Part shown: one piece after another, positions 1 to 64,000 of the stretch
How the letters are laid out: every line of letters starts with the position of its first letter
Position numbering within the stretch: the first letter of the stretch is position 1
DNA from: Microgenomates group bacterium
GTDB lineage: Bacteria; Patescibacteriota; Microgenomatia; UBA12405
DNA: 64,000 nt
Reading direction: 5' to 3'
Assembly: GCA_049303675.1 (NCBI GenBank)
Contig: JBAQNJ010000001.1
Coordinates: 536,711-600,710, forward strand
Program-made: the position numbers and the translations under genes
Notes under the pieces: generated by a model
Database searches by the model: none
What the model was told of the DNA's origin: nothing
What the model saw: the letters and a program-made list of their open reading frames with translations, nothing else

Positions 1-2
1 TA

Positions 3-206
3 GCCAAATTACTCGAAATAATAGGCATCTCCAAAGACAATGCCACTGGAATAGGCGATGGAGGTAATGATTTGCACCTATTCAATGCCGTCGGGACAAA
101 AGTGGCCATGGGCAATGCAAGCGATGCCCTCAAGGCTAGGGCTGATATTGTCATTGATTCAATTAATAATGATGGTTTGGCTCAATATTTTGAGAGTCTG
201 AATTAG
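3..206 (+). CDS. HAD-superfamily (Cof-like) hydrolase, C-terminal fragment; 5' end outside window
   Basis: Frame 3 is open from the window edge to TAG at 204-206. The translation ...IGDGGNDLHLFNAVGTKVAMGNASDALKARADIVI... carries the HAD motif III (GDGxND). Confidence 0.6.
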   Translation, partial: AKLLEIIGISKDNATGIGDGGNDLHLFNAVGTKVAMGNASDALKARADIVIDSINNDGLAQYFESLN

Positions 207-232
207 CATTATCTGCAACTATATTTTCATTC

Positions 233-261
233 TTGCAAAGCCATTTTCTTACTGCTACAAT
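233..261 (+). promoter_or_regulatory. sigma70-like promoter TTGCAA-17 nt-TACAAT upstream of tuf
   Basis: Near-consensus -35 (233-238) and -10 (256-261) boxes with a 17-nt spacer, about 70 nt upstream of the tuf ATG. A GTCCGA-TAT-TCGGAC hairpin lies at 301-315 in the leader. Confidence 0.4.
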
Positions 262-333
262 CTTAAAGCGTTTTTCGCTATACTTAATAGTTACAAATTC
301 GTCCGATATTCGGACACTAAAATCTAAAAATCT

Positions 334-1506
334 ATGGCTGACAACTATAAAAGAACCAAACCACATGTAAACGTCGGTACTATCGGACACGTTGATCATG
401 GTAAAACTACCTTAACTGCGGCTATTTCTAAAGTCCAGGGAAGTTCCAAATCCTACGCAGACATCGCCAAGGGCGGTACTGTCCGTGATGCTTCCAAAAT
501 CGTTACTATCGCTATTTCCCACATTGAGTACGAAACTGATGCTCGTCATTATGCTCATATCGACTGCCCAGGACATGCCGATTATGTCAAAAACATGATT
601 ACCGGTGCTGCTCAAATGGACGGTGCTATCCTCGTCGTTTCTGCACCCGATGGTCCCATGCCTCAAACCCGTGAGCACGTTCTACTTGCCAAGCAGGTCA
701 ACGTTCCTTCACTCGTCGTCTTTTTAAACAAAGTCGATTTAGTCACTGATCCAGAATTCCTCGACCTCGTCGAAATGGAAATCCGCGATCTTTTGACCAA
801 ATATGGCTATCCAGGTGATACCACTCCCATTGTTCGCGGATCAGCTCTCAAAGCCTTAAACGGTGAAGCTGAGGGTACTGAATCTATCAAGAAATTGATG
901 GAAGCTCTCGATACCTACATTCCTGAGCCCAAGCGCGAACTTGATCAACCTTTCCTCATGCCTATTGAGGATGTCTTCTCTATCAAAGGTCGAGGCACAG
1001 TCGCTACCGGTCGTATCGAACGCGGTATCGTCAAAGTCAACGAAGAAATTGAAATAGTCGGTCTCAATGCCACCAAAAAGGCCGTTGTTACTGGAGTCGA
1101 AATGTTCCACAAAACACTCGATCAGGGTCAAGCAGGCGACAATGTCGGTATCCTACTTCGCGGAGTTGAAAAAGATGATATTGAACGTGGACAAGTATTG
1201 GCCAAAATTGGCTCAATTACTCCTCACACTGAGTTCAAAGCCGAAGTCCTACTTCTCAAAAAAGAAGAGGGTGGCCGTCATACTCCAATCTTCAATGGTT
1301 ATCGTCCCCAAGTTTTCATCAGGACCACTGATGTTACCGGTGATATTACCCTACCCGAAGGTATGGAAATGGTTATGCCTGGCGACAATGCCAATGTTAT
1401 AATCAAGCTCATCAAACCAGTAGCTATGGAAAAGGGTATGCGTTTTGCTATCCGAGAAGGTGGTTTGACAGTTGGTGCCGGTGCCATCACCGAAATAATA
1501 AAGTAA
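334..1506 (+). CDS. tuf: elongation factor Tu
   Basis: 390 aa. [11 protein letters not shown]-loop, DCPGHADY and NKVD GTPase motifs, full-length EF-Tu architecture. Confidence 0.97.
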
Positions 1507-1518
1507 TTGTCTTTTTAA

Positions 1519-1560
1519 AGGGGCGCCCCGAAAGCTTTCGGGACGCCCTTTCATAAAAAA
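1519..1560 (+). terminator. rho-independent terminator after tuf
   Basis: GC hairpin GGGCGCCCCGAAAGC/GCTTTCGGGACGCCC followed by TTTCATAAAAAA. Confidence 0.6.
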
Positions 1561-1650
1561 CAATTTATTATAAAAATAGATCTTTAAAAATGTATTTTTT
1601 TAGTTCTAAATTGTTTTAAAAAATTATTAAATTTTTAAATTTTTTTAAAA

Positions 1651-1962
1651 ATGCCCAAAGGTAACAGAATCAGAATCAAACTAAAATCGTTTGATCATCG
1701 AATCATTGACCAAGCCGCCAACAAAATTGTTGAGGCTGCTGTTACTGCTGGTGCTACTGTTCAGGGTCCTATTCCTCTTCCCACAACCAAAAAAATTATA
1801 GTCGTCCTCACCAGTCCTCATGGTGACAAAAATGGCCGAGATCATTTTCAAATTCTCACCCACAAGAGATTAATTGATATCTACAATACTAGTTTACGTA
1901 CCGTCGACTCTCTCCAACATCTCGATCTTCCCTCAGGTGTTGAAATTGAGATTAAGATGTAA
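1651..1962 (+). CDS. rpsJ: 30S ribosomal protein S10
   Basis: 103 aa. Translation MPKGNRIRIKLKSFDH... matches S10. First gene of the S10 operon. Confidence 0.95.
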   Translation: MPKGNRIRIKLKSFDHRIIDQAANKIVEAAVTAGATVQGPIPLPTTKKIIVVLTSPHGDKNGRDHFQILTHKRLIDIYNTSLRTVDSLQHLDLPSGVEIEIKM

Positions 1963-1967
1963 TCACT

Positions 1968-2588
1968 ATGATATCCGGATTTGTCGTCAAAAAATCAACT
2001 ATGACCAATATTTATACCCCCGAGGGTAAACGTATTGCCGTCACCAAATGCATTGTTAGTCCCTTGACTGTCACCCAAATTAAATCTACCGACAAAGATG
2101 GTTATGCGGCTATTCAGGTCGCCTATGGTGCCAAGAAAAATTTAAATAAAGCCGTTTCCAGTAAAATATCCAAACTAAAGTTAGATATTTATCCTCGATT
2201 TTTCAAAGAATTCGATCTCACTTCCGAAACCATTCCCGAAATTGGCTCAAATATTGCTATCGATTCGGTTTTTGCCGTTGGCGACAAAGTCGCTGTTTAC
2301 GGTATTACCAAAGGACGCGGTTTTGCCGGTGTTATCAAGCGTTATGGTTTCCGTCGTCAACCTGTTTCCGGTGGTCAATCAGACAGGGTCCGCGCCCCAG
2401 GTGCTATTGGTGCCCAGACTCCAGGTAAAGTTATCAAGGGTAAAAAAATGCCAGGTCATATGGGTAATGTTCGTCAATATGTCAAAGGTCTTCAAATATT
2501 TAGTCTCGATGCTGCCAAAAATGAAATTGTTATCAACGGTCCAGTCCCAGGTCATGTTAATTCTTGGATTACTATTTGCAAGGCATAA
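1968..2588 (+). CDS. rplC: 50S ribosomal protein L3
   Basis: 206 aa. Position and sequence (GITKGRGFAGVIKRYGF, GAQTPGKV) match L3. Confidence 0.95.
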   Translation: MISGFVVKKSTMTNIYTPEGKRIAVTKCIVSPLTVTQIKSTDKDGYAAIQVAYGAKKNLNKAVSSKISKLKLDIYPRFFKEFDLTSETIPEIGSNIAIDSVFAVGDKVAVYGITKGRGFAGVIKRYGFRRQPVSGGQSDRVRAPGAIGAQTPGKVIKGKKMPGHMGNVRQYVKGLQIFSLDAAKNEIVINGPVPGHVNSWITICKA

Positions 2589-2593
2589 ATCAT

Positions 2594-3310
2594 ATGGCAA
2601 CTACCACTAAAGTCACCAAAACTATCAAAACCAAAAAAATAGTTAAAACTGTCAAAGCCGTTAAAGTTGCCACCGGAATCACCGCCCCAGTTTACAATCT
2701 CAGAGCCGAAAAAATAGAGGATATGTCTTTACCCAAAAATGTTTTTGGTGTCAAAGTCAATGATAGCTCAATTGCACTCGCTGTTCGTGCTTATCTTGCC
2801 AACAAACGTTCTGCTCGAGCCACCGTCAAAGAACGAGGTGATGTGGCTGGAACTACCAAGAAAATGTATGCCCAGAAAGGTACTGGTCAGGCCCGTCACA
2901 GTACAGCCAAAGTCGGTATTTTCGTTGGAGGAGGTAGCGTTCATGGTCCTCAGGGTACCCAAAATTACACCATCAAACTCAACAAAAAATTCAAACAAAG
3001 TACCTTAAATCAGGTATTATCCAAATTTGCGGCTGCCCAAAAAGTATTGATTGTCGAAGATTTTTCCAAGTTGGCCCCCAAGACCAAAGAAGCTTGGAAT
3101 TTTATGGAGTTATTAGAAAAGAATCATTCGGACTTGGCAACCTCCAAAAAAATTGGTATCATCGTCCCCGCTGGTTCAAATCATGTTACCCGTGCCTTCC
3201 GCAATATCCCCGGTTTCTCGATTTTCACCAGTTCTTCGTTAAATGTCTATCAATTATCACTTCAAAATACTTTGATTTTTGCCAAAGATTCAATTTTAGC
3301 TTTCAAATAA
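2594..3310 (+). CDS. rplD: 50S ribosomal protein L4
   Basis: ATG at 2594 inside ORF 2564..3310. L4-like sequence in the conserved operon position. Confidence 0.9.
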   Translation: MATTTKVTKTIKTKKIVKTVKAVKVATGITAPVYNLRAEKIEDMSLPKNVFGVKVNDSSIALAVRAYLANKRSARATVKERGDVAGTTKKMYAQKGTGQARHSTAKVGIFVGGGSVHGPQGTQNYTIKLNKKFKQSTLNQVLSKFAAAQKVLIVEDFSKLAPKTKEAWNFMELLEKNHSDLATSKKIGIIVPAGSNHVTRAFRNIPGFSIFTSSSLNVYQLSLQNTLIFAKDSILAFK

Positions 3311-3311
3311 T

Positions 3312-3617
3312 ATGGCCAACAATAGTCTGCAAAACATCATCACCGCTCCCATAGTTACCGAAAAATCTCTAGCGGCTCAGTCTCGTGGGGTTTATTCATT
3401 CTGGGTAGCACCTACTGCTACCAAGGGTCAAGTGGCCTCAGCTTTCAAACAAATATTCGCTATTACCCCACTCTCTGTCCGCACTATGAATTTAGGTGGC
3501 AAGGTCAAGTCCGATCCCCGCCGTCGCCAGACAATTTATAGAATTGATCGCAAACGGGCCCTAGTAACCATCGATAAGGACAAAAAAATTGAAATATTAA
3601 ATCTCAATACCAAATAA
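3312..3617 (+). CDS. rplW: 50S ribosomal protein L23
   Basis: 101 aa. Small basic protein in the L23 operon position. Confidence 0.88.
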   Translation: MANNSLQNIITAPIVTEKSLAAQSRGVYSFWVAPTATKGQVASAFKQIFAITPLSVRTMNLGGKVKSDPRRRQTIYRIDRKRALVTIDKDKKIEILNLNTK

Positions 3618-3618
3618 T

Positions 3619-4365
3619 ATGAAATCTAAATCACTTTATATAATTAAGAAAAAGACATCAGGACGCGATTCACAGGGCCATGTTTCAGTTCGTCATCGTG
3701 GTGGAGAAGAAAAGCGATTTATTCGGGTCATAGATTGGCAACGTTCCAAAATTGACGTCCCCGCCAAAGTCTTGGCCATCGAATACGATCCCAACCGGAC
3801 TGCTCAACTTGCTCTTATTATGTACATCGACGGTACTAGAGGTTATATTCTAGCTACTACCAATCTCAAAGTCGATGATGCGGTCATTGCCTCCGAAAAC
3901 GCTCCTATCAAAGATGGTAATCGCCTTCCACTTCGCAATATCCCTGTTGGAGTTGCCATTCATGGGCTCGAATTTCAGCCGGGCAAAGGAGCTCAGTTGG
4001 TTAAAAGTGCTGGTTCAGCCGCTTACATCCAAAGTATTGATGACAAAAAGGTCACTATTAAATTACCTTCAGGCGAATTAAGATTATTTAACGCCGAAAC
4101 TTGGGCAACCATTGGCCAAGTTAGCAATGCCGATCACTTCAACCAAAAATTAGTCAAAGCCGGAGATTCTCGCCATCGGGGTATCCGTCCTTCTGTTCGT
4201 GGTGTCGCTCAAAATCCTCACTCACATCCACATGGAGGTGGAGAGGGTAAGTCCAGTATTGGTATGAATCCCAAGACGCCTTGGGGCAAGCCAGCTATGG
4301 GCTATCGCACTCGAAAAAAGAAAAAAGCTTCCAACAAGTTAATTGTTCAACGACGTAAAAAGTAA
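3619..4365 (+). CDS. rplB: 50S ribosomal protein L2
   Basis: 248 aa. Conserved L2 C-terminal motifs GRDSQG, HPHGGGEGK and GMNPKTPWGKPA. The N-terminus is shorter than typical. Confidence 0.93.
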   Translation: MKSKSLYIIKKKTSGRDSQGHVSVRHRGGEEKRFIRVIDWQRSKIDVPAKVLAIEYDPNRTAQLALIMYIDGTRGYILATTNLKVDDAVIASENAPIKDGNRLPLRNIPVGVAIHGLEFQPGKGAQLVKSAGSAAYIQSIDDKKVTIKLPSGELRLFNAETWATIGQVSNADHFNQKLVKAGDSRHRGIRPSVRGVAQNPHSHPHGGGEGKSSIGMNPKTPWGKPAMGYRTRKKKKASNKLIVQRRKK

Positions 4366-4404
4366 CTTTTTACTTTTTCACTTTATAACTTTATAAACTA
4401 ACTT
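4366..4404 (+). repeat. CTTTATAA/AACTTTATAA tandem spacer motif upstream of rpsS
   Basis: Spacer ctttttactttttcactttataactttataaactaactt. Same motif family as spacers at 5779, 6683, 9447 and 9966. Confidence 0.6.
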
Positions 4405-4680
4405 ATGTCAAGATCAAGCAAAAAAGGACCATATATCGACGCCAAACTTCTGCTCAAGTCAGCCAAGATATCAGCCTCAGAGGCCATCAAAACTTGGGCC
4501 CGTAAAAGTCAGATTGCTCCCGAATTCATTGGTCACAACTATGCTGTTCACAATGGTAAAAAATTTGTCAACGTCTTTGTCACCGAAGACATGGTCGGTC
4601 ATTATTTTGGCGAATTTTCTCCCACCCGTACATTCAAAGGTCATGGACGTATTGTTAAACGTGTTATTGAAAAAACCTAA
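4405..4680 (+). CDS. rpsS: 30S ribosomal protein S19
   Basis: 91 aa. HNGKKFV and [16 protein letters not shown] motifs. Confidence 0.95.
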
Positions 4681-4683
4681 ACT

Positions 4684-5133
4684 ATGGCTATTACTACTAA
4701 AAAAACTACTACTGTCAAAAAAGCTGTTGTTAGTAAAACAACTGCTCCAAAAATTGTTGAGGCAATTCCCACCCCAGTCAAAACTGGTCTGGCTAAATAT
4801 ATCAACAAAAATCTCAAGGTCTCCCCCCGTAAATTACGTTTAGTGGTCACTGCTATCAAAAATCTTGATCCAGCTACCGCATATACCCGCCTCAAGTTTA
4901 CTAATTCTAACGCCGCCCAATTATTAGCCCGAGCAGTCCAAGATGTGATCGCTTCTGCCAAGAACAATCACCATCTCGATCCCGCCACTCTAAAATTTTC
5001 CGAAATGAGAGTTGATGAAGGCATGAAGATCAAACGCATGGACAAATCACATGGTTCCCGTTTTGCCCGAGGTATTATTCAAAAAAGACATAGTCGATTA
5101 GTTATCGTTTTATCTGGTACAATACAAAGTTAA
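4684..5133 (+). CDS. rplV: 50S ribosomal protein L22 with N-terminal extension
   Basis: 149 aa. L22 core (SPRKLRLVV...AKNN) preceded by a Thr/Lys-rich extension of about 35 aa. Confidence 0.9.
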   Translation: MAITTKKTTTVKKAVVSKTTAPKIVEAIPTPVKTGLAKYINKNLKVSPRKLRLVVTAIKNLDPATAYTRLKFTNSNAAQLLARAVQDVIASAKNNHHLDPATLKFSEMRVDEGMKIKRMDKSHGSRFARGIIQKRHSRLVIVLSGTIQS

Positions 5134-5136
5134 TCT

Positions 5137-5778
5137 ATGGGAAATAAAATTAATCCAATCGGTTTTAGGTTAGAGACTGTCAAAAACAGTCCAGAATGGC
5201 AGTCTTCGTGGTATGCCAATAAAAAGCTCTATCCTCAATTGTTATTAGAAGACAAAAAAATCCGTGATTTTGTCCAGAAAAAATTGTCATCTGCCGGTAT
5301 TGTTTCCATTCGCATCGAACGCTCAGTCAAGAAGCTCAAAATTATCTTAGTTGTTTCTCGTCCAGGATTAGTTATTGGTCGTGGTGGTAAAGAGTTGGAA
5401 ATGCTCAAAAAAGATATCCAGAAAATTATTGCCAAAACTCCAGGCAAACAAAACATTGACATTCAGGTAGAAGAGTTTAAATTAGCCGATCTATCCGCCA
5501 AACTAATTGCCGAAAAGATTGCCTTCCAATTAACCAAGAGAATGCCCTATCGCCGAGTTGTCCTCTCTTCGATCGAAAAATCAATGGCCGCCGGTGCCAA
5601 GGGTGTCAAAATCGTCCTTGGTGGACGTATTAATGGTGCCGAAATTAGTCGACGCGAAAAATTTTCGCAAGGCAAAGTTCCTCTTTCCACTATCCGATCC
5701 AAAATTGATTATGCCGAATGCCCTTCATTAACTCGTTCTGGCTATATCGGAGTTAAAGTTTATTTATGTCTGGTCTAA
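5137..5778 (+). CDS. rpsC: 30S ribosomal protein S3
   Basis: 213 aa. KH-domain motif (GRGGKELE) and the S3 C-terminal domain. Confidence 0.93.
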   Translation: MGNKINPIGFRLETVKNSPEWQSSWYANKKLYPQLLLEDKKIRDFVQKKLSSAGIVSIRIERSVKKLKIILVVSRPGLVIGRGGKELEMLKKDIQKIIAKTPGKQNIDIQVEEFKLADLSAKLIAEKIAFQLTKRMPYRRVVLSSIEKSMAAGAKGVKIVLGGRINGAEISRREKFSQGKVPLSTIRSKIDYAECPSLTRSGYIGVKVYLCLV

Positions 5779-5833
5779 TTTTATAACTTTAACTTTACAA
5801 ACTTTTAACTTTATAAACTTTATAAACTAAATT
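5779..5833 (+). repeat. AACTTTA(T/C)AA tandem spacer array upstream of rplP
   Basis: ttttataactttaactttacaaacttttaactttataaactttataaactaaatt holds about 5 degenerate units. Confidence 0.6.
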
Positions 5834-6238
5834 ATGTTACAACCATCCCGTACCAAATATCGTAAACAATTCCGTGGCCGCATGAGAGGGCTCTCTCAAG
5901 GTCACTTAGTTGAGTTTGGTGATTTTGGTCTCAAGGCTCTCGAGTGTGGCTGGCTCACTGCCAATCAAATCGAAGCCGCCCGCAAAGCTATTTCTCACGC
6001 CACCAAACGTAACGGCCGGATGTGGCTTCGCGTCTTTCCCGACAAACCCTTTACCGAAAAGGGTGCTGGTGCACCACTTGGTGCAGGCAAGGGTGATGTC
6101 AAGGGTTATGTCTGTGTAGTTCGTCCTGGACGAATTATGTTTGAAATTTCCGGTGTCACCGATGCCGAAGCTAAAATTGCCCTCAATCTCGCTTCTGCCA
6201 AGTTACCTGTTACTACCAAGGTTGTCAAAAGAATCTAA
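5834..6238 (+). CDS. rplP: 50S ribosomal protein L16
   Basis: 134 aa. Translation MLQPSRTKYRKQFRGR... is a classic L16 N-terminus. Confidence 0.95.
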   Translation: MLQPSRTKYRKQFRGRMRGLSQGHLVEFGDFGLKALECGWLTANQIEAARKAISHATKRNGRMWLRVFPDKPFTEKGAGAPLGAGKGDVKGYVCVVRPGRIMFEISGVTDAEAKIALNLASAKLPVTTKVVKRI

Positions 6239-6253
6239 TTTAACCTAGTAATT

Positions 6254-6454
6254 ATGAAAAAAACTGATAAAATGTCCTACAGGCAAAAATCTCTACCAGA
6301 GCTTCAAAAACTCATGGCCGATCTGCAGAAGAAACTAGTGGAAACTAGACTCAAGCATCTTACTGGAAATCAGAAAGACACCTCACAGATTCGTAAAGTT
6401 AAATATGAGATTGCCTACGTCTTAACATTAATTACCGAAAATGGAAACAAATAA
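6254..6454 (+). CDS. rpmC: 50S ribosomal protein L29
   Basis: 66 aa helical protein in the L29 position. Confidence 0.85.
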   Translation: MKKTDKMSYRQKSLPELQKLMADLQKKLVETRLKHLTGNQKDTSQIRKVKYEIAYVLTLITENGNK

Positions 6455-6707
6455 AGGAAAAACATTTACTGGTGTTGTCGTCTCCGACAAAATGACCAAT
6501 ACTATCGTTATTGAGCTGAGCTATACCTCACGTCATCCGATGTACAAAAAAATCGTCAAAAAACATAAGAAAATTTATTCAGAAAACAACTTATCCGCCA
6601 AAACTGGCGACACTGTCTTAGTCCGCGAAACTCGTCCCCTTAGCAAGCTCAAAAGATTCACTACTGTAGAAATTATTAAAAAAAATCAAGAACTTTCAAC
6701 TTTATAA
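6441..6707 (+). CDS. rpsQ: 30S ribosomal protein S17
   Basis: 88 aa. Translation GVVVSDKMTNTIVIE... matches S17. The last 6 codons are encoded by the AACTTTATAA repeat. Confidence 0.9.
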   Translation: METNKGKTFTGVVVSDKMTNTIVIELSYTSRHPMYKKIVKKHKKIYSENNLSAKTGDTVLVRETRPLSKLKRFTTVEIIKKNQELSTL

Positions 6708-6732
6708 CTTTTAACTTTATAAACTAATTTCT
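6683..6732 (+). repeat. AACTTTATAA spacer array overlapping the rpsQ 3' end and preceding rplN
   Basis: Sequence gaactttcaactttataacttttaactttataaactaatttct. Confidence 0.55.
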
Positions 6733-7101
6733 ATGTTACAACTACGCTCAATCATCAAACCAGCCGACAACTGCGGAGCCCGTCGTGTCATGGTCATGCA
6801 CATCTACAAGGGTAGCGTTCATCGTAGTGCTACTGTTGGTGATATTGTTTTAGCCGTCGTCAAAGATGCCATTCCCAATGGCATGGTCAAGAAAAAAGAA
6901 AAAGTCAAAATGGTTATTGTTCGAACACGCAAAGAAATTCAACGTGCCGATGGTTCCCTTATCCGTTTCTCTGACAATGCCGCCGTCGTTATCGATGCTC
7001 AAAATAATCCCCGTGGTACTCGTATCTTTGGGCCGATTGCTCGTGAAATCAAAGACTTAGGTTTTAATAAAATTGCTTCAATGGCTCAGGAGGTCTACTA
7101 A
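6733..7101 (+). CDS. rplN: 50S ribosomal protein L14
   Basis: 122 aa. MLQLRSIIKPADNCGAR matches the MIQxxTxLxVADNSGA core of L14. Confidence 0.95.
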   Translation: MLQLRSIIKPADNCGARRVMVMHIYKGSVHRSATVGDIVLAVVKDAIPNGMVKKKEKVKMVIVRTRKEIQRADGSLIRFSDNAAVVIDAQNNPRGTRIFGPIAREIKDLGFNKIASMAQEVY

Positions 7102-7102
7102 T

Positions 7103-7426
7103 ATGAAAATTCAAAAAGGTGATACCGTCAAAGTATTAATCGGCAAGGATAAAGGTCGTGAGGGAGTTGTCGTTTCTGCTTTCCCCAAAAAGGACTCCCT
7201 AGTCGTCAAAGGCCTCAATATCTACAAAAAACACGTTAAGCCCTCTCAAGGACAGAAGGGTGGTATAGTCGAAAAAGAACGCGCTCTCCACTCTTCAAAA
7301 TTAATGTTGATTTGTCCTTCCTGTAAAAAAGCCACCCGTGTCAGTTATCAAATTGACAAGACTGGTTCCAAGTATCGTATTTGTCAAAAATGTAAGGCTA
7401 TACTAACCAATAAATTAACCAAATAA
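7103..7426 (+). CDS. rplX: 50S ribosomal protein L24 with C-terminal C4 zinc-ribbon extension
   Basis: ATG at 7103 inside ORF 7073..7426. KOW motif (KGDTVKVLIGKDKGREG) plus CPSCKK...CQKCK at the C-terminus. Confidence 0.85.
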   Translation: MKIQKGDTVKVLIGKDKGREGVVVSAFPKKDSLVVKGLNIYKKHVKPSQGQKGGIVEKERALHSSKLMLICPSCKKATRVSYQIDKTGSKYRICQKCKAILTNKLTK

Positions 7427-7427
7427 T

Positions 7428-7970
7428 ATGACCACCTCAACTTCATCTCTCACCACTTCCTTACTTAAAACTCTCCAAACTCAGTTTCCCCAGAGGAACA
7501 TCCATTCATTCCCTTCCCTTACCAAGGTAGTTCTCAATTACCGTGTCAGCGACGGTCGTGATAGTCAAGAGCAATTAGCTGCTGCCGAGACAGAACTAGT
7601 CGCTATCGCTGGTCAAAAACCCAAGCTTTGTAAATCCAAAAAATCTATCGCTACTTTCAAATTACGTGAAGGTGAGCCCTTAGCCTACAAAGTTACCCTT
7701 CGTGGTCTGCGTATGCACCAATTTGTCGAGAAACTTTTCAACATTGTTTTGCCTCGTCTTCGTGATTTCAAAGGTATGCCTCTTTCCGCCTTTGATCAGG
7801 AGGGGAACTATAATCTAACTATCAAGGATCAGACCTATTTTCCTGAAATCAATTTAGATAAAGTCAACAAAATTAGACCTATTCAAATTACTCTGTGTAT
7901 ATCTTCCTCTTCAAAAGAAGATTCAAAAATGTTATTATCCGCCTTAGGTTTTCCATTTGAGAAACAATAA
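7428..7970 (+). CDS. rplE: 50S ribosomal protein L5
   Basis: 180 aa in the L5 position with an L5-like core. Confidence 0.92.
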
Positions 7971-7972
7971 AT

Positions 7973-8158
7973 ATGGCTACTACTGCAAAAATAGTTCGAG
8001 AAACTAAAAAACTAAAATATTCGGTCCGTCACCACAATCGGTGTAGTTTGTGTGGCCGTCCTCACGCATTTATTCGTTTATTTGGCATTTGCCGTCTTTG
8101 TTTTCGCAAACTCGCCAATGCCGGTATGTTGCCCGGAGTTAAAAAGGCTAGCTGGTAA
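7973..8158 (+). CDS. rpsN: 30S ribosomal protein S14, zinc-binding type Z
   Basis: 61 aa with CSLCGRP...CRLCFR, a CxxC-x12-CxxC arrangement. Confidence 0.9.
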
Positions 8159-8166
8159 AAATTACT

Positions 8167-8553
8167 ATGATTACTTCACTTTCCAACGATTTTTTAATTA
8201 GACTCAAAAATGGTTCCCGTGCTGATCGTAAAACAATTACGGCCCCTCTTTCCAAGTACTGTGTCGCTATTGCTCAATTGATCAAAAAGTATGGTTATAT
8301 TGCTGATTATTCTATCTCCGACTCTGACAAGCTGATAACTATCAGTTTTGCCTATCATGATGGTGTTCCAGCTATCTCCGATGTTCAATTATTTTCTCGT
8401 CCGGGACGTCGACTTTATGAAAAGGCTTTTTCCCTTCCCTGGGGTAAATCAAAAGACTCACTTATTATTATTTCCACATCCTCCGGTGTCATGTCTCAAA
8501 AAGAGGCCAAGAAAAGGGGATTGGGCGGCGAAGTTATCGCTGAAATTTGGTAA
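8167..8553 (+). CDS. rpsH: 30S ribosomal protein S8
   Basis: 128 aa in the S8 position with an S8-like C-terminus (GGEVIAEIW). Confidence 0.92.
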   Translation: MITSLSNDFLIRLKNGSRADRKTITAPLSKYCVAIAQLIKKYGYIADYSISDSDKLITISFAYHDGVPAISDVQLFSRPGRRLYEKAFSLPWGKSKDSLIIISTSSGVMSQKEAKKRGLGGEVIAEIW

Positions 8554-8559
8554 ACCACT

Positions 8560-9099
8560 ATGTCACGAATTGGAAATCTTCCCATTACTATTCCTGCAGG
8601 AGTCACTCTAGCCCAAGAAGGGTCACTCATTACTGTCACTGGACCCAAGGGTTCGTTGACCCTCTCTCTGCCACTCAAAATCAAAGTAGTCGTTACCGAT
8701 AATCAAGTTGTCATTTCTCGTTTAGGCGAGGACAAGAAAACCAAGGCTAATCATGGCACTATCCGTGCCCGAATTGCCAATATGATAAACGGTGTAGTCA
8801 CACTTTGGACCAAAGATATGGAAATCCGTGGCACTGGTTACAAATTCCAAGTCGCCGGCAACAAGCTCACTGTCCATGCTGGTTACATCAATCCTGTCGT
8901 AGTCACAGCCCTAGATGGGATATTTTTTGCCTCTGCCGACGAATCAAAACTAACCATTTCTGGTATCGACAAAGTAGTTGTTGGACAAACTGCCTCAAAT
9001 ATTCGTAAAATAAGAACACCCGAGCCTTACAAAGGTAAAGGAATTAGATATCTTAACGAATTTATCAAGCTCAAAGCCGGCAAGACCGCTAAAGCCTAA
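8560..9099 (+). CDS. rplF: 50S ribosomal protein L6
   Basis: 179 aa. MSRIGNLPITIP is the L6 N-terminus. Confidence 0.93.
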   Translation: MSRIGNLPITIPAGVTLAQEGSLITVTGPKGSLTLSLPLKIKVVVTDNQVVISRLGEDKKTKANHGTIRARIANMINGVVTLWTKDMEIRGTGYKFQVAGNKLTVHAGYINPVVVTALDGIFFASADESKLTISGIDKVVVGQTASNIRKIRTPEPYKGKGIRYLNEFIKLKAGKTAKA

Positions 9100-9104
9100 A
9101 ACAT

Positions 9105-9446
9105 ATGATCACTAAAAATAGAACTCAAAAAAGACAAAATCGTGTCCGTGCCAAAATTGCCAAAAACATTGGTATTCCTCGATTAACCGTCCTTCGTACT
9201 AACTCTCATATGTGGGTTCAGGTAATTGACGACAAACATGGTAAAACTTTAGCCAGTAGTTCCAGCAAAACCATCAAAGCTACTGGTTCCAAAACCGAAG
9301 TCGCCATTCAGGTTGGGACCGATATTGCCAAAAAATCATTAGCCAAGAAAATTCTCAATATTCGTTTTGATCGTGGTGGCTACAAATATCATGGCCGAGT
9401 CAAAGCTCTGGCCGATGCTGCCCGCGATGGAGGACTCAAGTTCTAA
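9105..9446 (+). CDS. rplR: 50S ribosomal protein L18
   Basis: 113 aa. RLTVLRTNSHMWVQVIDD and FDRGGYKYHGRVKALADAARDGGL match L18. Confidence 0.9.
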   Translation: MITKNRTQKRQNRVRAKIAKNIGIPRLTVLRTNSHMWVQVIDDKHGKTLASSSSKTIKATGSKTEVAIQVGTDIAKKSLAKKILNIRFDRGGYKYHGRVKALADAARDGGLKF

Positions 9447-9485
9447 CTTTATAACTTTATGAACTTTTAACTTTATAACTAACTT
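9447..9485 (+). repeat. AACTTTATAA spacer array upstream of rpsE
   Basis: Sequence ctttataactttatgaacttttaactttataactaactt. Confidence 0.6.
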
Positions 9486-9965
9486 ATGAACTCATCATTT
9501 GAAAACAAACAAATTCGCCATATGGATCGTCCTGAGTCTGAATTTACCGACAAAGTAGTCGAGATCAAACGTGTCAGCAAGAAGACCAAGGGTGGTAATC
9601 AAATTTCTTTTACCGCTCTGGTTGTTACTGGTGATAAAAAATCTCGTGTCGGGGTAGGTCATGCCCGAGCCAAGAGTGTCGCCGATGCAATTGCCAAGGC
9701 TATCCAAAAAGGCCGCAAATCCATTATGACTATCAATATTATCAACGGTACCATTGCTGATTCGATTAAATTAAAATTCAAGGGTGCCATAATTCTAATC
9801 CGTCCAGGCAAGCAGGGTAGCGGCTTAATCGCCGGAGGTCCAGTTCGCTCTGTTGTTGAATTAGCTGGTATTAAGGATATTGTTAGCAAAGTCATTGGTT
9901 CCAAGACCAAATCAGTTAATGTTTGGGCTACCTTCAAAGCTCTAGAACAATTCAAAAAAAACTAA
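9486..9965 (+). CDS. rpsE: 30S ribosomal protein S5
   Basis: 159 aa. dsRBD-like N-terminal domain plus the S5 C-terminal domain (GSGLIAGGPVRSV). Confidence 0.93.
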   Translation: MNSSFENKQIRHMDRPESEFTDKVVEIKRVSKKTKGGNQISFTALVVTGDKKSRVGVGHARAKSVADAIAKAIQKGRKSIMTINIINGTIADSIKLKFKGAIILIRPGKQGSGLIAGGPVRSVVELAGIKDIVSKVIGSKTKSVNVWATFKALEQFKKN

Positions 9966-10007
9966 TCTTTACAAACTTTATAAACTTTTAACTTTACAAA
10001 CTCTATT
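9966..10007 (+). repeat. AACTTTA(C/T)AA spacer array between rpsE and rplO, where rpmD is usually located
   Basis: Sequence ctaatctttacaaactttataaacttttaactttacaaactctatt. No L30 ORF is present here. Confidence 0.6.
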
Positions 10008-10427
10008 ATGAATATTCAATCAAGTTTACCCAAAACCACTACTAAACAGCAAAAAAGAGTCGGTCGTGGCTATGGTTCCGGTGTCGGTGGCCACACCACT
10101 GGTCGCGGCTCCAAGGGTGACAAAGTTCGCGGCACCACCAAAATTACTTTTGATGGTACCAAAATCAAAAAAGGCTGGATCAAACGGACACCTTTTTTGC
10201 GCGGCAAACATCGCACTCTCAAACTCGGCACCTATGCAGTTTTCAACTTATCCCGAATTGATGCTATGTTCAAGGCAGGGGAAACCGTTGATACCAAAGC
10301 CCTCAAATTTATGTCTGTCAAAATTTTGGGTAGTGGCACGCTGACCAAAGCCCTCAACTTCAAAGGATTGGTTTATTCCGAATCAGCCAAGAAGGCCATA
10401 TTAGCAGCCGGTGGTAAGATAGATTAA
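10008..10427 (+). CDS. rplO: 50S ribosomal protein L15
   Basis: 139 aa. Gly-rich N-terminus (GRGYGSGVGGHTTGRGSKG) typical of L15. Confidence 0.9.
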   Translation: MNIQSSLPKTTTKQQKRVGRGYGSGVGGHTTGRGSKGDKVRGTTKITFDGTKIKKGWIKRTPFLRGKHRTLKLGTYAVFNLSRIDAMFKAGETVDTKALKFMSVKILGSGTLTKALNFKGLVYSESAKKAILAAGGKID

Positions 10428-11707
10428 TGAACAAATTCTTTCATTCCCTCTCTCTCTACGTCGAAGGTCTAAAAACTCCGCTTCTTAGGAAAAAAATAGG
10501 TTTTACTCTTGGTATCCTTATTCTCTTTCGTTTAATTGCTCATATCCCTGTTCCGGGTGTCAATTTAGCTCTCTTGCGTCAGTTCTTTTCCCAAAACCAA
10601 TTATTATCACTTCTCGACATATTTTCTGGTGGCACTCTCGCCAACTTTTCTATTGCTGCCCTTGGGTTAAATCCCTACATCAACGCCTCAGTGATGATGC
10701 AGTTACTGACATTAGTTAGCCCTCAGTTGGAGGCACTCAGCAAAGAAGGTGAGTATGGTCGTGCCAAGATTAACCAATATACCAGAATCATTACCATTCC
10801 CTTGGCGATTGTCCAAGCATTGGGAATGTATGGTATTTTAAGATCGCAAAACATTATTTCCAACTTAGCTCCACTTACCTTGATAGCTTTAGTCTTAAGT
10901 ATGTTGGCCGGCACTATGATCATGATATTTTTAGGCCAGCTAATAAATCAATTTGGCGTTGGCAATGGCATTTCTATGATTATTTTTGCCGGTATCATTT
11001 CTCGATTACCACTTTCTGCGGTTCAGGCATATAGCATTACCGACTTTAGTAATCCACAGACCGGCATAAATTTGGTAGTTTTTGCTCTAATGGCCATTGG
11101 ATTAATTTTAGCCATAGTTACGGTAGAAGAAGCTATATTACGCATTCCCATTCACTATGCCAAGCGGGCTCAGGTCACTTATCTACCTGTCAAGGTTGAT
11201 ACTGCCGGAGTCATGCCCATTATTTTTGCTGTATCTTTGGCCACTATTCCCTCACTAATCGGTCAATCCTTAGGTAAACTCTCCAATCCAGCTATAGCCA
11301 ACCCAGCTTTAGCCATGGCTCACTTTTTCCGTACTGATGGTTATTTTTACATCATATTTTATTTCTTACTCGTCATTGGTTTTACCTTTTTCTATACTAG
11401 TGTTGTTTTCAAGCCCAAAGATATTGCGGAGGAATTACGCAAGTCTGGTGGATTTATTCCAGGGATTCGTCCGGGTATTGCCACCGAAAAACGCCTTGGC
11501 TATCTCATAAATAGAGTTATAGTTATTGGAGCTGTCTTTTTAGGTACCATTGCCGTCTCACCCTCGATTGTCCAAAAAATGACCGGCATCACTTCATTAA
11601 CCATTGGTGGAACCTCTGTTTTGATTGTGGTTTCAGTAGTTATCGAGCTCACTCGCAAAATCGAAAACGTTGTCCAAACTTATAATTACGATAAGTTAAC
11701 TTATTAA
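10427..11707 (+). CDS. secY: preprotein translocase subunit SecY
   Basis: 426 aa multi-pass membrane protein in the secY position, with a SecY-like TM pattern. Confidence 0.95.
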   Translation: MNKFFHSLSLYVEGLKTPLLRKKIGFTLGILILFRLIAHIPVPGVNLALLRQFFSQNQLLSLLDIFSGGTLANFSIAALGLNPYINASVMMQLLTLVSPQLEALSKEGEYGRAKINQYTRIITIPLAIVQALGMYGILRSQNIISNLAPLTLIALVLSMLAGTMIMIFLGQLINQFGVGNGISMIIFAGIISRLPLSAVQAYSITDFSNPQTGINLVVFALMAIGLILAIVTVEEAILRIPIHYAKRAQVTYLPVKVDTAGVMPIIFAVSLATIPSLIGQSLGKLSNPAIANPALAMAHFFRTDGYFYIIFYFLLVIGFTFFYTSVVFKPKDIAEELRKSGGFIPGIRPGIATEKRLGYLINRVIVIGAVFLGTIAVSPSIVQKMTGITSLTIGGTSVLIVVSVVIELTRKIENVVQTYNYDKLTY

Positions 11708-12288
11708 TGCCTCTTAATTTATTTATAATCGGACCTAGTGGCTGTGGCAAAACTACCCAGGCCAAAAAAATCGCTGAAAAATATTCTCTCAGCCATATCT
11801 CCATGGGGCAATTGCTACGAGACGAAATTACTAAAAAGAGTGGTTTTGGACTTGAAGCCAAAAAATATATTGATGACGGACAACTTGTTCCAGATGATCT
11901 AGTTTTTGACGTATTGATTTTAAAACTCAAATCTCTCAATTATCAAAATTTTATTATCGACGGCTTCCCTCGAATTTTAAATCAAGGACGGATCATCGAA
12001 TTTTATTTACGTAAGCAAAATATGCCCATATCAGCCGTGATTCATTTGGGTGTCACCTTTGCGGAAATCACTGATCGTCGAGTCAAAATGGGGGACGACT
12101 TTCAAGACAAAACCCGCACCGACAATACTCCTGCTGATATCGCCAACCGTCAAAAGTTTTACGATGACAATATTGAACCTATCCGTGATTATTTCACTCG
12201 CAAAAGCGAGTTCATTGATATCGACGGCAACCGCCCTATCGAACCTATATTTGAGGATATCTGTTTGGCCATCAATAAACTTTTATGA
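11707..12288 (+). CDS. adk: adenylate kinase, short-lid type
   Basis: 193 aa. The sequence carries a GPSGCGKTT P-loop and follows secY. Confidence 0.9.
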   Translation: MPLNLFIIGPSGCGKTTQAKKIAEKYSLSHISMGQLLRDEITKKSGFGLEAKKYIDDGQLVPDDLVFDVLILKLKSLNYQNFIIDGFPRILNQGRIIEFYLRKQNMPISAVIHLGVTFAEITDRRVKMGDDFQDKTRTDNTPADIANRQKFYDDNIEPIRDYFTRKSEFIDIDGNRPIEPIFEDICLAINKLL

Positions 12289-12782
12289 AAGTAGCTATTT
12301 TTATTGCCACATCTATTAATGGTCTAATTACCAAAGCTGATTTTGACTCAGACTGGGTCAATGATTGGGATACTTTTACCACAATCATCAAAGAATATGG
12401 TTGCGTGGTTATGGGACGTAAAACATATGAAGCTTCTCTAGAAGTCTCTCCTTTTCCTGCTGCTCAAAATGTAGTTTTGACTAGCAACACTGAGATTTCC
12501 AACGACAAGGTAATTTTTTTAAATTTATCTCCAGCAGAAGCTCTATCAGTACTAAACAAGAGGGGATTCGACAAGTTACTCCTAATTGGAGGTCAATATA
12601 CTATTACTGAATTTCTCAAGGCGGGACTAGTTGATGAAATATATCTAGATGTACATCCACTTTATATCGGTCGAGGCAAATCAATTTCTCAGTCAATTGA
12701 TAATTTAGATCTCACCTTAATCGATACAAAAACATCAGAACAAGGTATTGTCACCCTACATTACAAAATCAATAAAATATGA
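12285..12782 (+). CDS. dihydrofolate reductase-like / RibD C-terminal domain protein
   Basis: 165 aa. MKVAIFIATSINGLI...VVMGRKTYE...LLIGGQ...DEIYL pattern typical of the RibD_C/DHFR family. It occupies the slot where map usually sits. Confidence 0.7.
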   Translation: MKVAIFIATSINGLITKADFDSDWVNDWDTFTTIIKEYGCVVMGRKTYEASLEVSPFPAAQNVVLTSNTEISNDKVIFLNLSPAEALSVLNKRGFDKLLLIGGQYTITEFLKAGLVDEIYLDVHPLYIGRGKSISQSIDNLDLTLIDTKTSEQGIVTLHYKINKI

Positions 12783-13270
12783 AAACCTTTACCGAATTTT
12801 TCCACAAACTAATTCAAAACGCCAACAGCCAAACTATTTTTGAAATCTTTGGTCAAAAAAAGACAATCAAAGGTATGTCACTATATTCAGCCGAACATGG
12901 CAGTAAATACTACAAAATCGTCTTTTCAGACAACAGTCTACTAATTGTCCTGCCAGAAGAACAGATAGTTCAGTATGCCCACAAGGAATTGGGTCATATA
13001 AAATCAATCTCCGACGAAGATGTCGGTGAAAAAGATATAATTGAATACAAAAATCACCAGTTCAAGTTGGAAAACAAACACGATTATCAATTTGTATTAC
13101 AAAAAATTGTCGGTGGATTGCATGACATCGAAGGTGAGTGTCAATTTTCCGACTATGTTAACATAAGCGATTCAGGAGATTGTCTTAGTTTGGCTTGGAT
13201 TGCCTTCGACGGCCGCCGCTCCGACGTCAATTCCCAGACTATCAATATAAAAGATATTAATATTTTATAA
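12779..13270 (+). CDS. hypothetical protein, no recognisable domain
   Basis: 163-aa ORF tightly coupled (4-nt overlap) to the upstream gene inside the ribosomal operon. Confidence 0.5.
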   Translation: MKTFTEFFHKLIQNANSQTIFEIFGQKKTIKGMSLYSAEHGSKYYKIVFSDNSLLIVLPEEQIVQYAHKELGHIKSISDEDVGEKDIIEYKNHQFKLENKHDYQFVLQKIVGGLHDIEGECQFSDYVNISDSGDCLSLAWIAFDGRRSDVNSQTINIKDINIL

Positions 13271-13284
13271 TTTAATAAATATAC

Positions 13285-13491
13285 TTGATGAAAGATCCAA
13301 CTGTTCGAGCAACTGTTACTGAGGTATTGCCAAATCAACTATTTCGAGCTAAACTCGAAAACGGCAAAGAAATTATTTGCCATTTAGCCGGCAAATTGAG
13401 GATGAATCACATCCGCTGTCTCGCAGGTGACGCAGTTTCCCTAGTTCTCTCCCCCGAGGGTGAAAAGGGTAGAATTGTCTACCGAGGCTAA
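13285..13491 (+). CDS. infA: translation initiation factor IF-1
   Basis: 68 aa. Translation GTVTEVLPNQLFRAKLENGKEIICHLAGKLRMNHIR...GRIVYR matches IF-1 (S1-like OB fold). Confidence 0.92.
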   Translation: MMKDPTVRATVTEVLPNQLFRAKLENGKEIICHLAGKLRMNHIRCLAGDAVSLVLSPEGEKGRIVYRG

Positions 13492-13560
13492 ATTAAATTT
13501 ACTCTTTGATATTGAAGGCTATTTAGGTTACAATATCCAAGTCTTAAAAACCAAAAAAAT

Positions 13561-13674
13561 ATGAAAGTCCAGTCTAGCATCCGCCGTCGTTGTAAAAATT
13601 GCAAGGTGGTTATCAGATCTGGTGTCCGACGAATTATTTGTTCTACCAAAAAACATACCCAAAAACAGGGCTAA
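13561..13674 (+). CDS. rpmJ: 50S ribosomal protein L36
   Basis: 37 aa, MKVQSSIRRRCKNCKVVIRSGVRRIICSTKKHTQKQG, with the L36 C-x2-C-x12-C-x4-H pattern. Absent from the ORF track because it is under 60 aa. Confidence 0.88.
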   Translation: MKVQSSIRRRCKNCKVVIRSGVRRIICSTKKHTQKQG

Positions 13675-13677
13675 ACT

Positions 13678-14097
13678 ATGAGAATATCCGGTATTGAAAT
13701 TCCCGATCATGAGAGAGCGCAGGTAGGCCTCACCCGTTTTTACGGTATTGGTCCTGTCAATGTTCTAGCCCTGGCCGTCCTCGCCAAAATTGACTTAAAC
13801 AAAAGAATCAAAGATTTATCCCGCGACGAAATTGGAAGTCTCATGAAAGCACTCGAGAGTTTCAAAGTCGAAGGGGATCTCAAAAAAGACATTCGCGAAA
13901 ATATCGATCGTCTCCGAGCCATTAAATGCTATCGCGGCATTCGCCATATCGTCTCTCTACCTGTTCGCGGTCAACGGACCAAATCCAATGCCCGTACTCG
14001 CAAAGGCAAGAAAAAGACCGTCGGTTCACTTACCAAAGAAGCATGGGCAAAAATCGAAACCCAGCAAAAAGCCGCTACCGTGGCCACCAATAAATAA
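13678..14097 (+). CDS. rpsM: 30S ribosomal protein S13
   Basis: 139 aa. MRISGIEIPDHERAQVGLTRFYGIG is a classic S13 N-terminus. Confidence 0.95.
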   Translation: MRISGIEIPDHERAQVGLTRFYGIGPVNVLALAVLAKIDLNKRIKDLSRDEIGSLMKALESFKVEGDLKKDIRENIDRLRAIKCYRGIRHIVSLPVRGQRTKSNARTRKGKKKTVGSLTKEAWAKIETQQKAATVATNK

Positions 14098-14102
14098 AAC
14101 AT

Positions 14103-14522
14103 ATGGCAGAAAAAACCTCCAAACCAACTACCACTACCAATTCTACTCCGACAAAGAAAAAGGTCTACAAAAATATCGCCGAGGGTCGACTGACTATCAA
14201 ATCATCTTTCAACAACACCATTGTCGCTATTACCGATGCTAAGGGGAATACACTGGCATGGTCTTCTGCTGGCCATTGTGGTTTCAAGGGAGCCCGCAAG
14301 TCTACTCCTTTTGCGGCTACTACCGCTATCGAACGCACTCTCGAAGAAGCCAAAAAATATGGTATCAAAAAGTTAGAAATTTATCTCAATGGACCTGGAG
14401 TTGGTCGAGATGCCGCTCTCCGTTTTCTTCGCAGCAAACGCGATTTCGACGTTGAAATGATCTCTGATGTCACTCCCATTGCCCATAACGGTCCTCGACC
14501 ACCCAAGTCCCGCCGTGCCTAA
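14103..14522 (+). CDS. rpsK: 30S ribosomal protein S11
   Basis: 139 aa. The sequence carries the S11 motifs SFNNTIVAITDAKGN and HNGPRPPKSRR. Confidence 0.95.
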   Translation: MAEKTSKPTTTTNSTPTKKKVYKNIAEGRLTIKSSFNNTIVAITDAKGNTLAWSSAGHCGFKGARKSTPFAATTAIERTLEEAKKYGIKKLEIYLNGPGVGRDAALRFLRSKRDFDVEMISDVTPIAHNGPRPPKSRRA

Positions 14523-14531
14523 TAACTAAAT

Positions 14532-15164
14532 ATGTCAAGAATAACCTTAGATTCAAAATGTCGTCTCTGTCGAGCAGCTGGTACCAAGCTCTATCTCAAA
14601 GGTGCCCGTTGTTTATCTTCAAAATGCCCTATTGAGAAAAAGGGAGCTATCGCTCCAGGTATGCACGGTGCCAAGAGATCCAAAAAACCCACTGATTACG
14701 GCATTCAATTAAAAGCCAAGCAAAAAGCCAAAAGAATATTTGGCGTCCAAGAGACTCAATTTAAAAATTATTTTCTCTTAGCCAAGACCAAGAAAGGGCT
14801 AGTGGGCGAAAATTTATTAGATTTAGTTGCCCGTCGGCTTGACAATGTTGTCTACGAAGCCGGACTATCACTCTCCCGTTCCCATGCCAAACAATTAATT
14901 TCTCATCGACACATTTTGGTCAATGGCAAAGTGCTCAATATTGCCTCATATCCGGTCAAAAAGTCAGATGTTATTACCCTAGATACCACCTCTGCTTCCA
15001 AAAGCATCGATACTATTCGTCTAACCGACAAGGACTTCAAAGCTCCGCAGTGGTTGGACCTTCAAAAAGCCAAATATTCAGTCTCTTTAGCCGCTGGTAC
15101 TCCGGAATATGGCTATGCAAAAGAGATTGATCTAAATTTAATAATTGAATATTATTCTAGATAA
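14532..15164 (+). CDS. rpsD: 30S ribosomal protein S4
   Basis: 210 aa. N-terminal Cys cluster (CRLCRAAG...CLSSKC) plus an S4 domain. Confidence 0.95.
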   Translation: MSRITLDSKCRLCRAAGTKLYLKGARCLSSKCPIEKKGAIAPGMHGAKRSKKPTDYGIQLKAKQKAKRIFGVQETQFKNYFLLAKTKKGLVGENLLDLVARRLDNVVYEAGLSLSRSHAKQLISHRHILVNGKVLNIASYPVKKSDVITLDTTSASKSIDTIRLTDKDFKAPQWLDLQKAKYSVSLAAGTPEYGYAKEIDLNLIIEYYSR

Positions 15165-15175
15165 AGGAGATAAAT

Positions 15176-16093
15176 ATGGTAGATACAAGCAAATTTAACA
15201 TCAAATCCATCAAAGCCAATGATAGCTATGGAAAATTCGAGCTCTCACCACTTATTGGTGGATTCGGTCATACAATTGGTAATTGTCTTCGCAGAATTTT
15301 ATTAATCACCATCCCTGGTGCTGCCATTACCAAAATCAAAGTTGATGGTGTCAACCATCTCTTTACCACCCTCGCTGGAGTCAAGGAAGACTTAGTTGAT
15401 ATTTCTCTTAATTTAAAAAAAGTAAAATTTACCTATCATCAGGACGAGCCAATTACTCTCGAAATCAATAAAAAGGGTGTCGGTGTAGTCACTGCCAAAG
15501 ACATTATTGGCAACGATCTTTGCCAAGTCTCCAATCCCGACCAAATCATTGCCACAATTACTGACAGCAAGACCACTCTTCGTATCGAATTAGTCGTCGA
15601 AAGGGGAGTCGGTTATACACTGGCCAAAGAACAAAAGACCGATATCATCGGCCAAATAATTCTTGATGCCACTTTTACTCCTGTTCTACGCGCTAATTAC
15701 CAGGTAGAGCCAACTCGTCTTGGTAAAAAATCAAACTATGATAAGTTGACTATGGAAATATGGACTGATGGCTCCATCGATCCCCTGACTGCTATGAAAA
15801 TCGCTGCCAAGGATATGATCAAGACACTTTCCCAAATAGTTGATCCCAAAGAATTTGATGATGAAGTCATCACACTTGCCAGCAACCCTTCAGTCTCTGG
15901 ATTAGACATCTCCATCGAAGAAATCGAACTACCTCTCCGAGTCACCAATGCTCTCAAAAAATCGGGCTATACCACTATTGACAACCTGCTCAAGGGTGGA
16001 CGGGCTGATGTTAGCAAGGCCAAAAACGTTGGTGAAAAATCTTTAAAAATTATTGACGCATGGCTCAAGGAGAAAAACTTTAGCTGGAAGTAA
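15176..16093 (+). CDS. rpoA: DNA-directed RNA polymerase subunit alpha
   Basis: 305 aa. N-terminal dimerisation domain and C-terminal alpha-CTD (ELPLRVTNALKKSGYTTIDNL). Confidence 0.95.
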   Translation: MVDTSKFNIKSIKANDSYGKFELSPLIGGFGHTIGNCLRRILLITIPGAAITKIKVDGVNHLFTTLAGVKEDLVDISLNLKKVKFTYHQDEPITLEINKKGVGVVTAKDIIGNDLCQVSNPDQIIATITDSKTTLRIELVVERGVGYTLAKEQKTDIIGQIILDATFTPVLRANYQVEPTRLGKKSNYDKLTMEIWTDGSIDPLTAMKIAAKDMIKTLSQIVDPKEFDDEVITLASNPSVSGLDISIEEIELPLRVTNALKKSGYTTIDNLLKGGRADVSKAKNVGEKSLKIIDAWLKEKNFSWK

Positions 16094-16102
16094 CTAAAAT
16101 GT

Positions 16103-16579
16103 ATGAACCATCGTAAATTTGGCATCAAACTAGGACGCAATCGTCGCGAAAGAGAAGCACTTTTCAAATCTTTGGTCCGATCAGTTTTTACCCACGGTAC
16201 CATTCAAACCACTAGTGCCAAGGCAAGATCAGTTGTCCCCATCATTGAAAAACTCGCCAACCATATCATGGTCAAGGATGTTGTCCTAGCCTCACGCGAA
16301 CTTTCTACTTATATTCAGGACAAAAATCTAGTCAGTCAAATTGTTGCCAGTGCCAAATCAGCCTTTGCCGATCAAACTAGCAACTTCACCACCATGTCCA
16401 AAGTCAAAATCAGACTGGGTGACGATGCTCTTATTGTAAAGTTTGGTTTTGTTAAACCCTACAAACTAATCATTAAAGATAAAAAAGAAGTCATTAAAAA
16501 AGAAGCTGTTAAAAAAGAAGTTCTTAAAAAGGCAGTAGCGAAGAAAGTCGTTAAGTCAAAAGTTTCTAAAACAAAATGA
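16103..16579 (+). CDS. rplQ: 50S ribosomal protein L17 with Lys-rich C-terminal extension
   Basis: 158 aa. L17 core followed by a roughly 40-aa KKEVIKKEAVKKEV... tail. Confidence 0.9.
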   Translation: MNHRKFGIKLGRNRREREALFKSLVRSVFTHGTIQTTSAKARSVVPIIEKLANHIMVKDVVLASRELSTYIQDKNLVSQIVASAKSAFADQTSNFTTMSKVKIRLGDDALIVKFGFVKPYKLIIKDKKEVIKKEAVKKEVLKKAVAKKVVKSKVSKTK

Positions 16580-16995
16580 AAACCAAAACAACCGTCACCA
16601 AAGGTAACATTATAGATCGTAAATGGCATTTAATTGATCTATCAGATCAAGTATTAGGTCGTGTTTGCGTCAAAATTGCCAATATTTTACAAGGTAAAGA
16701 CAAAATTGATTATTCACCCAACCGTGACGCCGGAGATTATGTGGTCGCTATCAATGCTGCCAAAATACGTGTCACCGGCAAGAAAATGACTGATAAAATT
16801 TATTATCATCACACTGGATATGCTGGTCATCTGCGCGAACTAACCCTTGAACAACTAATGAAAAAAGATCCTCGACAGGTCATTTCTATTGGTGTTCGTG
16901 GTATGTTACCCAAAAACAAATTACGTGCCCGACGTCTGACTCGTCTTAAAATATTTATTGATGCCAACCACACCTACAATGACAAAATCAAATAG
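16576..16995 (+). CDS. rplM: 50S ribosomal protein L13
   Basis: 139 aa. WHLIDLSDQVLGRVCVKIANILQGK is L13-like. Confidence 0.93.
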   Translation: MKTKTTVTKGNIIDRKWHLIDLSDQVLGRVCVKIANILQGKDKIDYSPNRDAGDYVVAINAAKIRVTGKKMTDKIYYHHTGYAGHLRELTLEQLMKKDPRQVISIGVRGMLPKNKLRARRLTRLKIFIDANHTYNDKIK

Positions 16996-17395
16996 TAAAA
17001 ACACCTATACTTATGCTCTCGGTCGACGCAAATCTGCCGTCGCTACAGTCAAGCTTTTTGCCGGTAAATCTGGCGAAAGCCAAGTCAATGGTCAAAAAGC
17101 CGAAGCCTATTTTGTCGGTGAACATAATAAAATTATTTCCGAAAAACCATTTGTGGTGACCTCGACTGTCGGCAAATACTACTACCAGGCCAAAATCGTT
17201 GGTGGTGGTAAGAATGGCCAGTTAGATGCCCTAGTTTTGGCTATTTCTCGGGCTCTGAAGAAAATTGATGAAGCTGCCTACAAACCACTACTTCGAGCCG
17301 CTGGCTTTCTCACTGTTGACTCTCGTGTCCGTGAGCGACGGATGGTTGGTACTGGTGGCAAGGCCCGCCGCCAAAAGCAATCTCCTAAGCGTTAA
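16979..17395 (+). CDS. rpsI: 30S ribosomal protein S9
   Basis: ATG at 16979 within ORF 16958..17395. C-terminal GGKARRQKQSPKR is the S9 signature. Confidence 0.9.
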   Translation: MTKSNSKNTYTYALGRRKSAVATVKLFAGKSGESQVNGQKAEAYFVGEHNKIISEKPFVVTSTVGKYYYQAKIVGGGKNGQLDALVLAISRALKKIDEAAYKPLLRAAGFLTVDSRVRERRMVGTGGKARRQKQSPKR

Positions 17396-17411
17396 AATAT
17401 TAAAGTCAAAT

Positions 17412-17648
17412 ATGTCAGTAAATTTTTTACCCGGTGAAGAAAAGTTTATACTTCGAGCTCGATGTTTACGAAGTCAAGACGTCAAGGCATACAAACAGGT
17501 AACAAAATTGCAAAGTGAAGTGGACCTTGTTGAAGACCTGTTAAATACTGGCATTACTGGAAGAGATATAAAGGCACAACAAAAAATTGATGGTTTCAAA
17601 TCTAGAAAAGCCGCGGCTCGTATGGTGATAATCAACCATATCGCCTAA
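17412..17648 (+). CDS. hypothetical small protein
   Basis: 79-aa ORF from the ATG at 17412, directly after rpsI. No recognisable domain. Confidence 0.4.
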   Translation: MSVNFLPGEEKFILRARCLRSQDVKAYKQVTKLQSEVDLVEDLLNTGITGRDIKAQQKIDGFKSRKAAARMVIINHIA

Positions 17649-17664
17649 TTTTGTCAAGTTTTTT

Positions 17665-18408
17665 TTGCTACACTACTTTATGAGCTTTATCCAAGCCCTT
17701 ATCTTGGCCGTAGTCCAAGGCATCACTGAGTTTCTCCCCATTTCCTCTACGGGACATATCAATTTACTTCAGCATTTTTTTGGACTTAGTCCCTCACTCA
17801 CCTTTGATATTTTTCTAAATACAGCCAGTTTACTGGCAGTCATTTTCTATTTTCGTCAAAAAGTTCCCTATTTTTTCAAAAATTTCAAATATATTTTTGT
17901 GGGAACAATCCCCGCTCTTGTCGCCGGACTTTTTTTCAAAGATCAAATCGAAGTCATGTTCTCCTCTGTCCAAACTTTGCCCTATGAGTTTTTGTTTACC
18001 GCCATTCTCCTCTTATCATCCAAATATTTCAAACATCAGTCTCAATCCATTACCTACAAAAAATCCCTAGTTATAGGTATGTTCCAAGCCTTAGCTATTA
18101 TTCCTGCTATTTCTCGCTCTGGTTCAACTATTTTTGCCGCTCTACTATTGGGACTGGCGCCAATTGATGCCTTCAATTTTTCCTTTGCCCTACTAATACC
18201 CGCCTCAATTGGTGCGCTATTACTCGATATAAAAGAGCTAAGTAATTTGACTATTTTTGGTAGTCAAAATCTTATTGCCTTTTTTGTTTGTTTTTTCATT
18301 AGCCTTGCTTCACTCCACTATTTGCAAAAGATAATGGTCAATCGCTCACTGTGGAAATTTGGCTATTATTGTCTTTTCCTAGGAATGACACTACTCTTTG
18401 TTCTCTAG
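17665..18408 (+). CDS. uppP: undecaprenyl-diphosphate phosphatase
   Basis: 247 aa, 7-8 TM helices. The sequence carries GITEFLPISSTGH, the UppP/BacA signature. Confidence 0.85.
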   Translation: MLHYFMSFIQALILAVVQGITEFLPISSTGHINLLQHFFGLSPSLTFDIFLNTASLLAVIFYFRQKVPYFFKNFKYIFVGTIPALVAGLFFKDQIEVMFSSVQTLPYEFLFTAILLLSSKYFKHQSQSITYKKSLVIGMFQALAIIPAISRSGSTIFAALLLGLAPIDAFNFSFALLIPASIGALLLDIKELSNLTIFGSQNLIAFFVCFFISLASLHYLQKIMVNRSLWKFGYYCLFLGMTLLFVL

Positions 18409-18612
18409 CAGTCGCCTCTTTTCCCTAAGATCATGTCCTCGACACATCTTCGCAATCTATCTTCAATCAACCGGATATTCTTCCGACGCTTTTTTTGGGT
18501 TTCTTTTTTACTATCCGTCTCCTTAAACAATACCTGACCATTTTCAATCGTATATTCTAGATCCATATCTAATTATATCTCAAAATAAACCATTTGTTAT
18601 AATATAAAACCT

Positions 18613-19134
18613 ATGTTCAAACATATCACTATCGGCCCCAAAAGCCCTAAAATAGTCAATACCATTATCGAGATCACCAGTGAGACACGTAACAAATACG
18701 AATACGACGAAGAGTTAGGTATTATCAAGTTAGACAGAGTTCTCCATTCACCAGTTCACTATCCATTTGATTACGGATTCATCCCTGAAACTCTGTGTGA
18801 TGATGGCGATCATCTCGACGTCATGGTGATCACCAATGCCCCTACCTTCCCTGGCTGTCTAGTTGAGGTCAGGCCAATTGGTGCATTAATGATGGAAGAT
18901 GAACATGGCGGCGACGAAAAAGTCATCGCTGTACCTCTTCATAATCCTCAGTTTACTCATATCAAAAAACTAAAAGATTTATCACCCCATTTATTAGACG
19001 AAATTGAGCATTTTTGGCTTACCTACAAATTTTTGGAAAGAAAAAGTAAACCAGTCAAGCTCAGTGGTTGGATCAATCGCCTCGACACCTATCAGCTCAT
19101 CAAAGCGTCTCAGAAAAAACAGCAAAGCCAGTAA
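18613..19134 (+). CDS. ppa: inorganic pyrophosphatase (family I)
   Basis: 173 aa. EITSETRNKYEYD...DGDHLDVMVI pyrophosphatase motifs. Confidence 0.9.
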   Translation: MFKHITIGPKSPKIVNTIIEITSETRNKYEYDEELGIIKLDRVLHSPVHYPFDYGFIPETLCDDGDHLDVMVITNAPTFPGCLVEVRPIGALMMEDEHGGDEKVIAVPLHNPQFTHIKKLKDLSPHLLDEIEHFWLTYKFLERKSKPVKLSGWINRLDTYQLIKASQKKQQSQ

Positions 19135-19149
19135 TTAGTTTGCGCATCT

Positions 19150-19169
19150 AAATTGATATCAATTTAGCT
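19150..19169. promoter_or_regulatory. perfect 20-bp palindrome CTAAATTGATATCAATTTAG
   Basis: The sequence is self-complementary and lies about 90 nt upstream of the secreted-protein gene at 19261. Possible operator. Confidence 0.3.
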
Positions 19170-19260
19170 TCATACATTGCTATATTTTAGTACAGTCTGT
19201 TCTTAATAAATCCTTAATGTTGTCTTGATAATATCACTTGATTATAAATTAAATCAAAAT

Positions 19261-19746
19261 ATGAAAATTAAATTTCAAACCGTATTCAGTTCGCTTATTA
19301 TCATGGCTCTAATGTTTGTTAGCAGCACAGTTAGTGCCAAGGCGGCAATACTACCACTTAGACTCTCCGCCACTGCGCCCAAGTCAATCACTCAGGGACA
19401 AGTATTTAATCAGTCATTTGCCCTGATTAATCCAAACTCTTTTTTGAGACCTGCCATTCTTCCATTTAAAAGAACTGTGTTTTTTCCCAGTGATGTGATT
19501 TCAAATGTCCAAATAGTAAGTGTTACCAACGGTACTTTTTATAAACCTGTAATTACTGCCGAAGGAGTAACCTATTCTTGGGTTAACTCTGGATATGGGC
19601 TGAGAATGGGTACTGCATCTATCGTCAAATTGGCACTCACTGCCAATTCTACCAATAGTGGCGATCGCTTAAAAATGATGTCAATTGCCGATGTACTTGG
19701 CTATAGCTCACCCGCTGAATATTTTACCAGCTTGCTAAGTTTGTAA
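19261..19746 (+). CDS. secreted hypothetical protein with signal peptide
   Basis: ATG at 19261 within ORF 19225..19746. N-terminal hydrophobic segment ending AKAA. No known domain. Confidence 0.5.
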   Translation: MKIKFQTVFSSLIIMALMFVSSTVSAKAAILPLRLSATAPKSITQGQVFNQSFALINPNSFLRPAILPFKRTVFFPSDVISNVQIVSVTNGTFYKPVITAEGVTYSWVNSGYGLRMGTASIVKLALTANSTNSGDRLKMMSIADVLGYSSPAEYFTSLLSL

Positions 19747-19765
19747 ACTAGATATAAAAACCAAT

Positions 19766-19806
19766 ACCCTCCGCCATAACAATGGACAGGAGGGTATTTT
19801 TTTGTG
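19766..19806 (+). terminator. rho-independent terminator
   Basis: Hairpin ATACCCTCC...GGAGGGTAT followed by TTTTTTT. Confidence 0.65.
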
Positions 19807-19873
19807 ACCAAAATCCCAGAACATTCTCTAATTGTCGGGCTTGCCTCGACGAAGTTCGAGCGAAGTGAGAACG

Positions 19874-19898
19874 AAGTCGGGAATACTGGATTCGAACC
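19874..19898. repeat. 25-bp direct repeat duplicating the tRNA-Pro 3' end (attR-like)
   Basis: aagtcgggaatactggattcgaacc is identical to 20178-20202. It covers the T-loop and acceptor 3' strand but there is no 5' tRNA half here. Confidence 0.8.
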
Positions 19899-20177
19899 TC
19901 AGCCACAGGCTGATCCGCCTTTGGCGGAAGCAACTTCTTTCAGTATTATATCTCTAATTTTTCTACCAAAACCACTTTTGTAAAAGATCTCTCTATTGGT
20001 AGCATCATCCTTACAAATATATTTTTCAAAATATACTAATTCAAAAGGTATATTCTCTGCAGTAAATTTATTCATACCTCTATTATGTTTATTTAGCCTT
20101 ATCTCTGGCAGTTGTGATGTTTTACCAGTATATATTTTTCCATTTCGCAAACTTCTCAAGAAGTATACAAAATACAT
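19899..20177 (-). CDS. GIY-YIG nuclease family protein
   Basis: 92 aa from the ATG at 20177, immediately 3' of tRNA-Pro. MYFVYFLRSLRNGKIYTGKT...R...HNRG matches the GIY-YIG motif layout. The TGA stop lies inside the duplicated tRNA fragment. Confidence 0.75.
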   Translation of the reverse strand: MYFVYFLRSLRNGKIYTGKTSQLPEIRLNKHNRGMNKFTAENIPFELVYFEKYICKDDATNREIFYKSGFGRKIRDIILKEVASAKGGSACG

Positions 20178-20180
20178 AAG

Positions 20181-20254
20181 TCGGGAATACTGGATTCGAA
20201 CCAGCAACCTCGCGCACCCCATGCGCGCGCGCTAGCCAATTGCGCCAATCCCCG
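20181..20254 (-). tRNA. tRNA-Pro (anticodon GGG)
   Basis: Hand-folded cloverleaf: acceptor CGGGGAT/ATTCCCG, D-stem GCGC/GCGC, anticodon stem CGCGC/GCGCG with loop AUGGGGU, T-arm GCTGG-TTCGAAT-CCAGT, discriminator A. CCA is not encoded. Confidence 0.85.
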
Positions 20255-20371
20255 TGGTTGTAGACACTATTATACTATCTATATTATCTTTTGCCTAACT
20301 TTAAGTATATTCGGGTTATCTTCGGTTTTGCCTCTTGACTTGATATAGTTACAATTGCTATTACTTATATA

Positions 20372-20423
20372 TTAATTCAAATTCAATTCGTAATTAGTAA
20401 TTCGTAATTTGTAATTAATTAAT
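20372..20423 (+). repeat. degenerate heptamer array (aattcgt/aattagt/aattcgt/aatttgt/aattaat) directly upstream of recA
   Basis: It is near-identical (31/33) to the array at 29108-29142 upstream of miaA. The same heptamer is tandemly repeated inside cca at 37919-37950. Confidence 0.6.
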
Positions 20424-21518
20424 ATGGCCAAGAAATCAAAGTCTACCAAAACTCCAATTACTGTTAACACCAAAATCAATGACTCACTTCATGGCAAAAA
20501 GCTAGAAGCTGTTCGTCTGGCAATGGATCAGATCACCAAATCATATGGTGAAGGTGCCATCATGAAAATGGGCGACAAGCAGGCCGACATGAAAGTCGAG
20601 TCGATCCCCACTGGTTGTCTTCCACTTGATATTGCTCTAGGTATTGGTGGTCTACCACGTGGTCGCATTACCGAAATTTTTGGACCCGAGGCCTCCGGCA
20701 AAACCACTATTTGTCTTCATGTTATCAAAGAAGCCCAGCGACTCGGTGGCACCGCCGCCTTTATCGACGCCGAGCACGCTCTCGACCCACTCCGAGCCCG
20801 AACTATTGGTGTAGATCTAGACAGTCTGCTGATTTCCCAACCCGACAACGGCGAGCAAGCTCTGGAAATAGTTGATACCCTCGTTCGTAGTAATGCTGTT
20901 GATGTCATCGTTATCGATTCTGTCGCCGCCCTCGTCCCCAAAGCCGAAATTGAAGGTGAGATGGGGGACTCTATGATGGGTCTACAAGCCCGTCTGATGT
21001 CTCAGGCGTTGCGCAAACTAACTGGTGCTATCAGTAAATCCAAAGCAGTTGTCATCTTCACCAACCAAATGCGCCAAAAGATTGGCGTCATGTTTGGTAA
21101 TCCTGAAACCACTACTGGTGGCTTAGCCCTCAAGTTTTATTCATCAGTTAGAATTGATGTTCGCAAAATCGCCAACATCAAAACACCCAGTGGTGAGGCA
21201 GTTGGTTCTCAACACCGTGCCAGAATTGTCAAAAACAAAGTCTCTCCTCCATTCAAAGAAGCCGAGTTTGATGTCATGAATACCGAGGGCATCTCTGTCT
21301 ACGGTAGTTTAGTTGATTTAGCCGTCACCCATGGCCTAATCACCAAATCAGGCGCCTTCTTCAAAGTCGATGGCCAAAACATTCAAGGCCGCGAAGGTAC
21401 CAAAAAGTATCTCAAGGAAAACCCTGTCGTAGCCGAGGGCATAACTACCAAAATTTGGGAACTAATCAAAAATCCCTTAGTCAAAAATGCAGATTCTTCA
21501 GATCAGCCCGAGTCGTAA
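20424..21518 (+). CDS. recA: recombinase RecA
   Basis: 364 aa. The sequence carries GPEASGKTT Walker A and RecA L1/L2 loop regions. Confidence 0.97.
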
Positions 21519-22116
21519 ACCTCAGCAGGTTTGGCTAAAATTTAGTGATGATAGTTTGTTACCTCTGAGGGTCGACGATGTCGTCTCCCTTAAACTCAAA
21601 AAATTTATTGATATTACCCCTGAGTTTTACCACACAATTCTTCTCGCTTCTGGAAATTATTTATTAATAGAGTACTGCCTGCGCCAATTAGCCATATCAC
21701 CCAAAACACAGAAAATACTCGTCCAAAAACTAAAAATATATGTTCAAAGACTAGTTTATAAATATAAGTTTAAACAAGATTTATTAAATCAACTTATAGA
21801 CCCCACAATTAACAAGATAATTTCACTAGAACTACTTAATGACCAAAACTATATTGCATACATTCAAAGAAAGTTTTCCAAAAAGTCTCAATATGAAATC
21901 CAAATCATATTATCCCAGCAGGGTATTCACACCACCTTACCAATCGACCCAAGACAAGAAATAAATAAGATAAAAAATCTGATAATAAAAAAATACTCAA
22001 AGACAAACTTGTCCGATTACAACGAGAAAAACAAACTTATTAATAGTTTGTACCGTAGAGGTTTTGCCGGAGATTACATAAAAATAGCAATTGACGAAAC
22101 CCAAAAAGTTGGATAG
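21487..22116 (+). CDS. recX: regulatory protein RecX (probable)
   Basis: Follows recA. Helical-repeat protein with a C-terminal [15 protein letters not shown] motif typical of RecX. The true start is probably downstream of 21487. Confidence 0.65.
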
Positions 22117-22254
22117 AATAAGAGGCTTACAAGCATTTAATTTATATATTTCTACTTTTATCAACTTGATCACTACGAATAAAAATCAATTTCTTAGGCA
22201 AACGGATATATCATAGCGGATTTTTGTGATCAAAATAAAAGTACAGGAGGTTTT

Positions 22255-23844
22255 ATGTTTAATTCGTTTTTATCCAAATTTAAGGATATTTTCTCGTCAG
22301 CAGGTTCGGTTACCAGTCCTCCTCCGGTTATCACCCCAACTGTCAATGATAGTACTGATGATAACAATCGGGTAGTCTTTTCCCCCAAAAAGTCCACCAA
22401 AGCAGACAAAAAGTCCACCAAAGCTGTTGCTCCAGCCCCCACAGTTATTACTCAAAATGTCATTCCTAACCCCCAGACAGACATTGCTCTTCAAAATGCC
22501 AAGAAATTAGAGGCTCAGGCCCAAGCCAAGGAGCAAGAGGTTTTTACTCGCCTTCGCTCGTTAGACGAAAAAGAACAGTATCTTATTCAAAAGGAGAAAA
22601 ATCTTGATAACCAAACTGCTCAAGTCAAAACGAAAACAGACCAACTAGATGATATTTATCGTAAGCAATTAGAAAAACTCGAGACAATTTCTGGGCTGGA
22701 TGTCGCCAAAGCCAAGCAGCTCATCATGAGCAGCACTGAGAAAAAAATGGCCGACTGGATTGCCAAGAAGATAGAGGAAACCAAAGAGGATCTCCACCAA
22801 CGTGAAGAAGAACTCTCCAAAGAAATACTATCCGAAGCCATCCAACATGGAATTACTGATACTGTCGCCGAATATACAGTCTCCACCATCTCCTTGCCCG
22901 ATGAAAAAATCAAAGGCAAAATTATAGGTCGCGAGGGTCGCAACATTCGCGCTTTTGAAAAAGCTACTGGAGTTGAACTCGAATTAGACGAAACCAATGA
23001 TATCCGCATCTCCAGTTTTGACAGTACTCGTCGTGAAATTGCCAAACAAAGTTTGGAAAAATTAATTCGCGATGGTCGTATTCAGCCAGTCAAGATTGAG
23101 CAAATCGTTGCTCAGACAAAAATGGAAATGGACAAGATACTCCTCAATGAAGGTAAGAGAATTTGTCAAGAAGTCGGTGTTTTCAACCTCCCTGTCGAGA
23201 TAATTAAAACTATTGGTAAATACAAATTCCGTTTTTCCTATGGCCAAAATTTAGCCAAACACACTGTCGAGGCTACCAAAATTGCCGTCAATATCGCTCA
23301 AGAGTTGCACGCCGACGTCAACACCGTTCGTCTTGGTACCTTACTCCATGATATTGGCAAGGTTATCACCGATCTCGAAGGTACCCATGTTGAGTTGGGG
23401 GTTGATCTCCTCCGCCAACACCACTTACCCGAGGCAGTTATCGCTGCGGTAGCTGAACATCACGAAGAAAAAGCCTTTAGTTCAGTTGAGTCAGCTATTG
23501 TTTATGTCGGAGATGCTGCGTCAGGAGCCCGCCCTGGAGCCCGTTATGAAGTCCACGAAGAGTATCTCAAACGCATGAAAAACATCGAGGAAGTCGCTCG
23601 TAGCTTTCCTGGCGTTATTAGTGTCGCCGCCTATCAGGCCGGTCGTGAAGTTATGGTCATTGTCGAGCCGAGTCAAGTATCCGACTCTGAGGCCACTGTC
23701 CTATCACAAAATATTGCCGATAAACTCGACGAAGAAGCCAAGTGGGCCGGTCAAATAAAGGTCACCTGTATTCGCGAAACCCGCACCAGTTCCGTCATTG
23801 TTGGTAGCAAAATCAATAAAAGTGCGGTGAATAGCGTTTCGTAA
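22255..23844 (+). CDS. rny: ribonuclease Y
   Basis: 529 aa. KH domain (KIIGREGRNIRAFEKATGV) and HD domain (LLHDIGKV, HH). Consensus AGGAGG SD. The N-terminus is low-complexity with no TM helix. Confidence 0.88.
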   Translation: MFNSFLSKFKDIFSSAGSVTSPPPVITPTVNDSTDDNNRVVFSPKKSTKADKKSTKAVAPAPTVITQNVIPNPQTDIALQNAKKLEAQAQAKEQEVFTRLRSLDEKEQYLIQKEKNLDNQTAQVKTKTDQLDDIYRKQLEKLETISGLDVAKAKQLIMSSTEKKMADWIAKKIEETKEDLHQREEELSKEILSEAIQHGITDTVAEYTVSTISLPDEKIKGKIIGREGRNIRAFEKATGVELELDETNDIRISSFDSTRREIAKQSLEKLIRDGRIQPVKIEQIVAQTKMEMDKILLNEGKRICQEVGVFNLPVEIIKTIGKYKFRFSYGQNLAKHTVEATKIAVNIAQELHADVNTVRLGTLLHDIGKVITDLEGTHVELGVDLLRQHHLPEAVIAAVAEHHEEKAFSSVESAIVYVGDAASGARPGARYEVHEEYLKRMKNIEEVARSFPGVISVAAYQAGREVMVIVEPSQVSDSEATVLSQNIADKLDEEAKWAGQIKVTCIRETRTSSVIVGSKINKSAVNSVS

Positions 23845-23902
23845 GACTTGCTTTTGCCCAATATTGGGCTAGAATGATAGTTGAATTATAAATTAATAAA
23901 TT

Positions 23903-24175
23903 ATGACCAAAAAAGATCTAATCGAAGTCGTCTCCACCAAGGCCAAACTTTCCAAGAAAGCCGCCAAGGTAGCAGTTGAAACATTTTTAAATGAAATCAT
24001 GAAAGCCCTCGGCAATGGTGATGTTGTCAAACTCTCTGGTTTTGGTACTTTCAAAACCAAAATGTTCAAGGCCAAGACCATCAAAGCTATCGGTAGCAAA
24101 GAATCCAAGAAGATCGTTGCTCGCCGCATGCCTCGTTATATCCCCGGCACCAAGATCAAGAAAATGGTCAAATAA
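23903..24175 (+). CDS. hup: DNA-binding protein HU
   Basis: 90 aa. MTKKDLIEVV...GFGTFK and RMPRYIPGTK match the HU/IHF family. Confidence 0.9.
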   Translation: MTKKDLIEVVSTKAKLSKKAAKVAVETFLNEIMKALGNGDVVKLSGFGTFKTKMFKAKTIKAIGSKESKKIVARRMPRYIPGTKIKKMVK

Positions 24176-24183
24176 ATACACTT

Positions 24184-24224
24184 TGTATTTACAAAATCCC
24201 CTACGAAAGTGGGGGATTTTTTTA
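24184..24224. terminator. bidirectional rho-independent terminator
   Basis: AAAATCCCCTACGAAAGTGGGGGATTTTTTT sits between convergent hup and the minus-strand ORF. Confidence 0.65.
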
Positions 24225-24452
24225 ATCCTCCGTAATTGTCCCCACAGCCTGACCAGTCACCCTTACATTTTCACCCTCCAACAAATTTCTTACCATCAGT
24301 ATCTTTTTAGAATCATCACCATTAAAACTAAAAGATCTCACTTGTTTTTTCCCAAACCTAATCTGAATCGCTGCAAACTTGTTTGGTTTACCATCGACCT
24401 CATCGATAGCCGCTGTTTTTAAATTTAGCTCTATTTTGTCAATAAAATTCAT
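24222..24452 (-). CDS. hypothetical small protein
   Basis: 76-aa ORF convergent with hup. The sequence looks coding but has no recognisable family. Confidence 0.4.
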   Translation of the reverse strand: MNFIDKIELNLKTAAIDEVDGKPNKFAAIQIRFGKKQVRSFSFNGDDSKKILMVRNLLEGENVRVTGQAVGTITED

Positions 24453-24506
24453 ATCCTATATTATATTATACTAAAAACATTTTGTCAATTTAGTTTAAAA
24501 TATACC

Positions 24507-25481
24507 ATGTCAATTATTTCCGTCCAAAATTTAAGCCGCTCCTTTCAAGTCTTCGACAAGCAGGCCGGACTCATGGCTTCGATCAAATCAATTTTTTACC
24601 GTCCCGAGCGTACTGTTCATGCAGTAGAAAACGTTAGTTTTGATATCGATCAGGGGGAGCTGGTTGGTTTTATTGGTCCCAATGGTGCTGGCAAGACGAC
24701 TACCCTAAAATGCCTCTCTGGGTTATTATACCCATCCTCAGGTAAAATCGATGTACTTGGCTATCATCCATCTGATCGTAAATACGAGTATCTAAATCAA
24801 ATTGGTTTTGTTATGGGCCAGAAAAATCAACTTTGGTGGGATATTCCTCCTCAGGAAACTTTTCTCCTCAACAAAGCCATTTATGGTATTTCCGACAAAG
24901 ATTATCAAAAACGACTGAGTTTTTTTAAAGAGACGCTAGATATTGGCGAGATTATTTCCGTCCAAACAAAAAAGTTATCTTTGGGCCAGCGGATGAAATG
25001 CGAGTTTGTCGCTGCACTCCTCCACAACCCCAAAGTCCTGTTTTTAGATGAACCCTCTATTGGACTTGACGTTATCGCCTCCCAAAAAATTCGTCAGTTT
25101 ATCAAAAGTGTCAATTCTGAATTCAAGACGACTATTATTTTGACTAGCCACAATATGAATGATGTCGAAGAACTCTGTCAAAGAGTTATTTTAATCGACC
25201 ACGGTCAAATAAAATTTGACGGTCAACTGACTGATTTAACCAAAAAATTTACCGAGCTCAAAATTCTTAAATTTACTTTTGAAAACAAAATTTCCAAAAA
25301 CAAGATTTCTCACTTTGGCGAAATAGTAAATAGTGATGGCTACAGTTATACCATCAAAGTAGCCAAGGATAAGTATCTTGCCGTGGCCAGTAACATTCTC
25401 TCCACCCTACCTGTCACTGATTTAAATATTGAAGACACCCCCATCGAAGATGTCATTCGCCAAGTATATACTGATCGCTAA
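24507..25481 (+). CDS. ABC transporter ATP-binding protein (ABC-2 type)
   Basis: 324 aa. The sequence carries GPNGAGKTT Walker A, LSLGQRMK ABC signature and LFLDEPSIGLD Walker B. Confidence 0.9.
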   Translation: MSIISVQNLSRSFQVFDKQAGLMASIKSIFYRPERTVHAVENVSFDIDQGELVGFIGPNGAGKTTTLKCLSGLLYPSSGKIDVLGYHPSDRKYEYLNQIGFVMGQKNQLWWDIPPQETFLLNKAIYGISDKDYQKRLSFFKETLDIGEIISVQTKKLSLGQRMKCEFVAALLHNPKVLFLDEPSIGLDVIASQKIRQFIKSVNSEFKTTIILTSHNMNDVEELCQRVILIDHGQIKFDGQLTDLTKKFTELKILKFTFENKISKNKISHFGEIVNSDGYSYTIKVAKDKYLAVASNILSTLPVTDLNIEDTPIEDVIRQVYTDR

Positions 25482-26250
25482 AAATACTTTACAAGAGTAT
25501 TTTGTCTATCGAGTCAATTTCTTCTTTTGGCGCCTTCAGGTCTTTATTACTTTTGTCATGTTTTTTAGTCTCTGGTCAGCTATCTCTATTGGTAAAAATA
25601 ATTTGGGCATCTACTCGATTCCCCAAATATATAGTTACTTTGTCATTGGCTATGTTATTCGGGCAATTGTTTTTGCCACCCGCACCCAAGACATTGGAGC
25701 CGAAATTCAAAACGGCAATATTTCTCTCCTCCTTATTAAGCCAATTAGCACCCTAAATTATTATTTTGCCCGCGATTTGGTTGACAAATTATTCAATCTT
25801 TTTTTCATGTTTTGGGAGTTCTTATTAATTTTATTTTTATTTAAGCCAGCACTTACCCATCCTACCTTTGCCAATTTCCTTTTGTTTTTGGCATCCTTGT
25901 TGATTTCCATATTATTATTTTTTTTCTATAGTTTAGTCATTTCTTTTATTACCTTTTGGTCCGACAGTGCTTGGTCATCCCGTTTTTTATTTGGGGTTGT
26001 ATTTGTCACCCTCTTTAGTGGCCAATATATCCCTCTAGATTTTTTACCCTCAGTATTTTCCAGATTCCTAGATTACACCCCCTTTCCTTACATGTACTAT
26101 TATCCAGTCAAAATCTGGTTGGGCCAAATTCCTAGCTCCCAAATATATTGGCATTTATTCAATGGTTTGCTAATTTCTATTTTTTTCTATTTTCTCTCCC
26201 AATTCTTATGGTTAAAGGGTAAACAAAAATATCAAAGTTATGGCAACTAA
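25450..26250 (+). CDS. ABC-2 family transporter permease
   Basis: ATG at 25450 within ORF 25429..26250. Six predicted TM helices, follows the ATPase. Confidence 0.7.
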   Translation: MSFAKYILIAKNTLQEYFVYRVNFFFWRLQVFITFVMFFSLWSAISIGKNNLGIYSIPQIYSYFVIGYVIRAIVFATRTQDIGAEIQNGNISLLLIKPISTLNYYFARDLVDKLFNLFFMFWEFLLILFLFKPALTHPTFANFLLFLASLLISILLFFFYSLVISFITFWSDSAWSSRFLFGVVFVTLFSGQYIPLDFLPSVFSRFLDYTPFPYMYYYPVKIWLGQIPSSQIYWHLFNGLLISIFFYFLSQFLWLKGKQKYQSYGN

Positions 26251-27031
26251 CAAACTCCTCAAGGTTTGGTCAATTATGGCCAAAAACAACTTACAAAATC
26301 AATTACTCACTCCTAGTTCTTCAGTATTATTTATTCTAGGCAAGCTCTTCAATTTCATTTTTTCGGTAATCATAATTTTCTCCATCTTCAACCAAGTTTC
26401 CACTATCAAAAACTTTACCTTACCTCAGGCTATTATCATTACCCTAGTTTTTAGCCTTATTGACTCCATCACCAATTTTTTATTTCGGGCCCTCTACACT
26501 TTCCGCCCCATATTACTCAAAGGTGATTTTGATCTAGATTTACTCAAACCATTGCCCTCTTTTTTCCGCCCCATTTTTTCTGGGCCAGATTTTTTAGATG
26601 TGCCTATGATTATTATTCAAGTTATTGCCCTTATCTTTTTTCTCTTTCACTATTCACTGGTACCCTCTGTTTTTACTCTTATCTTTTTTCTTTTGATTTT
26701 ACTAAACGGTATTATTCTAGCTTTCGCCATTCATCTTTCTATTGCCGCTTTTTCTATCATTACCACTGAAATAGATAGCTTGGTCATGATCTACCGTTCA
26801 CTCGGCCGAGCCGCCATTGTCCCCACCGATATCTATGGTAACTTTTTTAGATTTATCTTAGACTATCTCATTCCTATTACCGTTATTTTTACTCTCCCCG
26901 CCAAAGCATTACTTAGTATTCTTACGCCAGTCGGTATTATCTATTCCTTTGTTTTCACTTTTATCTTTTTATTTTTGTCATTATATTTTTGGAATTATTC
27001 CCTCAGCCGCTACACCAGCGCTAGCAGTTAA
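26240..27031 (+). CDS. ABC-2 family transporter permease (second)
   Basis: 263 aa polytopic membrane protein, overlapped start. Confidence 0.7.
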   Translation: MATNKLLKVWSIMAKNNLQNQLLTPSSSVLFILGKLFNFIFSVIIIFSIFNQVSTIKNFTLPQAIIITLVFSLIDSITNFLFRALYTFRPILLKGDFDLDLLKPLPSFFRPIFSGPDFLDVPMIIIQVIALIFFLFHYSLVPSVFTLIFFLLILLNGIILAFAIHLSIAAFSIITTEIDSLVMIYRSLGRAAIVPTDIYGNFFRFILDYLIPITVIFTLPAKALLSILTPVGIIYSFVFTFIFLFLSLYFWNYSLSRYTSASS

Positions 27032-27039
27032 AATACCCC

Positions 27040-28023
27040 ATGAATCTCGATTCTTATAGACTCCGAGCAATTAGCCAAATTGAGGCCAGACCATATCCTC
27101 CAGATTTCGCCAACAGTATCTTGGCAGAGTCAAGAGTTTTACTATTGCCCTTAGTCAATATCGTTGAATCAGAGAGCCCAGGTCATATGGCCGGCCATAA
27201 TAAAATTAAGGAAATGGATGTCTTGACTAGTGGAATCAACACTATCGGCGACCGACTAAATATTCATGGTCACGATCTGCAAATACTCAAGATAATATTA
27301 GGCACTCACGATACTGGTCGAATCTCTGAATATATCCAAAGGCGAGACACTCTCGCCAGTGGTCAGCGCCACGGTATTTTATCAGCCCAATTTTTGGAAG
27401 AAAATCATTTACTCGATTTACTCACACCCGAGGATCAATACTGCGTTCTATTCGCGGCTACCTATCATTCCGAAAAAGAAGTCCCCAGTCCCAGCCCCGA
27501 CGATCCCGAGTTTGTCAAAAAAGCCTACAACTATTGTTATATTCTTCGTGATCTCGACAAACTCCACTTATTTTTTGAGTTTGACAAATATCATCGTGCT
27601 GAAGGTGTTCTAGGCCAACTCACTTCACTCCATCTCTTGCCACAAAACGCACTCTCAGAAAAACCAGCTATCCTCGACTTTCTCAAAAAAATCTTAAGTA
27701 GCGAGCAAACCGCTAATCTCGATTTAGATCAACTTAATAATTTTATGACTGGACCAGTTAATCCAAACATTATTGCCGCCATCCGACAACACCAATCAGC
27801 CAATCTTGCCGATATAAAAACTTCTTGGTCTTCATATTTAGCTATGCGCCTAGCCATGCTTTTTGATGTTCAGCATCCCACTTTTATTAATGAAGCCATC
27901 AAACGTCGATCTGAGTTTATTGACCCCTCATTGGAATATATTAGTCGCTTCGATACTGCTTCTGCCAATCAAATAAAAGACCATTTACATCAAGTTTTTG
28001 GAACTGAATTTCTGTTAAAATAG
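27040..28023 (+). CDS. HD-domain protein (putative phosphohydrolase)
   Basis: 327 aa. The H..H, HGHD, THDTGR and RHG motifs suggest the HD superfamily. Confidence 0.5.
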   Translation: MNLDSYRLRAISQIEARPYPPDFANSILAESRVLLLPLVNIVESESPGHMAGHNKIKEMDVLTSGINTIGDRLNIHGHDLQILKIILGTHDTGRISEYIQRRDTLASGQRHGILSAQFLEENHLLDLLTPEDQYCVLFAATYHSEKEVPSPSPDDPEFVKKAYNYCYILRDLDKLHLFFEFDKYHRAEGVLGQLTSLHLLPQNALSEKPAILDFLKKILSSEQTANLDLDQLNNFMTGPVNPNIIAAIRQHQSANLADIKTSWSSYLAMRLAMLFDVQHPTFINEAIKRRSEFIDPSLEYISRFDTASANQIKDHLHQVFGTEFLLK

Positions 28024-28026
28024 GCC

Positions 28027-29100
28027 ATGTCCAAACTTAGTATCGGTATAGTTGGGTTGCCCAACGTCGGCAAATCCACTTTATTCAACGCCCTTTTAGG
28101 TAAAAAGGTGGCCGATGCCTCAAATTATCCTTTTTGTACCATCGATCCCAACGTCGGCGTAGTCGAAGTCCCCGACGAAAAATTATCTATTCTCGGCGAT
28201 ATTGTCAAAACCCAAAAAATAGTCCCCGCCATCGTCGAGTTCGTCGATATTGCCGGATTAGTCAAAGGTGCCTCCACTGGTGAGGGTCTGGGCAACAAAT
28301 TTTTAACCAACATTCGTGATTGCGATGCCATAATGCATGTCGTCCGTAATTTTCCTGATGAAAACATTATTCGTGAGGGTTCACTCGACCCTCAGGGTGA
28401 TTTTGAAGTCATCTGTACCGAATTGATTATCAAGGATCTAGAATCAGTCGACAAATATCTCAGTTCTTACAAAAATAATCCTAAGGAAAATACCTCCAAA
28501 AAATATCTCTTTGCCGCCAAATTAAAGTCCGAATTAGAAAAGGGGATTCTGACTATCAATATGTCCTTGAGCGATGAGGAGAAATTATTAGCCAAAGAAT
28601 TTTTCTTATTAACCAACAAGCCCTATTTTATTGTCGCCAATGTCGACGAGTCTGTTTACCAAAATTTATCTAGTTTCCAGTTTCCAATTTCCAGTTTCAA
28701 TACTGTCGTCCCAGTCTGTGCCAAAACAGAATTTGATCTATCCGAATTGGATAAAACCGATCAAACAAATTATCTAAAAGAATTAGGTATGGAAAAATCA
28801 GGTCTTGAACGAGTAATCCTCAAAGCCTACGAAACCTTGGGCCTACAGTCATATTACACTGCCGGTCTCAAGGAGACTCGGGCTTGGACCATCCCTACCG
28901 GAGCTACTGCCCCACAGGCTGCAGGTGCAATTCACACCGATTTCGAGCGGGGATTCATTATGGCCGAAATTGTCTCTTATTCAGATTTTGTCGCCAACAA
29001 TGGCATCGAAGGTGCCAAATCAAAGGGTCTTCTTCGCCATGAGGGCCGCGATTACATTATGCACCCCGACGATGTCGTCGAGTTCCGTTTTAATGTATAA
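28027..29100 (+). CDS. ychF: ribosome-binding ATPase YchF
   Basis: 357 aa. The sequence has [17 protein letters not shown] as G1, and the TGS domain ends with the motif [12 protein letters not shown]. Confidence 0.93.
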
Positions 29101-29107
29101 ACCAACC

Positions 29108-29142
29108 AATTCGTAATTAGCAATTCGTAATTTGAAATTGAA
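29108..29142 (+). repeat. degenerate heptamer array (aattcgt aattagc aattcgt aatttga aattgaa) at the miaA start
   Basis: Near-identical to the recA-upstream array. It overlaps the TTG start of miaA. Confidence 0.6.
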
Positions 29143-30043
29143 TAAACTACTAATCCTCTCCGGCCCCACAGCCACAGGGAAAACAGCGCTGGCCATTGAA
29201 ATAGCCCAAAAGTTCGCTGGCGAGTTAATTTCTGCCGATTCTCGTCAAATATATCGAGGTATGGATATTGGCACAGGCAAGGATCACCCCCCGAATATCA
29301 AAATTAATTTAATAGATATTATCAATCCCGATCAAAGTTTTTCTGTAGCGCAATTTAGGCAACTCGCTATTGAAAATATCAACGAAATTCATAGTCAAAA
29401 TAAACTTCCAATTATTGTCGGTGGCACTGGTCAATATATCGATGCCCTCGTCAATCCCCGCCCCACTTTTGCCATCCCTCCCCACAACTTTTTACGCTTT
29501 TTTCTGAATCACCTTCCGCTAAAATTTCTTCAACATACTTTAAAAACTTTGGACTTTAAAACTTTCAACTCACTTAACAATTCCGATCTCCACAACCCCC
29601 ACCGTCTTATAAGAAAAATAGAAATAAGATTATCAAAAAAAAAGATTGCAGATTGTAGTTTGAAGATTGAAGATTATGATATTCTCCATCTTTCTCTCAC
29701 TGCCCCAAACCAATTTCTTTACTCTCGTGTCGACACCCGTGTCCAGTCCCGTCTCGATGCTGGACTATTAGCCGAAATCAAAATGTTATTAAAAAAATAT
29801 AAATGGACTGACCCTGGATTAAACACTCTTGCCTATATGGATTTTAGACCATATTTTGTAGAGACGCCATATATGGCGTCTCTACTCTCTCGTTGTATTG
29901 AATCATGGCGTTTTGCCGAACATGCTTATGTTCGTCGCCAAAAAACATGGTTTAAGAAAATTAATCCGCTTTTTATCGATATCTCCACCGCAGGGTATAA
30001 AAAAAATCTCATGACCAAAATTAATAAATGGTACAATCAGTAA
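29132..30043 (+). CDS. miaA: tRNA dimethylallyltransferase
   Basis: TTG start. The sequence carries LILSGPTATGKT and SADSRQIYRGMDIGT as MiaA motifs. Confidence 0.88.
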   Translation: MKLNKLLILSGPTATGKTALAIEIAQKFAGELISADSRQIYRGMDIGTGKDHPPNIKINLIDIINPDQSFSVAQFRQLAIENINEIHSQNKLPIIVGGTGQYIDALVNPRPTFAIPPHNFLRFFLNHLPLKFLQHTLKTLDFKTFNSLNNSDLHNPHRLIRKIEIRLSKKKIADCSLKIEDYDILHLSLTAPNQFLYSRVDTRVQSRLDAGLLAEIKMLLKKYKWTDPGLNTLAYMDFRPYFVETPYMASLLSRCIESWRFAEHAYVRRQKTWFKKINPLFIDISTAGYKKNLMTKINKWYNQ

Positions 30044-31032
30044 TGAAAGCCCAGCGAATTGAAATATCCACCAAGACAATTGTATTTACCGTTTCCTTTT
30101 TACTCGGGCTTTGGCTGCTGTGGTTTTTGCGCGATATTATTTTACTCATGTTTATTTGTGTGATTTTTATGGAGGTCCTCAATCCTGCTATCAGCACTCT
30201 CCAGAATTTTAAAATCCCTAGGTTTCTCAGCATTATCTTTATCTACACCGTGGTCATTAGCTTTATTAGTTTTATGCTAGCTTGGGTCATTCCTATATTA
30301 GTTAGCGAGACATCTGGACTACTTCGAGTTTTACCAGACTCTCTCCAAAACATAAACATCATGGGGTTTTCCGCCATCGATTTGTCATCTCAATTTAAAA
30401 TTCTTGAGTCAATTCCTGCCAATGTCGCTTGGACAGTAATTTCCTTTTTTTCCAATTTATTTACTGGCTTTCTCATCCTAGTTATCACCTTTTATCTACT
30501 AATTGAGAGAGAAAAATTAGACGACTACACCGCCATGTTTTTTGATTCAAAGGGGCAGGATATAGTCAAAAGTGTTTTCAATAAAGTCGAGAAGAGGCTT
30601 GGTCGCTGGGTCAACGGCGAGCTTATTTTGATGTCCGTGATTGGTATCTTGTCATACTTGGGATATGTTTCAGTTGGTCTAAACTATGCCCTTCCTTTAG
30701 CTATTATAGCTGGATTACTAGAAGTAGTTCCTACTGCTGGACCAATTGCCGCGACAATTCTGGCTGCCCTTGTTGGACTGACCACCTCCCCCTTAACTGC
30801 TTTATTTGCAGTTTTCTGGGGAATTATTGTTCAGCAATTAGAAAACAATTTTATAGTCCCCAAAATCATGAATGCTGCCGTCGGTCTCCACCCCATTATT
30901 ACCATTCTCGTCATTACCATCGGTGCCAAGTTTGCCGGTGTTGGTGGCGCCCTACTTGCCGTGCCTGTTTATATTACTTTTGAGACTATCGTCCGCTCCA
31001 TTTTGGAGTGGAAAAAAAGTGCTTCCAAGTAG
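30028..31032 (+). CDS. AI-2E family transporter (UPF0118/PerM-like)
   Basis: 334 aa, about 8 TM helices, overall AI-2E topology. Confidence 0.75.
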   Translation: MVQSVMKAQRIEISTKTIVFTVSFLLGLWLLWFLRDIILLMFICVIFMEVLNPAISTLQNFKIPRFLSIIFIYTVVISFISFMLAWVIPILVSETSGLLRVLPDSLQNINIMGFSAIDLSSQFKILESIPANVAWTVISFFSNLFTGFLILVITFYLLIEREKLDDYTAMFFDSKGQDIVKSVFNKVEKRLGRWVNGELILMSVIGILSYLGYVSVGLNYALPLAIIAGLLEVVPTAGPIAATILAALVGLTTSPLTALFAVFWGIIVQQLENNFIVPKIMNAAVGLHPIITILVITIGAKFAGVGGALLAVPVYITFETIVRSILEWKKSASK

Positions 31033-31311
31033 CCGATAAGCCGAATTCTGTTTAGGAACCATTTATCTATTCTCTTTACCTGAGACTCTCGAAAGAGAGA
31101 TATTAACGTCTCGACTCAAGATTTCCACCAAAGGGTTGCTCGTTTCATTTCAGGCGCCGGAGCTTCTTGCGAAGGCGACCCCATCTCGTCTCTGTAGCAG
31201 CGCCCCTAGCTTGCGCCAGTGTCTACTTTTTCGACCTTTGTTCTTTCTGTGGTTCGGACTTTCCTGCCGCGATTTTTAAAATCGGGCTTGATTCCTCAAC
31301 TACTTGGAAGC
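31021..31311 (-). ncRNA. rnpB: RNase P RNA (reduced bacterial type)
   Basis: Minus strand carries P4 5' strand AGGAAAGTCCGAAC and P4 3' strand ACAGAATTCGGCTTA with compensatory GAA/TTC changes. A 12-bp P1 (GCTTCCAAGTAG/CTACTTGGAAGC) closes the ends. P3-like hairpin CGATTTTAAAAATCG. Confidence 0.65.
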
Positions 31312-31325
31312 AACTACATTCTACC

Positions 31326-31362
31326 AAAAAAAATCCCCCCGAGCTTGTCGAGGGGGATTTTT
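31326..31362. terminator. bidirectional terminator hairpin
   Basis: AAAAAAAATCCCCCCGAGCTTGTCGAGGGGGATTTTTT lies 3' of the minus-strand small gene and 5' of rnpB. Confidence 0.6.
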
Positions 31363-31372
31363 TAAGTACTTA

Positions 31373-31549
31373 CTACGACAATAAAGCTGCATCTGCAGCG
31401 GATAGTATTTTGAACATTTTAGTTCCGGTCTCTGGATCGACTGCTTCTGCTGCTGGTCTACCGTTCTTCAACATTACTTTTTTAACCTTACTGACATCAA
31501 CCTCGACGGATTTTCGAGATTTTACTGAATAAAATTTTATTACTGGCAT
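31373..31549 (-). CDS. 58-aa basic small protein with strong SD; tentative Sul7d/SH3-like nucleic-acid-binding fold
   Basis: ATG at 31549 preceded by AGGAGGTG (9-nt spacer), TAG at 31373-31375, then a terminator hairpin. Translation MPVIKFYSVKSRKSVEVDVSKVKKVMLKNGRPAAEAVDPETGTKMFKILSAADAALLS. Missed by the ORF track because it is under 60 aa. Confidence 0.6.
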   Translation of the reverse strand: MPVIKFYSVKSRKSVEVDVSKVKKVMLKNGRPAAEAVDPETGTKMFKILSAADAALLS

Positions 31550-31735
31550 TAATCTTCACCTCCTAAATAATTAATAATTAACGGTTATTTTGGAAAAATA
31601 TACGAACAATACCAACCCGACACAGATCAAACTAAGGACAATACTTTTAATCAAATCTTTTTTTAAATAATTTTCTTGATTCATTTGGCTTCAAAGCCAG
31701 TATAGCACAATCAATTTTGTTACAATAACTTAGTT

Positions 31736-32089
31736 ATGTCTAATTTCTATATCTTGATCTTAATTCTTAATTGTATTTGGCTGTCCTACCTTACTTTTTT
31801 AATTTACAAGAAAGTTCTCAAGTCTAGCCAAATTTTTTCTACCCCTCCGTTAGTTGCCGGTCACTTCAAACTCCAGTTAGTTCGTTACAATCCATTTAAC
31901 GATGTTGGTGGTGATCAAAGTTTTATATTATGTTTGTTGGACAAAACAAATTCCGGTGTTATTATTACTTCATTGCATACTCGCGACTCAACTCGTGTTT
32001 ATGCCAAGGCCATCAAAAACGGATCCTGCGACTCCTTGACTTTATCCAAAGAGGAAACCAAGGCCTTAATCAAAACAGTTAACAGTTAA
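31736..32089 (+). CDS. hypothetical membrane-anchored protein
   Basis: 117 aa with an N-terminal TM helix. No known domain. Confidence 0.45.
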   Translation: MSNFYILILILNCIWLSYLTFLIYKKVLKSSQIFSTPPLVAGHFKLQLVRYNPFNDVGGDQSFILCLLDKTNSGVIITSLHTRDSTRVYAKAIKNGSCDSLTLSKEETKALIKTVNS

Positions 32090-32097
32090 TATATGAT

Positions 32098-33357
32098 ATG
32101 AACTCCAAGTTGTGGCCTTATTTTACTTACTTCGGCATATTTTTAGTATTTACTCCGGCTTTTTTCTTATTATTTTCCAAAGTATTACCCGTAAATCTTG
32201 GTGGAGCCAATAATCAAAATCAAGCGACCGATATTTCAGCCACACCTACAAAAATTGGTGTTATAACTTTCAATGGTCCCAAAACAGAGGTTTGTCCTCT
32301 CAACGGTCTCTTGTACACCGCCGAGGAAAAAAAGATTTGGTCTACCCGCCGACCCATGGAAATTATGATTGAAAATCATACCGATTCCCGACCCCAATCA
32401 GGTCTCCAAAACGCTGATATAGTCTATGAGGCAATAGCCGAGGGAGGAATTACCCGATTCATGGGTGTTTTCTATTGCGGAGCCGTTAGTGGTGCTGCCA
32501 TCAAATACGATGTTGGCCCAGTTCGTTCCGCCCGTACTTATTTTCTCGACCTAGCTTCTGAGTATGCCGACTATCCACTCTACGCTCATGTCGGTGGTGC
32601 CAATTGTAGTGCTCCACTCGATCCGGTGACTGGTCGAGCTGCTGGTCCTTGTACCACCAGCAAAAAGGCTTTAGCTATCGAGCAAATCGGCGACTATGGT
32701 TGGAATAATGCCGGTACATGGGGCGATCTTAGCCAGTTTTCATTATCATACAAAGCTTGTCGCCGCGAGGCCGAGCGTACCGGTGAAGTCCGTGATACCG
32801 AACACACGATGTATTGTTCTACTACCGAAATGTGGAACGTGGCTGCCGCACGTGGACTCACCAATTTAACCGCAGTTAAAAAACAAAGCTGGGACAAAAA
32901 CTATCGCGCTTGGTCGTTCAAACAAAAAGATGCACCGGCCGCGACTATCTCGGCACCCAAAATTTCTTTTGGATTTTGGGCCGGCTATGCCGATTACAAT
33001 GTTACCTGGACTTATGATCAAACTAAAAATGAATACACTCGTCAAAACGGTGCCCAGCCCCATATCGATTTCAATACTCAGGAAGTACTTAGCACCAAAA
33101 ACATTGTTATCGAGTTCACCAAAGAATCTCGATCGATTGATATCCATGGTCACAATCTCTATGAGGTAATTGGTTCCGGCAAGGGAATTCTTTTCCAAAA
33201 CGGTGCCAAAGAAGAAATTACCTGGCAGAAGGCCAATCGGCTCTCTCGCACCATCTACAAAGATAGCAAGGGTGCCGAAGTCAATTTTGTCCCTGGCAAA
33301 GTTTGGGTTGAAATTTTACCAATTGGAAACACCGTAAATTATGAAGGTCAGTCATAG
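32098..33357 (+). CDS. DUF3048 (YerB-like) domain protein, membrane anchored
   Basis: 419 aa. RRPMEIMIENHTDSRPQSGLQNADIVYEAIAEGGITRFMGVFY matches the conserved N-terminal block of DUF3048. Confidence 0.75.
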   Translation: MNSKLWPYFTYFGIFLVFTPAFFLLFSKVLPVNLGGANNQNQATDISATPTKIGVITFNGPKTEVCPLNGLLYTAEEKKIWSTRRPMEIMIENHTDSRPQSGLQNADIVYEAIAEGGITRFMGVFYCGAVSGAAIKYDVGPVRSARTYFLDLASEYADYPLYAHVGGANCSAPLDPVTGRAAGPCTTSKKALAIEQIGDYGWNNAGTWGDLSQFSLSYKACRREAERTGEVRDTEHTMYCSTTEMWNVAAARGLTNLTAVKKQSWDKNYRAWSFKQKDAPAATISAPKISFGFWAGYADYNVTWTYDQTKNEYTRQNGAQPHIDFNTQEVLSTKNIVIEFTKESRSIDIHGHNLYEVIGSGKGILFQNGAKEEITWQKANRLSRTIYKDSKGAEVNFVPGKVWVEILPIGNTVNYEGQS

Positions 33358-33931
33358 TTTTGCTCACCTGCTTACTTCCCAAACTAGATTAAAATTAATT
33401 AACATTTTTTTCTATTCACCAGGTAGCCTTTTTTATGTCCGCGAGCTAGTGAGGCTCACCTCAGAGGAAATCAATTCAGTTCGTCGCGAGCTCCAAAATC
33501 TCGAAAAGCATTCATTTATCATTCGCGAAGCCAGAGGCAATCGAGTATACTATTGGTCCAATCCCGCCCACTATCTCTATTACGATCTCATCATTTTGGC
33601 TCATCAGCACTATGGTCTTGGCGCAAAGATTAGGGAAAATCACCTAAAACTAGGTAAAATAAAATATTTATTTTACAGTCAGGAATTTCTATCACATCCA
33701 GTCGACGACAGTCACAATGTTGATCTGGTTTTGGTTGGAGATATCTCTCTCAAGATGGTTGCCGAATATATCAAAAGTGAAGAATTAGTTATCGGCCGTG
33801 AAATCAATTACATGGTCATGTCCCAGTCTGAAATGGATCTCCGGCTTAGCAAGCGTGATCCAGTTATGGTAGACTTCTTTCTTAATTACCCCGCCTTAAT
33901 TATTGGTCGGCCCGAAAATATTTCCAAATAA
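33341..33931 (+). CDS. putative winged-helix DNA-binding protein with uncharacterised C-terminal domain
   Basis: 196 aa. The N-terminal 90 aa look like an ArsR/wHTH fold (LVRLTSEEINSVRRELQNLEKHSFI). Confidence 0.45.
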   Translation: MKVSHSFAHLLTSQTRLKLINIFFYSPGSLFYVRELVRLTSEEINSVRRELQNLEKHSFIIREARGNRVYYWSNPAHYLYYDLIILAHQHYGLGAKIRENHLKLGKIKYLFYSQEFLSHPVDDSHNVDLVLVGDISLKMVAEYIKSEELVIGREINYMVMSQSEMDLRLSKRDPVMVDFFLNYPALIIGRPENISK

Positions 33932-34121
33932 CATGCCTATTTTGCGCAAAATTATTAAAACCGGCAATAGTTTAGCCCTGACTATCCCTACTCTTGCCAT
34001 CAACGATTTTAATCTCAAAGAAGGCGATGTTTGCAGCATCACCATCAATAAAACCCATTCATCTCTGACCTATTTATTTAGTGGACATCCCCGCCAACTT
34101 TCTCTTATTAAAAAATCCTAA
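33932..34121 (+). CDS. AbrB/MazE/SpoVT-family DNA-binding domain protein
   Basis: ATG at 33932, 63 aa. MPILRKIIKTGNSLALTIPTLAINDFNLKEGDV is the looped-hinge-helix (SpoVT/AbrB) signature. No toxin partner is evident. Confidence 0.6.
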
Positions 34122-34122
34122 C

Positions 34123-35466
34123 ATGACTGCCCATACCCGTGCCCAAAATATTTTCTGGACAATTCTTTGCATTTCTTTTCTTTGTCTGATTGTCAATCTG
34201 CCGCCATCTTTTACCATCCTCAACAAAACCTTTTATCGTCCCGATTTTTCGATAAAAATAGGCAATTTTAGTTTCAAAAAAAATCTCGACCTTCGTTACG
34301 GTCTCGACCTAGCCGGTGGTGCCTCGCTGCTCTATGACATTGACACTACCAAGACCACTTCAGAAAATTTGCCCTCCGCCCTCGAATCTCTCAAGAACAA
34401 TATTGAGCGTCGCGTCAATTTATTCGGCATCAGCGAGGCCAATGTCAAGTTAACCAACAATTCCGGCCAAAATCGACTCTCCATCGAGCTCCCTGGTGTT
34501 GCCGATATCAACTCGGCCATCAATTTAATTGGTAAAACCGCCAACCTCAGCTTTCGCGGAGAAGATTCAGCTGTTACTGAGGCAACCACCTCCGCCAGTT
34601 TTATCGACGCTTTCCCGTTTGATACCAAAATTAATGGCTCCCATTTAGTTAGATCCAACGTTCAACTAAATTCCAATACTTCCACTCCCGAAGTTGGACT
34701 AGAATTCAATCCCGAGGGTAGTCGTTTATTTGAAGAAGCCACTCGCAAATATCTCAACAAGAGAATAGCCATCTTCTTAGACGATGTGCCCATTACCTAT
34801 CCCACGGTCCAATCAGTTATTACCGATGGCAAGGCAGTTATCAATGGTCAATTCGACATCAAAACCGCCAAGGAACTCTCCGCCCAACTCAATGCTGGTG
34901 CTCTACCTTTACCGATCACCATTCTCTCTCAGACTACGATCGGTGCTACTCTCGGCAAAGACACTATTCAGAAGGGGATTACCGCTGGACTAATTGGATT
35001 ACTTATCCTCGCTATTTTTATGGTCGGAAACTATGGATACTTGGGATTTATTTCAGTTATTGGACTAATAATTTATGGCCTGATTACCCTTACTCTCTAC
35101 CGTCTAATACCTATTACGCTGACTTTTCCAGGAATTGTCGGTTTCCTCCTCTCTATAGGTATGGCCGTTGACAGCAATATCCTCATTTTTGAGAGATTAA
35201 AAGAAGAAACTCGTGCAGGCAAGCCATGGAATATCGCTATGGAGTTGGGTTTTGGTAAGGCTTGGGACTCCATCAAAGATGCCAATACCTGCACCATCAT
35301 TACCGGACTTATTTTATTCAATCCGTTTAGTTGGAATTTTCTCAATACTTCTGGGATGGTCAGAGGATTTGCCCTCACCCTGATTCTTGGTATTCTTATT
35401 GGGATGTTCACCGGTGTCTTTGTCACCCGTAACTTACTCCGTATTCTTGCTCATAAAAAAAATTAA
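34123..35466 (+). CDS. secD: protein translocase subunit SecD
   Basis: ATG at 34123 within ORF 34081..35466. Periplasmic domain plus six C-terminal TM helices with SecD motifs (GLDLAGG, RIAIFLDD). Confidence 0.9.
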   Translation: MTAHTRAQNIFWTILCISFLCLIVNLPPSFTILNKTFYRPDFSIKIGNFSFKKNLDLRYGLDLAGGASLLYDIDTTKTTSENLPSALESLKNNIERRVNLFGISEANVKLTNNSGQNRLSIELPGVADINSAINLIGKTANLSFRGEDSAVTEATTSASFIDAFPFDTKINGSHLVRSNVQLNSNTSTPEVGLEFNPEGSRLFEEATRKYLNKRIAIFLDDVPITYPTVQSVITDGKAVINGQFDIKTAKELSAQLNAGALPLPITILSQTTIGATLGKDTIQKGITAGLIGLLILAIFMVGNYGYLGFISVIGLIIYGLITLTLYRLIPITLTFPGIVGFLLSIGMAVDSNILIFERLKEETRAGKPWNIAMELGFGKAWDSIKDANTCTIITGLILFNPFSWNFLNTSGMVRGFALTLILGILIGMFTGVFVTRNLLRILAHKKN

Positions 35467-35469
35467 TTA

Positions 35470-35516
35470 TGATACTTAATACTTACTACTTAATACTTAA
35501 TACCTACTACTAACTT
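35470..35516 (+). repeat. tandem tacttaatact-type repeat in the secD-secF spacer
   Basis: Sequence gatacttaatacttactacttaatacttaatacctactactaactt. Confidence 0.45.
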
Positions 35517-36374
35517 ATGAATGTAATGAAATTCCGCCCCCTATTTTATCTTGTTTCCAGTTTCCTGTTACTAGTTTCTGCATTTTCTATTGCCAAATGG
35601 GGATTTCGCCTCTCCTCCGATTTTACCGGCGGCTCGGTCTGGGAAATTCAATTTAACCAAGCACCTGATATCAGTTCAGTCAACCAAGTTTTTGCCGATC
35701 AAAAAATAGACCTTTCCAGCCAACAAATTGACCAAAACAAATTGACTCTCCATTTTTCCCATATCTCCCATCCTCAAAAAGAAGTACTAGACCAGAAAAT
35801 AAAAACCATCGATCCCAAATTCACTGAATTAAAGTTCGAAACTACTGGTCCAATTTTAGGCAAGGAGCTGATGCGCAAGACCATCATCGCTATTATTCTA
35901 TCTTCATTTGCTCTGCTAATTTTTATTGGCTCCAAATTTAGTGACTTTTCCTTTGGTGTTTCCGCAGTATTGGCCATGTTACACGATGCTTTTATTCTAC
36001 TCGGTGCCTTTTCCCTTCTGGGACACTTTTTCGGGGCGCAGCTTGATTCTCTTTTTGTAACGGCACTGTTGACCACACTCTCCGCCTCAGTTCATGACAC
36101 AGTTGTTACCTTTGACCGTATTCGTGAATTACGCCGGAAAAATTTCAAAATAGATTGGGAAAATCTCGCCAATCAGGCAGTTTCTGAGGTTATTGTCCGC
36201 TCTATCAACAATTCTATGACTATTATTTTTATGTTGTTGTCTCTAGTTATGTTGGGTGGAGCTATTACCCGCTGGTTTGCCCTAGCTTTACTTATTGGTG
36301 TAATTTGTGGCACTTATTCTAGTACCGGTGTCGCCATTCCCTTAGTTCTGTTTTTCAAGAAAAATAAAAAATAA
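35517..36374 (+). CDS. secF: protein translocase subunit SecF
   Basis: 285 aa. The SecF N-terminus is DFTGGSVWEIQF, followed by a six-TM C-terminal domain. Confidence 0.9.
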   Translation: MNVMKFRPLFYLVSSFLLLVSAFSIAKWGFRLSSDFTGGSVWEIQFNQAPDISSVNQVFADQKIDLSSQQIDQNKLTLHFSHISHPQKEVLDQKIKTIDPKFTELKFETTGPILGKELMRKTIIAIILSSFALLIFIGSKFSDFSFGVSAVLAMLHDAFILLGAFSLLGHFFGAQLDSLFVTALLTTLSASVHDTVVTFDRIRELRRKNFKIDWENLANQAVSEVIVRSINNSMTIIFMLLSLVMLGGAITRWFALALLIGVICGTYSSTGVAIPLVLFFKKNKK

Positions 36375-36375
36375 T

Positions 36376-36603
36376 TTATTCAATTATTTTTATTATTTTT
36401 CCGTTCAATAAAGTAAATCTCCCCTCTACCATCTCTGCATCCATTACAAAGCTTATACCTGCTTTTTTTACTACTCCCAGTACTCCCTGCCTTTCAACCT
36501 CATCTACGTTAAATACATCAGCTCTTTTTATCCCCACTGTCACCTCATCCATTTTTATTTTTACTACATCACCTTTTGCCTCAACCTGTTTTGCTATTTT
36601 CAT
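36376..36603 (-). CDS. hypothetical small protein
   Basis: 75-aa ORF convergent with secF. No recognised family. Confidence 0.35.
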   Translation of the reverse strand: MKIAKQVEAKGDVVKIKMDEVTVGIKRADVFNVDEVERQGVLGVVKKAGISFVMDAEMVEGRFTLLNGKIIKIIE

Positions 36604-36662
36604 TTCGGCTATTATATCAAATGTACACTTGAAAACACATTGCTATGGAGTAAAATACCCAC

Positions 36663-36980
36663 ATGATAGAAAAAATCCTCGTTCAAATAGAAGGGTTAAT
36701 AAATTCTAAATCAAAACTAGGTACAATTCGTGGCGTCCGATTCGAGGGGGAGGAAATCACCCCAGCATTAGAAACAGTCGCCACCGTTCTTGGAGTCAAT
36801 ATAGCCGAGCCCAAAGTGGACACTGATAATTCCAACTATCACCAAATCAGATCTCGTCTTTATTCGACCGCAGCCCATAGTGATATTATAGTCGAGCTAA
36901 GAAGTGTTGAGGGTAAAAATATAGCCGTCTTTGTCACCAAAACTCCCGTCGCAATTGTACAGAAATTGTTGCAAGGTTAG
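36663..36980 (+). CDS. hypothetical protein
   Basis: 105-aa ORF with no recognised family. Confidence 0.4.
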   Translation: MIEKILVQIEGLINSKSKLGTIRGVRFEGEEITPALETVATVLGVNIAEPKVDTDNSNYHQIRSRLYSTAAHSDIIVELRSVEGKNIAVFVTKTPVAIVQKLLQG

Positions 36981-38317
36981 GCCATATCTCTAATCTTCTG
37001 AAGTAGCACTTCTCTCACATTCAAACTCACATCTTTTTCTACTTCTTCAAACAGAGCATCCAGCACTTCACCCACTTTTCGGCTCGGTTTAATATTTAGA
37101 GTTTCCATTACATCCAGCCCATCTACTTTTAGATCTTTGACCGAAAAAGGTTGTTTTTGCACTTCGACAAATCGTTTTTTGAGTAGTTCCCAGCGCCAGC
37201 TCGTTTCCTTAGCCCCGCTGCCTATCCTATCAGCCCGCCGCAGGTCAATCATCTCCTCTAGGTATTCTGGTGTCACATTGCGAATTAGGCGTCGTACCGC
37301 GCTATCAGTTTGTAGTTCCGTAGCCGTAAACATATGCCATCGCACCAGTCTAAATAATTTATCTAATTCTTTATTAGACAGTCTTAATCTTTTACCAATT
37401 TTATTGGCAATTCTACTGCCAATAATGTCGTGATTATGAAAAGTATTAATGCCATTTATTGTTTTCATCACTACCGGCTTGCCTATATCGTGAATCAGTG
37501 TCGCCAATCTAGTGATTGGATCATTAGTTTGGCAATTTCGCAGTGCCTCGAGGCTGTGGGTGAAGACATCGTATATATGGTGACCTCGCTGTTTCATTCC
37601 TTCCCCCACCAAAATTTCTGGCATAATTTCCGCCAACAATCCGGCATTTTTCAGCATCTTAATTCCATCTACAGCCTGATCACTCGCCAATATTTTAAAC
37701 AATTCATCTCGCACCCGCTCCGCTGCAATCTTATTAATTAATGGGGCATTATTTTGGATGGCTCCAAACGTTTTTTCTTCTATTATAAATTCAATTTGGC
37801 AGGCGATACGGATCGCCCGCATCATTCGCAGGGCATCTTCCTTAAATCTCTCCTCTGGATTTCCCACCGCCCGAATAATTTTATTTTTAAGATCATTTTG
37901 CCCATCATATGGGTCAATAATTCGTAATTCGTAATTCGTAATTCGTAATTCCAACGCGATAGCGTTGACCGTAAAATCTCTCCTCTCTAAATCCTCTTCA
38001 ATTGTCTTTCCCCACTCCACCTTGTCCGGATGTCGATTATCACTATATTCCCGCTCCGTGCGATAAGTGGTTATTTCAAAAATCTCCCCGTCTGGATTAA
38101 CTATACTAAATGTCCCATAGTCATTCTCGCAAAAACTATTTTTCGGGAAAATCTTTTTCATTTCCTCGGGAGTGAGGTTGGTGGCAAAATCCCAATCTTT
38201 TACCTCTCGTCCTAGCATCAAATCTCTTACCGCCCCTCCCACCACAAAAATCTCAGATTTATTATCTGAGAATTTTTTCATAACCTTAGTTACTTTCTCT
38301 GGCAATTTCATTTCCAT
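36977..38317 (-). CDS. cca: CCA-adding tRNA nucleotidyltransferase with HD domain
   Basis: 446 aa. Pol-beta NTase head (VVGGAVRDLMLG...DWDFAT) plus HD domain (LIHDIGKP). Confidence 0.85.
   Translation of the reverse strand: MEMKLPEKVTKVMKKFSDNKSEIFVVGGAVRDLMLGREVKDWDFATNLTPEEMKKIFPKNSFCENDYGTFSIVNPDGEIFEITTYRTEREYSDNRHPDKVEWGKTIEEDLERRDFTVNAIALELRITNYELRIIDPYDGQNDLKNKIIRAVGNPEERFKEDALRMMRAIRIACQIEFIIEEKTFGAIQNNAPLINKIAAERVRDELFKILASDQAVDGIKMLKNAGLLAEIMPEILVGEGMKQRGHHIYDVFTHSLEALRNCQTNDPITRLATLIHDIGKPVVMKTINGINTFHNHDIIGSRIANKIGKRLRLSNKELDKLFRLVRWHMFTATELQTDSAVRRLIRNVTPEYLEEMIDLRRADRIGSGAKETSWRWELLKKRFVEVQKQPFSVKDLKVDGLDVMETLNIKPSRKVGEVLDALFEEVEKDVSLNVREVLLQKIRDMA
37919..37950. repeat. heptanucleotide tandem repeat (aattcgt) x4.5 inside the cca CDS
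   Basis: aattcgtaattcgtaattcgtaattcgtaatt encodes the peptide repeat ELRITNYELRI. The same heptamer arrays occur upstream of recA and miaA. Confidence 0.8.
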
Positions 38318-38338
38318 TCTCTATTTTACCCTATTCCA

Positions 38339-38860
38339 TCATTTCTTTCTCCTCGTCAACAACACCGCATAGGGTACATCATCTCCTTTTTGTCTCAATG
38401 CGTCTGTCAGTGTCGTCGTTTCAAATAATTTATCTGCCCCAGCATCGACCTTCAGCAAAGTTCCACTTTCTACATCTCGAATAATTGCCACTGCGTGGCC
38501 ATCTCTTCCTCTACTTGATATTACCATTGCTCCAGTAATATTATTTTCCTTCAAAGTATTTTCCACTTCGGTCAAAATACCCTCACCACCACAAGTTATA
38601 TTAAATCCACGCGCTACCACTAGATCAGACTCTTCGATTATTTCATGATCCCATCTTTTTGGATCTAGTTGACCCGCTATTTTCCTGCGACTAACGGCAT
38701 AAACTTTATCCGAGTTTCCCCCAAGTGTCACTGCCGCCACTTCAATACAGCCGTCTCGTCTTCGTGCCGCACAAAATATACTTATGGTTTCAAAAACAGG
38801 ACCAACTATCTCACCAACACTTGCCATGTTTATTATCTCATTCATCGCCAATACTATCAC
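38339..38860 (-). CDS. hypothetical protein
   Basis: 173 aa. There is a weak resemblance to the PPC/DUF296 family, not confidently assigned. Confidence 0.4.
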   Translation of the reverse strand: MIVLAMNEIINMASVGEIVGPVFETISIFCAARRRDGCIEVAAVTLGGNSDKVYAVSRRKIAGQLDPKRWDHEIIEESDLVVARGFNITCGGEGILTEVENTLKENNITGAMVISSRGRDGHAVAIIRDVESGTLLKVDAGADKLFETTTLTDALRQKGDDVPYAVLLTRRKK

Positions 38861-38932
38861 AAAATAATAAATATATTGATATATTAATAGTCAGGATCTA
38901 CAATACAGCTAAATTATATTTTAAATACATAT

Positions 38933-39208
38933 ATGGCAGGTAAAAAAGGACCCAGAGTTGAAAGTTCACAAATTAGAGCAGTTGGTGCAACTATTGGTAA
39001 AAATGGTCAAGTTGAAAGTATTTCTACCGTGATTCGCTCCACTTCCCTTGAAGCCGAGAACGCTACCCTAGACCTTTTACACCAAATGGGTATTACCTCT
39101 AGACCAATAGAACGCAGTAAAAATAATGGTAAATCATTTGCCCCAGGCCAAAACATGAGTCAAGCGGATTGGGACAAGATTTTCAAAAAAGGTCAATCAC
39201 AAAATTAG
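38933..39208 (+). CDS. hypothetical protein
   Basis: 91-aa ORF followed by a strong terminator. Confidence 0.4.
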   Translation: MAGKKGPRVESSQIRAVGATIGKNGQVESISTVIRSTSLEAENATLDLLHQMGITSRPIERSKNNGKSFAPGQNMSQADWDKIFKKGQSQN

Positions 39209-39227
39209 AACTATATTTCCTACCAAA

Positions 39228-39258
39228 AACCCCTCCGAAAGCTTTCGGAGGGGTTTTT
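39228..39258. terminator. bidirectional rho-independent terminator
   Basis: AAAACCCCTCCGAAAGCTTTCGGAGGGGTTTTT is a perfect GC hairpin with flanking A and T tracts between convergent genes. Confidence 0.7.
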
Positions 39259-39276
39259 ATTTTAATGTAATTAAAA

Positions 39277-39543
39277 TTACATCTGTGGCTTGTCAGGTCG
39301 AGGTAGGGCTTCCTTGACGGCGATATTTCGGCCATCTTGTTCGGAGCCATCCAGAGCAGCCATGGCTGCTTGGGCTTCTTCCTCAGTCTCAAATTCCACA
39401 AAGGCAAAGCCTTTGCTTCTGTGAGAGAATTTATCAAATACTATGTTTGCCGAAATAACCTTACCGTACGCAGAAAAAATCTGTGTCAGCTGGTCATCGG
39501 TCATGTTGAAGGAAAGATTTCCTATAAAAAGCTTTTTTGCCAT
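39277..39543 (-). CDS. RRM-type RNA-binding protein
   Basis: 88 aa. The RNP2 motif is LFIGNL, and the RNP1 motif is KGFAFVEF. Confidence 0.85.
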   Translation of the reverse strand: MAKKLFIGNLSFNMTDDQLTQIFSAYGKVISANIVFDKFSHRSKGFAFVEFETEEEAQAAMAALDGSEQDGRNIAVKEALPRPDKPQM

Positions 39544-39640
39544 TATTTTTGCCCAAACTTGGGCGTTTTAACCTTATATAATACGACCAAGATTAAGGTC
39601 AGAACCCCTTGATCAACAAAAGTATAACATATAATAGCTT

Positions 39641-41242
39641 GTGGACAAGAAAATAAATTTATTATCACCAATTGTAATTAGTAGCCAAACACTATCCCAG
39701 TTAGTGCCAACTCTAGTTCACAATCGTTCCATAACCGATTTCGATGAATTTATCAATCCACCCTATCCCAAATTAAAACTAACTCTAAAACCAGCCATCA
39801 ATCTAATAAATAAAATTATAAAATCACGTAAAAATATCCTTATTTACGGGGATTACGATGTCGACGGCATTACTGCCACTGCCGTACTTTGGCAGGCAAT
39901 TTACAAAAATTATCCGAACGTCACCCCCTTTGTTCCCCATCGTCAACGTGATGGTTATGGTATCAAGGCCGCCTCATTTTTTCGTTTCCAGCAGGAGAAA
40001 AACATTCAATTTGATCTGTTAATTACTGTCGACAACGGTATCGTGGCCGACAAAGAATTGGCCAAAATCAAGTCCAAACAGCCGATAAAAATAATTGTTA
40101 CCGATCATCATCTAGGTAACGTCAAATTAGAATCTGCCGATTGCATTGTCCACAATGTCTTAATATCAGGTGCTGGAGTATCTTGGTTTCTAGCCAAAGA
40201 ATTGGATCCCAGTGCTGATTTGGGGTTGGCTGCCCTAGGTAGTGTGGCTGACTGTCTACCACTCACTGGTGTCAATCGTTCTCTGGTCGTTCATGGTCTA
40301 GCCCAAATAAATTCCACGCCCTCCCTTGGTCTCCAGAAGCTAATTCAAATTTCTGGTATCCACCATCCAGTTTCTGTCTATGAATTGGGTTTTCTTATCG
40401 GTCCACGGATAAATGCAATTGGCCGGCTCTCCGATCCCACCGATGCCTTGCGACTTTTATGTAGTCAAAACAACCTTCAAGCCTCACGTTATGCCAAGTC
40501 GCTCAATGATTTTAATCAAGACCGCCAAGTCATCCAAAAAGATTCACTTGAGCAGGTTGAATTATCAATAAGTAAGGGCGAGTCTCGTGCTCGCCCCAAC
40601 CAAAAAATCATCTTTGTCTCTGGTCCATATAATGCCGGAATCATTGGTCTAATTGCCGGTCGACTCACCGGAAAATATTATTTGCCTTCAATTGTGATTA
40701 GTGTCGATGGCGATATCGCCAAGGGCTCCTGTCGCTCTATTCCCGAACTAAATATTATTGAATCTCTCCGCCATCATTCTGATTTGTTTATTGATTTAGG
40801 GGGCCACTCCGGTGCGGCAGGCTTTAGTATTTTAACCAAAAACATCAATAAACTAGAGAAATCCATACTGAAAACTGTTAACTCCAAACTCAACAAATTG
40901 AATTTAATGCCCCATCTTGACGTTGATTTACAAATGGATTTATCTGTAGTCAATACCAAAACCATCAAATCAATTCAGCAGTTGGCTCCTTTTGGTATTG
41001 GCAACCCCGAGCCATTATTTTTATTCAAAGATCTAAATATTCAAAATATCCGAACCATCGGCCAAACTAATGATCACCTCAAACTAAAATTAAATAATAT
41101 CGATGCCATTGCCTTTAAAAAAGGGGAGTTAGTCCACAAATTAAAAGTTGGCGATAGCCTCGACGTTATCGCCAGTTTGTCAATCAACGAATGGAACAAT
41201 GTTAGCTCCCCTCAGTTGATAATTAAAGAAATTATCATATAA
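39641..41242 (+). CDS. recJ: single-stranded-DNA-specific exonuclease RecJ
   Basis: 533 aa, GTG start. The sequence carries DHH family motifs (IYGDYDVDGITA, VTDHH) and a DHHA1 region (GGHSGAAG). Confidence 0.88.
   Translation: MDKKINLLSPIVISSQTLSQLVPTLVHNRSITDFDEFINPPYPKLKLTLKPAINLINKIIKSRKNILIYGDYDVDGITATAVLWQAIYKNYPNVTPFVPHRQRDGYGIKAASFFRFQQEKNIQFDLLITVDNGIVADKELAKIKSKQPIKIIVTDHHLGNVKLESADCIVHNVLISGAGVSWFLAKELDPSADLGLAALGSVADCLPLTGVNRSLVVHGLAQINSTPSLGLQKLIQISGIHHPVSVYELGFLIGPRINAIGRLSDPTDALRLLCSQNNLQASRYAKSLNDFNQDRQVIQKDSLEQVELSISKGESRARPNQKIIFVSGPYNAGIIGLIAGRLTGKYYLPSIVISVDGDIAKGSCRSIPELNIIESLRHHSDLFIDLGGHSGAAGFSILTKNINKLEKSILKTVNSKLNKLNLMPHLDVDLQMDLSVVNTKTIKSIQQLAPFGIGNPEPLFLFKDLNIQNIRTIGQTNDHLKLKLNNIDAIAFKKGELVHKLKVGDSLDVIASLSINEWNNVSSPQLIIKEIII
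41210..41235. repeat. 26-bp direct repeat (copy 1, recJ 3' end)
   Basis: cctcagttgataattaaagaaattat is 23/26 identical to 41598-41623. Confidence 0.65.
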
Positions 41243-41243
41243 T

Positions 41244-41576
41244 ATGAACTATATGACAAAGAGATACGATGTAGTTGCCATTGGACATCTACACCAACAA
41301 ATTGTTCCACATGATTTTAATATTATCGCTGGAATGAGATACCCCGACGTCGGTATTGAAGTTAGTGATATTGGTTTAATTAGGCTAGATAAGAGAATCA
41401 GAGTTGCCAGTGTCAAGAGACTTGAAAATGATGGGCACTTCGAAGTACGACGTGGTAAATTAGGAAAAATTACTCTTCCTCCCCCTCGCACCTACGAGGG
41501 ACGAATCGAATTTCTTAGTCCAGATGAGTCCGTTGTCTCAATTACTTTTCCAAGAAAAACTGTCAAAGAAGTCTAA
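41244..41576 (+). CDS. hypothetical protein within a direct-repeat-flanked cassette
   Basis: 110 aa with no recognised domain. Flanked by 26-bp direct repeats that copy the recJ 3' end. Confidence 0.45.
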   Translation: MNYMTKRYDVVAIGHLHQQIVPHDFNIIAGMRYPDVGIEVSDIGLIRLDKRIRVASVKRLENDGHFEVRRGKLGKITLPPPRTYEGRIEFLSPDESVVSITFPRKTVKEV

Positions 41577-41597
41577 TGGAAATCAAACTCCATTATT

Positions 41598-41623
41598 CCT
41601 CAGCTTATAATTAAAGAAATAAT
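41598..41623. repeat. 26-bp direct repeat (copy 2)
   Basis: cctcagcttataattaaagaaataat is a non-coding copy of the recJ terminal codons. Confidence 0.65.
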
Positions 41624-41643
41624 ATTTTAAATAAATTTGGCAC

Positions 41644-41699
41644 CCTCCTTGTCAAGGGAGGGGGATGTCACGACTAATGTCGTGACAAGGGGCTGGGTT
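41644..41699 (+). repeat. structured hairpin repeat element, copy a
   Basis: ccctccttgtcaagggaggg, then the TGTCACGAC-TAAT-GTCGTGACA hairpin, then aggggctgggtt. Same architecture as copies at 44372, 45485, 48028, 53591 and 63388. Confidence 0.75.
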
Positions 41700-41716
41700 A
41701 AATATATAATTCCTCT

Positions 41717-43468
41717 ATGAATCGTAGCAAAACTATCGAGTGTTTGGTCCTTGTCGGTCAAACCGTCAAATTGCAGGGTTGGGTGGCCAATATTCGTGAT
41801 CATGGTCAATTAGCTTTTATTGATTTACGTGATTGGTTTGGCACAGTTCAAATCGTCACCAATAGGGAGATTGACTTTGGTAAAGAATGGGTCATCGAGG
41901 TCGAGGGTCTGGTCAAAAATCGTGATCCAAAATCAGTCAACACCAAAATACCCACAGGTTCAATCGAAATAGAGGCGACTCGGATCACTATCTTGAACAA
42001 ATCTGAGGTCTCTCCCTTTCCACTCGACACCGATGGCACCGAACAGGACGAAAACTTGCGTCTCAAATACCGTTATCTTGACTTGCGACGGACTCGACTA
42101 GCCAATATTATTCAAAAAAAACACAAATATATTTTAGCTGTCCGTAATTGGATGGACAACGCCGGTTTTACCGAAATTATCACCCCTCTTCTGACCACTA
42201 GTTCTCCTGAGGGTGCCCGTGATTTTCTGATTCCCTCGCGGATTCATCAAGGTAAATTTTTTGTTCTCCCTCAGGCTCCCCAGCAATTCAAACAATTACT
42301 CATGGTTGGCGGTATTGATCGATATTTTCAAATTGCTCCTTGTGCCCGTGATGAGGATCCTCGGGCTGATCGCCATGCTGGAGTCTTTTATCAAATCGAT
42401 ATCGAAATCAGTTTTCCCACTATTGATATTATTTTTTCCACTGCCGAGAATCTGCTCCGTGACACTATTTCCACCATTGCCCCCCAAAAGAAAATTACCA
42501 CTTTCCCTTTCCCTCGGATTTCTCACACCGATGCCCTGAATCGCTATGGCTCCGACAAGCCAGATATTCGTTTTGGCCTCGAGCTTCAGGATGTCACCTC
42601 CATATTAAAAAATAAAACCGAATTTAATGTCTTTAACAATGCAGAAATTATAAAAACAATAGTAGTAACCGGTGGTGGTGAATTTTCCAAAGCCCAAATC
42701 AATACTTTGGAGTTTGCCGCCAAAGAAAAGGGAGCCAAGGGGCTAGCCTATACCAAGGTTACCCAGAATGGTTTTGATACTGGTATTTCCAAATTCATTG
42801 AATCAACAAAAAATGATTTAATCAATTCTACAAAAGCACAAGAAGGGGACCTCTTAATTTTTGTCGCCGATAATTCAAAGACAGTCAACAAATCACTTGG
42901 TCATGTCCGCAATCTCTTGGGCACAATGCTAAATTTAATTGACCCAAATCTCCTCTCATTTGCTTGGATCACTGGTTTTCCTTTTTACGAAATCAATGAT
43001 GAGGGTATATTGGATTTTGGTCACAACCCTTTTTCTATGCCAGTCGGTGGCATCGATGCTCTTAACTGTAACGATCCCTTATCTATCGAGTCCCATCAAT
43101 ATGATTTGACTCTCAATGGTTTCGAGTTGGCCTCTGGCAGTATTCGCAATCACGAACCTGAGACTTTAGTCAAAGCCTTCGAAATAGTCGGTTATGGCCG
43201 CGACGAAGTCATTCGTAAATTTGGTGGCCTCTACAACGCTTTTCACTATGGCGCCCCACCCCACGGTGGCTGGGCTATTGGTTTGGATCGGCTCTTAATG
43301 CTCTTGCTTGATGAGCCCAATATTCGCGATATCTACGCTTTTCCTCTCAATTCCAATGGCATCGATGTCCTGATGGGCGCCCCGAGCGTTGTCGACGAGC
43401 GGCAACTATCCGATGTTGGTATCAAATTAATCCATGAAGACAAAATTAAAAAACCTGCCCAAAAATAA
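41717..43468 (+). CDS. aspS: aspartate--tRNA ligase
   Basis: 583 aa. Anticodon-binding OB fold, class II motifs ([20 protein letters not shown]) and a GAD insertion. Confidence 0.95.
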
Positions 43469-44363
43469 TCAGCTTTTATTTTGGCTATTATCAACGGTTA
43501 TCTTGCTATCTAGTTTTTTAATATTTTTTTTATACAAATCGCCACTAGCAGTCAATTCTCCTGTCTTTGCACCCATTTCTCTCTACCAGCATCCACTTAT
43601 CCCCCATGTTAATGCCACTACTAATCCTCACTTGTTAGCCAAAAATTATATTTTAATTGATATCGCCACCAACACTATTTTATTATCTCAAAACCCCCAT
43701 GGGCGAATTTATCCGGCTTCTACCACCAAGTTAGCTACCGCCCTGACTGCCCTCAATATCTATCCTCTCGACGAAGTAGTCAATATTGGGGCCACTTATG
43801 CCGAGGGTAAAGTTATGGAATTGAAAAGCAGCGAAAATATCACCATCCGTTCACTAGTCACCGCCCTCTTAGTCTATTCCGCCAACGACTCTGCCTACAA
43901 TTTAGCCAGTCATCATCAACTAGGTGTTGCCGGATTTATCAAAGAAATGAATTCAATCGCTACAAAATATAATTTATCGGACACCCATTTTGTCAATTAT
44001 GATGGCATCCATTCCGATAATCACTACAGTTCAGTTTGGGACTTATCCCAGTTAGGCCGACTGGCCATCAAGAATCAAATTATTCGAGATACAGTCAAAA
44101 GTAAAAACATTACAGTTACCGACACTAGTGGCAAAATCGTTCATCTCCTCGAGTCCACCAACGAGCTACTCGGCGTTATCCCTGAGATAGAGGGTCTCAA
44201 GACCGGTTGGACACCCGAGGCCGGTGGTTGTTTTGTCGCTCTAATCAATATTAACGGTCACGAATTAATTAGTGTAGTTGCCCAAAGTGATGATCGTTTT
44301 GGTGATACTACCAAGATTGTTTCTTGGGCCAAAGACAACATCTCTTGGCAATCCTATAAATAA
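43434..44363 (+). CDS. D-alanyl-D-alanine carboxypeptidase (peptidase S11, PBP5-like)
   Basis: N-terminal TM anchor. The SxxK motif is ASTTK, the SxN motif is SAND, and a KTG-like triad (KTGWT) is present. Confidence 0.8.
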
Positions 44364-44371
44364 TTTGTGCA

Positions 44372-44421
44372 TTTCCCTTTCTTCAAGGGGAGATCCCGAC
44401 TTTATGTCGGGAGAGGGGTTT
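44372..44421 (+). repeat. structured hairpin repeat element, copy b
   Basis: ttccctttcttcaaggggaga, then the TCCCGAC-TTTAT-GTCGGGA hairpin, then gaggggttt. Lies between convergent genes. Confidence 0.75.
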
Positions 44422-44423
44422 AA

Positions 44424-45461
44424 TTATTTTATATAACTATCCTTTACTGCCGTCACATAGGCGGCAAACTTACCATCGCCTTCAAACACATAAATTGGTT
44501 GTAAATAATTTGTTAGGCTAATTGGCTCAAAATAAGCCAAATATATGTTTCGTATCGCCACATTATTGGCCACCACATCCGATGCTGGCCAATAGTTCCC
44601 TGACTTTAGGTCATTAAATGCTTCCTCAGCTGTTTTTATAGGATAAGTAGAATATATCTCTCGGTCTATGTTGGCATATTTATAATTTACTTCGACTACT
44701 TTTCTCCCCTCCGTTTGTGAGCCAGTAACTAGCACCGACACCGATGCACCATTAATATCTGTCGACATTATTTTCATATTGTCGGCAATAACTTTTCTAA
44801 AGAAGTCTACCTTAACAATATTTGCCTCGGACAAGGATGAGACCGATTTTAGTCCCTCAAATCCTATTTTCCAAAAGCTAACTTTAGCATCCCCTTCGAC
44901 TAAATCAGTCGGGAATTTACTTCCTCCTGACAAATATCCCTTGGCAATATTAACCGCCTCTTCCTTAGTGGGCATCTTTTCCGGATTCAGCAATAGTTGG
45001 TCACTTTCATACGGGTATTTAAGGCTAAAACTGCCATCCAATACATTCATAGTCAGTGTCAAGTTCAGGCTATCATTTTTGAATTCATAGACCCCATATT
45101 TTACTTCACTTGGCTTACCCACAAATCCGAGGTCTCTGGCAGTAATCGTATCCTGATCTAAGGCCAAAAAAGTATTATCCGGTCTAGTAATTACAAACAC
45201 CCTCGCTTGATCTTTGTAGACTGGAAACTTGTCGCTGGCCAGCTCAGTCGTAAAATTTTTCTTTTCAAATTTTTTCTCAGGGAAAACCGTCTTGGGCAAC
45301 AATCCAAATTTTACATCGGGGGGAGTATAGGGTGGATGGGCTCGGACATAGGCCGCAATCCCCATCCCAATCAACATGTACAATCCTGTAAAAATAGCAA
45401 TTCCCACTCCTCCGTATTTTATTATTTTCCGACTAACATAAGCTGTGTGCGTCAAAGACAT
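44424..45461 (-). CDS. hypothetical membrane-anchored protein
   Basis: 345 aa, one N-terminal TM helix then a large extracytoplasmic domain. No confident family. Confidence 0.45.
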   Translation of the reverse strand: MSLTHTAYVSRKIIKYGGVGIAIFTGLYMLIGMGIAAYVRAHPPYTPPDVKFGLLPKTVFPEKKFEKKNFTTELASDKFPVYKDQARVFVITRPDNTFLALDQDTITARDLGFVGKPSEVKYGVYEFKNDSLNLTLTMNVLDGSFSLKYPYESDQLLLNPEKMPTKEEAVNIAKGYLSGGSKFPTDLVEGDAKVSFWKIGFEGLKSVSSLSEANIVKVDFFRKVIADNMKIMSTDINGASVSVLVTGSQTEGRKVVEVNYKYANIDREIYSTYPIKTAEEAFNDLKSGNYWPASDVVANNVAIRNIYLAYFEPISLTNYLQPIYVFEGDGKFAAYVTAVKDSYIK

Positions 45462-45484
45462 AAAATATTCTACATTATTTTAAG

Positions 45485-45516
45485 TCTCCCTTGTTAAAGG
45501 GAGATTTAGAGGGATT
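45485..45516 (+). repeat. structured hairpin repeat element, copy c
   Basis: tctcccttgttaaagggaga plus agagggattgaa. The ends are identical to copy f at 48028-48093. Confidence 0.7.
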
Positions 45517-45519
45517 GAA

Positions 45520-46959
45520 ATGCTAAAATATCCCATGTCTTCTACTACTGTTCGTACCCGTATTGCGCCTAGCCCCACTGGTGAATATCATATTGGTCAT
45601 CTTCGCACCTGTCTTTACGACTATGCCCTAGCTCGCCAAAGTGGCGGTCAGTTTGTCATTCGTATTGAGGACACCGACCAAAAAAGATTTGTCCTCGGTG
45701 CTACCGAGAAAATTTTAGAGGTAATCAAAGATTATGGTCTCACTTGGGACGAAGGTCCTGATGTTGGTGGTCCCTATGCTCCCTATATCCAGACCCAACG
45801 TCTGTCCACCTATCAACCGATAGTCGACGAACTAGTCAAAAAAGGCCATGCATATCACTGTTTTTGCAGCCAAGAGACCCTCGACCAGATGCGTGAAGTC
45901 CAAAAAGCTGCCAAAAAAATACCCAAGTATGACCGTCGTTGTCTCAAACTGACTCCAGAGGAAATTAAGACCAAGATAAACAATGGTGAGCAGTCTGTTA
46001 TCCGCATGCGTATTCCAGATCGTGAGACCATCGAATTTACCGATCTTATTCGTGGCAAAATAAAATTTAACTCGAGTGATATCGACGATCAGGTACTTAT
46101 AAAATCAAATGGCATTCCCACCTATCACTTTGCCGTGGTGGTCGATGACCATCTCATGAACATTACTCATATTTTTAGGGGTGAGGAGTGGATCACCTCT
46201 ACCCCCAAACAAATTTTACTTTATCGTTTTATGGGTTGGGATGTCCCTCTCTTTGCTCACTTGACGGTTCTGCTCGATCCGGGTGGACAGAAAAAAATGA
46301 GCAAGCGTAGCGGTTCTGTTTCCGCTCGTTCATTCTTGGATGACGGTTATTTGCCCGAAGCTATGCTAAATTTTCTGATGCTACTAGGGTGGAACTCCGG
46401 CACGGAAAAAGAGATATTCTCCCTCGAAGAATTTGTCAAAGAATTCAGCCTCGATCATTTACACAAAAAATCTCCAGTTTTTGATCGCCAAAAATTAGAT
46501 TATTTTAACGGATTATATATTCGTCGGTTATCTGACGAAAAATTATTTGCTTATTTCAAAAATTTTTTACCCTCAGCCAGCGACGAACAAGTAAAAATAT
46601 TAGCTCCAGTCTTAAAGGAACGAATCGTCAAATTTTCCGATTTAAAAGAATCACTTAAATTTTTATTTGAAGACGTTGTCTACGACAAAGAATTATTACT
46701 CAAGAAGGGGACTAGTGTCGAAGTTGCTCGCGATATGTTGACTCAGACAAAAAATGTTTTTATAGATTTTACAGATTTACAGCCCAAGATAGACAGTTTA
46801 ATTGCTGATAATAATTGGAGCAAGGGCGAATACTTTATGGTACTCAGAGTGGCTATCTATGGTTCTGCTTTTACTCCCCCAGTGGTCGAATGTCTACCCG
46901 CTCTGGGTCCAGAAAAATCCATTCACAAATTAGATCTGGCCATCAATTTGCTAAAATAA
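45520..46959 (+). CDS. gltX: glutamate--tRNA ligase
   Basis: 479 aa. The HIGH motif is PSPTGEYHIGHLRT, and the KMSKS motif is KMSKRSGS. Confidence 0.92.
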   Translation: MLKYPMSSTTVRTRIAPSPTGEYHIGHLRTCLYDYALARQSGGQFVIRIEDTDQKRFVLGATEKILEVIKDYGLTWDEGPDVGGPYAPYIQTQRLSTYQPIVDELVKKGHAYHCFCSQETLDQMREVQKAAKKIPKYDRRCLKLTPEEIKTKINNGEQSVIRMRIPDRETIEFTDLIRGKIKFNSSDIDDQVLIKSNGIPTYHFAVVVDDHLMNITHIFRGEEWITSTPKQILLYRFMGWDVPLFAHLTVLLDPGGQKKMSKRSGSVSARSFLDDGYLPEAMLNFLMLLGWNSGTEKEIFSLEEFVKEFSLDHLHKKSPVFDRQKLDYFNGLYIRRLSDEKLFAYFKNFLPSASDEQVKILAPVLKERIVKFSDLKESLKFLFEDVVYDKELLLKKGTSVEVARDMLTQTKNVFIDFTDLQPKIDSLIADNNWSKGEYFMVLRVAIYGSAFTPPVVECLPALGPEKSIHKLDLAINLLK

Positions 46960-46962
46960 ATT

Positions 46963-47697
46963 GTGTTTTTATTTTTAGCCCTATTATTTTTATTTTCCTC
47001 TCCCGTTTTTGCTACACCCATAATTAAAATTACCAATTTTTCCTCCAACTCTTTACCTGAATGGATCGAAATTCACAATGAGACTGACAATTTAATTGAT
47101 TTAACTGGCTGGAAAATAGGCGATAGCAATCCTACACCAGAATACGATATCTCATTATCTGGCTGTTTGTCGGAAAATTCTTATCTTACTGTTTACCAAC
47201 AGTCAGCCTTATTGAACAACGATGGTGATACTATATCTTTGTTTGACCAAAATAATATATTAATTGATCAGTTGGTCTATTCAGTAGGCAAAACGGATAG
47301 TACTCAAAGATCAGACAATACTTGTGTTCCTTCACCAACGCCCACTCTAACCCCTACCGCCACATCAATTCCACCCACCAATACTCCTATTCCCACTGTC
47401 ACCAATACCCCAACAACCACCCCCACCTCATCAGCTACTCCCACTCCCACCGCCACTATTACCCCCAAGCCGACTCTTACCCCTACCCCCACCCCGGAAC
47501 CCACAGTCGTCATGGAGCCCACCCCCACCGATTTACCCGATCAACCCATGGTTTTAGCCAGTACTGACCTCAACATCACTCCTACCCCCGCCCTCAAAAC
47601 TTCATTTTTCACTCCCACCACTATCTCCACTCTGGCCATTGGCCTTGGTCTTCTGCTCTTGGTCACCCCCTTAATTATGCAAAAGTTTAAGAGATGA
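46963..47697 (+). CDS. lamin-tail-domain (LTD) protein with Thr/Pro-rich linker and C-terminal TM anchor
   Basis: Signal peptide. EWIEIHNETDNLIDLTGWKIGD...GDTISLFD matches the LTD pattern, then a TPTPT... linker of about 60 aa and a terminal hydrophobic helix plus KFKR. Confidence 0.65.
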   Translation: MFLFLALLFLFSSPVFATPIIKITNFSSNSLPEWIEIHNETDNLIDLTGWKIGDSNPTPEYDISLSGCLSENSYLTVYQQSALLNNDGDTISLFDQNNILIDQLVYSVGKTDSTQRSDNTCVPSPTPTLTPTATSIPPTNTPIPTVTNTPTTTPTSSATPTPTATITPKPTLTPTPTPEPTVVMEPTPTDLPDQPMVLASTDLNITPTPALKTSFFTPTTISTLAIGLGLLLLVTPLIMQKFKR

Positions 47698-48068
47698 AAT
47701 TATCATCATATCTCAAATTATTACCCTCCATTATCTGGATGTGTTTTATTTTTTTTCTCTCTTCCCTGTCCACCTCATCTATTCATGGCACCTTCAATCA
47801 GCGTTTCCTCATTCTCAAATCCTTTCATCTAATAGAGTATGCCGTGTTGGCCATCCTCATCTATTTACCAATTCAAAAAATACCCCAATCTATTCTTATT
47901 TCCTATCTCTATGCCATCACCGATGAAATCCATCAACACTTTGTCACTGGTCGTACCAGCAAATTTTCCGACACCCTAATAGATTTGATTGGAATTACCC
48001 TCGGAATAATTATTATAAAAAAACTATTCTCCCTTGTTAAAGGCGTGCGGTCCCAGAAGTGGGAGTGA
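47694..48068 (+). CDS. VanZ-like family membrane protein
   Basis: 124 aa, 4 TM helices. ITDEIHQHFVTGRTSKFSDTLIDLIG is the VanZ signature. The last roughly 12 codons are encoded by repeat copy f. Confidence 0.7.
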   Translation: MKLSSYLKLLPSIIWMCFIFFLSSLSTSSIHGTFNQRFLILKSFHLIEYAVLAILIYLPIQKIPQSILISYLYAITDEIHQHFVTGRTSKFSDTLIDLIGITLGIIIIKKLFSLVKGVRSQKWE

Positions 48069-48093
48069 TACGGCGTAGCCGAGAGGGATTGAA
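48028..48093 (+). repeat. structured hairpin repeat element, copy f (expanded), overlapping the VanZ 3' end
   Basis: tctcccttgttaaagg, a 38-nt insert, then agagggattgaa. The ends are identical to copy c. Confidence 0.65.
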
Positions 48094-48109
48094 TTTGCTA
48101 CACTGAATT

Positions 48110-48952
48110 GTGTTCAAATTTCTCAAACTATATTTCCTGCCCCATCCCGACAACAATCACAAGGCCTATCTCATTCAGCCAGGGTTTATTGGTGTCTTAA
48201 TCGCTGTCTATCTCCTCAACCAGTCATTTATCAAATCCTTTACTATTCTTCGCCCTGGAGTACTCGGTTATTCCTCAGAAATAACTGTTCAAAAAGTCAT
48301 AGACCAAACTAATTTGCTTCGCAAGGAAGCGGGTCTACCTCGTCTAGTTTACAATCCCATCCTATCCCAATCCGCCGCCAGCAAAGCCGCCGATATGTTT
48401 GCCGCCAATTATTGGGCTCACAATTCGCCCAGTGGTCGCACCCCTTGGGATTTTTTCAAAGCTGCCGGTTACAAATATTCCCTTGCTGGCGAAAACCTCG
48501 CCAAGGACTTTTATGACACCGATTCGATGATGAAAGCTTGGATGAATTCACCGACACACAGGGACAATATTGTTAACAGTAAATACAAAGAAATTGGTAT
48601 TGGTGTGGTCAATGGCGTCCTCGGTGGTGTCAAAACCACCCTCGTCGTCCAGCATTTTGGTACCCCCCAAAGTGGAGTTGTCTATAGTGCCACCACTCAA
48701 GAGCCGGAAATTGTCTCCCCAGTCAACGACGTGGCTCCCAGCTCTCGACCCCTAGTTAGTCCTCTGGCCATCAGCCAAATAGTTGGATTACTTATGTTTG
48801 GGTTAATCATCATTACTTTAATTATTGATATTTATCATTCCCTCCAATTCAAGCATCATCGTCTTAGCGGTTCCTCACTTAGCCATGCCGGCTTTTTACT
48901 AGTTATTCTCATGCTCTTAATATTTACGAGGCAGGGGAGTATTCTATTCTAA
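48110..48952 (+). CDS. CAP/SCP domain protein (YkwD-like) with flanking TM segments
   Basis: The sequence LLRKEAGLPRLVYNPILSQSAASKAADM...YWAHNSPSG...GENLA...W..S..HRDNI matches the CAP domain consensus. Confidence 0.8.
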   Translation: MFKFLKLYFLPHPDNNHKAYLIQPGFIGVLIAVYLLNQSFIKSFTILRPGVLGYSSEITVQKVIDQTNLLRKEAGLPRLVYNPILSQSAASKAADMFAANYWAHNSPSGRTPWDFFKAAGYKYSLAGENLAKDFYDTDSMMKAWMNSPTHRDNIVNSKYKEIGIGVVNGVLGGVKTTLVVQHFGTPQSGVVYSATTQEPEIVSPVNDVAPSSRPLVSPLAISQIVGLLMFGLIIITLIIDIYHSLQFKHHRLSGSSLSHAGFLLVILMLLIFTRQGSILF

Positions 48953-49197
48953 TGAAACAAAAACTCGATTATCTCTTAGTGTTTTTACTTTTTTCTTTTG
49001 GATTTTGTCTTTATCTTTATTTTTCCTACAATGGTCATTTACAGCGCAATGTTATTTACGTTACCGGTGGCTTATATTTTCTTTGGAGTCTCTGGCACCA
49101 CTATCGTCTTGGCGACCTCCACTTGTCCATTATTATCGAATATCTAGCCATCATCTCCCTCGGATTACTAGTTCTCTCTTCAACTTTTGTATTTTGA
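48952..49197 (+). CDS. small hypothetical membrane protein
   Basis: 81 aa with two hydrophobic helices. The 3' end overlaps convergent trmD. Confidence 0.35.
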   Translation: MKQKLDYLLVFLLFSFGFCLYLYFSYNGHLQRNVIYVTGGLYFLWSLWHHYRLGDLHLSIIIEYLAIISLGLLVLSSTFVF

Positions 49198-49825
49198 ACT
49201 TATTTATTCTCACTGGGTCTCCACTTAGTAGTTCCTCAGGTACTTTTTGTCCCTCATACTCCGCTGGTCTAGTGTATTGAGGATACTCGATATAGCCTTC
49301 ACTCGAATGACTTTCTTCCTTACTCGAATCATCTTTTCCGAGGACTCCCTTTAACAATCTAGTTACACTATCAATCATCACCATTGCTGGAATTTCCCCA
49401 CCAGTTAGGACATAATCACCAATCGATATTTCTTCGTCTACCAGACTCGATACCCGTTCATCAAATCCCTCGTAGTGGCCACAAATAATAATCAAATTTT
49501 CATATTGCCCCAATCTTTCCGCATCTTGTTGCGTAAACCTTTTCCCTCGCGCCGAAGTTAATATTATTCTTGTTTTTTCTTTAACTCGTAACTTATCACT
49601 CGTAACTTCAGTGATTGCCTTCGCAATCACGTCGACTCTTATCAACATCCCCACTCCACCACCATAAGGTCGATCATCCACTGCCCCATAATTATTCCAT
49701 GCCCACTGGCGCATATCATGGGTATTTATTTCGACAATTTTTTTATCCATTGCTTTTTTTATCATTGACTCCCCAAACACTCCCTCAAACATTTTCGGGA
49801 ACAATGTCACAATATCAAATTTCAT
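49151..49825 (-). CDS. trmD: tRNA (guanine37-N1)-methyltransferase
   Basis: 224 aa. MKFDIVTLFPKMFE...DDRPYGGGVGM matches the TrmD N-terminus. Confidence 0.92.
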   Translation of the reverse strand: MKFDIVTLFPKMFEGVFGESMIKKAMDKKIVEINTHDMRQWAWNNYGAVDDRPYGGGVGMLIRVDVIAKAITEVTSDKLRVKEKTRIILTSARGKRFTQQDAERLGQYENLIIICGHYEGFDERVSSLVDEEISIGDYVLTGGEIPAMVMIDSVTRLLKGVLGKDDSSKEESHSSEGYIEYPQYTRPAEYEGQKVPEELLSGDPVRINKFKIQKLKRELVIRGR

Positions 49826-49844
49826 GGAATATTATACCAACTTA

Positions 49845-50602
49845 TTACTTATCCATCATCCCTATCTTCTCATTAATTTTTTTGGCAATTTTTTCTGGAC
49901 TCAGCAGTTTTCCCTCTTCACAGCAGTCAATTCCCACCCACCAATTTGGATTCGTATTTATCATATAGCGATACTCTTCTGCCGCTCGATTTTGATGTTC
50001 CAGATTTGCCTCAGCTTGGTCAATATTTACAACACCAGCATATTCTCTTTTTTGTTTATTCAAAATATTTTGATAACAAATATCCGGGTCAACAAATAGT
50101 ACAATTATTAAATCAGGTTTAAAAATCTTCATTTCTTTCCAACCAGTTTTCCATAGCCAGTCGCGATATTCTTTTTGATTATCACCACTCAACTTGGCCA
50201 CTTGATGGACATTAGAGGTGAAATATCGATTAGAAATTACATACAGTCCTCGATCAATTTTTTTCTTTATTTCTTGGCTACCCCAATATTCATCAATCAT
50301 ATATGGTAAAACCGACAGATAAGGACTTATCGAAAATAATTCGCCAAATTCACAATTAGCATTCTCCCCACCAGTTTTCCCCAGACACTGGTTTTATATC
50401 GGGGAAAATCTTCTGTTTCAACTTTATACCCCCTATCTTTAAATTGATCACCCAGCAAACTGATTTGATTATTTTCAAATTTATTGTTATCTACAGCGTA
50501 TCCATCGCTAACTAATTTCTGAATCAACAGTCCCGACTGCAATGTTTTTCCACTTCCATCAATCCCTTCAATCACAATAAATTTTCCTCTTTTCCTTTGC
50601 AC
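49845..50602 (-). pseudogene. tmk: thymidylate kinase interrupted by a -1 frameshift at a G4 homopolymer (pseudogene or sequencing error)
   Basis: N-terminal ORF 50327..50602 has FIVIEGIDGSGKT. C-terminal ORF 49845..50300 has YVISNRYFTSNVHQ. A third frame bridging them reads ENANCEFGELFSISPYLSVL, matching the expected Tmk segment. The shift is at CCCC 50366-50369. Confidence 0.75.
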
Positions 50603-50636
50603 CTCTCAGATTATCAATGACCTAGCAAAATTACAA

Positions 50637-51068
50637 TTAATCAAATAATTGGTCAATTTCTACTTCATTATCACCATCTGTCATTAATGGTAAATTCATT
50701 CGTAGTTGTTGGGTTTTTTTAAATCTTTTCTCACATTCAGGCATAATATCATTTGCTAAGTCATCAGCTGTAATTTGACATTCTACCTCACTTCTTTTTG
50801 GAATTTTACCAAAAATTCCTTTAGCCATTAAATTTAAATGTAGTTGATGTTCGCCACTTATGCTTCTGGTTTTTCTAACTTTCAACAATTCACACAAATC
50901 ACAGCCCAACATTTCTCTTAATTTTTCTTGGTCGGGACTAAATTCAAAACGCTTTTGATAGACAAATGATACACCGTTATTATATGCAAACACACTTGGA
51001 TAGGCAGTATGTCGACCTACAGGCACAAACTTTGCCAATACTAACGCTTCATCTGTTGTAGGTAACAT
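50637..51068 (-). CDS. hypothetical protein with four-Cys cluster
   Basis: 143-aa ORF with CDLC...C...C, in operon position upstream of tmk. Confidence 0.4.
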   Translation of the reverse strand: MLPTTDEALVLAKFVPVGRHTAYPSVFAYNNGVSFVYQKRFEFSPDQEKLREMLGCDLCELLKVRKTRSISGEHQLHLNLMAKGIFGKIPKRSEVECQITADDLANDIMPECEKRFKKTQQLRMNLPLMTDGDNEVEIDQLFD

Positions 51069-51092
51069 AGTATAATATTATATACCATTGTA

Positions 51093-51881
51093 TTACCACT
51101 TACTCGATTGCCGTCTACAGATATCTATTAGCAAGTCTGTAGTGCATTCTTCTTTGGGGATACCTAGTGGCGTCAGCTCTTCTATGGCGCAGACGTCAGG
51201 TGCTACCGCTCTTCTTTTTCGAGGCTGGATTTCACCAGATTCTTTAATAGGATATCTCGTTTCCTCATAATACCAATTACCTCTATCGCTGTATCTTATT
51301 CTCCCAGTTCTGACCGAAATATATTCATACCACCGACGAGCATTTTTAGATAAAACCGTCATTAATCGACAATCTGGTAATCGGCGTTTATTAATATCTC
51401 GCATTTCTGCCATCACAATTTCTTGTACTATCGATTCTCGATACCACATTTCTTCACTTTTTTCATGACACCAATAATTATCTTCACCCCCAGCTAGTTC
51501 AAAAAGCCATTCCGGAACTTCCGCTACATCATCCGCAGTTAATGGTCTAATTTCTGGCATTCTTACAAATTCTTTATCTAATATCTCGCCAACCGTATCA
51601 AGTAAATCATTATCAACAAATTCAATATCTTCCTCATCTTGGTATAAATCTTGTTCTCCATGATAATAATAATCAAACCACTCATTAGAATTATCATAAC
51701 TAATTACTCCATCTCTGCTTCGTTGCATTGACAAATGCATGGCTGAGTCATCTGCCGTCATTACCTCTTGAGATTGGATTTCGGCCAAATCCTCATCTAA
51801 TCCCAATGGTTTACCAAAAAATATTGGATCATTTTGTTCCAGCTGATAATTTATATTATCTATTGACTCAGAATTTAACAT
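51093..51881 (-). CDS. hypothetical highly acidic protein
   Basis: 262-aa ORF. The N-terminal two thirds are D/E/Y-rich and the C-terminus is Arg-rich. No known domain. Confidence 0.45.
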   Translation of the reverse strand: MLNSESIDNINYQLEQNDPIFFGKPLGLDEDLAEIQSQEVMTADDSAMHLSMQRSRDGVISYDNSNEWFDYYYHGEQDLYQDEEDIEFVDNDLLDTVGEILDKEFVRMPEIRPLTADDVAEVPEWLFELAGGEDNYWCHEKSEEMWYRESIVQEIVMAEMRDINKRRLPDCRLMTVLSKNARRWYEYISVRTGRIRYSDRGNWYYEETRYPIKESGEIQPRKRRAVAPDVCAIEELTPLGIPKEECTTDLLIDICRRQSSKW

Positions 51882-51939
51882 TTGGTTGATTATATTTCAA
51901 AGTTTCAAAAATTGCTGATGTTTGTTATATACTCATTTC

Positions 51940-53100
51940 ATGACACAAGACAAACAAACTGCGGTGATAGTTATCCCCACCTACAACGAGGCAGGGAGTA
52001 TCGGTCAGATGATCGATTACTTAAACAGCAAAACTTTCCCATCTTTGGACAAAAAATGGGAAATGAAAATATTAGTTGTCGATGGTAACTCCCCCGACGG
52101 TACTGGCAAAATCGTCACCGACAAATCTAAAAAATATAAAAACGTTTTTCTTCTTACTGAGACCAGCAAAGATGGCATTGGTGCCGCTTACCTCAAAGGC
52201 TTCAAATATGCCATGGAAAAATTGGCCGCCGATTTTGTATTTGAATTTGATGGTGATTTCCAACACCCTCCCGAGATGATCCCCAAAATGTTGCAGGCAA
52301 TAGACGATGGTTATGATTATGTTATCGGCTCCCGTAAAATCAAGGGTGGTAGCAACCCCAAGGGTTGGGGATTCAAACGGACCTTCCTCTCCGAGGCCGG
52401 CAGTCTAGTTGCCAGAATTATTTTGTTTTTTCCATTCAAAAACTTTTTCCATGTCACCGATCCCACCACTGGTCTGAAGGTCACTCGTGTCCGTGGTTTT
52501 GCCGATCACTTAAATCTAAATTTTAATCATCTTTATACCAAGAGCTTTGGTTACAAATTCCAATTATTATTCGAAACTCTGGCCTTAGGTGCCCGATTTA
52601 AAGAAGTTCCCCTCGTCTTCAATGTCCGGACTACTGGCGAGTCCAAAATAGAGCGTCAGGCTACTATCGAGATGTTGATGACTACCCTAAAAATACGCTG
52701 GTTTGATGACTTTACCCAAAAATTCCTCAAGTTTGGCACAGTTGGTTTTGTTGGCTATTTATTCAATGCCTTCGGTCTCGTTTTGTTTGCCAAAATCACC
52801 ACAATCGAGTGGCTTATTTGGTTACTGGCTACCGAAGTAGCTATCATTAGCAACTTTACTCTCAATAATGTCTGGACGTTTAGCTCACAGAAGATTACCG
52901 ACACTTCTCTTTTTATCAAAAAGTTTTTTCAATTCAATTTATCTTCTGTTGGAGCCATCATTATACAGGCAGTTGTTGGCTCAATTGGTGTTACCGTGTT
53001 TGGCCTCTCTCGTCAGATATTATTACCCCTTATCATTCTGTTTCTGGTTTTGCCCTACAATTGGCTGATGTACAACACCTTTATTTGGAAAAAGAAATAA
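51940..53100 (+). CDS. polyprenol-phosphate glycosyltransferase (GT2, DPM synthase-like) fused to GtrA-like membrane domain
   Basis: ATG at 51940 in ORF 51922..53100. VIVIPTYNEAGSI and DGDFQHPPE are GT2 motifs. The C-terminal 4 TM helices are GtrA-like. Confidence 0.8.
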   Translation: MTQDKQTAVIVIPTYNEAGSIGQMIDYLNSKTFPSLDKKWEMKILVVDGNSPDGTGKIVTDKSKKYKNVFLLTETSKDGIGAAYLKGFKYAMEKLAADFVFEFDGDFQHPPEMIPKMLQAIDDGYDYVIGSRKIKGGSNPKGWGFKRTFLSEAGSLVARIILFFPFKNFFHVTDPTTGLKVTRVRGFADHLNLNFNHLYTKSFGYKFQLLFETLALGARFKEVPLVFNVRTTGESKIERQATIEMLMTTLKIRWFDDFTQKFLKFGTVGFVGYLFNAFGLVLFAKITTIEWLIWLLATEVAIISNFTLNNVWTFSSQKITDTSLFIKKFFQFNLSSVGAIIIQAVVGSIGVTVFGLSRQILLPLIILFLVLPYNWLMYNTFIWKKK

Positions 53101-53583
53101 ATGTCAGAAGCCAGTCATCATCAAGTCAATCAACCCGGCGACCACGACAATATATTCTTTTATCCCAAAGAATTTTATGTCTTTGATAATTTCAGCTCAT
53201 TTCAGGTCGAATGGCACGGTTTTCTCTGGCCCACCTCCGAGCATGCTTTTCAGGCTGCCGGCTTTATTGATACCGCCCCAGATATTTATTCGGAAATACA
53301 ATCAGCTCGATCGGCTCATGATGCCCAAAAAGTTGCCTACCAGAACAGGGATAAATTACCTTCAGATTGGGATAATATAAAAGTTAATCTAATGAAAGAC
53401 ATCCTTCGCCACAAAATTGACCAACATCCATACGTTCTCAAAAAGTTACTTCAATCCGGCACTAGGGAGATTATCGAAGACTCATGGCGTGATTCAGAAT
53501 GGGGCTGGGGGTTGCATCAGGACGGTCAAAACAAATTAGGCCATATTTGGATGGATCTTCGCACAGAATATCAGAAAAAATAG
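53101..53583 (+). CDS. NADAR (YbiA-like, DUF1768) domain protein
   Basis: 160 aa. The sequence FYVFDNFSSFQVEWHGFLWPTSEHAFQAAGF...DWD...LMKDILRHK...DSEWGWG follows the NADAR consensus. Confidence 0.75.
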   Translation: MSEASHHQVNQPGDHDNIFFYPKEFYVFDNFSSFQVEWHGFLWPTSEHAFQAAGFIDTAPDIYSEIQSARSAHDAQKVAYQNRDKLPSDWDNIKVNLMKDILRHKIDQHPYVLKKLLQSGTREIIEDSWRDSEWGWGLHQDGQNKLGHIWMDLRTEYQKK

Positions 53584-53587
53584 TTAG

Positions 53588-54070
53588 TTACTCTCCCTTT
53601 TTCAAGGGGAGATGGTCCTGAGCTTGTAGAAGGACCAGAGGGGTTTTGATTTTCATCACCCTTCCACCTGTCTCTTTTACCAATTCTTCAAAAGTAAGTT
53701 CAAACACAGCATTATTTTTTCCTGCTGCCGCCCAAATCCTCTCAAATCTATCCAAATCCATATCTATATAGGTCTCTATCTTATTTAGGTGCCCCCATGG
53801 CGGCACACCTCCGATTACGTAGCCAGTTTGGCCACGGACAAAATCGGCATCAGCTTTAAATATTTTCTCTCCCAACTCACTTTCTATTAGTGCTTCATCT
53901 ATTCTATTTATCCCACTAGCTACCACCAAAATAGCCTTGTTTTCGGCAGTTTTAAAGATAATAGATTTGGCAATTTGGGCCACCTCACACCCTAGTGCAC
54001 TGGCAGCCTCCACCACTGTTCTAGTTAACTCTTTAAACTCTATTACTTTGTATTTATCCGCCAAAAACAT
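53588..54070 (-). CDS. YbaK/ProX-family aminoacyl-tRNA deacylase domain protein
   Basis: 160 aa. The YbaK-like part contains IAKSIIFK, ILVVASG and GYVIGGVPPWG. The last roughly 17 codons are encoded by repeat copy d. Confidence 0.7.
   Translation of the reverse strand: MFLADKYKVIEFKELTRTVVEAASALGCEVAQIAKSIIFKTAENKAILVVASGINRIDEALIESELGEKIFKADADFVRGQTGYVIGGVPPWGHLNKIETYIDMDLDRFERIWAAAGKNNAVFELTFEELVKETGGRVMKIKTPLVLLQAQDHLPLKKGE
53591..53647 (+). repeat. structured hairpin repeat element, copy d, overlapping the YbaK-like CDS 3' end
   Basis: ctctccctttttcaaggggagat, then the TGGTCCT...AGGACCA hairpin, then gaggggtttt. Confidence 0.75.
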
Positions 54071-54164
54071 AGAAATATAGGATAATAATATAAATGGATC
54101 AACTTATAGCTTTTAGATATAGTCTGTAGTATAATACGACCATTATCGATTATTTATAACACAA

Positions 54165-54968
54165 ATGAAAGGTATCGTCTTAGCAGGTGGACATGCTACT
54201 CGGCTTCGTCCTCTCACCAAAATCACCAGTAAACAGTTATTGCCGGTCTACGACCGACCCATGATTTATTATCCCATTGATACCCTCATCAAAATGGGCA
54301 TTAGGGAAATCCTTATAATCGTTGCTCCCGAGTATGCTGGCCACTATCTCAATCTTCTCGGTTCAGGTAAAGAAATGGGAGTGGATTTTAGCTACGAAAT
54401 TCAAGATGAGCCTCGAGGTCTAGCCGAGGCCTTTATTATTGGCGAAAATTTTATAGGCCAAGACAATGTCACCATGGTTTTAGGTGACAATATTTTTGAT
54501 CAAGACTTTTCCAAAGAAATCAGTACTTTCAAGAGTGGTGCCATGGTCTTTGCCAAGAAGGTTGAGGATCCCCAGCGTTTTGGTGTAGTCGAGTTTGATG
54601 AAAATATGAAGGCTCTCAATATCGAAGAAAAGCCCAAGGTTCCCAAGAGTGATTATGCCGTCGTCGGACTCTATACCTACGACAACCGTGTAGTTGGTTA
54701 TGCCAAAAATCTTCAGCCATCAGCTCGTGGGGAGATAGAAATCACCGATCTCAACAATTTATATCTAAAGAATGGCGAAATAAGAGTCAACATTTTTGGA
54801 GGTATGTGGGAGGATGCCGGTACTTTTGAAAGCCTAGTTCGTGTCAATCAAATGATGTACGAGCGTCATCAACAGAAGGTCCGCAATGAAGTGGAGACTC
54901 TCAAAAAGCGAGTTATCGATCTCGAGACCGAGAAAGGCAACCTTCAGGCCCAATTGTCTGTCAACTAG
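54165..54968 (+). CDS. glucose-1-phosphate thymidylyltransferase-like sugar nucleotidyltransferase with coiled-coil tail
   Basis: [38 protein letters not shown] matches the RmlA N-terminus. The C-terminal 35 aa are coiled-coil. Confidence 0.85.
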
Positions 54969-55006
54969 TCATTGCATTTCTCCCTCTGTTGTCATAAATT
55001 AAACAT

Positions 55007-55474
55007 ATGACAAATTCAACCAACTCCACCGATCTCAAGGGTTTATTAGTCCAATTGGACAATTTTTTGACCGAGTATCTGGTCAAAAAAGCCCCTAGTT
55101 TACCCGACAATGTTAAGGAAATCATCGTCAAATACGCACCATATCTCAGCATTTTAGTTATCGTTCTGGCAGTTCCGGGTGTAATTGCTTTACTAGGACT
55201 TTCGGCCATGATGACGCCATTTGCTTATACAGCTGGATTATATCGACCATCCTTTTCCTTCCCCGTTTTATTTTTAATTGCTTCCCTAGTCATCGAGGCT
55301 TTAGCTATCCCCGGCCTTTTTGCTCGCAAAATTACTGGCTGGAATTTTATGCTATATGGTACCCTTATCAACGCCGTCTACCAATTGCTACGACTCGACA
55401 TTGGCGGACTCATTATCAGTACTGGCCTATCGCTTTATTTCCTCTATCAGGTCAAGTCACTTTACAAAGCCTAG
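55007..55474 (+). CDS. hypothetical membrane protein
   Basis: 155 aa with 4 predicted TM helices. Confidence 0.4.
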   Translation: MTNSTNSTDLKGLLVQLDNFLTEYLVKKAPSLPDNVKEIIVKYAPYLSILVIVLAVPGVIALLGLSAMMTPFAYTAGLYRPSFSFPVLFLIASLVIEALAIPGLFARKITGWNFMLYGTLINAVYQLLRLDIGGLIISTGLSLYFLYQVKSLYKA

Positions 55475-55478
55475 TTTA

Positions 55479-56579
55479 TTATATTGTCCTCACGCTCAAT
55501 CTATTGGCCGGCCCTAGTCCAAACCATGAATCACCATGGACAATCACTATGGTATCGCCCTTCTTTAGCCAGTTACTGTTTTTTAATTCCTCAAATACTG
55601 GGTCCTCACCAGTATATACTTCATTTTTGAATGTTTTATAGTAGGGGATAGCCCCATAAGATAGGCATAATTGATTCAATACTTGGGTATCATTGCAAAT
55701 GGCAATTAGTGGCACTGCCAGTCTATATCGTGACATTATTCTGGTAGTTGTCCCTCCACGGGTAAAAGTCACCACCGCTTTTATCGGCTTATCCAACTTA
55801 TCTCTGGTCATTTTCGCGGCCGATTCGGCTATGGCGTCGGTTAGTGTTTTGGCCACTATTTCCACATTTCTCAATTCTCCGGTGTTTTCGCAAAAACTCA
55901 ATATTTTGCCCATAATACTCACCGCCTCAATTGGATATTTACCTACCGCTGTTTCTTCCGAGAGCATCACCGCATCTGTCCCATCAAAGACGGCATTGGC
56001 CACGTCCGTTGCTTCAGCCCGAGTTGGGTTAGGATTATTAATCATCGAATACAACATTTCCGTGGCTACAATCACTGGTTTGCCCCCCCTCCGGCACTCA
56101 TCGACTATTTTTTTTTGGAAAAATGCCAGCTCTTCAATCGGAATCTCTCTCCCCAAGTCTCCTCTGGCCACCATTATCCCATCAGCGGAATTTATAATCG
56201 GTATCAAGTTTTTTATTGCCATGCCATTTTCAATTTTAGCCACTACTTTGGCAGATATCTTGTTTTTCTGCAGTCTGCCTTTCAAGTTCTCTACCTCTTT
56301 AGATGTTTTTAGGTAGGACAAGGCCACATAATCAAAATCCCTTATTTCGATTCTAAAATCGGCACTGGGGATATCGATCATTATCGCCACATTTATTTTT
56401 ACTTTTTTAGACAAAGCTCGAATCAGGCCAATTTTCTGATTATGCCACTCTGTTGGGCTATATTTGAGATTAAATCTAAATACGTTTACCCCCAATCTCA
56501 ACAAGGATAGTAGTGTTTTTTCCGAAGTCGTCGCTGGTCCGATTGTCGCCACAATTTTAGTTCGTCTCATCTCCTTCAT
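55479..56579 (-). CDS. pyk: pyruvate kinase (short form, no C-terminal regulatory domain)
   Basis: Start at MKEMRRTKIVATIGPAT (internal Met of ORF 55479..56639), 366 aa. PK barrel and A-domain motifs (MVARGDLG). The protein ends before the usual C-domain. Confidence 0.75.
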   Translation of the reverse strand: MKEMRRTKIVATIGPATTSEKTLLSLLRLGVNVFRFNLKYSPTEWHNQKIGLIRALSKKVKINVAIMIDIPSADFRIEIRDFDYVALSYLKTSKEVENLKGRLQKNKISAKVVAKIENGMAIKNLIPIINSADGIMVARGDLGREIPIEELAFFQKKIVDECRRGGKPVIVATEMLYSMINNPNPTRAEATDVANAVFDGTDAVMLSEETAVGKYPIEAVSIMGKILSFCENTGELRNVEIVAKTLTDAIAESAAKMTRDKLDKPIKAVVTFTRGGTTTRIMSRYRLAVPLIAICNDTQVLNQLCLSYGAIPYYKTFKNEVYTGEDPVFEELKNSNWLKKGDTIVIVHGDSWFGLGPANRLSVRTI

Positions 56580-56627
56580 ACAAAATTCTACCAAAATATA
56601 GGCGAGTGGTGATATCCTATATGGATT

Positions 56628-57740
56628 ATGCGCCGCCAATATCTCTGGTATTCACTAATATTCATATCAATCCTCATTATCTTCGGGGCACTTTATGGTA
56701 TTTTTAGCCTCAAAAAAATTATCGTTAGCCCTATCGCTCCAACCCCACTGCCTACCTCAATTCTACCTACGCCCACCTCTGATCCAGATGCTGAGTTCTC
56801 AGTTCTCTTGCTCGGTTATGGCGGCGGTCTGCATGATGGCGGTGCCCTAACTGATTCAATTATCCTTGCCAATATTCGTCCTCACGACCGGAAAATCAGT
56901 CTCATCTCTATTCCTCGTGACCTTTGGGTAGAATTGCCAGTCGGTACTAGTACCCCCTATTTTTCCAAACTAAATTCCGCCTATCCCTATGGCAATGACG
57001 ACAAAAAATTCCCCGACAAACTGCCCCAATTTACCGGTCCTGCCGGCGGCGGCCAAATGGTTTCCTCAGTTGTCTCCCAAGTCACCGGCAAAACAGTTAA
57101 CTATTTTTTAGCCGTTGATTTTGCCGGTTTTACCAAAGCTGTCGATGTCTTGGGTGGGATTGATCTGCGGATCACTCAGCCTTTTACCGACAAATTTTAT
57201 CCCCTCGAAATCGGTACCACCGATACCTGCGGCAAGTCAGGAGAAGAGATTATCGCCCTCGAAGCCACCATGTCCGGTGACAAACTGGATCAGCAGTTTA
57301 CCTGTCGTTACGAAACACTGGCTTTTTCGGTAGGTACTACTCATTTGGATGGCGCCACTGCTCTCAAATTCGCCCGTTCCCGCCACTCTGAGTTTGACGG
57401 GGGGGACTTCAATCGCAGCAGTCGCCAGCGTCAAGTTATCTTAGCTATCAAATCTAGGGTAATTAATTTCAACTTTATTAGTAAAATCATCCCCCTACTT
57501 CGGACTTTATCGTCTCACCTCCGCACCAATATTCCCTTATCAACGATGGAGTCTCACTTATCTCGGGCCAGTGAGTTTTCTCAATATCAGGTGACCTCTG
57601 TTTCACTTAATGACAAAAATGTTCTCCTCCAAAGTTTCCAAAATCGCCAGTCAGTTCTCATACCCACCGGTGGGGTGAATAATTATTCTGAAATAATCCA
57701 ATATATTCTCGATCAGCAAACCACAAATTCTAAATTCTAA
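56628..57740 (+). CDS. LytR-CpsA-Psr (LCP) family protein
   Basis: N-terminal TM helix. LLLGYGGG...DSIILANIRP...ISIPRDLWVELP matches the LCP core. Confidence 0.85.
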   Translation: MRRQYLWYSLIFISILIIFGALYGIFSLKKIIVSPIAPTPLPTSILPTPTSDPDAEFSVLLLGYGGGLHDGGALTDSIILANIRPHDRKISLISIPRDLWVELPVGTSTPYFSKLNSAYPYGNDDKKFPDKLPQFTGPAGGGQMVSSVVSQVTGKTVNYFLAVDFAGFTKAVDVLGGIDLRITQPFTDKFYPLEIGTTDTCGKSGEEIIALEATMSGDKLDQQFTCRYETLAFSVGTTHLDGATALKFARSRHSEFDGGDFNRSSRQRQVILAIKSRVINFNFISKIIPLLRTLSSHLRTNIPLSTMESHLSRASEFSQYQVTSVSLNDKNVLLQSFQNRQSVLIPTGGVNNYSEIIQYILDQQTTNSKF

Positions 57741-58888
57741 ATTAATCCCTTTATGGTTTTCTCAATCATCTTCGGTACCTCTTTATCCAAAATAGACGGC
57801 AGCAAGTTAGTGACACTTAGATTAGGCAAATTATATTCAAAAATAGCCTTAGCCACCGCCAATTTTATCTCAATTGTCACCTTATTAATCTTGGCACTCA
57901 GTAACCCCTTAAACATCCCAGGGTAGGCCAGAGCATTATTGATTTGATTATCATAGTCAGATCTACCGGTAGCCACTATCATTGCTCCGGCTTTTTTGGC
58001 CTCATCGGGCATTATTTCTGGACTAGGGTTGGCCATGGCAAATATAATCGGTTCTGGCGTCATTTGTTTGATCATTTCTGGGGTCAATATATTCGGTCCC
58101 GACACCCCGATAAATACATCGGCATTTTTTAATCCCTGCCCCAAAGATTCTGTTTTTGTTTGTCCTGTCAGTTTTGCCATCTCCATTTTGTATTTATCCA
58201 TCTCAGTCCGGTCCGAGGATACCAATCCCTTAGAATCAAACAATTTTATCGACTCGATTGGCAAATCAGAGGCGTGTAGCAATCTCGTAATCGCATTTCC
58301 TGCTGCCCCCGCCCCCACAACTACTACATTTATTTTTTTAAATTTTAAATTCAAAATTTTAAATTTTATATGCAGTGCTCCTCTCAGTGCTGCCAGGCAG
58401 ACTATCGCCGTCCCATGTTGATCGTCATGGACAATTGGTATATCCAATTCTTCACTCAATCTCTTTTCAATTTCAAAACAGCGTGGCGCTGAGATGTCTT
58501 CGAGGTTTATAGCGGCAAAGTTTACCGAAATCGCCTTAACTATTTTAATTATTTCCTCGGTGTCTTGGGTGTCTAGGCATATCGGAAAAGCATTTAGCCC
58601 CGCAAATTCTTTAAAGATGACACATTTCCCCTCCATTACTGGCAGTGCCGCTCTTGCCCCGATATTCCCAAATCCCAACACCGCCGTCCCATCCGATATC
58701 ACTGCCACCATCTTGCCAGCAATTGTATAGTCCCGTACTAGATCCGGATTGTCTTTGATTGCCATACATATTTTACCTACATTTGGGGTGTATATTTGCG
58801 ACAAATCGTCTCTCGTCTCTACTTTTACAGTGTTACAAATTTCTAGCTTACCAATATTTTTTTTATGTATTTCAAACGTATCGGTCAT
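57737..58888 (-). CDS. NAD(P)-dependent malic enzyme (short bacterial type)
   Basis: 383 aa. Malic enzyme N-terminal and NAD-binding (VVVGAGAAGNAI) domains. Contains an in-frame AT-rich insert encoding IKFKILNLKFKKINVV. Confidence 0.85.
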   Translation of the reverse strand: MTDTFEIHKKNIGKLEICNTVKVETRDDLSQIYTPNVGKICMAIKDNPDLVRDYTIAGKMVAVISDGTAVLGFGNIGARAALPVMEGKCVIFKEFAGLNAFPICLDTQDTEEIIKIVKAISVNFAAINLEDISAPRCFEIEKRLSEELDIPIVHDDQHGTAIVCLAALRGALHIKFKILNLKFKKINVVVVGAGAAGNAITRLLHASDLPIESIKLFDSKGLVSSDRTEMDKYKMEMAKLTGQTKTESLGQGLKNADVFIGVSGPNILTPEMIKQMTPEPIIFAMANPSPEIMPDEAKKAGAMIVATGRSDYDNQINNALAYPGMFKGLLSAKINKVTIEIKLAVAKAIFEYNLPNLSVTNLLPSILDKEVPKMIEKTIKGLI

Positions 58889-58941
58889 TTGTGAATTATA
58901 ATTTAAGTAGTGACATAGTACAATTCATATATTTCCATAAG

Positions 58942-59313
58942 ATGACAATTGATTTACCGAGGCATCATCCAATTTTAGACCAAGATAAACATCAAAATCT
59001 CAAAGATCATTATCATCTGGTTTCCACCATTCTTAGCGTTTCCCGAGAACAATTGCCCCCAGACAATGTTAACTGGATTAGTTTCTTAGAAGAATTCGTC
59101 CTCTCTCGGCTGGCCCATGCTATCGATCCTCACCCGACTGTTCAAAACAAAGCAGTCCCCCGCCTACCCCGCAAAACAATTACAGGACGTGCCAATCGTC
59201 ATAAATTAAATTTCTTATGGAATGATTTTATTTCAGTGCCAGTCGTGGACACTGAAAAATGTCTTTCCCAAATAGAAAATCTTTATATATTCTGGCAAGA
59301 GAAAAGTCATTGA
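58942..59313 (+). mobile_element. IS200/IS605-family HuH (Y1) transposase TnpA remnant, N-terminally truncated
   Basis: 123 aa from the ATG at 58942. KDHYHLVSTI resembles the HuH motif KDHIHILADI of IS608 TnpA. LWNDFISVP...IENLYIFWQEK resembles LWTNSCFISTVG...VKQYIENQ, placing the catalytic Tyr. The N-terminal beta-strands are missing. Confidence 0.5.
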
Positions 59314-60509
59314 TTATTTTTTTCTTTTAACGAAAAAAATATTTCTGTCGATATCGCCAGTCCCAGTAGCAATCCTACAAATACTCCATATCCATAGTTA
59401 ACCATGTAGGCGAATATCAACAGTAGTGGAAACTTCAACAGTTCAGTTATCAGGCTCGATCCCGAAATAGTCGTCGCTCGATTATAGGAGTTACTATATT
59501 TATTAATAATATCGGAAAAATAGGGATATCTCACATTTTCACAAATAACTAGCATTATATATGCCCCCATGGCCACCAATATATTTTTTACCGATACTTC
59601 GTTTAGCCAAAACAATCCTAAGAAAAATACACATCCCCAGTTGGCCACTTTAATTATCGTTTCACTGCTCCACCATCGCCACCACTGGTGTGATTTCATA
59701 TTGAGAATAAAAATTATTCCATGATAGAAAGTTGCCATTAGTCCAATCCAAAGTACCGCCATTCCCATATTAGTAAAGTATACCGAGCTAACTCTCCACA
59801 GCATAAAACTCGCCAAAAAAATCAAAGTTCGGTTGATTGTCACTCGGATTAGTGTGGGGTTATCTTTAAATAGTTGAAGCGAATCTCGTAGAACCCCTTT
59901 GGCTATTTTTTCTCCTCTCTGAAAATGCTTTGGTTCTACCAGCAAATCAATTAGAAATAGCGCCACTAGGCCAGCCAGTAAATCAATTCCCAAGATTATT
60001 CTAAACTGCCCATCCGTCAAATTTGCGGCAATCAAGACAGCTAGGAGTGGCCCTACTATTTTGAAAACTCTACCCGCCGCGATAAACCTACCCATAAATT
60101 TTACCCCACTTTTTTCCTCACCCAGTTCTCGGGCAGAGTCATATAGTAGAGCTTCATCTGTCCCCGACATAAAGGAGTAGGATATCGAAAATATCCCAAT
60201 CGCAATCACAAAAGCTACAAATCCATAGGCAAACATATTGAAAGTGGTGTAAATTACTGCCGTAATTATGGCGATACTCATCAATCCCTTTCGGCTCCAT
60301 TTATCAGCAAGGTAACTCGAAGGCAGTTCAGATATTATTGCCACAATCGAGAAGACGACAGCTGTCAAAAATATTTGCGTCATGGTCAATCCTCTCGACA
60401 GCATAAATAGAGTACTCACCACACTAATTAGTCTCATTTCCGACAACGCTTGTATCCAGTACGTCAGTTTAAAATTTCGCCTTAGTTTCTTCTCTCGATC
60501 AATATCCAT
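59307..60509 (-). CDS. MFS transporter
   Basis: 400 aa with about 12 TM helices, MFS-like. Confidence 0.7.
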   Translation of the reverse strand: MDIDREKKLRRNFKLTYWIQALSEMRLISVVSTLFMLSRGLTMTQIFLTAVVFSIVAIISELPSSYLADKWSRKGLMSIAIITAVIYTTFNMFAYGFVAFVIAIGIFSISYSFMSGTDEALLYDSARELGEEKSGVKFMGRFIAAGRVFKIVGPLLAVLIAANLTDGQFRIILGIDLLAGLVALFLIDLLVEPKHFQRGEKIAKGVLRDSLQLFKDNPTLIRVTINRTLIFLASFMLWRVSSVYFTNMGMAVLWIGLMATFYHGIIFILNMKSHQWWRWWSSETIIKVANWGCVFFLGLFWLNEVSVKNILVAMGAYIMLVICENVRYPYFSDIINKYSNSYNRATTISGSSLITELLKFPLLLIFAYMVNYGYGVFVGLLLGLAISTEIFFSLKEKNNQ

Positions 60510-60544
60510 CCCAAAATTATAGCAACAATGATCTATACTATTTT

Positions 60545-61195
60545 GTGAAATACCACCGACTAGCTATTGCTACTTTGCTATTGCTCGTTCCTAGCTTGGG
60601 TGTCGCTCTCCAGTTTACAAAAGATAAATCAGTAGGAGATTTGGTGGTCAAAATAGTCGATGGTGATACCTTCAAGTTGGCCAACAATCAAACCATTCGA
60701 CTGGCTAGTATTGACGCTCCCGAGACCGGTCGTTGTTATAGTCGGGAGGCCACGGAGGCACTTTCAGATTTGATACTCAATAAACGGGTAATTCTCTCCG
60801 ACCCTTACTCCGACAAATATGGCCGAATCATGGCTCTAGTTATCAGTCAAGGTCAAGTAATCAATGAAGTTCTCGTCCGCAATGGCTTTGCCGTTTACAC
60901 TTATGACAAAACTGCAGCCAAAGCAGCCCTCCAGGATGCCAATACCTACGCTCGTTCCCACAACCTTGGTATTTATAGTGACCAGTGCTCCCAAGTTGTC
61001 CCCCCAGACCTCGGTTGTGTCATCAAGGGCAATCTTGACCAGCGCGAAAATCGCCTTCTATATTCTTTTCCCAGCTGTGGCAACTACGATTTGACTGTAG
61101 TCGAAACATTTTCTGGTGATCAGTGGTTTTGTAGCGAGCAGGATGCTATCAAAGCAGGCTATGTTCGCTCAGGCAATTGTCCCGACCATCAGTAG
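60545..61195 (+). CDS. secreted thermonuclease (SNase-like) with Cys-rich C-terminal domain
   Basis: Signal peptide. VVKIVDGDTFKL...RLASIDAPE is the SNase signature. The C-terminal segment carries CVIKGN...WFCSEQDAIKAGY. Confidence 0.75.
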   Translation: MKYHRLAIATLLLLVPSLGVALQFTKDKSVGDLVVKIVDGDTFKLANNQTIRLASIDAPETGRCYSREATEALSDLILNKRVILSDPYSDKYGRIMALVISQGQVINEVLVRNGFAVYTYDKTAAKAALQDANTYARSHNLGIYSDQCSQVVPPDLGCVIKGNLDQRENRLLYSFPSCGNYDLTVVETFSGDQWFCSEQDAIKAGYVRSGNCPDHQ

Positions 61196-61801
61196 TTATT
61201 TTCTGTATATTATCGCCGTAGCGTTTCTTTGAGCCAGTGTCGTATACGGTCGTGGTTCACCCTCAAATATTTCAGCTATCTCGTGTCTATGAAGTATTTT
61301 TTCGGTTTTAAATCCTGCATTGACAAAATCTGTCTTCAAACTCTCAACCAGTTCTTCAGTCGGAGTCAACGTTTCCACTAGCACTGCCCGTCCCTCAGGT
61401 TTCAAAACCCGATAAATTTCTCTGGCAATAACTTCTCTATTTCCTACTCTTTCGATTACCATGCCATCCTTTGGCGTATCTGCCGTCTCACTATCAGCAC
61501 AAAACACATCTTTTTCCACCACCGTCTCAATTGAGCTACTGGCAAAAGGCAACGCTTGGGCTTCTGCTTGGTAATAGGGGATTACCTTTGGTCCAATTCC
61601 GTCTTCAGTTAGTCTTTTACCCCAATGCCGTTTGTCCACTAGTAGCAGTTGGCCACTTCCCACCACCTCTTCCCTCAGGTTATCCCCAATAGGATTATAT
61701 TTTGACCCAATCTCTACTATATACTTACCGCTTTTCATACAGCCTATATTATAACACGCCGATTTTTTCGAAGCTAAAGTACCTCTTATTTCTCTTCCCA
61801 C
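61196..61801 (-). CDS. class I SAM-dependent methyltransferase (degenerate motif I)
   Basis: The sequence LPFASSSIETVV...YRVLKPEGRAVLVE matches methyltransferase post-I/II/III motifs. Confidence 0.5.
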   Translation of the reverse strand: MGREIRGTLASKKSACYNIGCMKSGKYIVEIGSKYNPIGDNLREEVVGSGQLLLVDKRHWGKRLTEDGIGPKVIPYYQAEAQALPFASSSIETVVEKDVFCADSETADTPKDGMVIERVGNREVIAREIYRVLKPEGRAVLVETLTPTEELVESLKTDFVNAGFKTEKILHRHEIAEIFEGEPRPYTTLAQRNATAIIYRK

Positions 61802-62145
61802 GGACTCATTAGTTGAAAGTAGTTTCCATCAGGATCAGCCAACGTGGCAATCCATGCCCCCTCCATTTCATAAGGCGCCTTGATTTCTTTGGCCCCGACC
61901 GTTATTAATCTGTCAAATTCACCTTTGACATCGGCAGTTTCAAAATTAAACATTACTCTAGCAGGGTCTTTTGTCATTCCCTTCATTTCCGAGTGGTCAC
62001 CGATCATGAAATAAGTACTACCAGCACTAAATCCACTCCACCCTTCTTCAGTCATATCGGGATCCTTACCCAATACTTTTTTATAAAAATCTGTCATCAC
62101 TTCCAACTGTTTTGTTCCCAACATGATTGATCTCAGGTTCAACAT
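61786..62145 (-). CDS. VOC-family protein (glyoxalase/bleomycin-resistance fold)
   Basis: 119 aa with two beta-alpha-beta-beta-beta modules. The C-terminus carries DPDGNYFQL. Confidence 0.7.
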   Translation of the reverse strand: MLNLRSIMLGTKQLEVMTDFYKKVLGKDPDMTEEGWSGFSAGSTYFMIGDHSEMKGMTKDPARVMFNFETADVKGEFDRLITVGAKEIKAPYEMEGAWIATLADPDGNYFQLMSPWEEK

Positions 62146-62247
62146 AGGTATATTAAATAACTAATACTATAATAGTAGTAGTTGTAAATTCAATTGTCAA
62201 TCTGTAAGCGCAGTGGAGTGATTTTAGAACTTCAGGACGTCATTGTA

Positions 62248-63051
62248 CTACTCTTTGACTCTAGATAAATTAAATTCTTCTCTACTTAGAGGATAGTCTA
62301 AAACAATTACTTCTAAAACTACATCGGACCTCTTATCTGGATCGTCTGGCAGTTTTGTGTCAGTAGGGTTAAATTTATCTCGATTATAAATAATTAATAA
62401 AGGAAAAATGGAATGAGATTCAGCTGTTTTACCTTCTTTAACAGCCATCCCTCTGATTGCCTGTGGGTGTTGATATAGCCATTGTTCTGAGCGGTAGGGG
62501 ATTCTTTCATCATCTCTGGTAAATCCTATTTGTGGGGAGTGATCTACAGCCTTTTCTGCACCTAGTTGTAGTATCTGCGCAGGATTGGTGATTAGTTCAT
62601 CGTTTATTACAACAGGGTATCCAGACAAAGAACAAGCAACACCTCGGACCGCTATGTTTTTACCATCATATTTTTCATGTAAATATCTCACTAGTGGATT
62701 TGAAGTACAGTCCTGAATGATATTTGTCGGTGCTCCAACTCTATTGATCATGTCAAACCCAATTGATAAATCCATATCAGTTACAGGATAAACTGAAATC
62801 GGGTCATTGGCTTCAAAAAATTCTATTTTTGGGTCATCAGATCCATCAGTTTTTACAACTTTTGGTTCTCGGAGATGAAAATATGTAATCCGTTCATCCA
62901 TTTCCACAAATCTTTGAATCACTGGGACTTGTGGCGATTCAATCAATAGGGTACCTGAAGCACTATACATTCCTGGGAAGTATTCAGGTATACCTTCTTT
63001 TGATGGCACTCCATTGTCAACACATAATTTAATATCAGCAAGTTTGTTCAT
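62248..63051 (-). CDS. hypothetical protein
   Basis: 267 aa with no TM helix and no recognised domain. Adjacent to tRNA-Gln. Confidence 0.4.
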   Translation of the reverse strand: MNKLADIKLCVDNGVPSKEGIPEYFPGMYSASGTLLIESPQVPVIQRFVEMDERITYFHLREPKVVKTDGSDDPKIEFFEANDPISVYPVTDMDLSIGFDMINRVGAPTNIIQDCTSNPLVRYLHEKYDGKNIAVRGVACSLSGYPVVINDELITNPAQILQLGAEKAVDHSPQIGFTRDDERIPYRSEQWLYQHPQAIRGMAVKEGKTAESHSIFPLLIIYNRDKFNPTDTKLPDDPDKRSDVVLEVIVLDYPLSREEFNLSRVKE

Positions 63052-63131
63052 GACTATTTATCAATTCTATCAAAATTCGAATCCACGCTGGGGTGATGAG
63101 TTATAGGGATAAAATTTGTGCCTAAAAACTG

Positions 63132-63202
63132 TTACCCCGCATGGATTCGAACCACAATCACGAAGTTCAGAGCTTCGTGTCCTACCATTAGACGACGGGG
63201 TA
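63132..63202 (-). tRNA. tRNA-Gln (anticodon CUG)
   Basis: Hand-folded: acceptor TACCCCG/CGGGGTA, D-arm GTCT-AATGGTA-GGAC, anticodon stem CGAAG/CTTCG with loop CUCUGAA, T-arm TGTGG-TTCGAAT-CCATG, discriminator A. Confidence 0.8.
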
Positions 63203-63334
63203 GTAAAAGAAATCAAAGAGCTAGTGTCCTATTGTACCAGTCCGTAGCTTTAGCGAAGGATGGTTGTACCAAGCCGAAGCCTTGGCGTAGGCTGGCCATT
63301 AGACGATTTATCCGCCGTAGTTCGTAGAACGTAG
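63203..63334 (-). other. degenerate partial duplicate of the tRNA-Gln 5' half, interspersed with CTACG-rich hairpins
   Basis: Minus strand reads TACCCCGTC...ATCGTCTAATGG...GGTACAATAGGACAC, echoing the acceptor, D-arm and D-loop of tRNA-Gln. Contains hairpins GTTCTACGAAC and CCAAGGC-UUCG-GCTTGG. No T-arm or anticodon arm. Confidence 0.4.
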
Positions 63335-63387
63335 GTGGACGGGGTAATTTATATGTATTTTATCCTATTATTTAATACTTCTCCACA

Positions 63388-63424
63388 CCCCTCCTTGTCA
63401 AGGGAGGGGTCAGGGGTGGGTTTT
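63388..63424 (+). repeat. structured hairpin repeat element, copy e
   Basis: cccctccttgtcaagggagggg plus tcaggggtgggtttt. The core is near-identical to copy a. Confidence 0.75.
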
Positions 63425-63444
63425 AATGGTAAAATATACTCTAT

Positions 63445-63610
63445 GCAAAACTTTGATGAACTATCTACTCAACTAAAACTGACTCCAGTCCAAAAATCAT
63501 CAGTCGAAAAATTCTTCGGCCAAATGATTATCGAGCTCCTCGAGAGTATCAAGCAAGACAATGTCCAAAACTTCGACGAGACTATCAACTCGATAAAAAA
63601 TTCGAAATAG
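63445..63610 (+). CDS. small hypothetical protein
   Basis: The start is the internal ATG (MQNFDEL...) of ORF 63335..63610. The upstream part of that ORF is encoded by repeat copy e and is probably not translated. Confidence 0.3.
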
Positions 63611-64000
63611 TGTTTTCCTCGCCATGTCCAGCTAGTATCAAGGTATCTTTGGGCAAAGCTGTTAACTGGGCCACACTCCTTCTCAGGACAAGCATCGATG
63701 AATAGCCATGCTCAGTACTGCCAATACTACCATCGGCAAACAGGGTATCACCAGTAAACAGGCGTTGATTAGTAGCATCATGAAAACAAATCCCCCCAGG
63801 GGTATGCCCAGGAGTTTTGATTACCTTCATCTTATATTTACCCAAAATTATATTTTTGGCTATATTTAGGTCAATATCGACATGGGAAATATCCAAAGTA
63901 TTTACCTTATGTCGGAGGAATTTCTCCGCCGTACTCTTTTGTCGTTCCAGCAAGAATTTATCAAGGCTACTGACCGCAATTGGGATATTGTAAATTAATT
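63585..64000 (-). CDS. MBL-fold metallo-hydrolase (glyoxalase II-like), N-terminus beyond window end
   Basis: PGHTPGGICFH...LFTGDTLFADGSIG...AGHGE matches C-terminal MBL motifs. The frame stays open to the window edge. The TTG at 63953 is not the real start. Confidence 0.6.
   Translation of the reverse strand, partial: LIYNIPIAVSSLDKFLLERQKSTAEKFLRHKVNTLDISHVDIDLNIAKNIILGKYKMKVIKTPGHTPGGICFHDATNQRLFTGDTLFADGSIGSTEHGYSSMLVLRRSVAQLTALPKDTLILAGHGEENTISNFLSS

Follow-up and report, generated by a model that had tools for sequence, protein, structure and literature searches.

The minus strand of the 64-kb window (the whole stretch of DNA analysed) encodes an intact tRNA-Pro(GGG) followed almost immediately by a small nuclease gene (Table 1). 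The tRNA was located by Rfam (RF00005; 56.1 bits, E = 6.6e-11) at 20181–20254 and by ARAGORN at 20180–20254, in agreement with the original prediction, which had also correctly placed the ATG of the nuclease gene 4 nt past the tRNA discriminator base, with 3 nt in between. An Rfam scan of positions 19000–21000 (E ≤ 10) revealed no RNA family besides the intact tRNA and no group I intron RNA. The sole strong promoter found by scanning 19600–20500 lies upstream of tRNA-Pro and, judging from its sequence, likely drives a tRNA–nuclease co-transcript. The genes within approximately 6 kb are rpsD, rpoA, rplQ, bacA, ppa, recA, recX and those for RNase Y and an ABC transporter; neither the tRNA–nuclease unit nor this approximately 6-kb surrounding contains an integrase or transposase. 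The window has two tRNA genes, and the other one, tRNA-Gln at 63131, lacks such a nuclease unit.

Table 1 Features of the tRNA-Pro(GGG) locus, with positions in the window
Feature	Position	Strand	Remarks
Candidate bidirectional terminator: inverted repeat trailed by T-runs on either strand	19758..19803		Suggested by inverted-repeat search and sequence
Conserved trailer, approximately 40 nt	19834..19873	-	Alignment of the window, L001, L067 and L064
tRNA pseudo-copy, 3′ piece (T-arm/acceptor 3′ strand, 22 nt, then CTT); second copy of the repeat	19874..19898	-	Exact repeat of 20178-20202
Double hairpin TCCGCCAAAGGCGGA + TCAGCCTGTGGCTGA, inserted precisely after nt 52 of the pseudo-copy	19899..19928	-	30 nt
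Short 5′-side piece of the tRNA pseudo-copy, GAAGTTGCT, approximately tRNA nt 44–52, within the ORF	19929..19937	-	8/9 positions match tRNA GAGGTTGCT
Stand-alone GIY-YIG nuclease gene, Slx1/UPF0213-like branch, 92 aa	19899..20177	-	Pfam PF01541
tRNA-Pro(GGG), intact, without encoded CCA	20181..20254	-	ARAGORN and Rfam RF00005
Sigma-70-like promoter, TAGGCA-17-TATAAT, just 5′ of tRNA-Pro	20269..20297	-	Best match in 19600-20500, 10/12 positions

The gene had been described as lying between two exact 25-bp copies of the tRNA 3′ end. The 25-mer GGTTCGAATCCAGTATTCCCGACTT indeed occurs exactly twice in the 64 kb, at 19874–19898 and 20178–20202, spaced 304 nt apart, and shuffled sequences gave an expectation of zero chance matches even when three mismatches were allowed; a proposed search for further copies returned none in the window. 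Of the repeat, however, just 22 nt belong to the tRNA, the remainder being C and TT of the flank, and the stop codon, thought to sit inside the distal copy, abuts it instead (TGA, 19901–19899). The distal copy belongs to a longer tRNA fragment, approximately tRNA nt 44–73, which is split after nt 52 by a 30-nt insertion. This insertion consists of two back-to-back hairpins, TCCGCC-AAA-GGCGGA (19914–19928, minus strand) and TCAGCC-TGT-GGCTGA (19899–19913, minus strand), an arrangement borne out by the predicted fold and the only such pair in the 64-kb window. The TGA forms the final three bases of the second hairpin, and the tail of the ORF is the translated hairpin insertion, which together with the tRNA fragment makes up the last approximately 12 codons. 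The 304-bp insert does contain a single ORF, as originally described, but the longer split fragment and the hairpin pair had been missed. In a syntenic relative (L001), the corresponding 5′-side piece matches its own tRNA exactly over 11 nt, and 68 consecutive nucleotides spanning fragment, hairpins and flank are identical to those of the window. Neither ARAGORN nor Rfam found a second tRNA or any other functional RNA around the distal 25-mer, a possibility that had been raised against an insertion.

The outer limits of the unit can be delineated by two further elements. The conserved trailer lies directly 3′ of the intact tRNA in the relative L064 and therefore marks the outer flank of the insertion; the trailer is single copy, and its identification as a dispersed repeat was rejected. 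Beyond it, the inverted repeat at 19758–19803 likely closes both the tRNA–nuclease unit and a convergent 173-aa ORF. This terminator role is proposed from sequence because a simple terminator scan, which found no canonical terminator after the tRNA fragment, did not call it.

The 92-aa ORF was confirmed as a GIY-YIG nuclease by its match to PF01541 (50.5 bits, the cut-off being 22.6; E = 2.6e-13), with the ‘FVY’ and ‘IYTG’ motifs present. In an alignment of 19 homologues, Y16, R27, H31 and E63 are invariant and Y5 nearly so. The AlphaFold2 model (pLDDT 88.5) predicts a domain of three strands plus helices at residues 1–85, followed by a disordered stretch (residues 86–92), and the protein is restricted to this minimal domain, with neither an auxiliary nor a DNA-binding domain. 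Hmmsearch placed UPF0213 proteins nearest by sequence (1ywl, 3.7e-5; 1zg2, 2.1e-4; I-TevI, 0.077), and Foldseek matched GIY-YIG structures, with probabilities of 0.99–1.0 and TMq of 0.58–0.65 for 1zg2 and Slx1 and a probability of 0.8 for I-TevI. A C-terminal Asn is typical of the UvrC+/homing lineage of GIY-YIG proteins (PMC1564403); a conserved Asn after E63 is absent from our alignment, as expected by this criterion outside that lineage. A search of NCBIfam gave only a sub-threshold match to a group I intron endonuclease (TIGR01453; 18.4 bits, far below its cut-off of 56). By sequence and modelled fold, the protein appears to resemble Slx1/UPF0213 structure-specific nucleases more than homing endonucleases, which answers the question of family that had been posed for it. 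Comparison of the nucleases of the window and L001 yielded a pN of 0.13 and a pS of 0.74, the latter saturated, so dN/dS is well below 1 and the gene is under purifying selection. The insertion is old and vertically inherited between the two. A phage origin was rejected, as no relatives were found in IMG/VR, INPHARED or PHROGs, and so was identity with a defence system, as PADLOC gave no match. A 107-aa ORF that merges the nuclease with tRNA sequence, as had been pointed out, exists and corresponds to the product annotated by NCBI (P0001). Many of the 834 cluster representatives retrieved by a profile search (E ≤ 1e-10) are likewise extended at the N terminus by translated T-arm or hairpin sequence.

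We then compared the locus with 62 related loci (63 with the window). A same-strand tRNA or tmRNA lies beside the nuclease gene (≤210 nt upstream or ≤260 nt downstream) in 54 of the 63, against a chance expectation of approximately 1% as estimated from the density in the window (2 tRNAs per 64 kb); nine more distant homologue loci (L012, L020, L024, L046, L051, L052, L054, L058 and L059) had no tRNA in the scanned range. The targets include tRNAs for Pro, Ala, Val, His, Tyr and Leu, and the gap between tRNA and ATG is often 0–3 nt, or else the tRNA overlaps the stop codon. On its other side, the gene is usually flanked by a pseudo-copy of the neighbouring tRNA whose sequence is contiguous across a precise palindrome insertion, mostly in the D-loop. 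The 16 nt flanking the hairpins differ from the neighbouring tRNA by at most two positions in 30 loci and by none in many, and the L021 fragment co-varies with the L021 tRNA. Most relatives are broken in the D-loop after nt 17, others at nt 8, 12–13 or 57. It is frequently the 5′ half of the tRNA that is present twice; the 3′-end repeat is peculiar to the small clade of the window. Two arrangements, tRNA–gene–fragment and fragment–gene–tRNA, interleave with tRNA identity on a rough neighbour-joining tree of the nuclease. In L015/L043 and L044, intact tRNA and fragments clearly represent distinct alleles, and imported tRNA sequence is therefore implied. In L016 and L006, a second copy of the unit starts directly after the first, as a tandem reiteration. 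The L006 tRNA contains an 11-nt internal duplication, and L003 contains a run of Ns. Across relatives the unit, which we call the cassette, measures approximately 0.3–0.45 kb, and every relative is equally small.

The double-hairpin motif occurs approximately 58 times in the related loci, as 35 distinct 30-mers. Double compensatory changes were found in 7 of the 12 stem pairs, and none of 500 shuffles reached the observed values, which supports two 6-bp stems; a single 15-bp palindrome as the conserved fold was rejected, its covariation not rising above that of shuffles. Pairing of 98.8% is a partly circular figure because the hairpins were collected by a pairing criterion, and the informative measures in this set are the diversity of pair types and the rejected alternative fold. 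The loops follow the order A-N-A then T-N-T, on either strand. The hairpins lie at one junction in most loci and at both sides in 11 of the 63. Coding was rejected as the cause of their conservation: the same loops and stems precede the ATG in fragment–gene–tRNA loci, and the encoded tail is disordered. Other palindromes occupy this position in more distant nuclease clades, a perfect one of 20 nt at Leu and another pair at Tyr, which suggests co-evolution of nuclease and palindrome.

Close relatives, with recA 85–89% identical to that of the window, provided filled, empty and variant states of the same tRNA gene, the comparison that had been proposed to establish an insertion. L067 (recA 88% identical), in the same PPase/tRNA-Pro/recA synteny, has a clean tRNA without nuclease gene, hairpins or fragment and so preserves the empty site. 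In L065 and L069, tRNA-Pro(GGG) is also clean, in a different gene neighbourhood near recA. These three empty loci stand against the filled ones of the window, L001 and L066, the last with its cassette in inverted orientation at nt 8 of tRNA-Pro(GGG). L064 retains a hairpin-only remnant at nt 17 of this tRNA, without the gene. In L063, a different GIY-YIG gene lies upstream of tRNA-Pro(GGG), and a serine recombinase of 524 aa is encoded on the 3′ side of the tRNA.

Taken together, we consider it probable (approximately 60%) that the locus belongs to a family of mobile cassettes of very small size, which target the tRNA genes of Patescibacteria (CPR) and rebuild the tRNA that they split. A cassette combines a stand-alone Slx1/UPF0213-type GIY-YIG gene with a conserved GC-rich double hairpin and part of the targeted tRNA, in the order resident 5′ part ^ [3′ part – nuclease – short 5′ part – hairpins] ^ resident 3′ part. 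In the window, the break lies after nt 52 of tRNA-Pro(GGG), with the 304 bp as insert. As the tRNA pieces are circularly permuted around the nuclease gene in this layout, one junction rebuilds an intact tRNA and the other leaves a dead fragment capped by hairpins. That a design of approximately 300–400 bp recurs at many tRNAs favours the minimal selfish GIY-YIG element that had been offered as one reading of the locus.

From the sequences we infer four steps by which such a cassette could spread. The nuclease would be expressed from the tRNA promoter as part of a tRNA–mRNA co-transcript, and tRNA 3′ processing would release a nearly leaderless mRNA. Acting on structure rather than on a long recognised DNA sequence, the nuclease would then cut the extruded hairpin pair, cloverleaf-forming tRNA DNA or both, generating a break. 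RecA-type homologous repair, for which the tRNA pieces of the cassette would serve as portable homology arms, may next copy or integrate the cassette into a tRNA gene with a similar sequence, from a donor that could be a sister copy, DNA taken up by the cell or a circular form. Later gene conversion would keep the fragment identical to the adjacent tRNA. The target site is disrupted by hairpins in the fragment but identical in the adjacent intact tRNA (0/16 mismatches at many loci), so that a homing endonuclease with plain sequence specificity would go on cutting the copy in its own host. Structure-specific action is favoured for this reason, although the retained site remains a difficulty.

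Long-term maintenance of the cassette could instead reflect a role that benefits the host. Under this rather unlikely alternative, an Slx1-like housekeeping or defence nuclease has been domesticated behind tRNA promoters, where it might serve as a guard or decoy, or might process the stalled forks or R-loops of heavily transcribed tRNA genes, and the duplications and hairpins are by-products and not means of spread. Long vertical retention under strong purifying selection would fit such a module, as would the apparent tie of expression to a housekeeping promoter and the mostly vertical, repair-related character of the Slx1/UPF0213 lineage (PMC1564403), and the tandem reiteration in L016 and L006 resembles the local amplification at tRNA loci reported to be driven by SegB of phage T4 (PMC13096335). 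A host function is harder to reconcile with presence/absence and differing insertion positions at the same tRNA in close relatives, with many tRNA targets interleaving on the nuclease tree, and with foreign tRNA alleles beside resident fragments; most tRNAs of a genome, such as the tRNA-Gln of the window, lack a cassette, and the lack of a PADLOC match also speaks against a defence role.

The hairpin pair might also be an independent miniature palindromic element, comparable to mitochondrial GC clusters or double-hairpin elements, that landed in dispensable pseudo-copies and has nothing to do with the GIY-YIG gene. Some pseudo-copies do carry two to four separate hairpin insertions, in the D-, anticodon or T-loop (L010, L045, L005, L004 and L030), and the hairpins of L064 stand without a gene. 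A free element should nonetheless be dispersed in the genome, and the pairs are confined to these genes and tRNAs, with one in the 64-kb window and none elsewhere in approximately 250 kb of loci; the hairpin always lies within approximately 25 nt of the gene, and the type of palindrome differs by nuclease clade. We regard this explanation as improbable.

The original prediction saw in the locus the classic attL–island–attR layout at a tRNA 3′ end, possibly the eroded remnant of a larger element that would have lost all but a passenger nuclease gene. Such a remnant could account for the direct repeat of the tRNA 3′ end around the insert, and a true recombinase element does use tRNA-Pro in L063. 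This reading is largely refuted: there is no integrase or transposase at the locus, more than 50 independent loci share the same minimal content, breaks fall mostly inside the D-loop and come with 5′-half duplications, a conserved double hairpin always occupies the junction, and erosion is contradicted by equally small relatives, purifying selection on the nuclease and the 68 identical nucleotides. A local tandem duplication or assembly artefact is least credible of all: repeats can mislead assemblers, as the N-run in L003 and the duplication in the L006 tRNA recall, but over 60 contigs, produced by independent projects and assemblers and some of them 0.5–1.5 Mb long, show the same architecture.

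The proposed cassette shares single traits with several known systems. Like islands and prophages that target tRNA genes, it regenerates the tRNA upon insertion and leaves a direct repeat of tRNA sequence; those elements encode a recombinase and span 5–100 kb, whereas the cassette has no recombinase and measures 0.3 kb, usually breaks the D-loop, may duplicate the 5′ half and carries junction hairpins. The exact 25-bp repeat of the window is what would be expected of an island att site, but it is not a trait of the family, most relatives being broken in the D-loop. Mobile endonuclease ORFs of fungal mitochondria (Allomyces atp6; the ‘mORFs’ of arbuscular mycorrhizal fungi) bring their own version of the 3′ end of the gene that they invade and, as the cassette would, restore this gene with it and leave the resident part as a downstream pseudogene. 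GC-rich double hairpins are associated with mobile DNA in the double-hairpin elements of Allomyces mtDNA, as in the cassette. The fungal mORFs differ in that they target organellar protein-coding genes and encode LAGLIDADG or full-length GIY-YIG endonucleases, and we know of no fixed nuclease–hairpin–target architecture in fungal mitochondria.

Free-standing GIY-YIG homing genes of T-even phages, such as T4 segB, also lie among tRNA genes, show presence/absence polymorphism and are inferred to spread by break-induced homologous repair (PMC2330249; PMC13096335), and SegB has been reported to be linked to local amplification of tRNA segments (PMC13096335). Seg proteins and I-TevI, however, are members of the UvrC+/homing branch of approximately 200–250 aa that include a linker and a DNA-binding domain, whereas the cassette encodes a bare 92-aa Slx1/UPF0213-type domain; SegB neither splits nor rebuilds its target tRNA and has no hairpin module, and its host is a phage rather than a bacterial chromosome. 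The best sequence and fold matches are bacterial Slx1-like/UPF0213 (COG2827-type) proteins and eukaryotic Slx1 (PMC1564403; PDB 1zg2, 1ywl, 4xm5, 6seh and 7cq2), which share the minimal domain and lack a conserved Asn following the catalytic Glu. Slx1, to which the cassette nuclease may be likened by sequence and predicted fold, cleaves branched and stem-loop DNA in a structure-specific manner. This lineage has been considered non-selfish and vertical (PMC1564403, which also notes TrmH–GIY-YIG fusions), whereas the cassette subgroup, linked to tRNA genes and hairpins, behaves as a mobile element. IS200/IS605 elements (TnpA Y1) and REP/RAYT likewise pair a small protein with conserved cis DNA hairpins, and they insert precisely without target-site duplication. 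The cassette hairpins are also precisely inserted, with tRNA target sequence being duplicated. Unlike these elements, the cassette has a GIY-YIG nuclease as its sole protein and no HUH/Y1 transposase, its hairpins are not dispersed in the genome and integration appears to be homology-based. Intron-interrupted tRNA genes of the same phylum provide another case of mobile DNA in tRNA genes; in the cassette there is no intron RNA by Rfam, and the tRNA is duplicated, not interrupted. The paper on those introns does not mention palindromes, hairpins, duplications or pseudogenes, and its survey of homing endonuclease genes is confined to intron-internal ORFs.

The same design at many CPR tRNA genes looks like an undescribed, very small mobile element, and a full-text literature search, covering a subset of journals, found no description of the nuclease–hairpin–tRNA architecture. 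We tentatively suggest that the cassettes may represent an unrecognised class of autonomous mobile elements, the smallest known (approximately 0.3–0.45 kb), which would copy themselves into tRNA genes and rebuild them by means of the folded DNA (cloverleaf or hairpin) of these genes and of portable tRNA homology, encoding only a bare structure-specific nuclease of Slx1 type and having a dyad-symmetric double hairpin in cis. If this is true, the widespread UPF0213/Slx1-like proteins of bacteria would acquire their first biological role, and it would follow that the ‘non-selfish’ Slx1 lineage has selfish members. A 92-residue nuclease and 30 nt of hairpin would suffice for a mobile element, one that targets tRNA genes, which are among the most conserved in the cell, without killing them. 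The cassettes suggest a testable function for bacterial Slx1/UPF0213-like GIY-YIG proteins, that of a nuclease specific for hairpins or cloverleaves whose cis site is known, and would account for systematic misannotation, including ORFs started in tRNAs (107 aa here), translated hairpin or T-arm tails and N-terminal extensions, pseudo-tRNAs and mis-typed tRNAs. As a compact, homology-armed insertion module directed to tRNA genes, the cassette could serve as a tool. For the reduced genomes of CPR bacteria, it would add a mechanism of tRNA gene turnover and of horizontal replacement of tRNA alleles.

A compact unit, made up of a nuclease gene, a hairpin pair and a piece of tRNA, is inserted in tRNA genes in which the tRNA is rebuilt; it has been gained, lost and repositioned among close relatives and is conserved in its protein and its hairpins. 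For the window copy, the original prediction of an exact 25-bp repeat of the tRNA 3′ end and of a 92-aa GIY-YIG gene directly behind the minus-strand tRNA-Pro was borne out: the 25-mer, proposed for a search for further copies, has only two sites in the 64 kb, and shuffled sequences gave 0 matches even with 3 mismatches. The 107-aa merged ORF running back into the tRNA is also present and corresponds to the NCBI annotation (P0001, the database product at this locus). The stop codon, which had been placed within the second 25-mer, abuts it instead, and the duplicated segment is longer than the repeat. The end of the ORF, just before the second copy, has GAAGTTGCT, then TCCGCCAAAGGCGGA TCAGCCTGTGGCTGA, then GGTTCGAATCC, against GAGGTTGCT^GGTTCGAATCC in the intact tRNA. 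The downstream copy thus represents approximately nt 44–73 of the tRNA, interrupted precisely by the hairpin pair. The ORF tail, SAKGGSACG followed by the stop, is the hairpin pair in translation, and a 61-aa ORF (19748–19933, minus strand) is a hairpin/tRNA read-through. The window holds only one hairpin pair of this kind, a 30-mer predicted to fold into two 6-bp stems with 3-nt loops.

Features of the cassette at tRNA-Pro(GGG) in the window
Feature	Position	Strand	Remark
Promoter-like site	20297–20269	minus	promoter match upstream of tRNA-Pro
tRNA-Pro(GGG)	20254–20181	minus	Rfam 56 bits; ARAGORN call one base longer
CTT spacer, 3 bases	between tRNA-Pro and nuclease ATG	minus	
GIY-YIG ORF, 92 codons, ATG start	20177–19899	minus	Pfam GIY-YIG E=2.6e-13
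Hairpin pair, back-to-back, 30 nt	19928–19899	minus	insertion in tRNA fragment after nt 52
Second copy of last 22 nt of tRNA-Pro plus CTT, exact	19898–19874	minus	directly after ORF

The neighbouring genes within ~6 kb are rpsD, rpoA, rplQ, bacA, ppa, recA, recX, RNase Y and ABC transporter genes, and no integrase or transposase was found within this distance. Immediately upstream of recA, tandem 14-mers (AATTCGTAATTAGT / AATTCGTAATTTGT; 20385–20412, plus strand) may be an operator or leader element; a similar AT-rich sequence, GTAATTCGTAATTA, likewise precedes recA in the related locus L066.

Mobility among close relatives was compared by anchoring on the recA beside the tRNA, using loci from relatives with RecA 85–89% identical. 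Empty tRNA-Pro sites, for which the original prediction had pointed to related genomes, were found: L067 (recA 88%) has the same PPase / tRNA-Pro / recA synteny as the window with a clean tRNA-Pro(GGG) and nothing else, and L065 and L069 (both 86%) have a clean tRNA-Pro(GGG) in another gene neighbourhood near recA. L064 (89%) has no nuclease gene: a 5′ fragment bearing the hairpin pair after nt 17 is separated by 55 nt from an intact tRNA; relative to L064, the window has a 304-nt insertion bounded by the repeat. In L066 (85%) two fragments, each with its break at nt 8, enclose the nuclease gene upstream of the tRNA, and this segment is inverted relative to recA. In L063 (89%) the tRNA is preceded by a different GIY-YIG gene, with the palindromes GTTCTGC-AAA-GCAGAAC and GTCTGC-TTT-GCAGAC, and a 524-aa serine recombinase gene overlaps the tRNA-Pro(GGG) 3′ side, as in a classical island (413–2006 and 2080–2340); this tRNA is a multi-element hotspot. 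A trailer of ~40 nt with a small hairpin at its end (CGTTCTCACTTCGCTCGAACTTCGTCGAGGCAAGCCCGAC; 19834–19873, minus strand) follows the second tRNA copy in the window, where it is single copy; it is kept in L001, a syntenic relative with the cassette, directly adjoins the intact tRNA in L064 and is missing 3′ of the tRNA in L067, and it may be original sequence beside the tRNA or belong to a mobile segment. Between the pyrophosphatase gene and the cassette lies a 173-aa ORF (19225–19746, plus strand) with an N-terminal hydrophobic segment and no match in a Pfam search; the pyrophosphatase gene of L067 abuts tRNA-Pro directly, so this ORF is also variable at the locus.

The same design recurs at other tRNA genes. 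With a nuclease profile built from 19 homologues, 20 loci were found in GTDB genomes and 42 in metagenomes, and almost all belong to Patescibacteria; the sequences compared are mostly metagenome-assembled, and the data consist of the 64-kb window and short-flank loci. In 54 of 63 loci, window included, the gene has a same-strand tRNA (tmRNA in one case) at most 210 nt before it or 260 nt after it, against a chance adjacency that we estimate at ~1% from the window density (2 tRNAs in 64 kb). The tRNA, which is Pro(GGG/TGG/CGG), Ala(TGC/GGC), Val(CAC/TAC), His, Tyr or Leu(CAA/CAG/TAA), is often 0–3 nt from the ATG or overlaps the stop, and on the far side of the gene lies a pseudo-copy of the same tRNA broken by palindromes. 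Two arrangements occur: type A, which includes the window (tRNA, gene, 8–14 nt of tRNA, hairpins, remaining tRNA sequence up to the 3′ end), and type B (tRNA 5′ part, hairpins, 6–13 nt of tRNA, gene, intact tRNA). Both place 3′-side tRNA sequence before the gene and 5′-side tRNA sequence after it, and the insert therefore resembles a tRNA circularly permuted around the nuclease gene, with the intact tRNA rebuilt at one junction and the hairpins at the other.

A strict double-hairpin motif was present at 42 loci, in 11 of them on both sides of the gene, and in 30 loci the 8+8 nt around the hairpins form a contiguous stretch of the neighbouring tRNA with ≤2 mismatches; the insertions are precise, without duplication or deletion. 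The commonest site is the D-loop (AGTT^GG, after nt 17); nt 52 is used in the window, L001 and L021, and nt 8, 12–13 or 57 elsewhere, and some pseudo-copies contain two to four insertions in different loops. At two loci (L016 and L006) a second unit copy starts directly after the first, a case of tandem reiteration. Distant nuclease clades (37–49% identity) keep the architecture with different palindromes: a 20-nt perfect palindrome (CCTGCCTGCC followed by GGCAGGCAGG) at tRNA-Leu loci, and at tRNA-Tyr loci another hairpin pair with loops complementary to each other. At L009 (2375–2420) and L035 (1833–1880) the hairpin pair downstream of the gene is followed by an inverted tRNA 5′ fragment (AACTGCGCTACGGACCGA) on the opposite strand; inversions therefore also happen around hairpins, L066 being likewise inverted. 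The 'tRNA-Cys' that ARAGORN called in L006 (2914–2999) is in fact a tRNA-Pro(TGG) in which 11 nt are duplicated where the hairpins insert (GGCTAGAGCAT occurs twice), perhaps as a footprint of repair or through a slip in assembly. In L053 a tmRNA gene precedes a more distant homologue by 122 nt (features 991–1378 and 1501–1713), and neither pseudo-copy nor palindrome was found at this locus.

A profile search of 1.84 billion representatives yielded 6,922 relatives at E≤1e-3, of which 834 reach E≤1e-10. The N-terminal extensions of many relatives are translated T-arms (RFES, VRI) or hairpins (PEADQP, SAKGGSASGG); database starts are often called too early, as in P0001 (107 aa) and many of the family members P0142–P0291, the same mis-call as in the window. 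A rough neighbour-joining tree of the nuclease has both the tRNA identities and the two arrangements interleaved. At L015/L043 and L044 the intact tRNA clearly differs in allele from the fragments that flank it, the isoacceptor being the same, which indicates that foreign tRNA sequence came with the cassette.

The hairpin set comprised ~58 instances and 35 distinct 30-mers; as it was gathered by a pairing criterion, the percentage paired is circular; this circularity does not extend to how varied the pair types are or to the rejected alternative fold. Both-side changes supporting two hairpins occur at 7 of 12 pairs (such as C-G/A-U for stem position three and U-A/C-G for position one), 0 of 500 shuffles reached the observed values, and shifted partner columns lost pairing. 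A single 15-bp hairpin was unsupported in the covariation test. The loops, A-N-A then T-N-T, read identically on the opposite strand owing to dyad symmetry and have the same pattern in translated pairs (type A) and in pairs upstream of the ATG (type B); the constraint on the hairpins is therefore not coding. Judged from these alignments, the hairpins are a selected structure. Between the window and L001 the gene has pN 0.13 and pS 0.74, synonymous sites being saturated so that only the direction of selection is reliable, and 68 consecutive positions spanning fragment, hairpins and flank are identical. In L021 a lineage-specific acceptor change is common to both tRNA copies (ATCCCCGA; ATTCCCGA in both window copies): fragment and tRNA thus evolve in concert.

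The AlphaFold model of the nuclease has a confident GIY-YIG fold at residues 1–85 (pLDDT 88.5), with the hairpin-encoded residues 86–92 disordered; Y16, R27, H31 and E63 are invariant and Y5 nearly invariant in the 19-homologue set. The original prediction had proposed a comparison with COG2827/YhbQ-like families and homing endonucleases; the nearest solved proteins by sequence are UPF0213 EF2693 and BH0048, with I-TevI weaker, and in the fold search BH0048 and several Slx1 structures (prob 1.0, TMq 0.58–0.65, rmsd 1.7–3.2 Å) ranked above the I-TevI catalytic domain. The 92-aa protein lacks a DNA-binding domain and scores far under the TIGR01453 cut-off, on which grounds membership in the Seg/I-TevI family was rejected; it has no match in PHROGs or PADLOC. 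The homologue alignment has no conserved Asn after the catalytic Glu, the feature that according to Dunin-Horkawicz et al. parts Slx1 from the UvrC/homing lineage (PMC1564403). That study calls the Slx1-like proteins of bacteria minimal and for the most part vertically inherited, and derives selfish GIY-YIG enzymes from the other lineage (PMC1564403).

The tRNA promoter was the only strong match in a promoter scan and the ATG lies 3 nt past the tRNA; most simply, the nuclease would therefore be co-transcribed with the tRNA. A nuclease mRNA with hardly any leader would then remain once the 3′ end of the CCA-less tRNA had been processed. In type B the gene sits between the tRNA promoter and the intact tRNA, and at some of these loci the 3′ stem of the second hairpin and the tRNA GG form GGAGG upstream of the ATG.

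From the sequences we infer that the Slx1-like nuclease would cut a DNA structure rather than a long sequence. Its candidate substrates are the hairpin pair, which on extrusion would make two adjacent four-way junctions, tRNA DNA folded as a cloverleaf, or both. Homologous recombination would then mend the break, and the tRNA pieces of the cassette may serve in it as homology arms usable wherever a similar tRNA exists. A circular or tandem form would recombine via the longer tRNA arm, the 3′ arm giving type A and the 5′ arm type B; repeat–repeat recombination would produce both the remnant without nuclease gene (L064) and tandem reiteration, and gene conversion would hold the fragment identical to the tRNA. 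Classical sequence-specific homing fits less well, because the neighbouring intact tRNA still has the exact sequence that the hairpins interrupt and the protein is without a recognition domain. A domesticated nuclease that benefits the host at tRNA loci would be consistent with long vertical retention, but leaves the polymorphism, the target switches and the imported tRNA alleles unexplained. The exclusive linkage of the hairpins to the gene and their clade-specific palindromes contradict a miniature element unrelated to the nuclease, and the uniform minimal content, the breakpoints inside the tRNA and purifying selection contradict an eroded integrase island; an eroded remnant of a larger element was one of the two readings in the original prediction. 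An artefact is excluded by the more than 60 independent assemblies that show the architecture.

Mitochondrial mobile ORFs bring a replacement end of the gene that they invade, and the cassette resembles them. In its working it would be closest to a free-standing homing-endonuclease cassette, the nearest example being T4 SegB among tRNA genes (PMC2330249). Membership in integrase islands, IS200/IS605-like elements and tRNA group I introns was rejected. In the full-text literature, of which coverage was partial, we found no published description of the nuclease–hairpin–tRNA architecture, and an earlier one may exist elsewhere; a recent paper surveying the group I introns of patescibacterial tRNA genes mentions none of palindromes, hairpins, duplications, pseudogenes or GIY-YIG. 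Fusions of Slx1-like GIY-YIG domains to a TrmH-like tRNA G18 2′-O-methyltransferase have been reported (PMC1564403); at most loci here the hairpins sit immediately 5′ of G18, and the fusions may independently connect this nuclease lineage with the tRNA D-loop. The cassette could possibly represent a new class of nuclease-only mobile element.

Follow-up and report, generated by a model that had tools for sequence, protein, structure and literature searches.

A cysteine-less DUF5679-type protein of Shapirobacteria with a predicted Cren7/Sul7d-like fold and a probable role in nucleic-acid binding

The 58-aa protein encoded on the reverse strand at 31373..31549 of the window (the whole stretch of 64,000 nucleotides analysed here) is, as judged from sequence comparison, an orthologue of the DUF5679 (PF18930) zinc ribbon that has lost the cysteines. 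The family is known but uncharacterised, and the protein adds a new, zinc-less form to it. Its modelled scaffold is a type-2 zinc ribbon minus the metal and is, among solved structures, most like Cren7 and Sul7d. On balance, we favour the overall reading that this DUF5679 orthologue became Cren7/Sul7d-like by a parallel route and is probably a nucleic-acid binder, perhaps an architectural protein. The initial annotation had suggested a bacterial homologue of Sul7d; this proposal is largely contradicted by the closest relatives, which are bacterial DUF5679 zinc ribbons.

The gene and its conservation

The coding sequence at 31373..31549 (reverse strand) was assigned as a cysteine-less DUF5679-type zinc-ribbon derivative from its open reading frame (ORF), its homologues, their alignment and an AlphaFold2 (AF2) model. 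The translation, MPVIKFYSVKSRKSVEVDVSKVKKVMLKNGRPAAEAVDPETGTKMFKILSAADAALLS, is identical to the 58-aa sequence given in the initial annotation. The protein has a mass of 6.3 kDa, a pI of 9.8 and a net charge of +5 (11 K and R against 6 D and E), values close to those of Sso7d (7.3 kDa, pI 9.7) and Cren7 (6.7 kDa, pI 9.9). A Shine-Dalgarno (SD) sequence, AGGAGGTG, is located at 31557..31564 (reverse strand), 7 nt before the ATG and 9 nt from it when counted from the GGAGG core. It is seen once in the 64-kb window where 1.56 occurrences are expected by chance, hence without excess. At the equivalent position relative to the start codon, GGAGGTG or GGGGGTG was found in all Shapirobacteria-type related loci. 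Directly past the stop codon, an intrinsic-terminator-like hairpin with its T-run covers 31326..31355 (reverse strand); the stem, at 31335..31355, comprises 8 bp including 6 G-C pairs. A similar hairpin and T-run, judged by eye and not formally counted, are visible in many related loci although not in all. The canonical SD, the terminator hairpin of its own and the small basic product that had been described for this gene were thus all recovered.

A hydrophobic ORF of 37 aa is found at 31571..31684 (reverse strand), 21 nt upstream of the 58-aa gene, with which it possibly shares a transcript. This ORF is conserved: tblastn matched it in 39 related loci with identities of 36-78%, and it is annotated as a 46-aa gene in relatives. 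No Pfam match was obtained for it.

Clustered at 90% identity, homologues of the 58-aa protein make up over 100 clusters (108 from 5.8 billion proteins), mostly 80-95% identical to it and 57-58 aa long, whose named members are Woesebacteria, Shapirobacteria or Patescibacteria. When one genome of each GTDB species was scanned with the alignment A3 as query, relatives were recovered in at least 219 genomes, and the best 80 of these 219 were nearly all Shapirobacteria-type contigs. Several of the best 80 contigs bear wrong organism titles. Two loci of the set (L013 and L014) are 100% identical across 57 residues. Within Shapirobacteria-type loci the 58-aa protein is 79-100% identical, compared with only 45-75% for the flanking proteins. 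Over 2850 pairs of coding sequences, pN was 0.098 and pS, which is saturated, was 0.67; these values indicate purifying selection. The possibility that the ORF is not a gene was ruled out by this conservation and by the pN/pS values. The ORF and the SD pointed out in the initial annotation are both present in related genomes, the former in the 219 genomes and the latter at all Shapirobacteria-type loci, and the 58-aa protein is a real and very strongly conserved gene product of Shapirobacteria, which are candidate-phyla-radiation (CPR) bacteria. Because the SD is strong and conserved and the sequence nearly invariant, the protein would be made in large amounts and is probably abundant.

Relation to the DUF5679 zinc ribbons

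The sole Pfam match of the 58-aa protein was DUF5679 (PF18930). It spanned the full model (positions 1-40) with an E-value of 0.021 and a score of 15.4 bits, under the gathering threshold of 27 bits; NCBIfam and PHROGs yielded nothing useful. A phmmer search of 1.84 billion representatives revealed a continuous link from the 58-aa protein to DUF5679 proteins carrying four cysteines (Cys4), for instance those reading FYCLKCKK...SVCPICGAK and AYCVKCKK...GVCPKCGTK. More than 5,600 DUF5679 matches were collected in this analysis. In the wide alignment A2, PF18930 matched 11 of the 25 members, with a best E-value of 1.4e-17.

Neither of the two CxxC knuckles, which together provide four zinc ligands, exists in the 58-aa protein: the four ligands are replaced, S8, S11, D38 and T41 filling the four cysteine columns of A2. 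The 58-aa protein and the Cys4 members of the alignment have in common the KNGRPA motif, the F-K-I strand and G42, which follows the second knuckle. A conserved C-terminal helix, SAADAALL, is found in the 58-aa protein, whereas many Cys4 members have no such helix. Six residues (L27, N29, G30, R31, A33 and A34) are invariant in the close homologues, and two of them, N29 and G30, remain nearly invariant across A2. The segment L27-K28-N29-G30-R31 corresponds to the beta3-beta4 hairpin and bears the invariant motif of the family.

Orthologues with a PF18930 match were identified at 62-86% identity (P0069, P0094, P0157, P0158 and P0162). Among them, the patescibacterial proteins P0157, P0158 and P0162 are Cys4 proteins with the sequence MATITFYCVKCRASK...KNGRPAAKAVCPDCGTGMFKILSAK... 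and are 62-63% identical to the 58-aa protein. The Cys4 loci P0158 (L005) and L092 share with the 58-aa gene the block DUF3048-DUF4446-gene-rnpB-AI-2E-MiaA and are therefore its positional orthologues. The orthologous group also comprises cysteine intermediates, with C8 and C38 (P0069), C8 and C11 (P0106) or C8 only (L060, L082 and L087). Cysteines were typed in 93 loci, made up of the window, 80 loci of the genome scan and 12 others; CCCC was seen in 3 of them, C8 only in 3, and no cysteine in the remainder. A rough neighbour-joining tree built from the flanking DUF3048 protein places the Cys4 loci together with L060 in a single clade close to the midpoint root. The closest relatives (62-86% identity) are bacterial, carry 1 to 4 cysteines and occupy the same slot; we therefore place the loss of the cysteines inside this bacterial lineage. 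Other cysteine-less lineages lie in unrelated genomic contexts, which were uninformative.

On this view, an ancestral Cys4 type-2 zinc ribbon (CxxC ... CPxCG) lost its metal ligands in the Shapirobacteria lineage, the four cysteines changing to S/N, S, D and T, respectively. The scaffold of five strands was retained, as were the short C-terminal helix and the beta3-beta4 hairpin with its invariant L-K-N-G-R-P-A-A, and the predicted outcome is a metal-free mini beta-barrel. Cys4, Cys2, Cys1 and Cys0 stages are kept in orthologues of one genomic slot at 62-95% identity. They would provide a matched natural series leading from a metal-stabilised mini-fold to a self-stabilised one.

The small zinc-ribbon ribosomal proteins L31, L33, L36 and S14 exist with and without their four cysteines, the fold being kept. 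Those Cys-plus and Cys-minus forms are paralogues switched by zinc availability, whereas in the present case they are orthologues carried by separate genomes. The idea that the 58-aa protein is itself a ribosomal protein was dropped, as no evidence supported it.

Predicted fold and likeness to Cren7 and Sul7d

From a 40-sequence alignment, AF2 produced a model of the 58-aa protein with a pLDDT of 87.3 and a pTM of 0.64. It consists of strands at residues 3-8, 13-18, 23-26, 32-37 and 44-48 followed by a C-terminal helix at 51-57. The model of a Cys4 orthologue (pLDDT 84.6) has identical strand boundaries. Both the beta-barrel fold of the Cren7 type and the SH3-like five-stranded barrel with a C-terminal helix, a feature of Sul7d, are present in the predicted structure.

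Models were compared with 350,542 PDB chains using Foldseek, and no match of the 58-aa model reached an E-value of 0.001 or less. Cren7 was the top match (E 0.04-0.1, probability 0.95-0.99, TM 0.54-0.58) and accounted for most of the top dozen; its best chain, 6a2i_A, was retrieved with E 0.042, probability 0.99, TMq/TMt of 0.56/0.58 and 25% identity. Sac7d/Sso7d structures came next, at TM 0.49-0.53, rmsd 3.2-3.6 A, E 0.13-1 and 26-28% identity (E 0.13, TM 0.50 and 28% identity for 1xyi_A). The Cys4 model matched Sac7d, Sso7d and Cren7 at TM 0.58-0.61 and, in addition, true zinc ribbons, namely Rpp21, LysW and LeuRS. In a library of predicted viral structures, proteins named as zinc ribbons, including the TFIIE-alpha finger, were retrieved at TM 0.68-0.73 and rmsd 1.2-2.7 A, a better fit of the 58-aa model than that to Cren7 or Sac7d/Sso7d. 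The structural case is built on predictions whose scores are modest. No homologue of known structure was retrieved when the PDB was searched with the 58-aa protein by sequence and by profile; matches to LHC were discarded as resulting from a chance KNGRLA motif, and those to PCNA were not significant.

The likeness to Sso7d that had prompted the Sul7d proposal was reproducible. In BLASTP, residues 1-26 aligned with 46% identity and a pairwise E-value of 3e-4, which is not significant as homology, and the N-terminal hairpin VKF...EVD(I/V)SK(I/V)KKV is similar in both. Sul7d also resembles the predicted model in having five strands and then a C-terminal helix, and both proteins are small and basic. 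What stood of the proposal is the fold, as predicted by AF2 and compared with Foldseek; membership of the family did not, since hmmscan returned no Pfam match to Sul7d (PF02294), nor to Cren7 (PF11520), even at E<=10. Profile-profile comparison of A2 by hhalign in local mode gave a probability of 6.8% with 21 aligned Sul7d sequences, the match being confined to the N-terminal 23 columns, and of 0.2% with a 33-sequence Cren7 alignment. In forced global mode, the identity was 33% over 55 columns with Sul7d (probability 23%) and 33% over 54 columns with Cren7 (probability 1.5%). The accepted pair Cren7-Sul7d, used as a control, also failed with a probability of only 0.4%, so that the test is insensitive to remote homology.

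Cren7 is similar to the 58-aa protein in size and pI, and a G-R-containing beta3-beta4 loop is found in both. Unlike the 58-aa protein, it has no C-terminal helix, and no significant sequence or profile similarity links the two. Against a single Cren7 sequence, only DPETG could be aligned. This beta4/beta5 turn of the 58-aa protein, identical to that of Cren7, stands where its own orthologues have the CPxCG knuckle, which fits convergence at a beta-turn. The forced alignment with Cren7 pairs G30-R31 with G32-R33, K47 with R51 and F46 with F50, and sets W26 and L28 of Cren7 opposite K23 and V25. In the forced global alignment with Sul7d, which is of low confidence, W24, V26 and M29 of Sul7d face M26, N29 and P32. 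As read from these forced alignments, the intercalating residues of Sul7d and Cren7 do not evidently have clear counterparts in the 58-aa protein.

Cren7 and Sul7 were previously derived from type-2 zinc ribbons that lost their ligands and converged on the SH3-like barrel, the two folds having a similar topology (Kaur, Iyer, Subramanian, Aravind 2018; PMC5906684). In that analysis the beta1/beta2 and beta4/beta5 turns of Cren7 are the counterparts of the two zinc knuckles, some Cren7 relatives keep 2 to 4 cysteines, Sul7 probably originated from a cysteine-less Cren7, nucleic-acid binding is placed on the beta3-beta4-beta5 sheet, and Cren7 and Sul7 are stated to be limited to Crenarchaeota and Bathyarchaeota (PMC5906684). 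Since Cren7 and Sul7d are thought to be zinc ribbons minus zinc, we read the resemblance as parallel evolution on a common scaffold and not as Sul7d ancestry. A very deep zinc-ribbon ancestry may nevertheless be common to the 58-aa protein and Cren7/Sul7d. Set beside the derivation proposed by Kaur et al. 2018, we read the present case as an independent bacterial replay of the transition from a zinc ribbon to a Cren7/Sul7d-like protein.

The alternative is a true homologue of Sul7d or Cren7, either transferred from Crenarchaeota or descended from an ancient common cysteine-less ancestor. Although this explanation could draw on the N-terminal identity with Sso7d, on the 33% identity in each forced global alignment, on the DPETG turn and on the leading rank of Cren7 and Sul7d among the PDB fold matches, it is largely refuted by the Cys4 positional orthologues; the unmatched PF02294 and PF11520 models, the low local hhalign probabilities and the replacement by DPETG of a knuckle present in the orthologues themselves also speak against it, and we consider it very improbable. 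The distributions also differ: Cren7 is archaeal and Sul7d is limited to Sulfolobales, whereas the 58-aa protein comes from CPR bacteria and Chloroflexota. The second suggestion of the initial annotation, a convergent SH3-like mini-protein that binds nucleic acids, comes near to what the evidence shows; DNA binding, a property of Sul7d, is presumed for the 58-aa protein.

Genomic neighbourhood and probable function

The gene for RNase P RNA, rnpB (Rfam RF00373, 107 bits), is located directly downstream of the 58-aa gene at 31028..31304 (reverse strand), and the archaeal Rfam model gives its best score. An extended -10 element, TGGTAGAAT, was read from the sequence at 31318..31326 (reverse strand), between the terminator and rnpB. 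Most related loci have TGnTA(A/G/T)AAT or TAAAAT/TATAAT at the corresponding site, and in many the form is TGnTAAAAT. The element TGGTAGAAT is likely the rnpB promoter, and its position upstream of rnpB would set the latter apart as a transcription unit of its own.

The distance from the 58-aa gene to rnpB, downstream and on the same strand, is 24-231 nt in nearly all Shapirobacteria-type loci, those with Cys4 included; in four loci an insert of 544-990 nt separates the two. The block common to these loci is DUF3048 - DUF4446 - (37-aa ORF) - 58-aa gene - rnpB - AI-2E permease - MiaA. By contrast, no rnpB could be detected near the Longilinea (Chloroflexota) orthologues, which are 72-74% identical, even at E<=0.1. 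The adjacency to rnpB highlighted in the initial annotation was thus confirmed, but it is kept only within a conserved block and is absent from the Chloroflexota orthologues. Synteny in the Shapirobacteria-type genomes extends over the whole block, DUF3048 through MiaA, so that the adjacency tells us nothing further. Co-transcription with rnpB was set aside as a functional argument, given the terminator and/or -10 element between the genes and the synteny of the block.

One could still imagine that the 58-aa protein is an RNA-binding cofactor or chaperone of a reduced, archaeal-looking RNase P RNA, analogous to archaeal Rpp21. Reduced RNase P RNAs are known from CPR (PMC8172020), and the Cys4 model does match Rpp21 (6k0a_G, 2ki7_B and 1x0t; E 0.4-1.5, TM 0.37-0.42). 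Such a tie would be piquant, since rnpB fits the archaeal model best and archaeal Rpp21 is a zinc ribbon. Rpp21 matches are generic to zinc ribbons and of low TM, however, and these weak matches were seen with the Cys4 orthologue only. Rpp21 is built of N-terminal helices and a C-terminal zinc ribbon, and the 58-aa protein displayed neither the N-terminal helical part nor a Pfam match to this architecture. The near-universal neighbourhood of the two genes in Shapirobacteria-type species genomes comes as part of the syntenic block, the terminator and/or extended -10 promoter and the 544-990 nt inserts of four loci separate them, the Longilinea orthologues do without a nearby rnpB, and other DUF5679 members occur in unrelated contexts. 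A functional tie to RNase P therefore appears highly unlikely, whether as such a cofactor or, still less credibly, as a dedicated partner of RNase P RNA, that is, a zinc-ribbon-derived accessory subunit in CPR. If this partnership were true, bacterial RNase P would not always be a simple enzyme made of RNA and RnpA.

Binding to nucleic acids is suggested by several features and we hold it to be fairly probable. The invariant residues L27, N29, G30, R31, A33 and A34 form the beta3-beta4 hairpin, this hairpin belongs to the sheet contacting nucleic acids in type-2 zinc ribbons, Cren7 and Sul7d, and the 58-aa protein is basic, with a pI of 9.8 and five net positive charges. Other DUF5679 members point in the same direction: P0136 and P0119 possess K/S-rich histone-H1-like tails, and P0125 comprises two DUF5679 domains N-terminal to a topoisomerase I (Toprim match; topoisomerase I at 2.7e-15), a fusion seen in a single cluster representative. 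DUF5679 is also fused to Sigma70_r2 in P0128.

These fusions may be read differently. Many small zinc ribbons serve as protein-interaction modules, and the Sigma70_r2 and topoisomerase I fusions could be Rosetta-stone links reflecting partner fusion; the 58-aa protein could then be a protein-protein adaptor or a small regulator (with topoisomerase I, a sigma factor or a membrane partner, for example) in which KNGRPAA is a docking motif. The extreme conservation, typical for multi-partner proteins, and the conserved, membrane-like 37-aa ORF lying 21 nt upstream are in line with such a role. Each fusion was seen once, however, and may be an assembly or gene-calling artefact, while the basic character of the 58-aa protein and the H1-like tails of some family members are at odds with an adaptor, which we regard as unlikely.

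Returning to nucleic-acid binding, the protein would contact nucleic acid, probably DNA, through its basic beta3-beta4-beta5 sheet and the KNGR hairpin. It may work beside HU as a small architectural or nucleoid-associated protein. That it is specifically a DNA-architectural protein, an abundant, DNA-bending bacterial analogue of Cren7/Sul7d arisen independently from a zinc ribbon, is a tentative assignment that we put somewhat short of an even chance. Two points count against it: a gene for HU is already present in this genome, at 23903..24175 of the window, and the intercalating residues of Sul7d and Cren7 have no clear counterparts in the forced alignments. The protein is nonetheless a candidate for a small chromatin-like or DNA-binding factor of uncultured CPR bacteria. 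The evolutionary case would be unaffected if it were merely an ordinary small nucleic-acid binder. Literature searches on DUF5679, on PF18930 and on Cren7 together with Patescibacteria found no functional work, and the present observations offer a first lead to the function of DUF5679.

Neighbourhood of the small gene

Directly past the terminator of the small gene, and just 5' of the RNase P RNA gene rnpB, an extended -10 element, TGGTAGAAT, lies on the minus strand of the window (31318..31326). A TGnTAAAAT or TATAAT box was found at the equivalent position in most related loci. In some of these the box is located immediately 3' of the stop codon of the small gene, so that any -35 region would there fall within the coding sequence. 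The rnpB gene itself was detected with the Rfam model RF00373 at window positions 31028..31304 (minus strand), and in the related loci L001 (3246-3513), L005 (3206-3486) and L010 (3271-3523). For the window and its relatives, the best-scoring Rfam model was this archaeal one, with 84-107 bits, and not a bacterial one. Such a preference fits the reduced or diverged RNase P RNAs described in CPR bacteria (Lui et al. 2021, PMC8172020).

On the other side, 21 nt upstream of the small gene, a hydrophobic 37-aa ORF, MNQENYLKKDLIKSIVLSLICVGLVLFVYFSKITVNY, is encoded on the minus strand (window 31571..31684). It was matched with tblastn in 39 related loci at 36-78% identity, and a Pfam search returned no match for it. 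This ORF may encode a small membrane protein and share a transcript with the small gene.

The Shapirobacteria-type block, in which these genes are followed by those of an AI-2E permease and MiaA, was also observed on many contigs of species-representative MAGs titled 'uncultured Gammaproteobacteria', 'Bacillota', 'Parcubacteria' or 'Candidatus Methanoperedens' (L016-L019, L022-L024, L050, L072, L073 and others). They appear to be CPR contigs that received a wrong label or were placed in the wrong bin.

Cys-less proteins in Chloroflexota and in other lineages

Orthologues of the small protein lacking the zinc-ligand cysteines were identified in Longilinea (Chloroflexota; MAG loci L068, L069, L077 and L078, and loci L007-L009). 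They are 65-67 aa long, 72-74% identical, and bear a basic C-terminal extension. Their context differs from the Shapirobacteria-type block: they lie 3' of a ComM/Mg-chelatase gene, and rnpB was not found near them. The GC content of their genes is 0.49-0.52, versus 0.48-0.58 for the loci. They may be the product of a cross-phylum transfer.

Additional Cys-less DUF5679 lineages were recovered as stand-alone genes in unrelated contexts (proteins P0116, P0118, P0120, P0130, P0131, P0132, P0138 and P0159; loci L125 and L127). Their second knuckle is either shortened (xNGxK) or lengthened (VTIDGETHK), which suggests that the zinc site was lost several times independently. Elsewhere, DUF5679 copies are fused in tandem to the N-terminus of topoisomerase I (P0125), joined to Sigma70 region 2 (P0128), or provided with lysine/serine-rich, histone-H1-like tails (P0136, P0119).

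Other genes of the window

A canonical HU-type DNA-binding protein is encoded on the plus strand at 23903..24175 (PF00216, E 9e-20); the organism thus already possesses a classical nucleoid protein. The tuf gene and the S10-spc-alpha ribosomal protein gene cluster, recognised only from N-terminal sequences in the ORF overview, lie within 334..17400 (plus strand), and the small gene is located outside this ribosomal protein cluster.

Follow-up and report, generated by a model that had tools for sequence, protein, structure and literature searches.

Cyanobacterial STRR heptamers and heptanucleotide long SSRs were reportedly described by Mazel in 1990 and Mrazek in 2007, works cited in PMC4692102, and the very small mobile repeats (SDRs) of Nostoc are said to have been described by Elhai in 2008. 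The over-representation of heptamers in bacteria, known since 1990 and 2007, is still unexplained, and is here extended to the Candidate Phyla Radiation (CPR). Among the closest described systems are the TAACTGA heptamer direct repeats of marine Beggiatoaceae, cyanobacteria and Bacteroidetes (MacGregor 2015, PMC4679880). We analyzed a 64-kb window (the whole stretch of DNA studied here) of the 998-kb genome of a Microgenomates/Shapirobacteria (CPR) MAG, where AATTCGT arrays lie inside cca and upstream of recA and miaA.

These arrays share many features with the TAACTGA repeats (PMC4679880): i) a 7-nt direct-repeat unit in arrays of 2-6 copies; ii) a mostly intergenic, forward placement a few nt from start codons (two of the three AATTCGT copies in the window, plus those of the relatives L073 and L383); iii) stops in three frames on the forward strand and an open reverse strand, with in-ORF copies reversed, the cca copy among them; iv) leaders without a Shine-Dalgarno (SD) sequence, and occurrence within ribosomal-protein operons; v) a patchy distribution across phyla, including cyanobacteria and Bacteroidetes, with no known transfer mechanism and an unproven function. 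On the other hand, the CPR unit is AATTCGT, several units coexist (the siblings being AACTTTA, ATACTTA and AATTCCT), the host is a CPR phylum with a genome of about 1 Mb, the in-ORF copies are modeled as beta-hairpin extensions in the catalytic head domain of essential enzymes rather than at protein termini, and turnover at orthologous junctions is documented for the CPR arrays. Since the unit differs and no TAACTGA arrays were found in AATTCGT-bearing loci, AATTCGT is a sibling unit and not the TAACTGA repeat itself.

Other systems resemble the arrays in part. Cyanobacterial STRR and long SSRs are likewise tandem heptamers over-represented in intergenic DNA, for which slippage or a polymerase-footprint origin has been proposed; however, canonical STRR units are other sequences, and the cyanobacterial arrays are in many cases far longer and show no tie to start codons, while those of CPR are short, with 3-6 units, and take up entire operon spacers. 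The heptamer tracts of Haemophilus hmw also have a unit that is not a multiple of three, in an ORF or 5' region, but cca is an essential housekeeping target, its tract is short, and the tract length did not vary in the sequences compared. The T7 gene 10 epsilon enhancer UUAACUUUA (PMC9590205) is an A/U-rich, G-free element that lies 5' of a start codon and enhances initiation, and resembles the nearly G-free leader arrays, yet epsilon acts together with an SD and a proposed pairing to 16S helix 17, and AATTCGT is another sequence. Nostoc SDRs and REPINs (PMC3116915) are very short dispersed repeats with hairpin units that can lie in frame in genes, a likeness that rests on the GC-hairpin inserts which relatives carry in their Cca and MiaA loops; AATTCGT arrays differ in that they are direct repeats, form no hairpin and have no known mobilizing enzyme.

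Three AATTCGT arrays in cca and upstream of recA and miaA

Arrays were called with TRF. The features at the three sites were as follows.

20328-20355, + strand: promoter-like site upstream of the recA array (consensus scan: TTGCCT-16-TACAAT, overlapping TTGACT...TATTAC)
20372-20423, + strand: recA 5' leader of AATT-type heptamer units (core array 20385-20417)
20424-21518, + strand: recA (Pfam RecA 6.7e-129)
28027-29100, + strand: ychF (Pfam YchF-GTPase_C, MMR_HSR1)
29108-29139, + strand: miaA leader array, overlapping the TTG start (29132 or 29138)
29132-30043, + strand: miaA, tRNA isopentenyltransferase (Pfam IPPT 6.9e-46)
36977-38317, - strand: cca, CCA-adding tRNA nucleotidyltransferase with an HD domain (Pfam PolyA_pol 1.6e-35, PolyA_pol_RNAbd, HD)
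37918-37951, - strand: perfect heptamer array in cca (TRF: period 7, 4.9 copies, 100% matches)

The original prediction of a perfect array in cca, and of degenerate arrays abutting the starts of recA and miaA, was thus borne out, with copy numbers of 4.9, 4.7 and 3.6 at the three window sites. The recA core array runs AATTCGT, AATTAGT, AATTCGT, AATTTGT, AATT and stops 6 nt short of the ATG at 20424, with degenerate units reaching back to about 20372. The miaA array (AATTCGT, AATTAGC, AATTCGT, AATTTGA, AATT) occupies the whole 31-nt spacer after the ychF stop (29100). The two leader arrays were identical at 30 of 32 positions, or at the predicted 31 of 33 when the preceding C is counted, and have in common the unit order CGT-AGY-CGT-TGW, which was found only in these two leaders. 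A conserved 28-nt super-unit across phyla was considered and rejected, the full unit order being confined to the window's two leaders.

AATTCGT read forward carries a TAA stop in all three frames, while its reverse strand is open in all three. The arrays therefore lie forward in the leaders and reversed in cca: forward copies are retained solely in spacers outside genes, and reversed ones solely in coding loops.

A repeat-encoded loop in the Cca head domain

The unit of the cca array is AATTCGT when read on the + strand and ACGAATT when read in the direction of the gene. The array falls in the PolyA_pol head domain of Cca, a protein whose best PDB match was the CCA-adding enzyme 6IBP (8e-56), and is translated as ...NAIA-LELRITNYELRI-IDPYDG, with the repeat peptide ELRITNYELRI. 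In the AF2 model (pLDDT 87.9) the array forms a beta-hairpin (strand 121-125, turn 126-129, strand 130-134). The peptide was as predicted, but the array was not a clean 21-nt insert: the net gain was five residues (15 nt) relative to short-loop homologs and to 6IBP. The array is thus modeled as a five-residue beta-hairpin extension at an indel hot-spot loop that has been hit repeatedly by inserts in relatives. The short loop was the majority state, and carriers of ACGAATT arrays fell in three separate clades. Relatives also carried GC-rich hairpin inserts in the loops of Cca and MiaA.

A comparison across relatives revealed no length difference: the array slot was 35 nt in each of four species (73-77% protein identity), and the array was identical in independent assemblies for P0012 and P0014. 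Variants of Cca with three units more or fewer were not on record, the 90% protein clusters holding one sequence each. Moreover, the array matched that of P0012 at 33 of 33 positions, while the two genes were 71% identical and the third positions of conserved codons 54%. In P0013, hairpin inserts lay beside a leftover ACGAATT unit. The encoded CCA was absent from both tRNA genes of the window (tRNA-Pro and tRNA-Gln), which makes Cca necessary.

Arrays of 7-9-nt units throughout the window

AATTCGT is one of several units present. The other arrays were as follows.

4363-4396, + strand: sibling leader array, TAACTTTA type, L2-S19 spacer
5785-5828, + strand: sibling leader array, AACTTTA type, S3-L16 spacer
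6691-6722, + strand: sibling leader array, AACTTTA type, S17-L14 spacer
9444-9480, + strand: sibling leader array, TAACTTTA type, L18-S5 spacer
9963-10006, + strand: sibling leader array, TAAACTTTA type, S5-L15 spacer
28672-28698: in-frame AGTTTCC array within ychF
29642-29675: in-frame AAGATTG array within miaA
35472-35511, + strand: sibling leader array, ATACTTA x5.7, ending 6 nt before the ATG at 35517
35553-35578, + strand: in-frame GTTTCCA array in the SecF-like gene 35517-36374, its unit the same as that of the ychF array
58336-58368, no strand assigned: TTTTAAA x4.7 array inside the minus-strand ORF 57737-58888

Under a third-order Markov model of the 64-kb window, period-7 arrays were enriched ~7-fold (14 vs 2.0 expected), and period-8 and period-9 arrays numbered 8 and 10 respectively (vs 2.2 expected). 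Nine leaders were built of 7-9-nt units, seven of them carrying tandem units other than that of recA and miaA, and adjacent arrays passed into each other through single-base changes. Five heptamer arrays lay in coding sequence (that of cca and four others). Thus the heptamer motif was present at cca, recA and miaA as originally noted, but was not peculiar to those three sites.

The arrays were non-random, in agreement with the original prediction: the 11-mer AATTCGTAATT, with at most one mismatch, occurred 13 times (3.6 expected; 13 was reached in 0 of 100 shuffles). All nine strong intergenic arrays, whatever their unit, ended 0-13 nt before a + strand start. This closeness to starts is partly trivial, because in a compact genome any co-directional spacer adjoins a start codon. 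At the same time, a genome of roughly 1 Mb is expected to be under strong pressure to shed useless DNA, yet arrays fill the spacers before essential genes.

Composition and folding of the array leaders

SD-like 4-mers were found in only 5 of the 65 genes. Array leaders were compared with non-array leaders of at least 25 nt (the upstream coding sequence of tightly packed genes being a confounder): their folding energy was weaker (-2.27 vs -6.5 kcal/mol; p = 1.2e-4) and their G content lower (2.8% vs 13.7%; p = 1e-4). Array leaders folded no better than shuffles, with no excess structure for recA (z = -0.89) or miaA (z = +0.72) and a z of +0.28 for the ATACTTA leader, and an Rfam search of the array leaders returned no matching family. 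Judged by composition and folding, the arrays likely serve as unstructured, G-poor, Shine-Dalgarno-independent leaders.

The promoter-like block upstream of the recA array was conserved in L382, the closest relative, and partly in L383, the next, while the leader downstream of the block differed. This predicted promoter, with the transcription start position that we infer from it, would put the recA array in the 5' UTR.

Turnover of arrays among relatives

Loci of relatives were found through the exact proteins of Cca and SecY homologs; a RecA-anchored metagenome scan recovered relatives at 57-70% identity only. The recA array was reduced to three degenerate units in L382 (whose recA gene call is N-terminally truncated, so that leaders were compared after realignment) and was absent in L383. 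The recA leader was identical in the independent assembly L388, which is weak evidence against polymorphism because L388 may share the population of the reference genome. At miaA, the array was absent from the orthologous junction in L203, L205 and L207.

Similar turnover was found at ribosomal-protein junctions. Between L2 and S19, the window and L382 carried AACTTTA arrays and L383 an AATTCGT array (before rpsS). The array-bearing ribosomal-protein junctions of the window measured 1-5 nt in L383-L385, and L382 had arrays at junctions that are array-free in the window. Elsewhere, AATTCGT x4.6 preceded an unrelated S4-domain (rsuA-like) gene in L073, and in L207 the unit AATTTTC occurred at three sites (cca, miaA and ychF). 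Thus close relatives differ at orthologous sites through gain, loss, resizing and exchange of arrays, and within the clade every genome is dominated by units of its own that recur at several sites. The clade is a compact natural experiment, with presence, absence, resizing and unit swaps at the same junctions and protein loops, and makes two questions testable: whether the arrays function as SD-independent leaders, and by what route they spread.

AATTCGT arrays across phyla

AATTCGT arrays were found at at least 120 loci in many phyla, against about 0.07 expected, including cyanobacteria (many Nostocales), Bacteroidota, Acidobacteriota and Chloroflexota. They were five-fold or more commoner than same-composition permutations (45 loci vs 0, 2, 8 and 9), and their loci held about 18 other heptamer arrays per 100 kb, compared with 1.8 in control loci. 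For the placement test only the contrast between intergenic and ORF positions was used, since the definition of ORF starts was permissive (control rate 16%): 5% of the cross-phylum loci lay deep in an ORF, vs 74% of random positions.

Origin and possible role of the arrays

We consider it probable that the AATTCGT arrays belong to the heptanucleotide direct-repeat class (long SSRs, STRR, TAACTGA), here in CPR, shaped by slippage and selection, with leaders that serve as, or are compatible with, SD-independent landing pads. The arrays would arise and homogenize by slipped-strand mispairing, with some copying between sites, and selection would then filter the sites where they can stay. In leaders they may provide, or at least permit, an unfolded stretch on which ribosomes can land for initiation that needs no SD, and may also stop read-through from the upstream gene; on this account they would not act as a phase-variation switch, nor would they be a control element reserved for recA and miaA. 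Since sister genomes do without them at the same junctions, the leader arrays may be tolerated and not useful. Two observations are not explained by pure slippage: the excess of AATTCGT over same-composition permutations, and the identical unit in the Cca loop of three separate clades.

Copying rather than local slippage could account for these. Under such an explanation the AATTCGT arrays, together with the GC-rich hairpin inserts, would be small repeats that spread by templated copying or mobility among the sites of a genome and perhaps from one genome to another. Several lines of evidence suggest it: i) the unit order of the recA and miaA arrays, same in both and found only there; ii) the occurrence of one unit at several sites per genome (three in the window; AATTTTC at three in L207); iii) the patchy gain and loss of the Cca array over three clades; iv) the nucleotide identity of that array despite near-saturated synonymous sites; v) the hairpin inserts beside the leftover unit in P0013; and vi) the cross-phylum excess over permutations. 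However, terminal inverted repeats, hairpins and target-site duplications were found at none of the three AATTCGT arrays and their flanks, a linked transposase-like gene was not seen, and no RAYT-like gene was identified in the part of the window's ORFs that was scanned. Furthermore, AACTTTA arrays run precisely from the upstream TAA into the native ...CT(T)ATG junction, boundaries that point to local expansion, and neighboring arrays intergrade by single-base changes. The shared unit order of recA and miaA could itself be a coincidence (roughly 1 in 25 to 1 in 50 by our estimate), because variant units cluster at the CpG position. We therefore regard a mobile repeat as unlikely, although not negligibly so.

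Sequence-specific recognition of the arrays by a conserved factor that binds RNA or DNA (bS1, a Csp-like protein, or rRNA as for T7 epsilon), in a post-transcriptional network including recA and miaA, appears less probable still. It would be consistent with the position of forward arrays directly 5' of SD-less starts, the preference for particular heptamers across the biosphere, the exact T7 epsilon 9-mer TTAACTTTA inside the sibling unit of four ribosomal-protein leaders, the presence of bS1 in most CPR (PMC9297842), and the same hypothesis having been raised for TAACTGA (PMC4679880). On the other hand, relatives can carry different units at one and the same junction or no array at all, several unrelated units coexist in one genome, and the array-led genes have no common function. 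An even broader proposal is only a distant prospect: preferred heptamers (AATTCGT, TAACTGA, ATACTTA, AACTTTA and others) would be cross-phylum plug-in leaders, template-copied and read by a translation component such as bS1, that allow SD-independent loading between any two genes and also seed in-frame beta-hairpins in essential enzymes.

The original prediction had proposed either a small spreading repeat or a regulatory or translation-initiation element shared by recA and miaA. Its looser options (a spreading repeat, or a translation-initiation element) fit the evidence, while an element dedicated to these two genes was not supported: three relatives lack the array at miaA, the one at recA is degenerate in L382 and missing in L383, and the unit stands before unrelated genes. 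A transcriptional operator common to both (LexA-like or other) is very improbable. It would fit the 31/33 identity of arrays directly upstream of the two genes, where no other SOS-box candidate was noted; but the array is a direct repeat and not a palindrome, lies downstream of the conserved recA promoter block, follows ychF at miaA in a 31-nt spacer with no promoter-like gap, is not conserved at miaA in three relatives nor at recA in L383, and has its AATTCGT unit also before rpsS and an rsuA-like gene in relatives.

Slippage by one 7-nt unit would indeed frameshift cca, but a phase-variable contingency locus toggled in this way is scarcely credible: although the unit is not a multiple of three, the array is perfect over 4.9 copies, and heptamer tracts drive phase variation in Haemophilus, loss of Cca should be lethal because tRNA-Pro and tRNA-Gln lack an encoded CCA, the slot keeps its length in four species and its sequence in independent assemblies with single-sequence 90% clusters, the array has only about five units, and cca has a housekeeping role, unlike genes for surface or restriction-modification functions. 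Periodic peptides in housekeeping enzymes, such as ELRITNYELRI, should be annotated with caution, as repeat-derived loop extensions and not as functional motifs.

Three AATTCGT arrays and their orientation

The original prediction placed tandem arrays of the heptamer AATTCGT inside cca and directly before recA and miaA. Inspection of the window bore out all three sites, as well as the 31/33 identity between the recA and miaA leader arrays:

20385-20417, + strand: recA array; 3' end 6 nt before the ATG at 20424
29108-29139, + strand: miaA array; spans the whole 31-nt ychF-miaA spacer and runs into the TTG start
37918-37951, within a minus-strand ORF: cca array; period 7, 4.9 copies, 100% matches (Tandem Repeats Finder)
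36977-38317, - strand: cca ORF; PolyA_pol head with its RNA-binding domain, and HD domain

Across the array cca reads ...RRDFTVNAIA-LELRITNYELRI-IDPYDG. A Microgenomates group MAG (GCA_049287145.1) encodes an identical Cca protein, and the nearest relatives are Candidatus Shapirobacteria. With at most one mismatch, the 11-mer AATTCGTAATT occurred 13 times in the window (3.6 expected), a number that no shuffle reached. miaA lacks an ATG; its sole start candidates, TTG at 29132 or 29138, belong to the last, degenerate array units (29132-29140), and the start codon may thus have arisen from the array or been replaced by it.

On the forward strand the array carries TAA in all three frames, while its reverse complement has no stop in any frame and translates as TNYELRI. 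Forward copies can therefore survive only in non-coding DNA, and reverse copies only within genes; these coding properties account for the forward orientation in leaders and the reverse orientation in cca. MacGregor remarked the same frame property for TAACTGA repeats (PMC4679880).

Heptamer arrays in the window and across phyla

Period-7 arrays numbered 14 in the window (2.0 expected under a third-order Markov model), and period-8 and period-9 arrays were enriched ~4-fold. Each of the nine strong intergenic arrays had a + strand start codon 0-13 nt beyond its end:

Five arrays, S10/spc ribosomal-protein operons: AACTTTA-type
One array, before the gene at 35517: ATACTTA
One array, before S10: AAATTTTT
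Two arrays, recA and miaA leaders: AATTCGT

Four heptamer arrays besides that in cca were found inside coding sequences (ychF, miaA, the 35517 gene and the 57737 gene). A period-15 repeat (x3.4, 16480-16530) at the 3' end of L17 (16103-16579) gives the protein a lysine-rich tail of KKEV type.

At least 120 loci carried the pattern AATTCGTAATTNGNAATTCGTAATT (about 0.07 expected), with hosts among Nostocales and other cyanobacteria, Bacteroidota, Acidobacteriota, Chloroflexota, Ignavibacteria, Planctomycetes and Shapirobacteria. At these loci AATTCGT arrays avoided ORFs (5% deep in an ORF versus 74% of random positions), often formed inverted pairs, and were neighbored by arrays of 107 other heptamer units at about 18 per 100 kb versus 1.8 in control loci. 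The inverted pairs, (ACGAATT)n ... (AATTCGT)n at 15-70 nt apart, were frequent in Acidobacteriota, Chloroflexota and Bacteroidota (loci L009, L013, L014, L019, L029, L035, L087, L091, L094, L095 and L098) and would form long hairpins; some stood directly before start codons, e.g., that of rplV in L087. Searched for perfect x3.5 arrays, the viral collection gave 45 loci for AATTCGT, 54 for TAACTGA, 43 for ATACTTA and 13 for AACTTTA, versus 0, 2, 8 and 9 for four same-composition permutations of AATTCGT. Thus certain heptamers are preferred as array units.

TAACTGA direct repeats, known from Beggiatoaceae, cyanobacteria and Bacteroidetes (PMC4679880), resemble the window arrays in unit length, copy number, position, orientation rule, absence of Shine-Dalgarno (SD) sequences, presence in ribosomal-protein operons and cross-phylum spread. 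The window arrays differ in unit sequence and host phylum, and in having in-frame copies in the catalytic head domain of essential enzymes. PMC4692102 summarises the over-representation of heptameric simple repeats and the slippage hypothesis. The AATTCGT arrays are a real feature, of a kind already known but unexplained.

The array in Cca

The loop at the array site was usually short (NAMA-DIxG-xIxD) among 60 Cca homologs and also in the solved CCA-adding enzyme 6IBP; thus the window segment is a 5-residue extension. In an AlphaFold2 model (mean pLDDT 87.9) the array-encoded residues form a beta-hairpin (strand 121-125, turn ITNY, strand 130-134), each ELRI copy being one strand.

This loop is an insertion hot spot. 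The ITNYELRI array recurred in homologs P0012, P0014 and P0015, which lie in three separate clades beside short-loop sisters (neighbour-joining tree); homolog P0048 carried another heptamer, AATTTTC, in the identical 35-nt slot; and at least nine homologs carried PP..PSL.K.GG-type peptide inserts. The insert DNA was GC-rich hairpins in cca of P0013 (the one of these homologs whose cca DNA was examined), beside a residual ACGAATT unit, and in the matching MiaA-loop insert of locus L203:

L206, 61-1452: P0013 cca with in-frame GC-rich hairpin inserts
L203, about 17881-17899: miaA with in-frame GC-rich hairpin insert

Such inserts (e.g., GTTCCGGCTATGGCCGGAAC, CCCTCCCTTGACAAGGAGGG, CCCCCCTTTTCAAGGGGGG) translate as, e.g., PPLKKGG, PSLDKEGK and SPPFQGGIKGG, and occupy Cca and MiaA loops that carry heptamer arrays in the window. 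In L105 an AATTCGT array is flanked by a CCCCCC...GGGGGG element that resembles these hairpin inserts. In one relative genome (locus L207), AATTTTC lies in variable loops of three housekeeping genes, cca, miaA and ychF (10361-10390, 18034-18064 and 18977-19006), giving LKIENF-type peptides.

The cca arrays of the window and P0012 matched at 33/33 positions, although identity was 71% over the genes and 54% at third positions of conserved codons; the array nucleotides were therefore maintained or re-acquired rather than simply neutrally inherited.

Phase variation of cca, as first proposed, was not supported. The CCA end was encoded in neither tRNA gene of the window, so a frameshifted cca should be lethal:

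20180-20254, - strand: tRNA-Pro(GGG), 3' CCA not encoded
63131-63202, - strand: tRNA-Gln(CTG), 3' CCA not encoded

The anticipated length change across strains was not seen in assemblies or protein clusters, although rare variants may occur: the slot was equally long in four species, the array was identical in independent assemblies of P0012 and of P0014, and 90% protein clusters of Cca held one sequence apiece. A separate, independent assembly of the same strain as the window likewise had the identical recA array. For the GIY-YIG gene next to tRNA-Pro, the longest ORF (19899-20222) runs into the tRNA gene, and translation probably starts further in.

Leader arrays in relatives and in translation

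Immediately 5' of the recA array lies a promoter-like block (TTGACT...TATTAC, with TTGCCT-16-TACAAT) that was conserved in two relatives, the leader 3' of it differing; the array thus most likely lies in the 5' UTR. The homologous recA leader of locus L382 (SecY 88% identical) held three degenerate units (AATTCTT AATTGTT AATTAAC), and comparison found none in that of L383. In L203 and L205 about 220-280 nt, including a small ORF that is not conserved, separated ychF from miaA, and the two genes overlapped in L207. AATTCGT arrays also led other genes in relatives, namely rpsS in L383 and, in Shapirobacteria UBA2283, a pseudouridine-synthase-like gene with an S4 domain, and AATTCCT, one base off, preceded S3 and L16 in L382. 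Ribosomal-protein junctions that are array-led in the window measured just 1-5 nt in L383-L385, L382 had arrays at junctions where the window has none, and the L2>S19 junction held different units in different genomes; arrays at such junctions are dispensable and interchangeable. This turnover and the arrays before other genes rule out a long-standing regulator of recA and miaA alone, and the recA/miaA regulator first proposed was not supported. Tight TAA-(A)CT(T)-ATG junctions are typical of ribosomal-protein operons in this clade.

The alternative suggestion, a translation-initiation element or a spreading small repeat, is compatible with the evidence. SD-like 4-mers at -20 to -4 preceded 5 of 65 confidently called genes in the window; SD sequences are hardly used by this genome. 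In CPR bacteria bS1 is generally still present, in a shortened form (PMC9297842). Compared with other leaders of at least 25 nt, array leaders were nearly devoid of G (2.8% versus 13.7%; p = 1e-4) and unstructured around the start (mean MFE -2.27 versus -6.5 kcal/mol; p = 1.2e-4); the arrays folded no better than shuffles and matched no Rfam family. Low G and lack of structure are expected of SD-independent initiation regions, and we infer that leader arrays may act as such. The phage T7 gene 10 epsilon enhancer 9-mer TTAACTTTA had six exact copies in the window (1.65 expected; reached in 0 of 100 shuffles), five of them on the mRNA strand in AACTTTA-type arrays of ribosomal-protein leaders:

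5789-5797, + strand: TTAACTTTA
5805-5813, + strand: TTAACTTTA
6711-6719, + strand: TTAACTTTA
9467-9475, + strand: TTAACTTTA
9988-9996, + strand: TTAACTTTA

In contrast to array-built leaders, those bearing intergenic hairpins (e.g., TCTCCCTTGTTAAAGGGAGA and GTCACGACTAATGTCGTGAC, at 45461-45520 and 41660-41716) fold strongly, with MFE down to -23 kcal/mol.

Origin and spread

AACTTTA arrays begin at the upstream TAA and finish in a native ...CT(T)ATG junction also present in array-free relatives, and adjacent arrays in other genomes intergrade through single-base changes, both suggesting local slippage. The unit order common to the recA and miaA arrays and found nowhere else, genome-specific units (e.g., AATTTTC in three genes of L207) and the patchy Cca distribution across clades suggest copying between sites. 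A true mobile element is a serious alternative. The best reading is that arrays would arise by slippage, some would occasionally be copied from one site to another, and selection would filter the results.

Elsewhere in the window, one RNA gene scored best with an archaeal model; the mechanical ORF that overlaps it (31167-31532) is probably spurious:

31028-31304, - strand: RNase P RNA; archaeal RF00373 (107 bits, full length), above bacterial models
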